64,000 nt of DNA from Geosiphon pyriformis uo1 (GCA_016748015.1 JAAOMT010000419.1:467-64466); one strand, 5' to 3'. Shown: positions 1-64,000, counted from the first letter of the stretch. A program made the numbers and translations. The notes: generated by a model not told the origin, from the sequence alone.

Positions 1-988
1 TGTCTCATATTGGCTCAATATTTTATTGATCTTCTTTTGATACCATTCTAGATTCAAAGCTTAAAGCCAAACAACTGTCAGTTAACGAACTTTCTGTTTT
101 TCTTATTTTAAATATTATTCTATCGAATCATTACTTTAAATCGGTAACTTTTTAAAAATACAATATTAATATAACGCTAGAAACAATCTATTCATGCAAT
201 TATTCTTTCGACTATTCCATTTAAATATCAATTTTAAACATGTATCCTACAAATCACCTTTCGATTTACCCCGCCAGTAGCTATTGTAAAATTTCCCCCA
301 CTTAAATTCCAGTTCTCAAACAATTCAACCATATCACTATTATTTCCTTGTTCGATCGGATGAAAGATAACAAGTGTACATGTGTGGCCTCACCAATTAC
401 CGCCAGGTCATCATCATCCATTTCAAATTCATCTGATTTTGTTTGTCACCTCGGGAAATCAAATCCATGATCTGATGTAAAATCTGATCCTCGTTATGGA
501 CTTTCTTCACCACCTTGGATATTTGGGATACTATACAAGGTTAATGGATGAGGTCTTGTTAAAAAAGTTTGATTAGCTGTTGGTATTGGGCCACGTGGTG
601 ATAAGAGTAGTTGGGTGATTCCGAAAGAGGCTCGTGGTCGTAAAGCTCGATTGCGGCAAAGCCAAAGACCGAAAAATATTAAGCTGATAGCTATAGCCGT
701 AACTAGAACTGAAATAAATACGATTAGCCAGGTTGGCAATCGTGACTTGGATGATACTTAGTCTTGATTTGATGGTTCTCCAGATATACCGATTTCTTGA
801 TTCCGAATATTTGGATCTGCTTCGTCATTTTCTGCGTTCATATCCAGATTGTTTATTTTTGGCAGCTTGAAATCGTTGGAAGGAATATTAGTTACAATTT
901 TGTGTTCTTGAGTCAAATTACGAAATGTCATATTGAAAACTTGGAGTGTGTCCAGGGTATTGCCACATGCTGGTGACATATCTTGTAA
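1..988 (-). pseudogene. C-terminal part of a single-pass membrane protein gene (paralog of 14675-15900), disrupted and cut off by adapter
   Basis: ORFs 758..1003 and 494..739 are in frame and split by one stop; TM segment LPTWLIVFISVLVTAIAISLIFFGLWL; 1-74 and 670-990 align closely with 14702-15082. Confidence 0.6.
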
Positions 989-1007
989 CTGTCTCTTATA
1001 CACATCT
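989..1007 (+). other. Tn5 mosaic end / Nextera adapter (assembly contaminant)
   Basis: Exact 19-mer CTGTCTCTTATACACATCT; yields the artefact peptide MYKRQ in the ORF track. Confidence 0.97.
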
Positions 1008-1588
1008 TATAATTAAAGTAATAATTATAAAATACAGTTAATTTAAATATAAATACAAACATGAAATTTCCAAAAATTAATTTATCAAAAATAAATCTCC
1101 AACTATATATTTATTCCCTATATCTTATTATTTTTTTTATCTTTCCTAATTAATTTCATCATTATTCTTTATTTAAGTCCATAAGAAGTGACATGTTCTG
1201 CAGATATTTTCCTAATTCTTTTGTATTTGCTGCCAAAACATATATTTTGATTTCTTATTTGTGGAAACTCAATTAAAAATGTAATATTCAAAAAAATATT
1301 TGTTTATCCTACTTCTCTAACCGAGAAACTAATTAAATTCTCTTTTGATTTTATGTTCTATTTTCTACATGAATTTAGTTACTTATATTATTTACCCATT
1401 TCGAAAAATTTTTTAATTCTATAAACAATTGGGTGATGATTAAAAAGTTTAAACCAACTTGAAAAAGCAATCCAAACGAAAATAATAAAGAATTTCATTT
1501 CTAATTTCGATTTAGCCTAAAAAAAGGTTGTTTCTTTGTCCCTCTGTTTGCATGCCTGAAATCTTCATTACTAAGAGCTTTCCACCAT

Positions 1589-1615
1589 CAACCAACCAAC
1601 CAACCAACCAACCAA
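1589..1615 (+). repeat. (CAAC)n microsatellite
   Basis: About six perfect CAAC units. Confidence 0.9.
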
Positions 1616-3503
1616 ATTAACCAACGAACCGAACAAATTACTATTCAAATAAACTTGGGCTTGGAAAGATTTAGGATCAGATAATCGTTGCCTACACAGA
1701 TCGGTTATTTTAACAACCAGTTTCGGATATGATCACTTTATCATAATAAATAGTTTAAAAATTATTGATAGCCATGCGGCTGTCATTTTATCAGACAGGT
1801 AGGAGTGAATCTTAAAGTCTGTATTCCCAGCTTATATTATTTCCTTTGACAAAAACCAATAACATCATATGCAATGATTTTATTATCTTATACACATCAA
1901 CTAAGAAAAAAAGGGCTAAGAGCATCAGTACAAGCTGAAAATAGTATGATTATAGTTGGGACGAGCATAATTGTCCTATATAGTAAGTCATAAGTTTTTG
2001 ACTTGAGAATTTTGAATCTTTCTATTTAATTCTTTAATTTGGTAATTTCTCTAATACGAATCCTCCAAATTTTTTTTAAATCAACCTATTTATTAGAAGA
2101 ATAATTTACAAGTCCAACCCTATAGCACCCGACACCAAAAAACTAAAATTAATATGGCCCAATTACAATTTCTTTCTTTAGAAAACCCAACTTCATAAAA
2201 CTCATTTTTTTGAGATGGGAGCACCAAAATCGTAGCTTAATTTGGTGCTTTTGATTATGTTTAATTTTGAGTAATTATTCGAGCTAAAAAATGTGAGTTC
2301 ATGAAAAAATAGGGATAATTACCAATAGGTTTAAGTAAAATAAAATAGAATTTCATAGTTGATTTGATTTCTAAAAAATAAATTAATTGATTTTTAAAAA
2401 CAATTTCACATTAAATGGTTAATACATCTAAATATTTTAAGCATGTAATGAAATTAAGAATAAATATTAAATTGATTTAGTAATTGTCAGAAATATTGAT
2501 TTTTTGATTGAAAAGAATATGTGCGAAATTGAAAATTTTCTGAATATAAATTTAATATACAAAGATAGCATACTATACATGAAAAATATTTTTAATTGAA
2601 AGCATTATATTTTTCATTCTTCTCTAATATCTTCTTTAGTAAGCAAAAACAAATTGAAGTTTACTAACTATACTTCTAAAATAGCAAATTGAAAATTTTA
2701 TGCACAGCTAATTATCTCTCAGAAACTGAAGGCTCTTATTCATCAACTTTTGATTCTAAAAAAGAGTATAGTGCCTTTTTGTTTTTGATTTTTAGTATCA
2801 CCATTAAGAACAATATAAATTTCAATAGAAAATCAAATTTAAAAAAAATTTTACATATATTTGCTATTTTGATATAATTTAAAATATTCACCAGCTGTTT
2901 GTACTTAGTTCGCTACTTTTTGAACTCTTTCAACAAAACCCTTGTTTTTTTCAATTTAGCTTGATATTTTCTTCTAGAATGCCCAATTTCGAGTAATATT
3001 TTGTAAAATCTTGAGAAAAAGAGTGGTAAACTATAAATTCGTGTTTTTGAAAATGTTCTTGAATTTAATGAAATATAAATTTCAAAAATTAAAAACTATT
3101 TTCCCTAATCTTACTTATAAATATAATTTTCGAACTATTGAAATTAGGTAGAAGATCCCAAAAAATGAATTTCAAAAAATAGAATTGTATTAATTTATGT
3201 TGAAACTATTTTTGCAAAATATTTCAAAATCCTTTTCAACTGATATTTTCATTGATATTTGGCACACAAATTTTTGTATTAATAATATATTTACAGGAAA
3301 AATAAGAATTATTTGTTTGATTGTATATATTAAGTAAATATACTTTTATATAATTGTTTATTGTGTAATTTATTAAAAAAAACATTGTATTTTGCACTTT
3401 CGTTAACATTGTTACAGAAACCACGTTTTTCAAAAATGCGTTGCTCACAAATTTACAAAATACATTAAAATAACAGCATTTAAAAATTAAAATACTCAAA
3501 ACT

Positions 3504-4807
3504 CTATAAATACCCATTCAAACTTACTAAATAAATCCAATTACATATTCGTCTTCCAACTGAAAATGTATAATGATCTCGATTTTGATAGGAACCTTTC
3601 GCTGAAATGGCAAACCGTTCTTTTGAGTCCATAAATCGATCTGGATTGAAAATATTGGGGTTTTCATATCGATTCTTATCCGAGTTCAACGCATAAATAT
3701 TGGACCTAGAAAAAACAGAGGTATTATTCATTATTTTTGAAAATCACAAAGTTAAGCAATATTAAAAAAATATTTCAGAACTGGAGGAGCCAAACGAAGA
3801 GTTTCTTTAATGAGCGATTGGATATATAGAAGGGAACTAAAGTCGGATGTGGTTGGCAAACATTTATGTCCAACTACTCTCTCTAATTCCTCATGAGCTT
3901 TTTGTTGAAACTCTGGATTATTGGCTAACTGTGCAATAAGCCAATATATATTAGATGCCACAGTTTCCTATTTTTTATAAAAAATAATGGTTAAAGCTCA
4001 GTGGTTTTTACAAAAAGCAATTAGGTTAATATAAGATGTAACTTAAAATGTACTGTTCCTGCAAATAAAAAGGTTTCACATAGATTAACCACATCCATTT
4101 AATCGATTAAGCCCTTATCTGTCTCTTTAAAAGTCTCGAGCAACACATGGTTTCTTTTTTGGATCATTCTCTACCCTTTTCAACAGGTCTCGCGTTACTA
4201 TGTTCCACTCTTTTTGAAATTTAAGAACTTTTGGAAATCTCGTTTCAGAAGGGAGGAAATGAGAATAAAATTAGGTACCGATTTGCAATTATATTTCTAA
4301 ATTTCCCAAGTCCAATAATTTTTCTAAAGAATTGCTGCAACTTTTTATAAAGGGGCTCTTCAAAAATTTTTCAATTTAATTGCAAAAAGAACATTTATGA
4401 TAATATTTAATGATGTGAAACGGAGGTAATTTAAAGGATCGATTCCTTCTGGTTTATTAGCATCTTTTGAAATCCTCAAAACTAGGTCATGGGTGCATTC
4501 TGCTATAAGACCAGAGTAAGATTCGACTTTGCATTGATTTAAGAAACCGTGTACTTTTGAAAGTAAAGATTAAATAGGTCTCAGAAAAATATTATGAAAA
4601 ATAAATGCCAAGGTTCATTTCCTGACCTAACGGTGACATTTTTTTATACCATTCATTATAAGGTGAAAACCCAAAACTTTTGTTGCGTCCTCGAAGGGCA
4701 ATTAAATATTCCTGTGTACGCGAAAAATAAATTGCACCTCCTATAATCAATAAAATAATTAATATCGAAACAGTTGTAAACTCTTGGATGAAAAAAAGAA
4801 TATTCAC
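3504..4807 (-). pseudogene. Cytochrome P450 pseudogene, multi-exon
   Basis: N-terminal anchor ILIILLIIGGAIYF; I-helix FLFAGT/ETVAS split by a GT-AG intron; ExxR (KETLR); PERF-like FNPDRF; heme motif FSVGRRIC; in-frame stop just before the I-helix and apparently missing segments. Confidence 0.85.
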
Positions 4808-5199
4808 GTTTTAGAGATAAATATGAATATTCCGAAAACCTGTGAACAATTGATGTATATTAATCGATTCTACATCTAATTCTAATAAATAGGAAATTAA
4901 AAATGATGCAAACTTTTTATGGATATCCTTTACCAGCGAAAAAATGTGTCCTACATAAATTTAAATAAAGTCAAAAAATTTGACGCTCTATAAAGAAAAA
5001 ATAAAAAAAACGGAATCCCGCCTGGTGGTACAGGCAACTGCTTTCCATCATAGGTTTTTGCTTTCAAAAATTCGATTTTTTTTATATAACAGTTCTCCTT
5101 GTTAATTTATTTTTTCTTTTTCTCGTACTAACTTTGATTTTGTTGGATTTTTGCCTTCTCCTTGCCAAAACCTTTTAAAAAAGAACTTAATATAGTTTT

Positions 5200-6730
5200 T
5201 ACAAAATTTCTTCTTGCATCTTACCTTTTCATTTCTCCGGCATCAACACACATTGACGTGGTAATTTTTTCAAGATTAGAGTGTAGAGATTTGGTGTATC
5301 TTTCCCGATAATGTAGTATCATAACCTTTTTAAAATTACTCGCTAATAATATATTTGTTTTCATAGGACAATTAATATGCTTATAATCTGGCCAAGTATC
5401 TAGAGTATTATGGTATTAATATGAAATATAAGTTATTAAATCAAATTATTTTTTACTAACCGATCCATTGGCTGAACCAATGTAATCGAAAATAAGTTAT
5501 AATAGCTTTCGCCATAGCTAAATTTCTAATCCCAATAGCAGCTTGAAATTTTTGCAAGTCTAAGAGAATAAGTTTCCATTGATCGAGTTCTTCTTGATCT
5601 CGAGATCGTTTGACAAATCAAAATTGGCAAAATGTCCAATCCTTAAGCCATTGATCATTCAAGTTTTTGCAAACCATTCTGATAATATTATAAGATTAAA
5701 ATATAAAACCCAATAAATCTTTAAAAGCTCACCTTCATGCCAATCCCACAAGACTACTTGAGTTTTTGGAAAATGTTTCTTGACTGCTACTAAAAAAGAA
5801 TCCCATTTATCCATAGCTAACCACTTGGAATTTGATTGAATATTGCTCTTACGACTATATTCAATAAAATTTCAATAGAAAAAATTATTATACAATTTAT
5901 AAATTGAAAATTTCAATCGAAAAAAAACTATTATACAACTTACCTGCTCAAACATTAAATCAATAACTGGTATTGTTTCTTTATCACCTATAAATGTTGC
6001 TAAAACTCGACCATGTGCTTCATCTGATCTAACCATAAAGACAGTATTGGAGAAGTTTAAGCTGTTGGGACGGCTAGTAGAATCTAGAGACAAAAATTTG
6101 TATATTTGTATATTAGTTTCGACATGACTGTAGATGCAACACTAAGAAGTACAGCTTGATTCTTAAAATTCTGAGCATCCTTAATTCCATATTGTTTTGA
6201 TATGACGACGCCTTCAGCCTCATAAGTATCCATTAGGGAATGAATCTGTTAATAAAGTGAATTAACATGATAATATATAGAAAAGTGAATGTGACCAATA
6301 TCTTACTTTTTCAAATTCTAACACACTTGGATAACTTAACTTTTTGTCGTACTTGAAAGCATTTTGAATTGTCTCAAGATAGGTGCAAATCGAGCAGAAA
6401 TTGGTTGAACTTGATTTGCAAATCTATTACTTTTGCTCAAAATCTTCGCATTATTTATTAATTCTAAAAATAATTAATATTAATAAAATTCAATTACTTT
6501 TTCGAATATATACTTAAACTTATTAGTTGCAATTATTGAAGGTGATGCATTTGTAGTTTTATTTGAGATGGTTTTTCTAATTAAATTGGTCATTCGGTGT
6601 GGTTTTTTTCGGATGTGATCAGGATCATGATTTCCATAGCACTCAATATTGCATAGATTGAGTGGCTTGTCATGAGGAACTACAATATGACCTTTCCAAT
6701 TATATATTGTTTTATGACACCCATTCTATA
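5200..6730 (-). mobile_element. Mutator/MULE-type DDE transposase remnant with introns
   Basis: Exon translations LSLDST (first D), LAMDKWDSFLVAVKKHFPKTQVVLWDWHE (second D plus CxxH-like motif) and PMKTNILLASNFKK (TNxxxES-like); GT-AG-bounded AT-rich gaps; stops and frameshifts. Confidence 0.6.
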
Positions 6731-6829
6731 AATAAAGATAAAATTAATACTTTTTAATTTTGATTAGAAATTATTCTTTATTTTATACCCTATTGGAACA
6801 TCTAAGATATTCTATGCAAAAATGACTAA

Positions 6830-7200
6830 TTTCTGGATATTCATCAACTGGCAAACTTCTTCTCAACGTCGCTGAAATCAAAGTATGGCTCGAAGAAACG
6901 CATCCAGGCTTTGAAGTCGGTGAATAAACCATTAAGGACGAGCCTTCAAGGTTGCCTTTCTGCCTAAGCATGTCCTTCTTCTCACCCAAAGTGCCAAAGA
7001 GAACCGGTTGCAGATGTCCCGAAAACTGTTTTTTGCTTGAACAATCTATCGCACTAACGGTAAAATATCCCTTCAAGCTGCATCTTTGGGCGGGAATCAG
7101 TGAATATGGGAAGATTAGTTTCTACATATTCACAAACAATTTAAATCATGAAATATTAAATAACTACCTTTATGATAATACAACCAGAAAACAAGGCATC
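6830..7200 (+). mobile_element. Tc1/mariner (IS630-Tc1) transposase fragment
   Basis: TVKYPFKLHLWAGISEYGKISFYIFTNNLN resembles the Tc1 DDE_3 block TVKHxxKVxVWGxxS..G. Confidence 0.6.
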
Positions 7201-7332
7201 AATCAGTATATCAGGTGATCTTCAAATAAGACTTTCACGTCGTGTTTTGATTAATATTGCTGCTACTATTTACATTATTCAGTCTAGTATATTAATTTTT
7301 TTAATGACTAATCCTGCTGCGACCATTTATAT

Positions 7333-7351
7333 CTGTCTCTTATACACATCT
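7333..7351 (+). other. Tn5 mosaic end / Nextera adapter (assembly contaminant)
   Basis: Exact CTGTCTCTTATACACATCT; gives the artefact peptide CLLYTS. Confidence 0.97.
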
Positions 7352-7469
7352 TTTTAGTTGTATTATTTTTAAATTTTAAAAATATATATATATTATTATT
7401 ATTATTATTATTATTTAATTATTTTATTATAATTTGTTACCACTTTTTTAAAAATATATATATATATAT

Positions 7470-8981
7470 TTTTAAAAAAATTCAATTAATACCAGAAAAT
7501 TTATTTTTGTTTGATAATTATTAATTGTTTCAAAAAATATTTAATTTTAGATATAATATAGAACTTGTTTAATGGATTAAAATGAATAAAAAAATTATTA
7601 TTTTGTATTATTTTATGTTAAGTAATTGTAAAATAATATATATTTAGTTAGAATTTTTTTAATTTAATAATTAATATTATTTATTTCAAAATAGTTTTTA
7701 AAATTAAGGAATCACAAAAATATAAAAAAATATTTGGATGGCTAATCACACGTAGTTTGTTGCGTGATTCATGATAATTGCATTGTAAGAAAATGCTTGG
7801 TGGTTGGATTACACCGAGTATGCAAAAAAATATACATTTTTTAATCCAATCTAAAAAAAGCTAAAAACAGCCAATATTTAAATTCAATATGAACAAATAT
7901 AAATATTAAAAGTATTAAAAATTTAATAAAACAGCTTTTTAATAATATAAAAAGTTTTATTTATATATTTAACAAAAATATTAACAATTAAATCAACGAT
8001 CAAGATAATATTTAAATTAATAGTTAATTTTAAAAATTAAATAATATAATAGAATCAATACATAAATAAACATAATAAATATTATAAATTTTTTACTTTA
8101 TCTTTTTGACCAGTAATTAAAATTAATTATTCTAAATTATCAAATTCATAATTTTTNNNNNNNNNNNNNNNNNNNNATTATATAATAACATTATTATTTA
8201 ATTTGGAATCAAGTTTCAAAAATTTTATTTAATATTCAAATAGCGAATACATTGAATTATTTTAAAATTAATTAAATAAATATATTTTTCAGATTTAGCC
8301 AGATATGCTTCAGTCGTGTTAAATGTATAGTGTAGCCTTGGTCTGCTGAATGGCTGGTAACATGTAGAAAGTGCATGAGCCACATTTACTTAGAACAGAT
8401 AGTGATTGGACTTCACTCGTTAAATAAATAAATAAATAAAATTTATTTATTTATTTAAAAAAAATTCAATTAATACCAGAAAATTTATTTTTGTTTGATA
8501 ATTATTAATTGTTTCAAAAAATATTTAATTTTAAATATAATATAGAACTTGTTTAATGGATTAAAATGAATAAAAAAAATTATTTTGTATTATTTATTTC
8601 AAAATAGTTTTTAAAATTAATGAATCACAAATATATATAAAAATATTTGGATGGCTAATCACACGTAGTTTGTTGCGTGATTCATAATAATTGCATTATA
8701 AGAAAATACTTGGTGATTGGATTACACCGAGTATGCAAAAAAATATACATTTTTTAATCCAATCTAAAAAAAACTAAAAAACAGCCAATATTTAAATTCA
8801 ATATGAACAAATATAAATATAATAATAATATAATTAAAAATTTATTAAAAGTATTAAAAATTTAATAAAAACAGCTTTTTAATAATATAAAAAGTTTTAT
8901 TTATATAATTAACTAAAATTTTAACAATTAAATCAACGATCAAGATAATATTTAAATTAATAGTTAATTTTAAAAATTAAA
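7470..8981 (+). repeat. Near-identical ~550-bp direct duplication (about 7470-8041 and 8455-8981) adjacent to 20-N gaps
   Basis: Colinear sequence with a few substitutions and two larger indels; gaps at 8157-8176 and 8982-9001. Confidence 0.8.
8300..8440 (+). mobile_element. 5'-truncated LINE 3' end (3' UTR plus TAAA tail)
   Basis: Shares TGGCTGG...ATGTAGAAA..GCATGA and TTGGACTTCACTCGTTAAA with the reverse-complemented 3' UTRs of the LINEs ending at ~28751, ~45856 and ~54833; followed by (TAAA)n. Confidence 0.75.
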
Positions 8982-10712
8982 NNNNNNNNNNNNNNNNNNN
9001 NAATAATTTAATGTATTTAGCTGATTCAAAAACATTAATTTGTTAATATTTATAAAAATATACCCAAATTTTTTCGATTCCTTATTTAGTTATTTACTAA
9101 ATAAATTTTCCAAATTTTAAATTAGTATAATATTTTAATTATAAAAAGTGCAAATATTATTGATTGCCCAAAAGATGATTGTTGGAGATTAATTGTTTCT
9201 TGCATTCTTTAAAACTTTATAACCTACTCTAAGCATATTAGAAATAAAAGTAATTAATATTTTATTAGTTAAATGACTTGTATATCCAAACTTTCATGTA
9301 TTCAATCTTTTAACAATAAAAAAAAGTTCAAATTATTATTACTTTTATTACTAAAAAAATTAAATTTTATAGGAAAATTTAGAGATTGTTCAAAAAATGG
9401 ATTTTGTATAAGAATAAAGTTATTTTGTTTACCTACTAGATTATTTTATAAACTGAAAAATTTATCTAAATGAAAAAAAGGAAAATAAAAATTTTCCTTC
9501 TATTTTAATTATTTTCATTATTAAGCCTTATATTTTGAAAATAATAAATTTGACTATAAAATCTTGAATAAGGTTAAAAACTATTTTAAATAAAAGAAAA
9601 AATATTCACCTACCTCATTAAATTCAACTAACTTTAAGGATTATAGTCAAATGTGTTAAAACAACTGTAAAGGATTCTTAAATCTATATAATTAAGTTTT
9701 TCTGTTGGATAAATAAAAAATATATTTATTTTATAACAACTTAAATATTTGTTTTCGGCTGTTGAATGGTTTGAAAACTCTATTCGTTATAGACAGATAA
9801 ATATTTTGAATACAATAAATTGCATAGCAAAAAGCTCAAACGAGTCACACAAGATGATAAAATAGAAATAGAAGAATTCATAAAATGAAAAATATTTATA
9901 TGATTAGCAAAAAGTAAGAATTGCTATATTTTTTATGCTAAAAAATTTCTAAAAACTTTTACTGAATTCCTGCAAGATATTGATTTTTTTCCAAATATTC
10001 TAAGATTTTATTGTCTTGGTAAAACTATTAAAGGCATTTATTCTCAAGGCTTTATGATGAAATTATTTTATCAAATCCTAACTTATTTTATGAATATGGT
10101 TTAGATGATACTTTAACTTTTTTTAAGAAGTATTTATCATTCATTTGAATTAATATCTATTTTTGAAACTTGCTATAACTTAATTTTTTAACTTTTTTAT
10201 AAATTACTTTAGTTTGTCATTGTTATCAATAATAGAAGATAATTTTTGCATATTAAACTATATTCACCTAGCATAGTATAATTAATTTAAAAACAATTAA
10301 ATTTTGAAAAGGCTGAATTTAATAAACCGTGAAAATAAAAAAAAACTAATTTCTCAGATATGGTTAAAATCCAAAACGCTTTCTTAAACATATGAAAAAT
10401 AATTTTTATTCCGCTAAAATAATAATTTGGGTGGTTTAAAAAAATATAAATAATTAATAAAATTTCTGTTATCTTTGAAATTTATGACAAAGCCCTTTTA
10501 CTCAATGACAAACAAATTAAAATAGTTCAACAATTATAGATATAAATAAGGATATTTTAATTTAATTGTTAATAAATGAAAATGCCATAATAGCAGGCTA
10601 GAAAAATAATTTCACCAACTATTTTTCTAAATTCTCCCTATTTACCTTGTAAATTTTCATTTTGCTATTAAAGTTATTCTCAAATAAGAATATCAAGGAA
10701 TTCAAATATGCA

Positions 10713-11038
10713 NNNNNNNNNNNNNNNNNNNNNNNNNNNNNNNNNNNNNNNNNNNNNNNNNNNNNNNNNNNNNNNNNNNNNNNNNNNNNNNNNNNNNNNN
10801 NNNNNNNNNNNNNNNNNNNNNNNNNNNNNNNNNNNNNNNNNNNNNNNNNNNNNNNNNNNNNNNNNNNNNNNNNNNNNNNNNNNNNNNNNNNNNNNNNNNN
10901 NNNNNNNNNNNNNNNNNNNNNNNNNNNNNNNNNNNNNNNNNNNNNNNNNNNNNNNNNNNNNNNNNNNNNNNNNNNNNNNNNNNNNNNNNNNNNNNNNNNN
11001 NNNNNNNNNNNNNNNNNNNNNNNNNNNNNNNNNNNNNN
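10713..11038. other. Scaffold gap (326 N)
   Basis: Run of N; the X-filled ORFs across it are spurious. Confidence 0.99.
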
Positions 11039-11878
11039 TCTAAAGGGCATATAGAAACATATATACAATATAGCATGCATCGGTAATGAAATAACGAGAT
11101 TAAAAAAAAAGAGGCTAAAACTCTGTAATGTAGAGAATTAAATAAATATTCTCAACATAAAACGATTCTAATTGGGAGCTTTTTTGGCAACTCCAAAGAA
11201 TAAAGCAGTGTAGTCTCAATTAACTTTAAAATATTTATTTGTTAAAAGCTGGATGTAGGTGCACATTATCCATGAAATATACTAAGCTTGATAGACTAGC
11301 CAGAGTTTTCTTACTCAGTTTGATTCTGAGGCCTGGCCAAAATTTTATATTTTCATTTTGCGATTGCTGCACCTTTACCATCCAAATAATATTTGGAAAG
11401 AAAGAATCGCTCTAATATGATATGGTAAAAAACAATAATAATCAATTTACTTTTCCTTTTTAAACTATTAATTTTGTTTATTAAAAACATGTGTATATTA
11501 TTGTAAATTAAATATATATGTTTCTTTGAACAGCATTATTTTTTTAGCAATAACTTTTCTTTTTAACATAGGACTGGCAGTATAAATCACAATCAATAAG
11601 ATTAACATGAAAGTTAGTATGTTGTATAGTTTTGGCAATTTGCAAAGCCCATTGTCTTATTCACTAGGAATCAATAATCGGGAATCATCATTGTCATCGT
11701 TGGGAATCATTGTGCCATCAATCCTGTGTTCTTAGTCCTGTTTTAACTGCCTCTGTTATGTCTACACTTCCACACCCTAAAAACAACTCCTCTACCAAAT
11801 CCTATAATGCACTTGTTAGTAATCATCATTATCACTATTGGGAATCTGGAATAGAGAATCATCATTTTTGTCATGCCA

Positions 11879-13082
11879 TCAATTTAGCTCAGGATTTGAA
11901 TATTTTACTTTCTTTGGTTCAGGAGTAAATTCAAATCTGATGCAAGATTTGATGGCTTTTTTGGGGAGATAAGACAAGACAGCTAGCAAATTCATATTTT
12001 GTCTGGCTCTTTCTCTGCTAAGCAATGCTTTAAGAGTTATTCTATCTTGATATACAAATGTTTTCAAGTACACCATTAACTTGAATGCATTTATGATATC
12101 AACCTCTTGATTTCCAATGTGAAATTTGAAAATGGCATTTTGAGCATAATATATATAAAGTAAAGTCTTATCTGCTTCATTGTAAAATGCTTTTATCAAA
12201 TCCAACTAAATAGTAGTCCCATTTACGAGATCAACATACAAACAAATTCTATTTACTTCTGTTTCTGTCATATAAGTAGCAGTAGCAAGAAACTTATTAT
12301 ATTCAAATATAGTTTCTGCTACAACAACCATTTTATCTTTATGTATTGTGAATTCATTTGCCTCAAATTCAGCAATAAAAAAAGGAAATTGCTCCAAATT
12401 TTTGAAGATAACAGCTGCAAAATCAGATCTTGCAGAATCTTTTCCACTATTACCAGGAATTTGGTGCTGATATTTCCAGTTTATGTTAATACCTTTTGAA
12501 CCTATCAGGAAGGTATCTTGGTCCAGAGTTGTGTCTTAATAGAATTTTCTGAAGGCATACTTCCTGGACTTCTGCTAAAGATCAGTAAACAAAGCAAGAC
12601 AGAATTGATTGCAAAAAAGGCTATCCCTACATCGATGACACAATGTTCTTTTGTGTCAAAGGAACTTGGCACATGTTTTTCACAATGTTTTTTGCAATTA
12701 TATCACCCATAATTGCAGCTGCATGTTGAATCTGCTCATTGGAACTATCTTTGAGAACAAGCTCCAATAAGAGTATGTTAATAAATGGTGTGGGCAAAGA
12801 CATGCAAGTGGATTAAAAGCCTATAAAGAGAGACCAGTCTACAACAGACCAAATAAGCATTATGAATAAATGCCTATCCCTTTGTGATTGCTCATCATTG
12901 TAGTGATTCCTCATCTCCTTAAGGATTCTTCTGTAGAACAGAAGTGTAGCAGCAACAAGTGACATAAATAATAGGATTTCATGTAATAGGTCATTAGGAG
13001 CTGTTTGTGGACTGTTAGAGAAGAAAGTTGGGGGTTTTTCGATTGACAATTAGTTTTTTTGAAGTTTCAATGCATCTCGCAT
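11879..13082 (-). pseudogene. Degenerate gene, possible PD-(D/E)xK restriction-endonuclease-like fold
   Basis: Fragments MPSENSIKTQLWTKI and GKDSARSDFAAVIFKNLEQFPFFIAEFE..HKD show D...ExE spacing on hydrophobic beta-strands; several stops and frameshifts. Confidence 0.35.
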
Positions 13083-13189
13083 AAAAACTACTGCTTTAAT
13101 TGGCCTTAAAAGTGGCTTTAAATTCTGAACTCAAAATTTAAAGACTAATGTGACATCTCTATTGTCATATTTTTATGTTGCTGCAAATA

Positions 13190-13608
13190 GTAAGTGTCCC
13201 AGTTGTCAATGTGCTCTCACTTGTGCACCATATGCTCCCAATAATCATGGTGAGCAACTTTAAAGTTGTTTCCGATAATCCACCTCTTGGCATTTTTGTA
13301 TGATAGTTTTTTTTGTCATAGAAATGAGTCATGTTAAGAAAATTTAAAAAACAAAAATTTATTTTTGTGATTTAAATAATCGTTTATAAGTGTAAGTGTC
13401 CCAGTTGTCGATATGCCCCCACTTGCTCATGGCATACTCCTAATAATCGCGGTGGATAACTTTAACTAAAGTTGCTTCTGGTAATCCACCTCTTGGCATG
13501 TTTGTATTGGTGATAAAAAAATGTTTTTTTTTGTCAAGAAAATGGATTTGGTTAAGAAAGTTTAAAAAACAAAAATTTACTTTTGCGATTTAAATAATTG
13601 TTTATAAT
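13190..13608 (+). repeat. Diverged ~205-bp tandem duplication
   Basis: Both units start TAAGTGTCCCAGTTGTC, contain TAATCCACCTCTTGGCAT and end GATTTAAATAATyGTTTATAA. Confidence 0.85.
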
Positions 13609-14674
13609 CAGAAAAAATTTTAACGCGTCTCTGATTATAAATCATAAATATAAACAAAAACATTGTTTATAATTATGATTTAAAATTTCCTGTATTATAA
13701 ATCATATGATTTTTGTTTATTTTAATAATTTTTTTTTATTTTAACAAAATATATTACTACATTATCAAAATTTACAGAAAAAATACCCTATTTCCTGGGT
13801 ATATTTTATTTTGCTAAAAGTTTTTATTAAATAAATAAAACATGAAAACGATGCTAGTATATTTTATGGCTCCTACTAATATCTCTTCATTTTGTATATG
13901 CAGCAAACGATTGTATTTTGTTATTGTTTACGGCTATGAAATATGAACACCATGTTCTTTATGCTGCGGCCATTTACATTATTCAGTCTAGTGTATTACC
14001 CAATATTCTTAATGATTGTTCCTGCTGTAGCCCTTTATATTGTTCTCTTATCTGACTTTAAGGCAAGGGGGAAAGACTGATTTAAATTTTAGATTCAGCC
14101 AATTATAGGATTTAAAATCAAATAACTCTTTTTCTCAGTACCAGTTAAACAATATATAAACTAGCTTAGAACTTTTACCCCTCTCTCTCACCTACCCTTC
14201 TCTTTCACCTACCCCTCTCTTTCACTTACACACCAAACCAAGAAGTCGATGTACAAGTCGTTGAGCATTGGAACGAGAGTTAAAGGTCAGTATCTTTTCA
14301 CATTTTTCAGAGGATGTGAGCACCTACTGTGTTTTGATCAGACATATGCGCACACATTGTGGTAGGAAAATGGTCTGAGATTCGTGCTTATAAGCTTCGC
14401 GCTATAAGCTTCGTGCTCGGGAAAGTGGAAAATGCTTAAAGAATTAGTGAAGGTGATTCTCCCTATACTGATAGGATAGGGAAGAAGAGTCGTCCAGGTT
14501 TTATTTTCACCATGACATGCACATTTTTGCTTTACAGCAATTGTGCTATACCTCATTCTAATAGTATGGGGAAGAAGAGTGTCTGGGTCTTTACTTCTCT
14601 GTGGCGTTCACTTTTACTTTTTCTTGGCATGAGATGCATCCCGTGACTACTGGTCAAGTGGGAGGCAATCCAGA

Positions 14675-15900
14675 CTAGCATATGCTTTCTGTGGTTCGCG
14701 CTGTCTCGTATTGGCTCAATATTTTATTGATCTTCTTTTTATACCATTCTAGATTCAAAGCGTAAAGCCAAACAATGAAAAATATTAAGCTGATAGCTAT
14801 AACTGTAACTAGAGCTGAAATAAATACGATAAGCCAGGTTGGCAATCGTGACTTGGATGATACTTGGTCTCGATTCGATGCTTCTCCAGATATACCAATT
14901 TCTTGATTCGGAATATTTGGATCTAATTCGTCATTTTCTGCGTTCATAACCAGTTTGTTTATTTTTGGCAGTTTGAAATCGTTAGTTATAATTTTGTGCT
15001 CTTGAGTAAAATTACGAAATGCTATGTTGAAAACCTGGAGTGTGTCCAGGGTATTGCCACATGCCGGTGACATTTTGTAACTGGCATCTACCATAAATCT
15101 ACGGATTAATCGAATTGGGGGTAACTTTTTTTTAGGAAATTTATTTATTCAACCGACCACACTTCAAAAAATGGCAGAATTTTCACTTACGAAAAACGCA
15201 AATGAAGCCCCAGACCTTGGTTTCATTGCAGCAAACGAAATATTTGGCTATAGTTCCAGTGTGGCCATATTCACAGGGAAAAGATTAACAGGAGGATATC
15301 TAGTTTGTCCATTATATACGAGATAAAAAATAAGATTTTTTCTTACGCCAGCAGCACCATCTCAAACATCATATGGTAATTTAATATTGGGGGAAACTTA
15401 TTCGTTTCTTCGATTTGAAGTATATATTTCACGTGATTCCCAAATTAGGATTTATTTGGAAAGTAGCCCCCTAATTGCCACAAATCGCCTTTAACCAGGA
15501 TTATTATTCTACTTGGTTCATCTATGAATTCCTGCGAAATTTAAGATGGGCAGTTCCTAAACGATCTTATTAACCGCCACGAAAGATTTTCACTAGAAAC
15601 TCACGCTTTTTCGTGCCTCGCTCCAAGTCCATGGAATGGTTATCATATTCAAGAAATAAATGATTTTGAATGGGCAATCGTTTTCCATCTTTAACTCCTG
15701 TATTTCCCGGATAAACGCTCACATGATTGGATTGATTCCAAATCATGTTGGAGCGTTACTGCTTATGGAAAGGGTGGTAAATAGAAAAAGTTTGGCAAAA
15801 ATTGATTCGTCCCAATCACCAAACACATAAACTGTGTTTTTATATGTGACCGAATCGATCACTAGAGATATGGTCCATCGTTAATATTATGTTGACCATT
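14675..15900 (-). pseudogene. Kelch/galactose-oxidase-like repeat protein with C-terminal TM helix, degenerate
   Basis: Kelch-like blades IDSVTYKNTVYVFGD, DGAAGVRKNLIFYL and MKPRSGASFAF upstream; ORF 14675..15094 carries the TM helix; stops and frameshifts. Confidence 0.5.
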
Positions 15901-18900
15901 TACGCGGAAAAAATTTTTGAGTATATTGTAGAACCATTTGAATCAAACGATATTAACAGAAATAATGATAATGAGAAATATTTATCGCTGAGCTAAATGT
16001 CTTTTTTGAGTTAAACAAAACATGTAGTCAACGCGAAACCTGTGGCGTCACTCAATTCGGTATCCCATTCAAACTTGTCATTCTTCGAAGATTCGTAGTG
16101 TTGTCTGTATGAAATTTTGCCACCTAGGCATCTCGTTCAAGTCTTTGAGAAGCAAAGTGATGGGTTGCTTGGGCGTTGTGGCATCTATCTGGGTTACTCT
16201 TGGCCGCTGCTGAATGTGCCCAGGTGTCATATATGTTGCTGCCTGCCATATTATAATTGCTTTCTTGGACGGGGTGGAATCAATGTCAAAGACTCGCAAG
16301 GAATTCTTGGTCAAATAGTTACTGCCATATCAGCCAATGGACATAGTCACACTCTTAAGCGCAAACGCAGTGTTTACTATGATGTTTCTGTAAGTGAATA
16401 TTATTACGATTGCCATCATGACGTTCATGCATCGTAACAGATGTGCTTTTTTTCCCACTTCCTAGGAGTAAAGAGGCGTACCAAGGTATGGAGTTGAGGT
16501 CATTGCAATTCACAACGGCCAATTCCTAATCGTGGTAATAGCTGTTAACCAGAAACTTGAGTCTCAATGAGACCCAAGTGGTAAGTTATATGAGTCCTCC
16601 TTCAAGTAAACATGTTTAATCATGGAGGCTTTAACTCAAATTATATATGACATGATTGGCAAGGTCATTGACAATGAGCAAGTACGTCTTTGACTTAGCT
16701 AATTATTTGTTCTTCAATTCTGGTTCTGATATATTTGGCAGCCAATAATATTTGCTCAATTTATCAATAGAGAGTTTAGGATCTTGAACTCAAGCAGCCA
16801 ATTCCTGGTTGGCTTGATCATATCCACCAATATAGGCTACTTCAAGTGATTTGGCCTTGCAAATTCAAGCACCTAAGTGAGCTCACAATGAAATATCATG
16901 TATGGTTTTTCATTGAGCTAAATATCTTATTTCTCTATCGTAGTTCCACTCAGTGTCATTGTAGATGTATGTGATCTGATTTCATCACTAAGCAAGAGTT
17001 TCTGGAACTAAGAAACAACCTAACTTCATTTCTGCCACCGAATTTGATGGCGTTGGAACCATCAGTTGAAAGATGCTTTCATTTGATTTCATTGGTTGGT
17101 AATTATTTCAAATACTTAATGATCTTTTTTTCCATCCGTTCGTCAACTTCTCATTGCACCATATCTCCTTCCAGTTGGACAAGAATAGACTCAAGAAGGT
17201 GGCTAAGAGTGTGTTTACGGAGCCATAAAAGAGATTCGAAAGATTTTGGCTACTTCTAACAAGATAAAAATGAAAATCCCTTTTTTTGAATCCTCACTTA
17301 CCAATGATACAATCGCTGATGATAGCATTGTTCGGGAAGATTATAAACATTCAGATCCACTGAATACCTTATCTGAAACTGGTGGTGGAGCTCTTTCTCC
17401 CAAAATTATTCAAAATTTCCCCAAATTGCTCATTCCTGGATTTGTTTCGTCCCGATTCTTCGTTCGAGTTTTGTTAAACGTGTGCTTCGGTGGTGAGTAT
17501 TGCGGATCCACCAAGCTGGCAGAACTTGATATTCCCACCCAGTTGAATGATTTGCGTAGAATTGTAAGATGGCACGGACAATGTTGAATGTTAAGGTGAG
17601 TGGACAGATTCGACTTGAAGCCTTGAAATTTCTTGTTACGTTGCTGACGTACTTTCTTTTTCTCTTTTATGCGGAATATCCTCAGACAAACTATAGATAC
17701 CTTCACCTTGATGAAGGAACCGCCAAGAGCCAGCAACACTCTATGGATAGTGTTTAATTGCCTTCAAGGATCAAAGAGAGTGTAACCTCTAAAAAACCAC
17801 AGTCAAAAAAGAAGCAGAATCAGCAGCTGGTTGAATAAGGCGTACTTTTTTTGAGGGGAGGCGGAAGGGAGAGAGAATTATGTTTTTCGCAATTTTACAA
17901 AAACAATCACAATATCATATTGTATTGTTTCTTATAAGGATGTGTTAAGAGATTTTATGTACTTTTCAAAGGGCTCTACATACATACAACACTTCGTTAT
18001 TGAGGAAGTCATCTGAACATTAAAAATTTTCATGTTATATTTAGAAACATATTGCCTTCTTTTCTTACCCGTTTTTTTGGGAGAAAGCCGCCGTAGAATA
18101 ATGGAATCTGCGGATATTTCGTTACTAAGAGATCTTTAATGACGATATTGATGTTCATAGGTATTTCTGCTTAAAACGGAAAAAACCTAGGATATCTGGT
18201 CATTTAATACATGTACTTATTCATAAATGGAATATCTTTTAATACCGAAAATTAACTTTAAAAATAAACGCTTGAAACTTCCGTGAAAAAAAACCATCTT
18301 TTATATAGTGAAAAATGAGTACTGCTTAACATTCGTCTTCTTTTCTGAACCCAAGACTATTCTTTAACATTATTTCGCCTCAACTTATTTTGAATTTATT
18401 AATTTTAGAAACTGGGTCTAGTGATAACCAAAAACTTTTAGACCGTAAAATTCGTCTGCAACTAGTGAAAATCAATCCTGAATATTTTCATTAAACTTAT
18501 CACATGTATTTAGCAACAATTTTTTTGCTTTCTGAAGAGCTTGTGCTTTTAATAGCCAAAAAAAGACTGAAGAAATTTTATCAAGTGCAATTTTGGTTCA
18601 AAGGAATTTTAATAAAAATTTCTTTGGAAAATTATATATTCTTCAAGATCAAATAACTTGAAAATTATTAGCCAAAAAAACCATCATAGATTAGGTGAGA
18701 GAACCTATTGGTTCGAATTTGCATAAAGAAGTCCTTTTTAACCTCTCCTCAAAAGAAATAAAAGTTAACTTGAATCAAATCTTTTATTGAAAAAAAAATT
18801 GAATTTCCATTTGAAATGATATCAAATTCACTTGCTATCCCATCATAAACATAAAACTATAAAGATTGGTGTCAGATTGTAGTTACATGTATAAAGCGGG

Positions 18901-19931
18901 CATCAAAATTATGTTACACCAATTGACCAGTTTCCTGCTTTGTGATTGTTTCCTTCGCATGAGAAATTGAAACTGATGTGCTTATGCTGATGTAAGGAAT
19001 GTTCGAGGTAAATGATGCTGATGCTTAATAATTCGAATTATCCAGCAAAGGCTTGGCAATAGCTTTAGACAATTTCAGCAATTCGTATGATTGTCCATCG
19101 GAAGGCCAAAGGTTTTGCATCAAGAATAAAGGGAATTTTGAGCGAAGCATGATTTATAGGCTAAGACTAAAGTTGGCCATTTTGGAAACCATAACAAGGG
19201 TGGGAGTTGTTCTTGGTGATCAAACCAAACTTTAAAAGTTATGAATATCGGGTGAGATGGCTAATAACACACCTGCCCTTTTGGTTTTACAGGAACATTC
19301 GTATAATAAAGGGAACTCATCGAGCGGTGAATTTCTTCCCGTGTCAGCAATTAGAACCATAAATAGCCTAGTTTCTCGTGCTGAAATTCATTTGAATTGA
19401 TTGTTTTCCGCAACAATGATTTAATAGCTGGCTTTGAGAGGCATTACCGATGATATGCATATAATGAAGTGACTCTTTCTTTCGAATCTCAGATTCAAGA
19501 ATTTAAAGAATTGAGACAATTTATAAAGATTCCACGCTACAATATGGTTCGAAAATTTTTGCAAAAGTTCACTCATTGATAAAGTATGAACCGAAATGGT
19601 AAGCATAAAGGAAATCTTGTGATAGTGAACAATATTTGATGGGTTCGTTCAAAAGTAAAGTGGATTTAGGAAAGCCTGAAATAATACTGTATATCTGATA
19701 TTTGGGGGTCGAGGAAACTAAAATTTGGATATTCCACGAAAGTTTAAAATTTCGAGAAAAAAATTGGTTGGGAAGAGCACACACCAATTATTTCAGAATA
19801 TTTATCATCTAAAAATCTCCGAAAGAATCACATAAGGAAATCTCGATATTATAAAATTTTTTGGTAAGAAAAGAATGAGTAGCATGTTTTAACGAAAATT
19901 TTCTTTTCAAAATAGGATCCACTTACTGAAA

Positions 19932-20730
19932 TCAAAAATATTCCGCCAGACAAGTTGCGGCCAAGATATTGGCACGGTTGGATTTATAATCGATATTGAC
20001 ATTTAATCGATATTTCGGTGGATATGTATATTCTTCTTTTGTGATGGTACAAGATAATTTTGGAATCTCTTTTTCGAGGTGCCTTCGAATCTCCTCACCA
20101 AACATTTCAAAAATTTCATAACCTGCCAAATCAAAAAATTCAGCATTTCTTCTAACCGTACTCAGATTATGACCCTTCATGAAATCTTTCTGCGCCGCAC
20201 TTCCATTCTTAAAAAAATCCAATGTCCATGTAGTTCGCATATGACGAATGAAATCATAGATAACGTCTTTGAGATTTGCTATGAATTCGTCTACTTGTTC
20301 GGCTATGACTGTTATTGGCGGGACATTTAAGGCAGATGTAGGAATCAAAAAAAAGTCCAACTCTCGTTCAAGCTCACGACGAGTTACATTTGTCCTAGGA
20401 CTATCTCGTTCACAGAAATCTTGCCATGAAATTTTTCCGTCACGATAGAATTGCATTATATAACTAAATGGTAAACCGTCCCGATCAATAAAGTATTCGT
20501 CGCCGGTAGGATGAAGCAATGCAGCATTTCTCTTATCAAACATTGCTCCAAGGAGTGTTTCTGGATATGCAGTAAGTGTCGAACGATTTGTTTCATACTA
20601 AGATTCATCAAAGATTTCAAAAATTCATTATGCAAATTTTTGAGCAAAAAAAGAGTAGGGTGAAAATTTTTACCCTAATTCCACCAATGTTCAATACAAT
20701 CTTATCACCACTTTGCCCACTCTGAGCCAT
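19932..20730 (-). CDS. BTB/POZ (KCTD/Kv T1-type) domain protein, 240 aa, two exons (20730-20674; 20597-19932)
   Basis: Exon 1 MAQSGQSGDKIVLNIGGIR; 76-bp intron GTAAAA...TAG; exon 2 YETNRSTLTAYPETLLGAMF...EYFIDRDGLPFSYIMQFYRDGK...ELDFFLI; frame intact. Confidence 0.92.
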
Positions 20731-23700
20731 TGTTGGATTTAGTAATTTCGAGATTTTTGATTTTTTTACGACAATAGCAAAGTAGTAGTAGTAATATTAA
20801 AAATAAATATAAGGAACAACCGGAGTCTTGACTTTTTTAAGAATTTGTTGTTAGGTGTCAACAGAATAAATAGTGTCACTAAGAAAAGCACATAGAAAGA
20901 TGGTCTTACCCAGATTTTTCAATATTTCGCCGGCGTTGTACAATGATGGTCCGAGTAAGCCGGCCTTATCTAGGACACCGTGAAAGCGATCAGCAGCTTA
21001 ACCGTATTTGACTAATTTAACGCTTTCCCATATGATCATAATTTTTCACCGGGAACTTACGCAATTTATTCGAAGTCAAAATCAGTCAGTCAAATAAGTA
21101 ATGATTGTAGGAAAACCAAATTTGTTTCATTCATTGCAATTTGGATTCACCTAATTTGGTTCTAAAACAAAACAATCACCTATAATAATTTAATTTCTTC
21201 GACTCACAAGTACTTAGTGAAGTTATTTGAATTGTAAAATAGAATCAATCCTTTGTAGTAAATAAAAAACTTGATCTGGAAAAATTATAATTTATCATCC
21301 TTAATATGCGGCGTGCTGCAATAAAACCAGAGAAAGTGACTGTGGCTTGCGTGACTTGATATACGAATATGCGTCACACTGTTGGTTAAAGCCATTGTTT
21401 TTGCAACAAAACGTTTTAACCTTCACTATCGCTGACAAATAAACCCACTTATTCTTTGATCACCCGCTTCCATTATGACGTGGACTTTTTTGCAGATTGA
21501 CATCACGGCCAGTGACTCTGATAAGCTTATGGAAATAGAACAGGCCCTAGGGACAATATTTTTAAATTCAACCTGCTACTGAAACATTTTAGAACTGTTA
21601 TGCTACTTGAAAGAGAATGAAACCTGTTACTATACTGAATTTCTGAGCAAAAATTGTGATACTCTCCTTTGAATTGCTGCCTTTTTTTGAACAATTGATT
21701 CATCTTGATGGTTTCTAGGTTCATAAGTTTTTGTCAACAATTGGATTCAAGCAATTATAATTACTTGAAAAAAGGTAATGGAAAAAGTCTTGTAGATTTT
21801 TATCTTGGCTGTCAATATTCATATTGTTATAAATAACCAAACAAAATATTTTATGACTAACATGGATTTTTTAAATATGGATGGCATACAAAATTTGCAA
21901 AAATAAATTCTGAATGATATTGAAAGCTTTTAGTAAAAAAGTAAGTAATAAATTGCTTTTTTAAATTTTGATTAGTGGTAAGGTTGCTTTTTCACTTTAA
22001 TTATCATTTGAAGAGTCAAAAAATTCATTTATTGTGTCAAAATAAATATGTGCATATTTAAGGCTGTTATTGTTTTTTTATGTATTTAAGTCTATTTCAC
22101 TTTTTATTTTGTTTATATTATAGTGTTATAGCCTAAAATATTGGCCTGTATTAATTTTGCGCATTGCATTAAAATTTATATTGTTTTAAAATTCATTTAT
22201 TGTCTATTTTATGATAAATGAACAAAAAACCGCAAAAAAATATTTATATAAAGATAAAAAAAGAATAAAATTTTCAACTACAGCATTTTTAACATGTACA
22301 AATTATCACCACTTTTTAACATATTAGATAAGAAAATTCTAAAGAAATATGCAATCAATAAAATGTGAAAAAATAAAAAATAAAATTTTAATATAATTAA
22401 TAAAAATCACCAAACAATTTTAAAATTTTCTGAATTATAATTTTACATAATATATATTATTTTAAACATTAAAAATATAAATGCTTTTTGTTTTTTTTCT
22501 ATTATTTTGTTTATTATTATTTTATACACATATATTTTTAATAATAAACAAATATATGTTATGAAAAAAATTTAATTGACAAATTTTATATTAATTTACC
22601 AAATAACTGTTTTTTTTAAAAAATCAATAAAATATATAAGTTTATTTATTTTAATATTTAAAAATAAACTTTTTTTTCTTTCTTATTTTTATGACTATAC
22701 TTAAAACAAAGAGTAAAAAATTTGTAAACATCATAGTACTTGAAGTCACTGATGATATTTTTACCAAAAACACACTTACAACTATAAAACCTGCTTAATA
22801 GCATTCTATAAAAGCACTTTTCTTAAATAATATTGTAATAAGTCAATTTCTGGCTGGTTTTAAAGCACTTTTTTTGGTTTTGAATAAAAGTTTTTTTTTT
22901 CCAAAGTTTTATTAAAGTAACATATTAAAAATAGTCTTAATATAATTATTATCATTTTAAAAAATTCCAAGATTTTTAATTATAAGCCAGTAATTAAGCT
23001 GCTGTTTTTTTTGTTATCTTTTTTTAACTATTCAAAAAAAAAAAAACTTTTTTCTCTTTTTTAAGTTAGTTGTTAATTTTTTTGTAATACCAAAAAACTT
23101 TGTTTTTTTAATGTTTTTAGCATTATTTTAATTATATTGAAGTTGTTTTTTTTTTGCAAAAAATAAAGCTTTGGTTTTTTCTGTTTTTTTGGTTTTTTTA
23201 TTAATTCTATAATATTAACATTAATTATAGAACTTAATTCTATTATATAATAATAATAAATACATATTTACCAAATTTGTGTTAAATTTTGTTTTTTTGG
23301 TATATTAAATTTTAGTTAATTATTACTGGTTTTAAAAACTAAACAAGTTATATAAATTTAAATAATTAATTTATTGAATTATTAATCTTAAAAATTAGAC
23401 CAATTATATAAAAACTAAAATATATTTTTTTTTGTTTTTTAAGAATATTGTTTTTAATAATATTTAAAAAACTTTTACAATTTATTAAAAAATTTTTAAA
23501 ATGATGGTTTTTATTTTTGTACTTAATAAAACTACAATAATTAAATTAGTTTTTGTATAGTTTTTTTAATAAAAATTAAATTATTAATTAGCATAAAATT
23601 ATTTTTAATTACTATTTTTTTCAAAAGTTAATTTATACTGTTAACAAAAAATAACATACTGATATAATTTTATGTTTTATATTAGTGCTTTTAGAATTAA

Positions 23701-24899
23701 ATATTAAATATTAATTGTACTTTTTAGTAAATATTTATTTAATATATTTCACAAAAATTAACAATTATACAAATCAAAAAAAATAGTAAAAAAAAAATAA
23801 AAAAGTTGATATTATTTTTTATTAATAAGATGTAAAAAAAACTATAACAATATTAGTTTTGAATTTAAAAAACCAAACTTTTATATAAGTATTTTGGCTT
23901 TTTTTGTAATAATCAAAATTTTTAAAACATTTAAACATATAATATTTAAGATTTTTGTCTAAATTTCTGAAAACATTTTATTTAAAAATTTTAATTTTAC
24001 TAAGTTTTCTATAATATTTAAATTGTTTTTTATATAATAATTTTTTGTTTATAAATAAAACTTTTTTATTATTCTTTTAAATATATTAAAAAGAAAAAAT
24101 ATTTTGGTAGTTATATATTTAAACTTATATTTTTCTATTTTATTGCCAATTTTCTGTTTTTTTGTAACAGTTTTTTATGAATTTATAATAAAACATTTTT
24201 TTATTAATTAAAAATATATCTGTATTAAAATTAAAATGACTTTTTTTATAATTGTTTTGGTATTTTACTAAAAAATATCATAAGTATTATAACAACTAAT
24301 AACTAATTAAGTTTTTAATAATATTTTTTGATTTGTATACTATAAGTAAATTGATTATTAAATATTGTTTTATATTGGTTTTGTAATATATAAGAATTAT
24401 TGTTAATATTTTATTAATTATAGTTTTTTTATTAATTTGCGAATTTATTATCAAAAATATTGTTTCAATTTAATTTGTACTTAAAAAATAAATTATTAAT
24501 ACTTAAAAAAGTGTTTTATATATATTTTTTAGTCTTTTTTTAAATTTTTTGTAAATAATTATTAATGTTTTTACCAAAAATTTAAGATCGTTTTAAGTTT
24601 TCTTTATAAAATATTTTTATAATTAAATTTAATTATTTTTTTAAAAAGAACAAATTTAATTGTAACAATCTGTTACATAAAACAACTTTAAAAATAGCTT
24701 TAATTAGGATCGAAGTTTTTATTAAATTTTAAAAAAATAACATGTAATAATGATGTATATTATTTATTTTTATTAAACAATTAAAGTTGGATTATTAATT
24801 TTACTAAAAATAAATACAATATTTAATTATTGCAAAGTAAAAAATAAACAAATAATTGACTAAATTTTACCTAATTTTAATATTTTATACTATTGTATC

Positions 24900-27700
24900 T
24901 TGAAAGATCATATTTACTACAAGTGTATTTTGTGTATAGTTTTCTTTTTTTTTAATAGCAGACTTATAATGTTTGGTTTTTAGGCATTTTTTATGTCATA
25001 ATACTAATAGATTTTTAATTTATTTAAGTTTATTTTTTTTATTGGCATTATCAATTTTATTGTTTTTTAAGACTTGGTCTTAATTTTGAAGTATAGGCGC
25101 TATTTTTTTATATTGGCCAATAAATTGCCTTAACTATATTATCATCTTATTATGATTATTATCTTCAATAGTAAGCTAAGCAATCTGTTTTATAAATTCT
25201 TGCATTTTATTATATTTTTGTTTCTTCTGTATTGCAAAATATAAAACATTAATAATAGTCTTAAATATAATTAGAAGATTTAGAATTACTATTTCATTAG
25301 AAGAATTTTTTGCAGTTTTTTAATTTGTGAAGCAAAAAGCTTTAGTGACTAAATTATTGTTTCTTTTTTTATTAGTATACTATTACAAAGATATTATTTA
25401 AATATAAAATTCCACAATTTTTGAATGTAACATTACTTAAAAATAATAGTAATAAACAATACTATAAAATATACTAGACAAACATAAACAAAAATAAAAA
25501 CAGAATTAATAATTATTATAAAATATAAATGCTTGCTATTTTCTGGTTATAGATCTGTAATTTTCTATACTTTTTTAATGTTTTTTTATTGACTTTAGCA
25601 ATCATTAATTTTAATAAAATTTGTTTTACATTATACAGATTCTCAATAAAATCACTTATTATATTAGAACTAGAATTCTAAATATCAAAATATTGTTAGA
25701 TAAATAACTTAAAAAAGTATATTAAGAAATAAATTCTCTTATTTTATTATAAGTATTAATATTTAATGATAATTGATTTACAATAAAGTATAAATATTGG
25801 CTATTTTTAAATATTCTATAAATAAGATATAAAGTATAAAATATTAAGTTATTTGTTTGTCAACTTCAAAAAAAAATTATGGCCAACTGATATAATTCTT
25901 ATATTAGATAAAAGTATACTATATTCAAAAAAATGATTCCATTCTGTCTCATTTTTAAGTTTTGTATTTAATATTAGCAAAATTACACAAATTGTCATTT
26001 GCTAAAAGCATGTATTTAATAATATTGTTGAGACTTTTAATATAAGAAGTAGTTTAAATTTTTGTAATAAATATTTTTAATGTAAATATACAGGTCTATA
26101 TTTGTTAACTAAGATAAAAAGCTTTTATTAGGTAATTTTTAGCATTAATATATGTTTTAGTAAATTGTAATCATTATTTATAAAAAATTTTTTTACATAA
26201 ACTATTACAACATAGAAAAAAATTATGAACAAAGTTTTTATATTGATTATAAAGCTTTAACTTGAGATTTCTTGATAAGTTTTTATTAATGTGAAAAATA
26301 CAATAAATTTGATAAGTTGTTTTATATACTTGAGCAATTGCTATATCTGCTACAGAATTAATATTAATGATAAACATTAATGGTTTTGTTATTATTGCTT
26401 TTTTTGTGTATTCTAAAATTTATTTATATAATTTAACAGTTTTATCTAATACAAAAACTTGTACAATAAAGTGAAATCTTATGTTATTATCTACAATAAA
26501 AAAAAAGTGACATCTGATAGCAGTTGGTCTTTACTGTATTGTCATTTAAAACAATATTATAATACTCTAATCAAAAAACAACTTGTACAAAAGACATCTA
26601 AAATACATGAGTAAGCCAATTTTTATTAATTTCAAACTTTACAATTCATTTAAGATTATTTAATTTGCAATTTATAAGAGTTGTTAATAAGTAAAATGTA
26701 TCATGCTTTTTGTTGTCATAAACTTTAAATTTTTGTATTGTATTTATAAGATCACAATCAAAAATAAATGCTATTAAAAATAAAATTTTTAATAATTTTT
26801 TTGGATGGTAATTAATAGATTTGCATATTTCATAAAAAATTGAATCTCTTAAAGAATGTTATCTAAAATTTTTTAATATATCAAAGCATATTTTCTAATA
26901 TTAAGATATAATAAATAATTGTATATATTATTAAGAGTAATAAAAGTTATTTTGTGTGAGTTTTTAGTACAGTTAATATTAATATACCAATTATATCTTT
27001 AATGTTTTAATTTGGTATTCTAATAATTTTGAATATTAATCTTTTTTTTTGGTTTATATTAACTGTCAAATTTGTATTCAAAAGTGTAATGTTTAATGCT
27101 GCTATCTGAATGTTATTTTAATTTCTTTTAGATAACTCTAAATTCTTGTTGTTTATTATAAATTTTCATAATTATGTTAATATTTTTCTATGTATTAAAA
27201 GCATAACTAGTACAAAGTCTTATAAATTTATAAATATAAAAAAATTTGACACTAAATATAACTGAAATTATAAGCAAAAATTTTATTTTTATTTATAAAC
27301 ACTTGATTATTTAATTGAAATAAGTCTTTACTAATGTAATTCTAGAGTTAATTAATTAGTTTTATATTAAGAATAGGTTCTAAATTAGAATAAAAATAAC
27401 TTTAATCTTTTAACACATAATTTTTTACTAGACATATATATATATTTTTCTCTAAAAACAAACTGTTTATTTTTTTTTGTTCTGTATTTACACCAAAATA
27501 TTAATCTTAATATAATATATAACATATAAAGTATTATATTTAAAATTGTTAATTAATCATAATACTAATTAATATATCCAAGTAAATATTATCTAAAATA
27601 GTTTGAAAAGTCAAATTTTGCATAATCTGTTGTCTTTAACACTTTAAAATCTATAGTTCATATTTGGTACACAAATTTTCATGTTTATATTTATAATATA
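24900..27700 (-). mobile_element. Heavily decayed FAR1-like MULE transposase
   Basis: 26100-26600 reads FIVDNNIRFHFIVQVFVLDKTVKLYK*ILEYTKKAIITKPLMFIININSVADIAIAQVYKTTYQIYCIFHINKNL, the MULE DDE core with CxxH and D>N type changes; outer limits approximate. Confidence 0.7.
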
Positions 27701-27897
27701 TAAGATTTTTTTATGACTTAAATACTATTTAAAACAAAAAAAACTTTTTGTTGTACAAAAATAAAAGCAGTTACACCAAAAATTTTGATGTGTTTTTGTA
27801 TTACAATATACAAATAATATATGTTAAATTCAAAAACCATGTGATATAATATATGTAATTTATTTTTAATCAATAAAAATAATTAAAAAGATTGAAA

Positions 27898-28000
27898 CGT
27901 CGATCACTGCGCCATATATAGCACGTGTTGCACGTGCTATATATGGCATAGCGATCGATGAAACAAATAATGTCACGTGTTAAACTATTATGTCACGTGC
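27898..28000. promoter_or_regulatory. 30-bp-arm inverted repeat with four CACGTG E-boxes
   Basis: Arms 27898-27927 and 27931-27960, loop TTG, four transition mismatches; CACGTG at 27922, 27931, 27974, 27994; regulatory role is inferred. Confidence 0.55.
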
Positions 28001-30919
28001 TTTTTCTAAGATTGTTACAAATTTTTTTTGTAACAGATTATTACAAATCTATAAATTTTTTAAAAAAATATTGTTTCAATATTTGTTTTAATAGTATTAT
28101 TATATATTTATAAAATAAATAGTTTTTTTACTGGTTTTTATTAAAATTTTACAGAATATTTAATTAAAATATTCTATTAATTTAATACTTTATAATAAAA
28201 AAAAAAGAAAAATTTGTAATATACTTCAAGTTTTTTTATCAATAAGTTAGAAAAAGTTTTTTTTTATTTATAAGTAATTCTTAAAAACATTTATGTTTAT
28301 ATATAATTTTTTAAATAAAGTTAACAATTAAATAGTAGTTTAATTTAATATTGTTTTTGCTTTTATTTATTTTATTAAGTAATTTGTTATTATAATTTAT
28401 CTGTTTTTATTCAAAATTATTGTTAAAAATTTAACAACATTGATTCCAATTTTTTTAAAAATTAACCAATAAAAATTATATAAACATTTTTTTTTAATTG
28501 AATTGTTTTTTTAATATATTTTGCTAAAAAATTAATATATATAATATATATAATAATTTTTTTAAATTAAATAACTTTGATAATTGATTAAAATTTTTTG
28601 ATTTTTTTGAATATAATTAATTTAACAAATCAAATAAAAATTTAATTGTTTGTGCAAATATTTTATTATTATTAATTATATTCTAATAAATATTGTTTTT
28701 TATATAAAAATTTAATAAGTATTAAATAATTTTCTAAGTTTACTGTTATGTTTTTTTTTTATGCATTTAACAAGTGAAGTCTAATTATTATTTAGTATAT
28801 AAAACCAAACTAAGTGGATCAAATTAAACACAGTTTATATACTTGTTACATATAGCCAGCCATTCAGACCAACCAAGGCTATACTACACATCTATGTAAA
28901 CACACACATTACTACCTAAACCAGAAAAAAAATGACACATCCTGCACTTACCAAAGTTAATTACAAAAGATTCTATAATACTAAGCATACAAATTACCCT
29001 ATTGGATAATGTAGACACTAAATACAAAGACAGGTCTGAAATTAAATTATTATCCTTAACTAAACCAGCTTTCTCTATATCTACCTTATGTTTAGATCTA
29101 ATAAGCTATATCTTAGCATAATACAGCTTTACTACAAACTTGGCAGAATTAATAAGAGCCAAAACAGCTCTCTTTTTCTTTTTAAAGCACAAAACAGTTT
29201 CAGCATACCAATCTCTTAAAACAAAACCTTTGCAAATAATAATGTATAGACCCATATTCGAAAAACATGATAAAAATAAATGCAAAATAGAAAATAAAAA
29301 TAGGCAAAAAAAACCTGTCAACAAAACCTATTTCTTAGTAGCTTTAGCCAAAATGTTCTCACAAAAACCAATGTCATCAGAATACATAAAAGCATGATCA
29401 GATACTTCTATTTTATCACACAGCAAGTACAGCACTCCAGAATAGTTCTTGTTATATAACTTTTTCCTAACTATAACTGGCAGCCATTTATACACTGCTT
29501 TTATTAAATATGTTTGCATACTAACTGACTTTTAGCTGGTAAATCCAAAAAGCATGTGTGAATACAGTTGCCAGATCTTTGTAGTAGCTTTCCAATCTAT
29601 TTTCCTAATAATAACACTTGGGACCACATTATAACTAAAGCCAGTCTCCCAATAGGCATGGCAAATTAACTGGTATATATTACACAAAATAATAAATATT
29701 ACCAGATATGGCAGTATTCTCAGCAACCAAAAACCATTTCTGAATTCCAACCAACAAAGAAAAAGAAGAAAAGATAGTTTTACCTATTAGCACATCTGCT
29801 TTAATATTGTCTGATACCTCTGAATGGCTCTTAACCTTCTCCCAATTTATTAAAATGTTTTTATCCTTAAGAAAATTGACTATATGTAATTGCTTGATTC
29901 AATAATGATTACAAAAATCAAACACAGCCAATGAGGCTTTAAACACACAAATATTAATCACAGATTGGCTGTTAAAGTAAAGAATCACAGAACATGAAAA
30001 CAGAATGCACTCCAAAACCAGAGCAATAGCTTGTAATTCAGTTAAAATAAAAGACAGAAGCCTATCTATTCTTATCCCAATACTCATATCTACTGCAGAA
30101 AAGTAAACAGCTGCTCTACTTACCACTTCAGCCAAATTAGCACTTTTCAAAAATCCATCTGTGTAAATCTCAATATAATTAGACCAAACCTCTAACAAAC
30201 TACTACAAAATTCAAAAAACACCTTAGATTCCAAAACATCTACTATAGATATACCTGAAACTACAGCAAATTCAACTCCAAGAAAAACATTCCCAACCAA
30301 AAACTCAGATGTTAGCACAAATTAACAAGGTACAGAGCTCCTTAGATCCAATCTCTTCTACTATCAAAATGTTTTCTATTCTATTATCTTCCCTTTTTTG
30401 TTCAAAAGTCTGTTACCAAAAGCTACATTAAACCTCTTTAAAGATAAAACTGAATTATAGTACAAGGGCTGCCTCAAAATATAAGACATAAAAAATTTGC
30501 CAGACCCATGAAAAGCACTAGGTAGATTGTTTACCAAAAACAACTCATTATCTAAAAAAATTCTCACCACCCCAGCCAAAAAATTGTTTATTGAACTAAC
30601 ATATAACCTGACAGGAAACTGTAAAGAATTCAGAGGAGACCACCCCAGAATCTGCAAATCCAAAAACCTATGCTTAAATAAACAACCAAGAATACCATAA
30701 GCATTGGAGAAAGAAATTAGTGCAATGAGTTTCCTTTTAAATTGCACTTGCTCAAAAGGTTTCAATTTATACAATAACAGATAATACAAAACTTTACTGA
30801 AAAAGTCACATGGCAAACCAGCCTTGACTTTAAGACTCTTCTTGACTATTACATCTCATTTGTGGCACATACTTGAAAAAATAAAGCTAAACTGTATTCT
30901 ATAACTAATAATTGGCTGC

Positions 30920-31798
30920 TGTTATTCATAGAAATATAGAAAATATATATTAGCATAGTTATTAGCCAATCAAAAGTAAACATAGTAAAATATAGAATTC
31001 CAGGATTCCTCTCAGGAATTGTAGAATTCCAGGAATTACAGAATTCTTACAAGGAATCGCAGGATTCCAGAATTCCAGGATTCCTCTCAAAAAAATTGCA
31101 GGATTCTAGGAATCCCAGGATTTTTGTCGTAAAGAATCAAGGAATTAAGAAATCTCAATTATGTATATATAGTAGTAGTATTAAAAGCTAAAAAGATAGA
31201 TCTCTCAGTTTAGATTTAATCTAAGCAACCCTCCAAACCACAATCATTTAATAAATAACTATTTGTTATCTCAAATTCATTTCCACTATCAACACTTTAT
31301 GTTGATAATAATTGACACTTAATCACACTAGAACAATAGCTCTTAATCACGGCTATTGATGGAATACTAACTTGCAAATCGCCTTGGCTTATTTCTTTTC
31401 TTTCTTTATTTTTATTTTTTTTCTTTATTTTCTTGCTTTAATTTTATTGTTGTGTACTAACTCTATTGAGGATTAATGCACAGGGCACTGACATCAAAAT
31501 AAACATGACTGGTAAAAGACCCAGAAATAAGGGTAGAACACTCAATTAAGGATAGCTTACCAGGAGGAATACCAGCTATCAAGCTGAGAAAAAAATTGAC
31601 AAAACTGCAGTTTCGGGAAGCTACAAATAAAACTATCATCATTGAATCTCTGTCCATTATACAAAGAACTCAACCAAACCCTTTGGATACAAAACTTTCA
31701 GATATCAAACCTTTAGATCACTATCAACTGCAACTAGATTTGAGCACCAAATTATGGGTTGTTATTTAATCCAACACCAGAAATTGTTATCTGTAATA
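30920..31798 (+). repeat. Gypsy-1 5' LTR
   Basis: Colinear with 40206-41084; ends TGTAATA (CA>TA mutated). Confidence 0.95.
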
Positions 31799-31799
31799 T

Positions 31800-34700
31800 T
31801 TGGTGCTTCCTGTGAGGTATAATTTTACAGAGAATCAGCACCAACAACCCTATCCAAAAGTAGCAGAATCAGAAAACATAAGAGCAAACCATTTAGGATT
31901 CATGAAATCCTTATTTCAACATTACTGTGAACACCTAAGATTAAACCATAATCACATATCCGCAGAATCAGTCTTCAATTTCTATGTCAATGAGAGAATT
32001 GCCTACTTATTAGGAATACCAGTAAACACCGAATCATCAAAAGAAACCTTTTACAGCAAATTGATCCAAAATACCAGCTTACTAACAAATCATAATTTCA
32101 CATCCATCATTACTAAGATCAACAAAGAAATTGAACTTCACACTCAACAAAGATATCCAATTACTTATGCCAGTAAAAGCAAAAGAAAACTACAAACACC
32201 AGCAGTAACACCCAAAAAGATACAACCACCCACTTGGAAGAAAACAAGAGTTGAATCACCAATTGCTCCATCTTATTACTACACACTAAGAAGCGCCATC
32301 AATATAACATCAGCAAGCACATCCACCTCAAACACAATATTAAAATTTGGACAATTCCCATTCCAAAGTAAACAAAGGAAAACAAATCTACTAAGACCAT
32401 ACAGTGAATATTTTGAAGGATTTAAATTGCGATCACCAACACCATTAGGAATTCGATCACTGCCGCCTCAACCAGACTTTGGAACTGCTACCCTGTGGAA
32501 ACTATCTGAAGAAGAAGAGGAAAAAAAATCGGAAGATTAAGAATTTACTTACCAAAATCCGATCCTTGAAAACCCGGAATTTGGAATCCCAAACGTTCAA
32601 ACTCAATGAGAAAATCCGGAAATCAAAACCCTGAATATTCAAACACTGCAAAATCAAAACCCTGAAGTAATTCATCAGCACTTGCCTCCAGTTATCGTCA
32701 TTAATCGACCACAAGTGGAACCAATTGGCCAGCCTATCCAAACACCGAACCAACAAAATCAACAATCACTCCCAGTACCGCCTCAACAACAACAACAACT
32801 TCTACTACAGCAACAACAACTTCTACTACAGCAACAACAACAAATGGCATATGCACCAATTATGAAACTCAACAAATTCACCGGCGAAGAAGACAATACA
32901 CAAGTTTGGCTAAACAATGTAGAAAAAGCCATCGCAGCCAATGGATGGAATGATGCCAGAGCCATGCAAGCCATACCCTATTTTCTTAAGAATACAGTGA
33001 ATTTATGATATCAAAGCCTGGTCAACAAACCCCAAGATTTCAATGCCTTCAAACTAGAATTTTTGAAATACTTTAGCAATAACAACAGCATTAACAGATT
33101 AGCCAACACTTTCACTACAATTAAACAAGGAGAAACTAAAGCAGTTACCACATATCTGGGACACTTCTATAGAAATCTATGACAAATCCAAGCAATTGAT
33201 GCTAATTATTTCACAGTGTCACAGATTCTCAATCAATTCATCTGTGGCCTGTGCAGTAGCATCCTGCAACACATACACCCATTGCATCCAGCCACTCTTA
33301 AGGATGCAGTCATACACATCAGAGATTTTGAATCTGCTGAATTAAAAGCCAATCATGTCCATGCCATAAACCTAGTAATAAATGGATCATCTGAATTGGA
33401 TTCCAAATTGAAACAATTTAGTGATTCAATTAATCAGAAATTAGAGGGATACTTAGCTGACAATCACACAATTTATCAACCACCACAACGATGCAATAAT
33501 CCAGGAAATGCGAATCATTTCCAAAATCAGTCGCATCCATCATTATTATCAGCAGCACCAAATCAGCCATGGCAGCCAGAAATGCGTGTTTGCCACAACT
33601 GTGGTAAACAAGGACACATAAGAGCAGACTGCAGATTTTATAGCAACAATTCATGATTGGGAAATCAATATAGAAATCCCAATCGCAGATTTCAAACTCC
33701 GAATTGTTACCCAAATCAAGATCAAACTACTTACCTGCCAATGACACAGTTACAAATCTATCAACCACCAGTATATCAAACTCCAGTCTATCAAACACCC
33801 ACAATCTATCAACCACAGCCACAAGTAATTTATCAGCCACAACCTCAAGTAGTTTATCAACTCCAACAACAAATTCAAACACCACCACAAAACTTGCCTC
33901 AAAATGGAATCCAAAGGCTGAGAATGATACAACAAAACTGGCAATTGGTGATGATAGTCCACCAACCAATCTTCAGTTTGTCAAACTAGCAAACAGGATC
34001 TCGTCAACAAAATTCAGATACCAGTCATACCCAAAACCCAAATTCCCAGAACTATTTAAGTCTCCTGGTTACCTTAGAAGATGCCACACCCAGCAACCCG
34101 GAAACCAACCCAATCCAAAAACTTACCAGCAATGATCACTGAAGACAAAACATTAGCAGCCATCTTCCCATTTAAGTTCGAGGAAACCACCCCAGTCTTA
34201 TTATTCAGTAGAGCTGCCCTTGAAAAGAAACCTATTACAGCAATGTATACTGATGCCAAAGTAGATGGCCACTCTATCAAATTAATCTTAGATAGTGGTT
34301 GAGCAGGCAGCATTATCCTGCGACAACTCATAGACCAATTAGGTCACCAAGTTGATCATGCTGCTAGTGCGCATATAATCACAGCTGATGGAGCAACCAA
34401 AACTCCAATAAGCAAAATAGACAACCTACCTATTGAAATTAACGGCCTTACAGTACCCATCAAAGTCCTTGTGATGGAAACCACTCAGTACTAAGCTCTT
34501 GTTGGAAATGATTGGCTATCCAAAACAAATACCATACTCAATTGGACAATGCAAGAGCTCCAACTGAGCCAAAATGATCAACATACTTGGGCACCAGCAG
34601 TATGTGGCCACTTTAAACCAACTAACTCGTAGCCACTGATTAAACTTGAGGAGGAAACAAAGAAACCAATATAGAAAGCATATCAGGTTTTGTGGGCTGA

Positions 34701-37700
34701 TGTCAATCACAATAAACTGCTGCCCATACTCTCATGGAATGACAAAGAGAAAAAGAAAGAGGAAGAAAAACTTATCTGGGGAACAAATCAGAGATTTTGG
34801 AGTGATTACAGCCAAAGCAAACCAACTACAGAATGGACTTGGGAAGAGAAAAGAAAAGGAAAAGAACAAGAAAAAGAGCCAGCACAATTTACTACTCCTA
34901 CATATGTCTCATATTCTACACAACTTTAGGCCACCTACCGTCAACCTAAACTTGTATGCATCACGTGTGGCAAGAAATTGTTGGCAATAGGCACATGTTG
35001 TGACAATGATAAAAATTGGCAAACAGCAACAAGATACTATTGTTGCCCATGCATCATTGAATGTGATGGCCAACCATCAAAAGTAAAAAAATAGGACAAT
35101 ACGCCATGCCTAGCATGCAGAAAAACACTTCTGGATAAAGGAATGTGGAATAACATTCCAGGATGAAAAGAAACATGCAATGAAACATGCCAGTACACAA
35201 TCCTAATAAACGATTGGATATGGAAAGGGACCTCAATTAACGATGCATGAAAACAAGCCTTAAAACATCTGGAAGACTACCTACATGATGAACATGAGAT
35301 CTGGAGAATGGCATATGCAATGGCAGAAAGAGCTATAGCTAGTGAGTTGCGGAAAATCAAAACCAATCTATTATCTCTCTCAAAACCAGAATATGTTGCA
35401 ACGTTTGACATTTTTGGTAACATTGAGGATGATCCTGAGGAATTCCATGAACATTACCAATAACTAGCATCCACAAGAGAAGAACAAGAAGAGCAGTTAG
35501 CACAGCTAAACACTCGATTATGTAACCACTGTTTAATTCCATGTGACTTTTAGTATTGTAATGAGTGTGACCTTATTTACAATCTACCACCACGCATGAT
35601 CTACACAATCTCCGAAGAGGAAGAACCAATCAGCAGCTGTGCATCAGACTCAGAATCAATTTTCAATCCCGATTCAAACTCTGACAAGGATAATGATGAA
35701 AACACCAGTTCCAGCTCTGTTCAAAATGGCATTAACAACGACAATGATTCCAACTCAGATTTAAACTCCAATTTAAACTACGAACAATATATCGCACTTT
35801 CTGACCTTACCAAAAAGCAGGAACTTAAATGGTTCAGCGATAACAATAAAGATATTATGTCAGAACACGCACATGATACGAATACTGGATTTGATCTGAG
35901 ATATCCTGGAAAAGAAGCCATTAAATTGGAACCACATTTACACATCTGAATTAATCTGAAAGTAGCTTTAGAAATTCTAGCAACAACAATAGTTCAACTA
36001 GCATCTAGGAGTAGTTTAGCGAAAAAAGGGATAAACATCAGAGGAGAAATAATTGACACAGGATACATAAAAAATATCATTGCTATGCTAACAAAATAAC
36101 TCAGAAAAGGCTTATATCATAGAGCCAAACAAAAAGATAGTACAGGCAATATTCCTGCCTCTGGTTAAAGTAGCCTAATTAGTGTCAGTAGGAAATAGGG
36201 AAGAATTAGGAATAACAGCAAGAGGGATACAGGGATTTAAATCAATGGGTAGAATAAATATACCAGTCAATATGGCAGAAAAAGAAATTGTTAACCAAGG
36301 AGAAATTATCTCAATGAGTCAAGCAATTTCCATTCCACCATATGGCCAGTACATGGTAAGGATAAAGCAGGAAATAAAAGAACAGAATCAGATTTTTGAA
36401 GCAGAACCAATTCTTTGTGAATTAAGAGAGATTGGACTGATCAATCTTTATATACCAGCCAAAAATTACAACCACATCAAAATTCCCATTTATAATAACA
36501 CAAGAAATGTTATAGTAATACCAGCCGGAACTACCATTAGATACTTAAGTACTGAAATAGAGTATCAACCACCAAGCACCATTCCGGACTTTCCACAGCT
36601 TTGTGGATATGTTGATATCACATCACAAACAATATATGAACAAAGCAAATGTTATTTGCTCCAACCAGAGCAATTGGAACAAATGAACATGAGAAACTTA
36701 GACCCACTCTAACGTATGCAGCTCAAGATGTTGTTCAACAATTTCAATAACATTTTTGCCAGTGAAAATGAGTTTGGCAGAACTGATATTATCCAGTATT
36801 AGATCAAAACTGAAGATGCTATGCCAATTAAATAGCGAACATACAGAGTACCACCAGCCAGCCATGAAATCATCCATCAAGAGATCAACTGAATGCTTGA
36901 CAACAAGTTAATTCAGCCATTAATAAGCCCATGGTTATCATCAGGAGTACTCGTCCATAAGAAGAATGAAAAAATCTGATTCTGTGTAGACTACAAGAAA
37001 CTCAATGGTGTTATTCGTGGAGACAGCTACCCAATTCCACAAATCCAGGAATTATTCGATGCTTTTGGTAGAAACAAATGGTTCTCAATATTAGACTTGG
37101 ATAGTAGTTACTGACAAGTAGCCATGAATCCAGCTGACAAGGAGAAGACAGCATTCACCACTAGAAAAGAGAATTTTGAATTTGAAGTAATGTCCTTTGG
37201 TTTAACCAACACCCCAGCCACTTTCCAATGGCTAATAGAAATTGTTTATACTGGCTTATTGTGAAAATCAGTAGTTGTATACTTAGATGACACCAATGTA
37301 TTCTCAAAAACATTTGATGATCATTTTTATTATCTTTAATAAGTGTTTGAAAGATTAAGAAGAGCAGGACTAAAGTTAAATGCAACAAAGTGCTTCTTTG
37401 GCAAGACAAAACTAAAATTCTTGGAACATATAGTTAGCAAAGACAGCATCAAAATGGATCCAGAGAAAATAGAGATAATAAAGAACTTTCCAGTACCAAC
37501 CAATGTGACTGAATTGAAATCATTCTTGGGATTTGCAAGCTATTATCGATGCTTTATAAAGAACTTTTTAAAGATAGCTCAACCGCTCAATAATCTGCAA
37601 ACTAAGAATACCAAATATGAATGGACAGAAAGTTAACAAAAAGCTTTTAATATTCTGAAAAGAAAGCTCATTCAAGCTCCAGTACTAATCTACTCAGATC

Positions 37701-38084
37701 ACAACAAACCATTCATCATTACCACCAATGCATCAGACCAAGCATTAAGAGCGGTACTATCTCAGAAGGGACCAGATGGCAGAGAACATCCAGTAGCATA
37801 TGCTAGCTGAAGTCTAACACCAGCCAAAAAGAACTATGGAACACCAGAACTAGAACATTTAGCAATCTATTAGGCAGTCATAAAGTGGAATGAATACTTG
37901 AGCCAAAAGTTTAATATATACACAGATTATAAAGGGTTAACATCACTTCAAAAACAAGAATTTGATGATAGCTGTCAATCCAGATGGAAAATGAGCACTC
38001 TCACAATATACTTATACTATACACTATAAAAAAGGAAAAGACAATGGAAATGCTGATGGTTTGTTACAAATAAGACAAATCTAA
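31800..38084 (+). pseudogene. Gypsy-1 gag-PR-Cys-rich-dUTPase-RT-RNase H polyprotein (many stops)
   Basis: Capsid (KFTGEEDNTQVWL), Zn knuckle CHNCGKQGHIRADC, protease LILDSG, dUTPase (GFDL, ASRSS, RGIQGF), RT YLDD, RNase H ending NADGLLQIRQI*. Confidence 0.9.
31801..31817 (+). promoter_or_regulatory. Primer-binding site TGGTGCTTCCTGTGAGG
   Basis: Starts TGG 2 nt after the LTR; complementary to a tRNA ending CCUCACAGGAAGCACCA, similar to elongator tRNA-Met or tRNA-Ile(UAU) ends (assignment uncertain). Confidence 0.8.
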
Positions 38085-38145
38085 GAACATTTCAACCCAA
38101 AAATATAACAAAACCAAAACAATACTCACGAAAATATAACAAAAG

Positions 38146-39508
38146 ATGAACACACAAAAATATCAACAACTTCAACATTATATAGATACTCAATAGTTCA
38201 AGAAAAAATTATCTCAACTAGAACAAAAGAGGATCAAACAACAATCCAAATATTTTATCACTTGCCAAAATATACTTTATTGGAAAAATAGAAAAGAGTA
38301 ATTACAGAACCAGAAAAAAAGACAATACTGTTCAACATGCACTCAGATCCAACTGCAGGACATTTTCATAAAGAAGCAACCATAGAAAAAACCAGAAAGA
38401 AATACTATTGGCCATCAATGTATCCAGACATCATCTAATATGTGCAAAATTGTGATGCTTGTCAAAGAAGAGAAGGAACAAGACCCAGCAAACCATTGAG
38501 ACCAATTAAAGTGGAACAACCATTCGACTGTATTGGAATTGATTTAATTGGACCATTAACAATTACCAGCAGAGGAAACAGATACATAGCAGTAGCCATG
38601 AATTATCTCACTAAATAGCCAGAGGCAAAAGCAATTCAAAGAGCAGATGCAGAATCCGTTGCCAAATTTGTTCATCAGGAATTGATTTGTCGACATGAAT
38701 ATCCAAAAGAATTATTATCAGACCAAGAAACGCATTTTGTGAACAGAACATTAACAGAATTGAACCAAAGATTCGGAATTAAGAGACTATTATCATCACC
38801 ATACCATTCACAAACCAATAGATTAGTCGAAAGATTCAACAAAACATTGTGTGAAGCAATAGCTAAGCTCAGCCAAGAAAACCAGAATGATTGGAATTTG
38901 TTGATACTATTAGTATTATTTGCTTATCTGACAATAAAGCAAGACATTACACAAGCAACACCATTTGAATTGGTAAATAGTAGAACAGTAACATTACCAG
39001 TGAAGATAGAGGTTAACACATATCTAACTGAACCAATAACAGAAGAAAATTTCCAAGAAACATTGTTAAGAAGAACATATGACTTAATAGAAACATTGAA
39101 AAACAAATGAAAAAGAGCAGCTGATAATATACAAAAGTCACAAAAGAAACAGAAAAAAGACATAATAATTAACTACCAGACAAACCAGTTGAATTCAAGA
39201 TTGGAGACAAAGTACTCTTACATCATACTAAAACAGAAAAACAATGGAGTAAAAAATTTGACCCCAAATGAGATAGACCATTTTATATAGAAGAAATTCT
39301 AGGGAATGGAGCTTACAAATTAAGACTAGACAACAAAATCTTAACCAAAGCAGCACATGGAGATTGACTGAAACCATACCACAACACCATACCACCATTC
39401 ACCAGTAATATTCCACAATTAGGAGTACAGAGAATACTAGTCCAACCAGATGAGATATCACAAGATCTGGAACCAATCATTATTATTGACAACAACACGT
39501 TAAATTGA
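38146..39508 (+). pseudogene. Gypsy-1 integrase, separate ORF
   Basis: Starts MNTQKYQQLQHY; HHCC (HSDPTAGHF...CDACQ), core IGIDLIGP, SDQ, VERFNKTL; SH3-like C-terminus; no chromodomain seen. Confidence 0.88.
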
Positions 39509-39563
39509 TCCATCAAAAAAATATATAAAGACACGGTAAACACGACAGGAAATATCAGAAAAA

Positions 39564-40192
39564 ATGGAAATTACAGACAACATTTACTCACTAACACAAC
39601 AACTTTTTCAATTGATTCAACACCAAGAGATAGAAATTACAATTAATCAACAAACCATCTGATATCAAGATACTAGAAAGACATTGCAATACAGAAAACA
39701 GAAGAAACCAGAAAATACCATTGACAAAATCATGGCAAAAATAAAATTGGCAATAAAAGAATCGACAAAAGAGTCAATATATCAAGAGTTAACTAAAGAA
39801 ACTTGGAATTGGTAGATACAACAATTTCCAAGAAACTATTGTTATTTTTACTTGAGACAACATGTAAATATCCAAAATCTATATATGGATAAAACAAAAT
39901 AATTATTTGACACAAGAATACTACAACAATTAGAACATTTTGTGAGAAAGAACAACTTATCCACACAGGCCCAAGCCATATACCAAATACATACAGCATT
40001 TCAGGATCAACCAAAAATATTACTCAACAAAGCAATGGATATGGTTACAGTAATCAATTGGGAAAGATTACCAATACTCAATTTGAAGAATTACAGATTC
40101 AAATAACACAAGTAATTCTCAAAAACAAAATCCAAGAAATACTTCAAGAGGGGAAATTAAATGAGTTGGATTTCGACAGAGCTCATTATTAA
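39564..40192 (+). pseudogene. Gypsy-1 ORF3 (unknown function, env position)
   Basis: Starts MEITDNIYSLTQQLFQLI and ends QLGKITNTQFEELQ...LDFDRAHY*; similar in position and motifs to 57255-58222; frameshifted. Confidence 0.6.
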
Positions 40193-40205
40193 AAGGAGGG
40201 AATAA
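40191..40205 (+). promoter_or_regulatory. Polypurine tract of Gypsy-1
   Basis: AAAAGGAGGGAATAA directly before the 3' LTR. Confidence 0.85.
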
Positions 40206-41084
40206 TGTTATTCATAGAAATATAAGAAATATATATTAGCATAGTTATTAGCCAATTAGAAGTAGACGTAGTAAAATGTGGAATTCCAGGATTCCTCTCA
40301 GGAATTGCAGAATTCCAGGAATTACAGAATTCTCACAAGAAATTGCAGGATTCCAGAATTCCAGAATTCTTCTCAAAAGAATTGCAGGATTCCAGAAATC
40401 CCAGAATTCCTGTCGTAAAGAATCAAGGTATTGAGAAATTTCAATTATGTATATATAGTAGTAGTGTTAAAAACTGAAAAGATAGACTTTTCAGTTTAGA
40501 TTTAATCTAAGCAACCCTCCAAACCACAATTATCTAATAAATAACTATTTGTTATCTCAAATCCATTTCCACTATCAATACTTCATGTTGATAGTAATTG
40601 ACACTTAATCACACTGGAACAATAGCTCTTGATCACAGCTATTGATGAAATACTAACTTGCAAATCGCCTTGGCTTATTTTTTTTCTTTTTTTCTTTTAT
40701 TTTCTTTTCTTTATTTTCTTACTTTAATTTTATTGTTGTATACTAACTCTATTGAGAATTAATGTGTGGAGCATTGACGTCAGGATAAACATAACTGGTA
40801 AAAGATCCAGAAATAAGGGTAGAACACTTGATTGAGGATAGCTTACCAGGAGGAATACCAGCCATCAAGCTGAGAAAAAAATTGACAAAACTGCGGTTTC
40901 GGGAAGCTACAAATAAAACTATCACTATTGAATCTCTGTTCATTATACAAAGAACTCAACCAAATCCTTCGGATACAAAACCTTCAGATACCAAACCTTC
41001 AGATCACTATTAACTGCAACTAGATTTGAGCACCAAGTTACAGGTTGTTATTTAATCTAACACCAGAAATTGTTACCTGTAACA
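40206..41084 (+). repeat. Gypsy-1 3' LTR
   Basis: TGTTATTC...CTGTAACA followed by TSD CTGC. Confidence 0.95.
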
Positions 41085-44000
41085 CTGCAAAACAGCTGAA
41101 ACTAAGTACAAAAATTGTTTATCTGTAATAGTTTTTTTTAACACCACATTAAAAAAAAACTGAACATTTACATGAACTTGAGCCAAATTAAGCTTAAAAA
41201 AATTCTCAAGTATTTGTGTGCTTCACTCCTTTTAACAATAAAAATTGGTAAGCTATTAATCAGCAGAAAAGCAGATTTAATACCTTGATTGATTGGAATA
41301 GCCACTGTTTTGTTATTATTAATCAAAATGTTATTGACTTTAAAAAACTTACTAACAATATTCAAAATGTATTGCATAGAAATCTAACAACTTTTAATTC
41401 AAATTGTATTATTAACAAAAGCACCAGCAGCCAAAAAAAAAGTTCCTCACCAGTTACTTTAATTCTGCCAGATTTCACCACAAACTTAATATTAATTTTG
41501 TATCTATACAAGTGTTCATGTCTCTTAATCTTACACAAAAGCAGATCATAGAAGATTCTTTAGAGAAGTGAAGAAAAGACTTTACCTTAATCTAAACCAT
41601 CATATACTCTATAACTATTCAAAAGTCTAAAATTTGTTATCACCCTATTAATTCTGTTTTCATAAATGTCACCAAAAAACCTAATAAACTGATTACATTT
41701 TGATACAGTACAAGCTAACTTTTAAATAATGCCAGCTTACTGAATTATAAGCCTTGTACATATCTTGTAATACTAGTTAGAACTTTCTGTTTTTCTTCAA
41801 AGTATCTTTTACAACTGACTCAATGGCAAAAATAGAAGACTGGGTTGAGGTTTTTTTCAACACCAAAAAGTTATCACCACAAAGAACATCAAATTTACTA
41901 CAAGTTGAAGATATTCAATCAGAAAAAATTTTTGATAAGATTTTCTGGGCTGTTTTAATTAAAGCAATAGGCTTAGTGTTTGTTAAAACATCATTTTATT
42001 CATAAGATTTAGAGATTATCAACACCTATGCTTTTTTCCAAAAGGTCAAAACTATACTCAATGCTAAACAAATATTTAGCAGCTTTAAAAAACAAGCCAA
42101 CACTTTCCTATCATAATGCTTCCAAAGTTTATTAGAAATTTCAGACAAACCAGCAGCTTTATCATTAGGCAAATTACTAATAGTTAAAGACAATTTTCCT
42201 ATGTCAATCTTTTTTATTACACAAGAGAAGCCATCATTATTCACATAATCTAAAGACATATATTGATAAGACCACAGATTAGGTATCTTTGGGAGCACTG
42301 ACTGTTTTTTTGCCTATCCTTTCATGATCTTATTAACCTTAAGCTTTATCATCTTAGGTTCTACTACTATTTCATTGTTCACCACCAGGTGATCCAAAAC
42401 AATCTTGCAAAATGAGTGTTCTAAAATGCTCTTTATTATTTGTCTCTTGTCAGAACAAAAATTTTCTATATGCTGGTCAATAGTCTTCCTAATATTAGCA
42501 TTTTTAACCACTTTTAACTTATAATACTTAGACTTTCAATATTTTTTTCTCACTAATGACAAATGCCTAACCAAATTTCTTAAACCAATACTATCTGAAA
42601 CCATGCTAATAATCTTAGATTCCTCAACACTATCAATAGATATCCAAACCTAAACAAGATAGTCAAAATTCAGAAGATTTTCAGAATTTTAGTATCTCAC
42701 AATCTTAGCAATAAGTAGCTTCAACTTATAAAATTTTGATAACTGTTTGTTCTTTGAACAATTATATTCACTATACCAGCTCTTAAAAAACACTCCAGTA
42801 GCAGCTTGTACCATGACTTCCTTTAACAAATTTCACATCATATCTAAGTTACCATTGTTCTTTGCAATCTCAAACATGTTCAATTTGGCCAACAACACAG
42901 TGAAAGAACACTCTTTAAAACACAACCACTGAATTTCATCAGCATTCTCTAACTTGAACTTCTATCAGTTTTGGTTGGCTTGCTTATAAGCACTGATAAG
43001 ACAAGCATCCAAGAGTCCACCCAAACCAATTAAAACTAAAACTGACTTATGATCTGTATCAAAAAACCTAGACATATTATCAACTCTATGTAATGCAACT
43101 GCAAACACTAGATTTCTATTCACAAAGATAAATCTATAACCCTTTTAATGCTCTTAGAATTGCTCTAAGTAAGAGTTTTGGTCAATACATATCTATTAAA
43201 AGTATTAACCAGACCCAAATCTAAGCAAAACTTGAAACTAACACTCCTTTTGGACCTATTTTCATTAAAGTCACTACCTAAGACCACAAAAAAGCTAAAA
43301 TTGACTGTTTTAGATATCATAGAGTTGATATCAGCAGCTTGGCCAAAATGAGTACCAATGGATGCATTAGCATAAAGACCCAAAACTGAAACCAAAAGCT
43401 TATTTTTGAACAAAAAACATACAGAGATCAACTAACCAGAAACTTTTTCTACTGTAAACATATGACAAGCCAAAAAATTGTTCATAATTATAACAACTCC
43501 AGTGCCAAAAAAACCTGCATTCAAACCAGAAGTGAAAACCTGAATACTATCAAACTTATTCTTGATCCACAGCCTAATATTAGATCTCAATTTCATTTTT
43601 GTAACAATTAAAATCATGTTCTCTAATTTTATATGCCAATGAACAATATTATTCTGCTTGGCAGGAACATTAATACTCTGAATATTGCACATAACAAATT
43701 TCTAAACCAGATCACTTATTGAAAAGTAAAAAAAGCTAACAAACCTAAACCAGAGCACAAGCAATCTAATCTTTCCAAAACTGATTCAACTAATACTTCC
43801 AAAGCCACCAACTTAGATTCCAACTCATCCACCTTAGTGGTCAAAACCTTAGAACTATTTAAACTAAAGTTAGCAATTGTATCTGCAATGACCAAAAGAA
43901 AGGTGGCAAGAGATGTCAACATATTATCCAAAGCCATATCTGAATCCAAATTAGAAGCCAAAGATGCTGGTACAATCAAAAAAGATACATGGGACTTGGT

Positions 44001-45992
44001 TGTCAAGAGCACCAATTCAACAATGCTTAATTTTTTCAAAATAACAGAAACCTGATCTGCCAAAAAATCCAAAGAGTGTTCCAAAGAAGCCAAATAATCA
44101 ACTAAACAAAAATTACCAAGAGGATTGGAAACTATTAAGATGGGTTTTACACCCAAAGACAAACCAATACTGAAAGAATCCAATAAGATCACATAAAAGG
44201 AAAAACCACTAGCAATCTGGATCCAAGTTTTGTTACCAAAAGAAACCAGATGAGCAATAAGTGTCTACTTTTTCTTATAAATATTGGCCAAGCAAACACA
44301 ATTCTGAAAAGTTACCACCTATTTATCACGACCACCAGGATTTCCACTCATTGCACAATCAACAAATGTATGACCAAATTGTTTATACTAAGTATAACAG
44401 GCCAAAAAAAGACCAGCCCAATGCAAATTCACACCCTTAAACACTGGAATAGAGCCAATAGCAGCCAATTTAGATGTCTTATTTTCAAAACACACTATAA
44501 CACATTTATCACATACATATGAATTTGGATTGTGACCAATAATACAAGTTTTCTCATCATAAAAAACCAACAAATCAAATAAATCATAAACAGTAGTGTC
44601 AATTAGAAATGTATACAACAATGCCTAATGCTGGTTCCTGGACACTTATGTTTGTTTGTCACCAATAGCCTTTGCCACATGAACAGAATTTTTTTTCATA
44701 AAAACAGATCATTTAGCTGTGACCAAATCAGCTACTTCAGATGATTCATATTCTACCAAAGTCTTTTGCCATAAACCAATCAATTGCATTTTGATAGATA
44801 TAATTTTACCAAACTTAGAAAAAACAGACTTTACAACTGATTTGGGAAGATCAACAGGAATCTTTTTGATGATTACTTCCTAATCCAATCAGTTGTTTAC
44901 TTTCTTAAGATAATTATTAACAAGAATTTTTTTACAAACTGCTAATTCCTTTGCCTTATTCAAACTAGTTTTAGATGTAAATAATGATCTAATGATTCCT
45001 GGAAATTTTGAGAAAATAGAAGCTCTCCCAAAATCATCAATTTGATAGAAAATCTTTTTGATTGCAATTAATTTATTACTATTAGTCTTTTTAAATATTG
45101 CTGACAATTCTATATCTAGTGCAAATAATATAGCAGAATTAAAATTCTTAACTTCCTTATTCTGTGATTCAGCCAATAGAAGAGACTAAGACCCAAAAAA
45201 CTTAGGTACAAGCAGCATTATTTTAGCATTATTGTCATTCAAATTCTTGAAAGAAAACATTTTCAGCGACTTATCTAAGACAAATATTCTTGTATGCTTT
45301 TTTCTTAGAGTTGTATTGTTCACCATATTATCAGTCTTAGAAGTATTTGAATTTATGTAATTCATTTTCTCAGCTATCATATTGTTCATGTTTTTGACAT
45401 TAGATACTCCATTAATACTAGTTTCCTCACTTTCTACTTCACTACTCCAAAACATCTTGTATTTACTACTAACAGCTTGTAAAATATTGATAGATATAAG
45501 TCCAGCTGATGAGTTTACCACAACACCAGTAACATTGGATTTCTTTGATTTTTTGTATGCTGAACTACAAAAATAGATATTCTCTATGTATATTTTCTTT
45601 TTAGTGCTGGATCTGATTCCTAATCCAGCCAAAACAGAACCAGAACTATCAGCAGAAGAGCTCACTAGATTCATAGCAACAAAAGAGGTTGTATTAAAAA
45701 AAATAACTACAAAAACTAGAAGAAAAAGAGAAAAAAAAGTATATTTTTTTTAACAATTTTTAGCTTTCATCATGACCAGGAAATCAACAAAAGAAAAAAG
45801 TTTTTTTTTTGTTTTAAATTCTAAAAAATTTTGTCAAATATATAATTCTATTATGTTTTTTTTTTTTTTTACATTTTAATGAGTAAAGTCCAAATACTGC
45901 CTAGTGACAATACATCAAAATAATGATCTAAACTAGGTGTGAATCATGTTTTTCCTACACATAACTAGCCATTCAAGCCAATCAGAACTACA

Positions 45993-48900
45993 CTACACAC
46001 TCACATGTACAGAAACCAAATTACCTATACCTAAGAAAAACCAGTAGAAGCTGCGCAGCCCAAAACTAACACCAAATACATCATCAATACCAAGCAGTTT
46101 AACTATTCAGACTGTAAACACTTATATGTTACCAGACACCAAAACAGAAATCAAATCATCATGAGGGATCAGACCATGTTTTTCTATATAAACACAATGC
46201 TTGGAATGAACCAGCCAAATATCATTTCTAAAAGATAGGCACAAACCACAAACAAACTCAACCACTTTACTAGATGCAATCTTAGAGTTTTCAAAGCAAA
46301 AAGTGGCCTCCTAGCACCAATTTATGAGCACAAAATCTTTGCACAGTGAGACAACAAGCTCCAAATCAGCCAAACAATTGGATAGCATTTGTGATACATG
46401 AAAGAAAGCATGAAATAGACCAGAAACAGTTCTTCAAGTGGAGACAAAATCAACGAACAACTGGAACCAAGCAGCCGCATCAAATGTACAAAAGAAAACA
46501 TGATCTGACAACTCAACATTGCCACAATATAAGCACACTACACTGGGATAACGTCTATCATAGAAGTGTTTTTGAACAGCAATAGGTAGTCTATAATGTA
46601 AAGCTTTCATAAAATAAGAATAGGAGCTAGCCAAGTGGTGACTTGTGAAGCCAGCAGCCATGTGAGAGTCAGAATGCCAAACAAAGAATAACTTAAACCA
46701 ATCAATATCTGGAAAAATACAACTGTTCACAATTTTGGCACCAAAGCCAACCTCCCAGCTTGCACAATAAATAGACTGAAAAATATTATGAACAAAGTGC
46801 CTAGAGTTTCCAAAAACAGTATTATCATTAGCCAAGATAAAACATTCCTTGAGCTGAAGATGAAGAAACCAGCCTGAATGAGAAGAAACACCAGCAAGCA
46901 AGTCAGCTCTATTATTACCTGGAACACCTGAGTGATCTTTGACTTTATGCCAGCCAATGTTCAAATCCCTGTCACATATGATTCCAGCAATGTGTTGACA
47001 CTTAATCCAACATTTGTTTCAAAAATCTGGAGCCAACAATGATAATTCAGATTTACATGCATTAAGTGCAACTTGGCTGTCAGAGAATAGATGGACTGAA
47101 CTTAAACTAGGCACACACTTAAAAGCCAATGCAATGGCCTGAAGCTCTGCTAATATAGAAAAAATCATGCCAAACACCTCCACCCCAAGACCCAAATTAA
47201 TGTTCTCAAAGAATGCAGCAGCACCAACTTTTATATTCATGCTTCTCAAGCCACAAAAAAAACCATCCATGTACACAGAAAAATCGGAGGCACTAAGGCC
47301 AGACAACTGATCATGCACTGATCTAAATTCATGAGAATTAAGAATGTCTTTTACAGAGATAGCAACCAGAGGGGATGAGCCAACATTAAAAGAACCAGCA
47401 ACATAAAGATGACAAACAACAACAGCAAACCAAGCAAAAACAGGGCCACATGGGTCAAGTTTTTTCCACTGCTTGAAAGTTTTCCAATCAAAGACAGCAC
47501 CATTTTGGTATCAAAGCTGTTCAACAAAAGCTATTCCATAATGATGAAGGGAGGGGAAACACCTGAAATACATTGACTCACCAAGTATCTTAAATAAAAA
47601 AGTTCCATTCCAGAAGCAAAAAGCATTACAAATAAGGTTGTCCAAGAATAAACCAGAGTCAAAAAAGACTCAAACCACATCCACCAAGAAGTTGTTCAAA
47701 GGATTAACACTAATACAAACTGGAGAACACAAGAGATGTACTAGATGCCAACTTGAGACCTGCAAGTCATGCGACCTATGCATGAACAACTGGCCCAAAA
47801 TTCCAACAGAGTTAGCAAAGCACACCACAACAGCAACCTTGCCTTTGGCCTGGATTTGCTCAAAAGTCTTTAAGCCATAAAACAAAGAGTGGTGTAAGAT
47901 GTTATTAAAAAAATCCAAAGGAAGACCCAACTTCAGTTTTAGGCTTTTTCGAATCAAAACATTTCACTTCTGGCACACACTAGCAGAAACAAAGCTAAAC
48001 TGGGTCCTGTAACCAATAATAGGATGAAAAACCATTGAAACCAAATAAGAAAACTGTTTGTCTGTAATTGCTTTTTTCAATACTAAATTGGCAAAAAACC
48101 GAACATCAAAATGTGTTTTGGCCAGGCTGGGCTTAGACAATCCATCAAAAGAGAAAAAAACACCTAAATAACAGTGAGACACCTTCTTTTTAGCAATGAA
48201 AATAAGAGCATCACTGATAGATAAAAAAGGCACTACCACTCTACAATTAATTGGGATCACTACAGTCTTGTCATTGTTGATCGATATATCACTTAATCTG
48301 AAAAATTCACTGGCAATATTAAGAATGTGTTATGTGGCCACCTGACTAGAATCAATCCATATAGTATTATTGACAAAAGCACTTATAGCAAAAAAGGATG
48401 TAAAGCCATTCTGTGGATTTACATGACCAGTCTTGACAACATAATGTGAGTTCAGCCTATAGTTACACACTGTCTCTTGTCTCTTAACCTCACACAGCAA
48501 AGTGTCATAAAAAATTTGCCAAAGAAGAGGTGAAAACACTTTCCTTTGATCCAAGTCATCACAAACACTATAACCATCAATTAACTCAAAATTAGTCATC
48601 ACTCTGTTCATGCAGCCATTGTGAATATTCCCAAAAAATCTTATGAATCTACTGCACATTTTGATTTTAACCAAACTTCTTCTCAAATGTTCCCAGCCAA
48701 CCAAATTATATGCTTTCCTCATGTCTTGTAAAACCAACCAAAATTCATGATTCTTTTCCAAAGCATTCTCAACCACTAAACTAATAGCAAAAATAGGAGA
48801 CTGTATTGTACCTTTAAGAACCAAAAAATTGTCACCACGAAGAACATTATACTTACTATACACCAAAGAGATTTTGTTAGAGAGAATTTTAGAGAGAATT

Positions 48901-50672
48901 TTACAGACAGTCTCAATCAGTGCAATAGATCGGGTATTCGTAAAAATTCCCTTTCAGTCATAAGGTTTAGGAATCATAGACACCCAGGTCTTTTTCTAAG
49001 GGCCTGGAACAGCCTCACAAACCAAATAAGAGTTCAAAAAGACCAAAAGTGAATCCAGAACAGACCTATCACAATGCTTCCATAGCTCATTCGAAATACC
49101 AGAAAGGCCAGCAGCTTTATTATTAAACAGATCTAAAACCACACCAAAAAACTCATCTCAATTGGGTGCATAATATTTAAAAAGGCATCATCAAAGACAT
49201 ACTCCAAGGGTTGAAACTGATGACTTCAGTCATCCAAAACATCACCAACTACCATATGCTTTCTGGTCCATCCTTCCATAATCCTATTGACGTGAAATTT
49301 AACCAAACCAGATTCCAAAATAAGGTCCTCATTCACAACCAAATGATCCAATATAACTTTGCGAAATGGTTTCTCAAGTACACTCCTAATAGTCTGGCCT
49401 TTATTCAACCCGAAGTTTTCTATTCTTTTGTTAATTGTCAGCTTGATCTGAGAATCCCAAGCACATTTTGATTCCATCATCTTAAGTGAATGATAATATT
49501 TCTTAATCTTGCCAAAGCTGACCTGATAGCATCAAAATAAGATCCCAAAAAGAAGAAAGATTTGACAGCAAAAGCATTAACAGAATCCAAAGAGACCTAA
49601 ACATTCAAAAAGAAAACAAACTTATTCAATAACACAGAATGTAAGGCCTTCACCAATTTAGAAACCAAAAGTTCCAATCTATGAAAACAAGAAGAGCACT
49701 TGGTATAACCACCATCAAAACCTTTAGACCAGGTCTTTGAGAAAACTTTATTTGCTGAAAAGCAAATGGCTTTGCAAATAACACACCACATGCCATCCAA
49801 ATCAGACAAACAGTGAAAATCTGCAAACTCATTGGAGAACATGGCAAAATTCTCATGAGATGCATTTTTATACCACTCCCATTTAACCTCATCAGCATTT
49901 TTGACATTAAACTTCTACTTGTCTCTATTGGTTTGAACATGAATAGCTTTCAAAACAGGATCTAAAATCCACCAAGACCAATTGTAATTTAAACAAAACT
50001 GTGATCAGTATTGAAGAACTTGTCCACATCCACAACTTGCCTATTTATTAAAGCATTACTTAAACTCTGTGAAATAAAAACAAAATCAATGGTCCTTTCA
50101 ATGTCTCTGGAATTACTCCAAGTAGAAGCCTTAATGTAGGGACTATTAACTAATGTATTGACTAAACCAAGATCCACACATTTACTAAAGCTAGAGCTAC
50201 ATTTGTTCTCATCCTCATTGAAATTACCACCTAATATAACAAAAGTACTCTTATTATAAATCCTGGCTATAAAAGAATTAACAAGACCAGCCTGAATTGT
50301 ATGCCTATTCCGACAGGCCTCTGCATATAAACCCAACACAGAGATGGATTGTTTGTTTTTGAATAGTAAATGAACTATTAAGAGCCTACCTGGAATTTCA
50401 GAGATTTTTGAAACATGTTTGGCTAAATTTTCATTCATGATTAAAGTGACACCTGCACCTAAAAACCCAGCATTCAGACCTGAAGTAAACACTCTTACAC
50501 CAGGAAACTTATTTGCGATCCAAGGCTTGACACTAGAGTAAAGCTTAATCTCAGTAACTATTGAAATGTCATTATTCGAAACCATATGCCATCTAATAAT
50601 GTCTTCTTACTTAGTAGGAACATTCATACTTCTAATGTTACAAGTAGCAATTTTCCAGGCTAAACTACTCAT
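45993..50672 (-). pseudogene. LINE-B ORF2 (APE endonuclease, RT, RNase H, C-terminal CCHC)
   Basis: ATCNIR, TEIKL, GGNFNE, IDFVF, TDH; QDMRKAYN, FSPLLW, AFVNNTIW (from DD); YMDG, ELQAI, SDSQ, KVKDHSG..GN..AD; CLYCGNVELSDHVFFC. Confidence 0.9.
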
Positions 50673-52501
50673 TGGGAAAGGGAATGGAGTACCACATTAC
50701 TGCCAGAACCAAAAGAGTCCAACTTATTCATTATTGTTTTAATTGAATTCTCTAGAACCAACAGGCTAGTCTCCAGGCCACTTACTTTCACAGTTAAAAC
50801 TCAGGAACTACTTAGAGAAATGTCTTGAGCAATGGCAGTAACCACACCAAACACAAGAGGAATGAATAACAGAGTGTCAACAGCCATATCCAGCACAGGG
50901 TTATGCTCGGAAGTGGGCAAAACAACAAAACTTGCCAATGAAACTGCCAACAACCTGTCCAACTTACGTGAAATATTGGCTACCTGGTCAAACACATTCT
51001 CAAACAAATGCTTAAGGACACTAACACACAAAGCTAGAATTGCAACCTTAGGCGTCAAACCACTGACTGGTCTTATGTTCATATTGGTTTTAATGAACAG
51101 TATAGAAGACAAATTTTTTTTTTTAGGAGAGCTGCTCACCACAGAAGCCCAAGTTGCATCATCAAAGGAGACAGGATGAGACACGGGAGTTTGTTTTTTG
51201 GCATAGATGAGCACAAGATGTCTTTTATCCAAATTGGAACAAAAAAATCTTTTTTTAAAACCCAGTCCAAAGGTTTTCTCACCACTGCTGCATCCAGAAG
51301 AAACATGACCAAAGTTACCACATGCAGTGCATTTAGGAGATGACAAACCAGCTCAGATGAGGTTGATACTCTTAAACACCAGCATAGAGCAAATGGCAGC
51401 CTCTCTGGCTTCTTCAGAGTTAAAGCATATGACAGCATATCAGGCTCATGCGTAAGATACCGAATTCCTAGAAATACAGCAAGTCTTCTTACCATATAAT
51501 TGGACCAGATTTGAAAGATCGTGGGCAGTTGTGCCCATTGGCAGAGTGTATAGGAGAGTGCAATAGCTGTCTCTTAAATCTCACATTTGTTTGTCGGCAT
51601 TGGCTTTGGCAACCTGCACCAAGTTCTTACCCAGCAAGATTAACCATTTGGATGCAACCAGATCAGCAATCTGAGAACTCTCAAACTCCACAAGTGCTTT
51701 CTGCCAAAGACCAATCAGCTGCATTTTGATTGAAAAAATTTTTCCATACTTGACCAAAGCTGACTCAATTGCCAATTTGGGCAGATTAACTGGAATTTCC
51801 TTGATAATGATTTCCCAATTTGATCATATGCTGATCTTCTTTAGATCAGCATTGACAACAAAATTCTCAGACACAGCCAACTGTTTAGCCAAAGTGAGAC
51901 TGGATTCAGACATGAAAGATGTCTTAACAATACCTAGAAATTTTGATGGAATCGATGCACCCCCAAAACCATTAATTTTGTAAAACAGCTCTCTGACACC
52001 TTTGAGTTTGTCATGCAAAGTATTTCCAGGAATGGCCAACAAACCAATGTCGAGTGTGAAAAATTTAGTTGGTTCGAAGCAAAGTCTTTCTTTGACAGAA
52101 GTAACTAAACAAAAAGAGGATTCCAAAAGAACAGGAGAGGGTAAGTCCATGTCGACGTTATTAATGGCAGAGCCAAAGTCACAGGACCCCAAAGATAGAA
52201 CCTTCACCATATCAGAGTTGAAGCATTTAGTCTTTGGGGTGTTGGTATGAGAATCCAGTGGCCTATCACTCTCACTGCCAGCACCATAGCCTAAGTCTTT
52301 GCCCAACTCGTGTCCCAACTTTTCTTCAGAAGAGGTATCTATGTTTTCATACTGGCTGGGCTTGTTTATAGATAATTTGAAAGATAAATTAGCTTTGTTG
52401 CCTGAGTATTTGACTTTACCAAGCAAAACTTTTGATTTTTGCCTCAGATTACTACTCATAGAACTTATAGCGGCATCTCTGGCTGATTTTTTTGTAAACA
52501 T
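50669..52501 (-). pseudogene. LINE-B ORF1 (RRM-like region, Zn knuckle, coiled coil)
   Basis: KYGKIFSIKMQLIGLWQKALVEF; CTACGNFGHVSSGC; heptads LKHLFENVFDQVANISRKLDRL; start approximate. Confidence 0.8.
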
Positions 52502-52679
52502 AATGTTGACAGTGTCAGACACCAAAGGGACAACAAAAGGATTGGTGAGTTGAAAAATTGTGAAAACCAAGCAAAAGTAAAAGATGAAAACAGATAAAAA
52601 AACAAAAACTTCTTCAAAAATGTGCTATTTTAGGAATTTGGGACATAGGAGAGAAAGAAGTTTTTCCCTATTATGTTTA

Positions 52680-54830
52680 ATTTAAAAAAATTTATTAATA
52701 ATTAATTTATTTGTTTTATTAAATAACCAACTAAAATAAAACATTTGTATTTTAATTGCTTATTTTTTTGTAATATTTAATATAATAATCATATTTATTC
52801 AGATATATTATTCAATAAAAAAATATTTTGTGATCTAATTTTTTTTATTTTTTAATTAAATTAAAGTTTAATAATTAGTGTAATATTAAATCATTTTTTT
52901 ATTAAATATTTGGTTAATAAACAGTAAACTATATTATTGTTAAGCATTTTTAGTAATTTGTAATTTTTTTTAGCTTTTTAAAAAGTTTTATTATTACAAA
53001 CTATATGTTTTTTTCTTATTTTTTTAAAATAAAATAACACTAAAAAAACATCAGAAATATTAATGTACAAGATAAATGGCTTATTAAAGTTGGGTTGTTT
53101 TAAAATAAATTTAGTAGTTATTTTTTTTAAAGATTTTAAAGCTTTTTGTTAAGAAATATTTTAATAATAATTAATATTTTTTTATAAAAACCAATTAAAC
53201 AAATATGGAATTTTAAAAAGATTTTTGATAAATTTTTGATAATAGAAGACTAGTCATTTGGGAATATTTATTAATTATTAAAGCTTTTATACTTTTTTTA
53301 TTTTGGCTGAATCTAAAAAAATTTTATATTTTATTATAAAATACCAATTTTTTTTAGTAATTATTCATTAATATAAAACAAATTAAAAGCAAATATTAAT
53401 ATAATTAACTATTATTAAAAATAATTATAATCTGGTAAAAAGCTTTAAACAACAAAAAAAAATTAATAAATAAAAAATAGCATATTTATTAACTTATTAA
53501 AAAAGCAAAAAACAATATTAAATTCTATTAATTATAATTTAATAATATAAAATAAAATAAAATAAATATTTATATTAATAATTCTTGTATTAATATTTAT
53601 AATATTATTACAAATATCTTTAAAAATTAAAAAAAATTAAAATATATAATATATAAGTAAATTATTTAAATCTTTTAATATAAAAACTTTTAACTAAGAT
53701 ATTATATAAAATATTAAATATTATAATTTTCTATTCAAATAAAATACCAATAATATTTAACATTTTTTGTAATATATAATTTACAAAAAATAAAGTATTA
53801 TTAATAATCTATTGTTAAAATAACAGAATTAAAATATATTAAAACAAATTATTTTTTATTTATTCAAATATTTTATTAAAAAACCTAAAATTGTGTTCTA
53901 ATTAAATATATGTTAATTTTTTATATTCATAAATACATTAATTATATTTTAAAAAAAAATTTAGATTTAAGTAAATAAAATTTCTGCAAAAATATACAAA
54001 AAAAACTTTTTTATTAATTATTAAAGAGACTAAAACCAATACTTAATTACAAACTTTACTAAAAACACCAAAAAAATATATTACAATATTTCTGTAAAAA
54101 ATTACAAGTAAATTTCTTAATAAATTTATTATATTATTATATCCTAAAAAATATAATTTAAATTTTATTAAAAACTGTATTATTCTTTAAACCAATAAAG
54201 TTTTATTATATTTTTTAAAAAATACAAATTTTTTTTTGATAAATTTAATTTATAATTATTAATTTTATTATTATTAAAATCGTTTTTATTACTGTTGAAT
54301 TTCAACATAATTAATTAAAAGCAAAAATAATAAGAAAAAAATATAAAATACAAGACAAATTAAAAAGCAATTTAGTTTTAAATCTAATTATTCCAAAAAT
54401 AATTAGACAATTCAAAAATCTAATTCTTATTATATTAGCAATTTTTTGTTTTAATCTTAATAATAATATATATAATATCATACTTATATAATATTAAATA
54501 TAAAAAGTTTTCTAAAAAAAATTATAGTATAAATAGATTATTAAAGCTAAAAAAATAATTGTTATTAATAATTAAAATATAACAAAAATCATTTAAGTTT
54601 TGTCTTTTTTTTTAATAAAAATTATTATTGATTTTGCTATTTTTAAAATAGTTTTTTTTTGTTTATTTGTGTTTTTTTACTTTTAATTATAATTATTTTG
54701 TTGATAATAATTTTTAAGTCATTGTTTTTATATTATTATTAGAATTTAACTTAATTTTATTAATATAATATTTTTTAGAAAATATTAAAGACTAATATTT
54801 TAATTTAAGTTGTTAAGCAATTACTATTTG
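52680..54830. other. Extremely AT-rich decayed repeat, unidentifiable
   Basis: Almost no G/C and no ORFs; same composition as 22000-28740. Confidence 0.5.
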
Positions 54831-54832
54831 GC

Positions 54833-56267
54833 TTTTTTTTTTTTTATTATTATTTAACGAGTGAGGTCCAAACACTACCTAGTATAATACATCATACTAG
54901 TGATCTAAACTAGGCGTGAATCATGCTTTTTCTACACATGACCAGCCACTCAGACTAGTCAGAACAACACTAGGCATCTATACGCACCGAGACCAAGTTA
55001 CCTACATCTGAAAAGAATAAACTAGATTTACGAAACCCAAAACTAATACCAAGTGCATCAGCAATACTCAACAATTTAACCACACCAGACGAGAGCACTA
55101 AAGGAAAACCAGAAACTGAGATAGGAATGGAGCCATCACACAGGATCAAGCCACCTTTCTCCATAACAGCTTTGTGTTTTGCACATACCAGCCAAATATC
55201 ATCATGGAATACAAGACTAAATTCGCAAACAAATGCCACAATATTTTGAGCCACTGTTTTAGAGTCCTTGAAAACAGAAAGAAATTCATGATACCACTCA
55301 TTGAAAACAAAGCCCTTACATATAGCCGTACTAACAACAGCATCAGAAGTGCAAGCAGAAAGCAACTGTAAAACACATAAAGTTGAGTGAGATAAACCTG
55401 AGCATGTTTCCCAAACAGATGCATGAGCGTTCATCAACCAAGCACAATCACCAGTATTGAATGGGCATAAAAACACATGATCTGAAATTTCAACATTGCC
55501 ACAGAACAAACACATCACATTGGGGTACCCCTTATTATAAAGTTGCTTTCGCACAGCAACAGGAAGACAATAATGCAACGCCTTCATAAAATATGTCCGA
55601 GATCCAGCAGTATGAGCATTAGTGAAACCAGTGGCCAAATGAGAGTCTGGATGCCACACCGAACATGACCTGAACCAATCAACATCAGCACGTAGGCTGT
55701 CTACCAATACCCAAGAACCAGAACCAACCTCTCAATATGCATGATGAATAGAGTAGAAAACACCATGAACAAAATGCCTAGAATTACCAGAAACCACAGT
55801 ACCGCCAGCCTTAAGAAAATGTTCATCGATTCTGTAAGGAAGATGCACACCAGAAGATGCAGCAGCCCTAGCCAAAGTGTCAGCATGTTTATTGCCCAAG
55901 ACTCCAGAGTGACCTCTAACTTTAATCCAATTAACATCCAAATTTTTGCAACAAATGACATTAGAAATATGGCAGCGTTTGACCCAACACTGATTCCTGA
56001 AATCTGGATGCTCCAACAATAACTCTGACCTGCATCCATCCAAAGTGGTCTGGCTGTCTGAAAACAGATTAACTGAACGAGAAGGAGGGACACACTTGAG
56101 AGCCAAAGCAATGGCCTGCAGCTCTGTCATGGTAGAAGAAACCAAACCAGAAACTTCCACACCCAAACCCAAATCAATGTCCTCAAAAAAACCAGCAGTG
56201 CCAGCCCTCATACCAAGAGTACCCAGCCCACACAGAGAATTATCCGTAAACAGAGAAAGGTGATCAG
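54833..56267 (-). mobile_element. LINE-C 3' part (RNase H, CCHC, 3' UTR, poly(A)), interrupted by Gypsy-2
   Basis: LFTDNS, ELQAIALAL, FSDSQ, KVRGHSGVLGNKHAD, CLFCGNVEISDHVFLC; poly(T) on + strand from 54833. Confidence 0.9.
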
Positions 56268-57243
56268 TATTACCAGAGGTTTTTGGTCTCTTTTCTGTAA
56301 TGTTGTTGATACTTATTTGCTGTGAATTCATGTTTTCTGGATGTGGTTGAACCTCCAATAACTGAATTTATCTTCAAATTATCTCCTATAATTTGAACTG
56401 CTGGGCTTATAAGTGGAATGGCCAATTCTTTGCCAGTTACTTTATGTAGTTACATTGTAGTAAACGACAACTCTTTCCCAGGAATTGTTCATCTGGAAGC
56501 TCACTAAAAATGTGTAGTTACTTTGCTGTGAAAGTCAACTCTTCTACAGGAATCTTGTCTATAGGCTATCTTAATGATTGTAATAAGAAAAGAAAAGGAA
56601 AATAAAAAAAATGTAAAAGAAATAGAATTTTGTCAAAACGTTTTCTATCCAGGCCTGGAGTCACTAACAGTTTACTGAAATTGGTAGCTAATCAATTTCG
56701 AAATGTTAGTTGGGTTTTGGGGATTTTCTAAGTACAATAACTAAGGAATTTGGTTTTTTGAATTATTTGATATTTATTTCTTTTTTGTGTGTATAGGAAC
56801 AGTTTTAAGAGATAAATCTAAAGTAAGATACATTTTCTCGAAGAGAGAAGCTTTTCTTTTATACAACTTGTTGTAACACTATTCTATGAACTTGAACTTT
56901 GCTATTTTCTACAATTTCACTGAACTAAAGATACATTTCGGCGAACTACAAGTTATTTCGGCAAACTATTAAATATTTCGGTGAACTATCAATTATTTCG
57001 GCAAATTTCTACAAATTTCAGCGAACTTCTGAATGTTATATAGTTTGGGGTATTGCATGATTGATCATCGCAATTAGGTTACATTTGTGTTGTGTGCAAT
57101 TTGAGTTATTAATTAAATGATAATTTCGGACATTTTTGCTAATGTAATAAGTGATCATTTGAAATGATAATATATGCTAATTAATGATAGGAATTATAAG
57201 ATAATTTCATGCTAAATAATATCTCTAATTTCATCTGGTAACA
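56268..57243 (-). repeat. Gypsy-2 3' LTR (976 bp)
   Basis: Starts TGTTACCAGA after the PPT and ends TCTGGTAATA (10-bp terminal inverted repeat, one transition); LINE-C coding sequence resumes at 56267. Confidence 0.88.
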
Positions 57244-57254
57244 TAACCTCCTCC

Positions 57255-58222
57255 TCAAGACTGAGCTCCGTCGAAGTCCAAGTACTGTCTGTTATTTCCA
57301 GATAATAATTCAAAATTATTGAAGAAATTTGGTCTGAAAATTGTTGAAATTTCAGTTCTGTGAGCTTTCCAATATATTGAATCTTCAAAAGTTGAAAAAT
57401 TGGGTTTTGCAGTATGTTTTCACAGGTGTGGAATAGGTTATAAAGTCTAAAAGCAGCTCTGAGCTTGTAGCGACTGTTTGTTGGTCCAGCTGTTGTTTTG
57501 AATTCGTTGTGGAGTTGTTTTTAGATAGCTTTTTTTGTGAAGTTTGCTGTTGTAAGTTCCAGTTTCCATTTGTAGAGTGTTTTTTCAATGTAGAAATATC
57601 TATAGATTGAAGGATATTCAGTGTTTTCCTCCTTGAGACACAATTGAAGTCTTTGTTGACTTGTAGCATTTGGTGGAATACTAATTGGAGTGAGCATTAG
57701 GTTTTCTCTTAAAGCAAGCTTTAAAAGTTCTGGCAGGTGAATTTCAGTGTAACTTCTTGTGTTTTTCTTATACGGTTGATATTTTTGTGAATTTGGGGCT
57801 ACATTTGTAACTACTTCTGTTTGGGTATAATTAATGTGGTTTCTAGTAACAGTAATGGATAATTCGGATATTGTTTTTAAAGCTAACATTAGTTTTTGGG
57901 ATAATTGTTGAATGTTTTNNNNNNNNNNNNNNNNNNNNAGTCTTTGTTGACTTGTAGCATTTGGTGGAATACTAATTGGAGTGAGCATTAGGTTTTCTCT
58001 TAAAGCAAGCTTTAAAAGTTCTGGCAGGTGAATTTCAGTGTAACTTCTTGTGTTTTTCTTATACGGTTGATATTTTTGTGAATTTGGGGCTACATTTGTA
58101 ACTACTTCTGTTTGGGTATAATTAATGTGGTTTCTAGTAACAGTAATGGATAATTCGGATATTGTTTTTAAAGCTAACATTAGTTTTTGGGATAATTGTT
58201 GAATGTTTTGAGGAATAGTCAT
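57255..58222 (-). pseudogene. Gypsy-2 ORF3 (unknown function), containing an artefactual 271-bp duplication
   Basis: MTIPQNIQQLSQKLMLAL...RAAFRLYNLF...YIGKLTELKFQQF; LDFDGAQS* in an adjacent frame. Confidence 0.6.
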
Positions 58223-58339
58223 TATAAGCAATTGAAAAAACTAAAAAATTATTTTTGGCATATGGGTTTTTATGTTATTTTTGTTTTGTTTTTGTGAGAT
58301 TGTTTTCTAAATTATAAGAGAATAACTAGTAAAATTAAA

Positions 58340-59725
58340 TTAAGTGTTCAGATTGGAAGGTTGTTCAATAACAACTATTGGTTCTAAGTTTCGAGAAATA
58401 TCTTTGAGACTGACCAAAGAGGAATGTGTACCAATTTGTGGAATTAATGGTTCAGGATTGTTTCTGGAATGATAGTGTTTTAAATAATCTCCATGTGCAA
58501 CTTTTGCTAGGATTTTGTCATCAAGTCTTAGCTTGTATGATCTGTTGCCTAAAACTTCATGAATAAAGAATGGTCCATCCCATTTATTTTCAAATTTTCC
58601 ACTCCATTGTTTTTCAGCTTTAGTTCTGTGTAAAAAAACTTTGTTTCCAATTTTAAATTCATTAGTGACTGAAGGCAATTTGTTATCATGTTGTTCTTTT
58701 TGTTGAGCTTGGGAGTGTTCAATATGAGTGGCTGCTATTCGTCATTTTTTTTTCAATGTGCTAAGCAGAGTGTAGGCTCTTCACTGAAGCGTTTCTTGGA
58801 AATTGTTTTCATCAATCGGTTGTGCTGAGTATGTTTCTACTGTGAAACTAATTGGTAACATTGCCATTCTTCCATAAGTTAAATCAAATGGTATGTGTTT
58901 CATGATATCTTGTTTTAATGTCCTATATGCTAGTAACACTGATGGAATAAAGAGATCTCATTCTTGCTTGAAATCGGTTGAGACTTTGGCTAATGACTCA
59001 CACAATGTTTTGTTAAAACGTTCCACAAGTCTGTTTGTTTGTGGATGGTAGAGCAAAGACAAAGGTCTTTTGACATTGAATCGTTTGCAAATTTTTTGTA
59101 TCAGATTGTTCACAAATTGTGTTCCCTGATCGGATAAAAGTTCAATTGGACATTCGTGTCTACAAATAATGTCTTCGTAGATGAAATTTGCTACTGATTT
59201 CGCATCTGCTCGTTAAATGGCTCTGACTTCAGGCCATTTAGTAAGATAGTCTACAGCTACTGCAATATAACAGTTTCCTTGAGTGGTAATAGATAGTGGT
59301 CTGACTAAATCGATACCAACTCTGTCAAAAGACTGTCCAACTTTGATTGGATTTAAAGATTCTGTAGGGCAAGTTCCTCCTCTTCTTTGACAACTATCAC
59401 AAGATTCGACATATTTGTGAATGTCTTTTCTCATTTGAGGCCAAAAGTAGTATTCTAGTGTTTTTTGAGTGGTGATATCTTTTCCGAAGTGTGCTGATGA
59501 AGGATCCAAATGCATGTTGTATAAAATGGTCTCTTTTTCCAGTTCTTGTATTAATCTGAGTGGTTTGGTTGGGTTTTTGAAATTTCGATGATAGATAATG
59601 TTGTTGTGTAGAAAATATTGTTTGGCTTGTTGTTGTAACTGATGTTTTTCATCTGGGGACCAATCTGTTGGGATTGTTAATGTCTCCAAATATTGTTTGA
59701 GATTGTTGTAGTTTTCGGAGTTCAT
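58340..59725 (-). pseudogene. Gypsy-2 integrase, separate ORF
   Basis: Starts MNSENYNNLKQY; HLDPSSAHF...CDSCQ, VGIDLV, SDQG, VERFNKTL, WDGPF. Confidence 0.9.
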
Positions 59726-59774
59726 TGTTTGTTGTTTTGATGCTGTTAATTTAAATGGGTGTTGGTTTTGTTTT

Positions 59775-62700
59775 CTAATCTTGCCTCATTTGTGAAAGAC
59801 AATCAATGTTGGTGTGGAGTTTTTCTAGTTTGTGGTGTACAATGTATTGGTAATTAGCTAAAAATCCTGTCCATCAGGTTTGTTTTGCGTTCAGCTGGGT
59901 GTTTTTGTTTTGAAGCCATTTAAGTCCAATATTATCAATGATAATATCGAATTCTTTGGGTCTGAGGTAAAAGTTGAAGTGATGTAGGGTCCAGATTACT
60001 GTTGCGGTTTCTAATTCTGTTATGGGATAGTTCTTTTCGGCTGGCTTTAATGTTCTACTAGCATAAGCAATTACTCACTCATTTCCATTGTTATCTAACT
60101 GTGATAAGATGGCACCAAAGACAGTATAAGAGGCGTCAGTTGCTAACTGGAATCAGTTGCTGAAATCTGGGTAGGCGAGAATTGGAGCTGTTGTGAGTTT
60201 TTCCTTAAGTATCTTAAAGGCATTTTGGTGTTCTTCTGTCCATTTGTATTTGATATTTTTAGTAGTGAGCTGGTTGAGGGGTTTTGCAATTTCTGAGAAT
60301 CCTTTGATGAATTTTTGGTAATAGGATGCTAATCCAATAAATCCTCTTAATTCTGTGGTATTTTGTGGAGTCTTGAAGTTCTTGACAGTATTGATTTTTC
60401 TGGGGTCTGGTTTAATTCCATCTTTGCTAACAATGTGACCAAGAAAAGCTAAACTTGTTTTTCTAAAGTAGCATTTTTCAATGTTCAGTTTCAATCCTGC
60501 TTTTCATAATCGTTGAAAAACTTCTCGCAGGTGAATTAAATATAGCTCGAAAGATGGTGAATAAACATCAGTGTCATCAAGATAAACTACTACTGATTTC
60601 CAAAGGAGGCCTTTGTAAACAACATCCATGAGTCTTTGGAATGTTGCTGGTGTATTGCATAATCCGAAAGGCATTACATTGAACTTGTAATTTCCTCCTT
60701 GAGTGGTGAATGCTGTTTTGGGGTGGTCTTTGGGATTCATAGCAACTTGCCAGTATTCACTCTCTAAATCTAATGTCGAAAAGTATTTGGACTTTCCAAG
60801 AGCATCCAATATGTCATCAATTCGGAGAAGAGGGTAGGCATCCCCAATGGTGACATTGTTGAGTTGTTGGTAATTAACACAAAATCGTATTTTTCCATTT
60901 TTCTTTTTAACTAGAACCACAAGTAAGGCCCATGGGCTCATTGATGGTTGAATAAACCCATTGTTAAGCATCCATTGTACTTTTTCTTGGATAAATTGGT
61001 GACTTTCTGGAGCAACTTGGTAGGCTTGTTGTTGTCTGGGTTTGGCATCTCCTATATAGATTTGGTGTTGAACCAAATCAGTTCTTCCTAAGTCATTGTT
61101 GTTTTCGGCGAAGATATCAGCAAATTTTGCAATTAGTTCTTTGAGCTGGATCTGTTGTTGTAGTTCAAGTTGTCCCATGTTGATTCGAGATAGTTTTTCT
61201 ATGACAACATGGTAGTTTTCAGAGCTAGGGTTTGGGTTGATTTTTGGTAGTGAATGTTCAATAATTTCAGGAAAATCGGGGACTGTTTGGGGTAATTTTT
61301 GTTGAAATATATTACTGTAAATAACTCCAATTTCTAAATTATTTAATAAAATTATGGGGTAATTATTGGGGTTGTAAAAAGTAACTCGGACTTTCTTTGT
61401 TCCTTCTAGAATATAAATGTTTGGGATTGAAATATTATGTTCCAAGCAGACTTGTTCATTGGACTCAAAAATTTGTTGTGTGGTTGTTGGCTTTGTGCAA
61501 GTGTAGATTTCTGGATGTTCTCCAAAGGGTGAGATGGTAATCAGTTGTGGAAGTCTGAAAATCTGGTGGAATTTGTTCTGTATGTTAAGAGCTATATTAA
61601 TTGGAACTGTGAATCGTCCAGTTGAACCAAAACCTTGAGTTCCTCTATTGCTCTTTCCTAATTGCTCTTTTTGATTGACTAGTTGCAAACCTGAAATGTT
61701 GATTAGGGGTAGGTAGATAGCTTGGGCAATTTTTTTAGCATGTTCAATCTTGAATGGTTTGTCAGTTTCATTTTGAAGCATCACTGTTATGTCTCCAATA
61801 TATCCAGCATCGATTATTCCTCCTCTGACATTGATTTTCTTGCTTGCCAGAGAGGACTGGGAGGCAATTTGAACTATTGCTCCTGGTGGAATTTTGAGTG
61901 CAATTTTGAGGTTAATTTTTGTGAGAGATTTGGGTTTGAGAACAAGAGTATCCTTGTCTGGATATCTTAGATCATATCCAGCATCAATTTCGTGTGCTTT
62001 TTCAGGTTTTATTCCTTGTCCGTTGTTGTTGAAGTATTTAAGTTGTAAGGCAGGCTGATTTTCAATAAGGTAGATGGATGTTGTTTCAATTTCTTCTGTT
62101 TCTTCAGGTTCTCCAAATTCAATTTTATTCTCATCATTTTCGCTGGGCAAAGAAATACTAAGAGCATAACATTCAGAACATCATTGTTCATCACAAGGCA
62201 TAATGCATTCTTCACATAGCCTAATGTTCATTTGCTCTAATCATTAAATTTAAGCTTCTTGGGTCGGGTAGATGTGACTTGCAATTTGGTGATAGACTTC
62301 TATTTCATCTTTGTAATCGAATCCAGCTAATTCCATAGTGTATTCAATGTATTCTGCTTCTTTCATTTGACAAACATCTTCTTTGGTAGCTCCATTAATT
62401 AATGCCATTGCTAAGTCGAAAATCATCTCAGCATCATGAGAGTAGTGATAAAGTTTGTTGAGAGCACTGTTGTATGCTGCATTAAAGGGTGTTCCTCTTT
62501 TTACTTTTTCTGAAATTGATAAAGCATATTGGCAGGTCTGATCGCAGACGCCTCCTCTTATTGCTACATTAATCCAATTGCATTCTTCCGGTAGTATATC
62601 TCCACAAGTTAAACAAGGGGTGTTGTTCCATTTTCCGCTCCTTTTTATTAGATGGCCCCATCACTCTCTGTGGTAAGCCTTACAGTAATAACAAGTATGA

Positions 62701-64000
62701 TTCTCATATTCTTCTTCAGATGAAATGCAGGCTCCCATTAATGATAGTTTCTTGTGGCAGTCCTTATATTTAAGGGGAATATAGGGGCGTTGTTTCCTTG
62801 GTTCGGGTTTTGAGTAAGGTATATTCCATCCAAAGGTTTCGGGTTTAGTGTGTGGGGTAAAATGTTCTTGTTCTGTTTCATCGGCCCAGTTGGACGTTGA
62901 TCCAAGAGCCATAAATGTTTTGATTATTGGTTTTTTTTCTTCTGGTTCAAATTCAAAAGCCGGGGCTTTTTCAGAGCATTTGTTGAATGTACCACAAATG
63001 GCAGGTACCCAGACGTGTTATCCTTGGTAGGAGATTGTTAACTCTTGTGTTTCCCAATTCAGATTAGCATTGGCTTTTTAAAACCAATCATTTCCGACAA
63101 GAGCTTGGTACTGGGGTGTGTCTATTACAAAAACTTTGACTGGAATGATGATTCCATCAAGAGTAAATGGAAAATTGTCAATTTCTCCTACTGGGGTCTT
63201 TTTCATGCTATCGGCAGTGACGATTACTGTTTGAGCTGGTCAGTCGACATTTCTTTTCAACTGTTGCATTAACTGGTAGGTAATAATGCTTCCAGCAGAT
63301 CCACTGTCTAAGATCAAGCGAATTGGCTTTCCTTCTACTTCAGCTTCTGTGTACATTGCAGTGATGGCTTTTTGCTCATTAGCCACTGCATTGCTAAGCA
63401 AGAATGGTGATTCATTTGCTTCAAATTCAAAAGGAAAGATATCAGAGAGATTGGCATTTTCAGCAATTCAGGCTGGTGGAATAGTGGTGTGGTTATGAGA
63501 AGAGTTTCGTTGTTGTTGTACTGCAGCTCTACCTTCTGAGAGTGCAGTATGATGAAAATCCTGTTCTTCTGGCATTGTTAAATAACTGGGTTGAGTGTGG
63601 TAATGGTTGGGTCTTGGTTGAATGGTATTTTGGAAAACCAATTAGTTGTTCGAACTGATTCTATTGTTGTTTATTTGGTATTGGTTTTGTGGTGTGAATT
63701 GATTTTGTGTAATCAGTCTTTGAGCAGGTACTTGATAATGTTGTGTGGGTGGTTGTTGGTATTGCTGTTGGATTGGTTGTGAGGCGGGCTGATAATAGTT
63801 ATTTTGGTATTGGGGTCTTGGTGGATAGTAAGCTGGTGGTGATGGTTGATAATAAGATTGCTGTGGTGGAGAGTAACGTTAATTACCCCTATTTTGTTGG
63901 TCTCATTGCAGCTTTCTGCAATCTCTTTTTCAGTGGCCAGAGATTCCACAGTAATGGCAATTCTGGGGCTGGTTATTGGAAAGTGGTGCAAAGTTATTTT
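59775..64000 (-). pseudogene. Gypsy-2 gag(end)-PR-Cys-rich-dUTPase-RT-RNase H
   Basis: dUTPase motifs AGYDL, ASQSSL, GIIDAGY, IAQAI, RGTQGFGSTG; RT VMPFGL and YLDD; RNase H ends NIDCLSQMRQD*. Confidence 0.92.

Follow-up and report, generated by a model that had tools for sequence, protein, structure and literature searches.

A Ty3/Gypsy variant lineage with integrase encoded as a separate gene

Two decayed Gypsy-type elements in the window

The 64,000-nt stretch of Geosiphon pyriformis DNA analysed here (the window) carries two Gypsy-type LTR retrotransposons, E1 on the plus strand and E2 on the minus strand, both decayed (Table 1). Pfam confirmed the dUTPase, the RT, the RNase H (RH) and the zinc finger and core of the integrase (IN), and a CCHC knuckle and gag homology were found in E1 and E2; together with translation and domain search, Pfam bore out the layout proposed in an earlier note on this DNA, in which a gag-PR-Cys-rich-dUTPase-RT-RH gene is followed by separate genes for IN and ORF3. 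The LTRs of E1 are 91.4% identical over 876 columns, with transitions making up 73 of the 75 differences, and the target duplication is CTGC, provided that the LTR end is taken as ..CA. E2 extends from about 57.2 kb to past the end of the window. No dUTPase was found in four intact relatives scanned. Decayed non-LTR elements (endonuclease, RT, RNase H-like), read by eye, flank the Gypsy copies at about 30000-30900, 42000-52600 and 54800-56400 (-), and a BTB/POZ-like gene fragment, also read by eye, lies at 19932-20597.

Table 1. Features of elements E1 and E2, in window coordinates.
Feature	Position	Strand	Basis
E1 5' LTR	30920..31798	+	TG start
E1 primer-binding-site-like stretch, TGG..., directly 3' of the 5' LTR	31801..31818	+	sequence
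E1 gag-PR-Cys-rich-dUTPase-RT-RNase H, decayed	31797..38084	+	translation, domain tblastn
E1 dUTPase, between Cys-rich region and RT	about 35860..36250	+	
E1 spacer, 61 nt, A/C-rich, AUG-free, unstructured	38085..38145	+	sequence, folding
E1 stand-alone integrase gene, decayed	38146..39508	+	translation, tblastn; ATG aligned to relatives' conserved Met
E1 ORF3 remnant, probable	39564..40190	+	position only
E1 polypurine tract	40191..40205	+	sequence
E1 3' LTR	40206..41084	+	LTR pair comparison
E2 gag (3' part)-PR-Cys-rich-dUTPase-RT-RNase H, decayed, one frame; 5' end outside window	59775..64000	-	translation, Pfam
E2 dUTPase, between Cys-rich region and RT	61617..62006	-	
E2 spacer, 49 nt, A/C-rich, AUG-free, unstructured	59726..59774	-	sequence, folding
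E2 stand-alone integrase gene, 461 codons, 4 internal stops, no frameshift	58340..59725	-	Pfam
E2 ORF3, decayed, holds assembly duplication across N gap	57250..58222	-	weak profile match

In both elements the upstream gene stops after RNase H at the same aligned codon. The gag-to-RNase H region of E1, which has several stops and frameshifts, ends in NADGLLQIRQI and TAA (38082-38084), and its integrase begins with AAG-ATG at 38146, then MNTQKYQQLQHYIDT; that of E2, with 1,408 codons, 18 stops and zero frameshifts, ends in NIDCLSQMRQD and TAG (59777-59775), and its integrase begins with ACA-ATG at 59725, then MNSENYNNLKQYLET. Re-reading of the sequence found every coordinate that the earlier note gave for the two junctions to be correct. 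As it had also observed, protein similarity resumes at the IN Met, whose ATG is aligned with the conserved Met of relatives, and the spacers cannot be aligned, with 990 of 1000 shuffles scoring as high. Both spacers are 59% A, with a folding energy of about 0 kcal/mol; that of E1 holds a single TAA in the IN frame (38137-38139), and in E2 the IN frame is open from 8 nt 5' of the stop, across the spacer, to the ATG. The RH tail of E1 is joined to RT through a decay frameshift about 60 nt 5' of the stop, so the +1 phase of its integrase is valid only relative to the RH tail.

Decay has also reached the downstream genes. The E1 integrase is interrupted by a stop at codon 17 and is shifted in frame near 38290 and again near 39150. 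In the E2 integrase, Integrase_H2C2 and rve score over the Pfam cut-off and SH3_Tf2-1 under it, and the closest named protein among the matches listed is from Geosiphon pyriformis, at 83% over part of IN. The E1 ORF3 region gave no significant match to the ORF3 profile, and that of E2 gave weak ones affected by composition bias, at E 6e-4 and 2e-3 in a search of 18 frames; within the latter, an exact 271-nt duplication flanking a 20-N gap (57648-58209) is an assembly artefact. Both window copies are dead and, alone, are little proof of a split.

The split across relatives and its likely origin

The N-terminal 170 residues of the E2 integrase, used as query against metagenomes, matched 271 relatives; the 80 highest-ranking ones were taken, in a ranking that favours full-length matches. 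An ATG stands at the exact aligned position in all 80 of these loci. RNase H lies directly upstream in 28, and in all 28 its frame stops 5' of IN; most other loci have an RNase H with an acidic, Cys/His-containing C-terminal extension that stops before IN. One continuous RH-IN reading frame, the observation that the earlier note had named as telling against a split, was found in none of the 80 loci. Of 82 junction rows, 20 were excluded for upstream DNA that was too short or decayed, and the 62 scorable rows came to 52 after removal of near-duplicates; a stop precedes IN in 52 of 52. In L004, L024, L028, L030, L037 and L039 an open gag-PR-RT-RH frame of 1,457-1,849 codons precedes a separate IN, and among the 13 loci of at least 5.5 kb, 6 have the whole open gag-to-RH frame and the other 7 also have a separate IN. 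The intact relatives match Retrotrans_gag, Ty3_capsid and zf-CCHC in Pfam.

A protein search returned 903 matches of 253-807 residues, 96 of the 120 listed beginning at the conserved Met, Rhizophagus irregularis proteins included, and a search for longer (fused) forms returned 542. In five long NCBI proteins (P0123, P0124, P0126, P0127 and P0130) the end of RNase H, the start of IN or both are missing, and we infer that they are gene models spliced across the stop; some database annotation thus appears to hide the split. In the JGI protein P0125, RT, RH, IN and ORF3 form one continuous frame, and the aligned position holds no Met. In the family of E2, 252 contigs from one DNA run, possibly the window's own sample, were compared at the junction: the TAG has no listed change, and the only indels listed in the spacer are of 1 and 2 nt, at equal depth. 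The dN/dS ratios of 0.05-0.09 for IN and 0.09-0.15 for ORF3 (unsaturated comparisons, five locus pairs) indicate that both genes are under purifying selection. The split was read by the earlier note as an inherited design rather than decay, and the intact relatives and the TAG of E2's family sustain that reading: sequence comparison indicates a lineage trait, and makes the three-gene layout with a separate IN near certain. The lineage is large and likely from mycorrhizal fungi.

Several observations accompany this survey. Eight contigs (L029, L042, L045, L049, L055, L068, L073 and L080) are circularly permuted, in the order IN-ORF3-single LTR-gag, which reflects either LTR collapse in assembly or one-LTR circles. 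One stand-alone integrase of the lineage (P0317, in the cluster of L062) is listed in NCBI under an archaeal MAG, probably through bin contamination. The pol C-termini of L015, L025, L026, L028, L030, L035 and L037 share a conserved ...LPFY...(E/P/N/D)LD-stop or similar ending, and the same LPFY tail occurs in L051, L062, L065, L067, L068, L069 and L073; following the RNase H extension, this tail is a candidate docking peptide. No integrase relatives were found in viral contigs.

E1 and E2 are sisters, with support of 98 on IN, 97 on RT and 100/99 on RT+IN, and the split is therefore common to both by descent. The argument of the earlier note from two independent families is weakened by this relationship, and it is the intact relatives that supply the proof. 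The split elements, with P0125 among them, group together with weak support (85 on RT, 81/59 on RT+IN). On the RT and RT+IN trees, built without named reference clades and without Bel, Copia or retrovirus outgroups, the lineage falls among unnamed fused Gypsy-type proteins, and a split-only clade is not rejected on RT alone (p-AU 0.93); the IN tree is a quick tree from which 7 loci with a short or frameshifted IN were dropped. The RT+IN tree groups P0125 with L033, an ATGA-overlap element, at 100/98, which calls for at least two changes of state: either one split and a re-fusion, or two splits. With P0125 fused at both junctions and lacking the aligned Met, the simplest reading is that polyprotein cleavage junctions became stop/start junctions elsewhere, and it is likely that the lineage arose in this way, by conversion of the protease-cleavage junctions of an RT-RH-IN-ORF3 polyprotein.

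ORF3 is a conserved family of 130-200 aa, with 474 clusters at 50% identity (E<=0.001), modelled as a compact, all-helical protein with pLDDT 95. It has no match in Pfam, and none in the PDB and viral fold libraries at E<=0.001 (best Z 4.8). A T4 RegA-like repressor was suggested by an Atlas feature score of 0.93, with 134 of 256 features shared, but the suggestion gained no support from Pfam, where ORF3 has no match, or from three fold searches, in which RegA did not appear. In P0125 ORF3 is fused to the IN C-terminus, which suggests that it works with IN and argues against a TAV-like restart factor.

The pol/IN junction and possible routes to a free integrase

The stop (52 of 52) and the position of the ATG (80 of 80) are as invariant as the earlier note had proposed, but the phase is not. 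The +1 phase that it described holds for E1, relative to the RH tail, and for E2; over the 52 junctions the phases are mixed (+1 in 22, +2 in 19, 0 in 11), and 37 of the 47 positive spacers contain a stop in the IN frame. Mixed phases and blocked spacers exclude a common frameshift or read-through for the lineage, and with it a +1 shift at the stop as the lineage's mechanism. An A/C-rich spacer is likewise true of E1 and E2 but not lineage-wide, many relatives having U-rich spacers or overlapping genes, and entry on a CAA-rich leader falls as a lineage mechanism for the same reason. Spacer length ranges from -40 to 506 nt, mostly 25-150, and is 28 nt or less in 10 of 52 junctions; pol and IN overlap or touch (ATGA, ATGAATGA) in 6 of 52, and IN and ORF3 do so (ATGA, TAATG, ATGAATAA) in 7 of 20.

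The IN ATG has a strong Kozak context, with a purine at -3 in 78 of 82, and the spacers that lead to it are nearly devoid of ATG. A single ATG occurs in 44 spacers against 37.7 +/- 4.8 expected from dinucleotide shuffles, or 1 against 11.7 outside the hairpin described below. The triplets TAC, CAT and ACT are also low, with a z similar to that of ATG and a depletion of about 1.4-1.8-fold compared with 12-fold for ATG; with the spacers G-poor as well, composition explains much of the loss. Per nt, ATG occurs at a rate of 0.021-0.035 in pol except for its final 30 nt, where the rate is 0.012, and beyond the stop the rate is 0.0003; at 30 nt or less from the IN ATG, ATG stands at 6 of 178 positions inside pol compared with 0 of 1,322 in spacers. 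The boundary of the AUG-free zone thus tracks the pol stop rather than the distance to the IN ATG. An exception to the AUG-free rule is the clade of L060, L074, L075 and L077, with pol/IN gaps of 365-506 nt that contain AUGs.

Further features of individual subclades were seen at or near these junctions. The long gaps of L060, L075 and L077 carry a repeated GACCAGGACATGTC..AAACTGTTTCCA motif. The same three loci have a conserved in-frame TGA-CTA at the gag-protease/RT border (L060:3926-3931, L075:870-875, L077:45-50), presumably a stop read-through signal, and L060 has no ORF3 after IN. In three loci (L001:3116, L002:416, L004:4872) the spacer opens with a repeat of the polypurine tract that the element itself carries, AGGAGGGAATA, which is likely a central PPT positioned at the pol stop itself. 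A second, poorly aligning spacer motif, TGGACA...ACGGC..TTGAT(T), precedes the IN ATG in another subclade (L003, L006, L007, L008, L010, L034, L040, L047, L064 and L066). Among the 5-mers tested there was no enrichment of UGGGA upstream of the stop (10% / 0% of last-100-nt windows compared with 6-7% in controls), a result to be read with a fungal rRNA complement that may differ.

The most novel piece sits in the relatives and not in the window. In 41 of the 80 relatives a 37-nt hairpin, one per locus, lies 3-34 nt 5' of the IN ATG, with the consensus RGTGAAAGC-N4/5-GY-stem-CANNGTGA-stem-RGCY. RNAalifold and a count of named pairs agree on its fold: above a lower stem come an 11-nt bulge on the 5' side, an upper stem of 6 bp, a bulged A and finally a stem of 2 bp closed by a triloop. 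In an alignment of 32 of the 41 copies (near-duplicates and 5-nt-loop variants excluded), 96.4% of cells are paired and 9 of 14 pairs show two-sided change. When changes are placed on the IN tree (n=29), both partners share 32 of 34 stem changes, compared with 62 of 163 in mismatched columns, so the covariation represents many independent events. The covariation predicts a new small structured element. A model built from the hairpin recovers the same 41 copies and three further weak or cut ones and has no match in the 64-kb window, the E1 and E2 spacers included. The hairpin marks one clade (support 96 on the IN tree), to which R. irregularis families belong by protein, and is missing from L049 and L055, intact members of that clade. 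It has no match in Rfam at family thresholds, epsilon included; its pattern has 0 matches in viral contigs and 11 in prokaryote genomes, mostly stemless and at most 19 bits on the model, which were taken as chance. A hammerhead ribozyme, permuted forms included, has a CUGAnGA core with GAAA; it was rejected, since CTGAnGA occurs within 60-80 nt on either strand at only 2 of 41 loci and Rfam has no match.

The position and strand of the hairpin bear on its possible role. In 18 of 25 cases the distance from the pol stop to its start is 20-30 nt, and in 11 of 25 its end is 3 nt from the ATG; given the size of a ribosome footprint, it would lie just past a terminating ribosome, and reading of the AUG would require it to open. 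An invariant U-G pair favours an RNA of the sense strand as the form that folds; the folding energy is equal on both strands, so a role in single-stranded DNA is also conceivable.

Among the four expression routes listed by the earlier note (reinitiation, internal entry on a CAA-rich leader, subgenomic RNA or a +1 shift at the stop), reinitiation is the best fit and subgenomic RNA stays in play, and the other two fall as mechanisms of the whole lineage. We put the probability at roughly 0.5 that ribosomes stop at the end of gag-pol, scan the AUG-free gap and restart at IN. The genomic RNA would then be polycistronic for gag-pol, IN and ORF3, a fraction of ribosomes would scan from the gag-pol stop to the IN ATG and again to ORF3, and a low restart efficiency would keep the IN dose low. 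The AUG-free zone that begins at the pol stop, the strong Kozak context, the ATGA and TAATG overlaps and the spacers without any AG are features in keeping with restart. Against it, the gaps of the L060, L074, L075 and L077 clade do not fit simple scanning, P0125 is fused yet groups with a split element, and restart after a frame of 1,500-1,850 codons is normally poor. Viral restart of the TURBS type places stop and start within about 20-30 nt in the available part of PMC10275272, a spacing exceeded by both window spacers, at 61 and 49 nt, and by most relatives' spacers.

An integrase no longer towed by Gag may be picked up by the genomic RNA close to the IN gene, or may be loaded through ORF3 or the conserved Pol C-terminal tail. 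Capture guided by RNA, with the hairpin as the candidate site in its subclade, is the leading but tentative proposal, drawn from analogy with foamy-virus Pol and hepadnavirus P. Still more speculative, and on balance unlikely as a whole, is a combined account in which a polyprotein became a gag-pol/IN/ORF3 operon by stop-restart, an epsilon-like hairpin switch in one subclade controls IN translation and loads free IN, and ORF3, as a helical family derived from the IN C-terminus, acts as partner.

The strongest rival to restart holds that IN and ORF3 are translated from their own capped subgenomic RNAs, made from an internal promoter or a splice acceptor near the pol stop, with the spacer as 5' leader and the hairpin as a promoter or leader element. 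This is possible, if doubtful. It predicts AUG-free leaders and a strong Kozak context equally well, it would accommodate the U/A-rich spacers of many relatives and the L060 clade, whose long gaps contain AUGs and a repeated motif, and it has a precedent in the foamy-virus pol and env-type spliced RNAs, as far as the available part of PMC7828637 describes them. It fits poorly with an AUG-free zone that starts at the pol stop at any spacer length, with the 6 of 44 spacers that contain no AG, and with a pair of successive junctions spaced by -4 and -8, overlaps that are typical of coupled restart. Internal ribosome entry, in which the spacer recruits the 40S subunit regardless of upstream translation, is improbable: hairpins that end 3 nt before the ATG and the A-rich, unstructured spacers of E1 and E2 would suit it, but no spacer feature is lineage-wide, some junctions are spacerless, L049 and L055 are intact without the hairpin, and the fixed distance of at least 20 nt from the stop suggests coupling of the hairpin to termination.

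For the window's own clade alone, a +1 frameshift at the RNase H stop could still give an RH-IN fusion. Both E1 and E2 are in +1, the IN frame of E2 is open up to the ATG, the indels listed for the spacer in the family of E2 add up to 3 nt and have equal depth, and the blocking TAA of E1 could be a product of C-to-T decay. We nevertheless consider this very unlikely, with all three phases found among the 52 junctions, IN-frame stops in most spacers, no conserved peptide encoded by the spacer, G/T-poor spacers that would be open by chance, and the Met and its Kozak context retained. Decay or assembly error in dead copies, which the stops throughout both copies and the frameshifts of E1 might have suggested, is dismissed in view of the split in intact relatives, dN/dS far below 1 and a TAG unchanged among the contigs of E2's family.

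Comparison with known systems

In textbook LTR elements and orthoretroviruses, integrase enters the particle only within Gag-Pol. A diverse and successful lineage without the Gag-Pol link must solve both the expression of an internal gene and the packaging of a free integrase, and its overlapping, bare-spacer and hairpin-spacer junctions provide natural test cases for restart after very long frames in fungi. ORF3 adds a new protein family without a fold match, and the hairpin is open to immediate assay. Relatives are present in R. irregularis, in which expression of Gypsy elements has been reported (bioRxiv 10.1101/2021.03.30.436303, in the part available), so that existing long-read RNA data could decide the mechanism.

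The split of the integrase is real and lineage-wide, and among known systems the lineage resembles the canonical Ty3/Gypsy elements. Like Saccharomyces Ty3 and its kin (PMC7879559), it has LTRs with a PBS-like stretch and a PPT (as a pair in E1), a capsid/nucleocapsid Gag, the order PR-RT-RH-IN, and RNase H and IN domains of Gypsy type, with an RT that is probably of that type too. The ICTV Metaviridae profile places IN in pol and gives gag-pol, gag+pol or gag+pol+env as the only layouts (PMC7879559); here, in contrast, IN lies outside pol and the third gene encodes a small helical protein, not Env. With a stop before IN at 52 of 52 junctions, we file the lineage as a Ty3/Gypsy variant rather than an ordinary member. 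An errantivirus-like element bearing env was rejected, ORF3 being 130-200 aa, modelled as all-helical and without a Pfam match. Ginger/GIN DNA transposons have IN alone, with no gag or RT, and terminal inverted repeats; a transposon of this type was rejected on the presence of LTRs and of gag-PR-RT-RH upstream of IN. In the accessible portions of the open full-text literature, no Gypsy lineage with a separate integrase gene and no such hairpin is described, though Repbase, GyDB, subscription journals and supplements may hold consensus entries. The available parts of papers on Troyka (PMC12440569), Mucor TEs (PMC11943222) and permuted hammerheads (PMC10085705) contain nothing explaining the split or the hairpin, and that on fungal RNA motifs (PMC5640933) has zero term matches and nothing explaining the finding.

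Restart has parallels elsewhere. In the excerpted text of PMC5972666, LINE-1 ORF2 restarts across a 63-nt spacer, and SART1 uses a UAAUG overlap and needs downstream structure. Both place an enzyme gene behind a stop with a similar spacer or overlap, and structure 3' of the stop is shared by one subclade here; unlike them, the present lineage is an LTR element whose upstream frame has 1,500-1,850 codons, and the predicted restart would yield IN alone. The same excerpt describes stop/restart in fungal RNA viruses, at AUGA in victoriviruses and UAAUG in the hypovirus CHV1. These overlap words recur at some junctions of the lineage, and fungal ribosomes are evidently capable of restart; most junctions here, however, are 25-150 nt apart, and a test of 5-mers gave neither a pseudoknot nor a UGGGA signal upstream. 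Caulimoviruses, in the part of PMC5902531 available, translate a polycistronic RNA with TAV/P6 through distance-independent scanning restart. They belong to the same order and share separate ORFs on one RNA and an accessory protein as the last ORF, but have no integrase. Neither Pfam nor the fold searches match ORF3 to TAV, and ORF3 also occurs in a single-polyprotein relative, which would have no need of restart.

For packaging, the nearest comparison is with foamy-virus Pol and the hepadnavirus P protein, which are packaged through RNA signals according to the available parts of PMC7828637 and PMC10534774. There the whole polymerase is separate, whereas here IN alone is, and the hairpin has no Rfam match to epsilon. 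In all of these systems an enzyme made apart from Gag needs another route of recruitment, and, so far as the partial sources describe it, hepadnavirus epsilon resembles the hairpin in outline, with a lower stem, a large 5' bulge, an upper stem, a single 3' bulge and a triloop.
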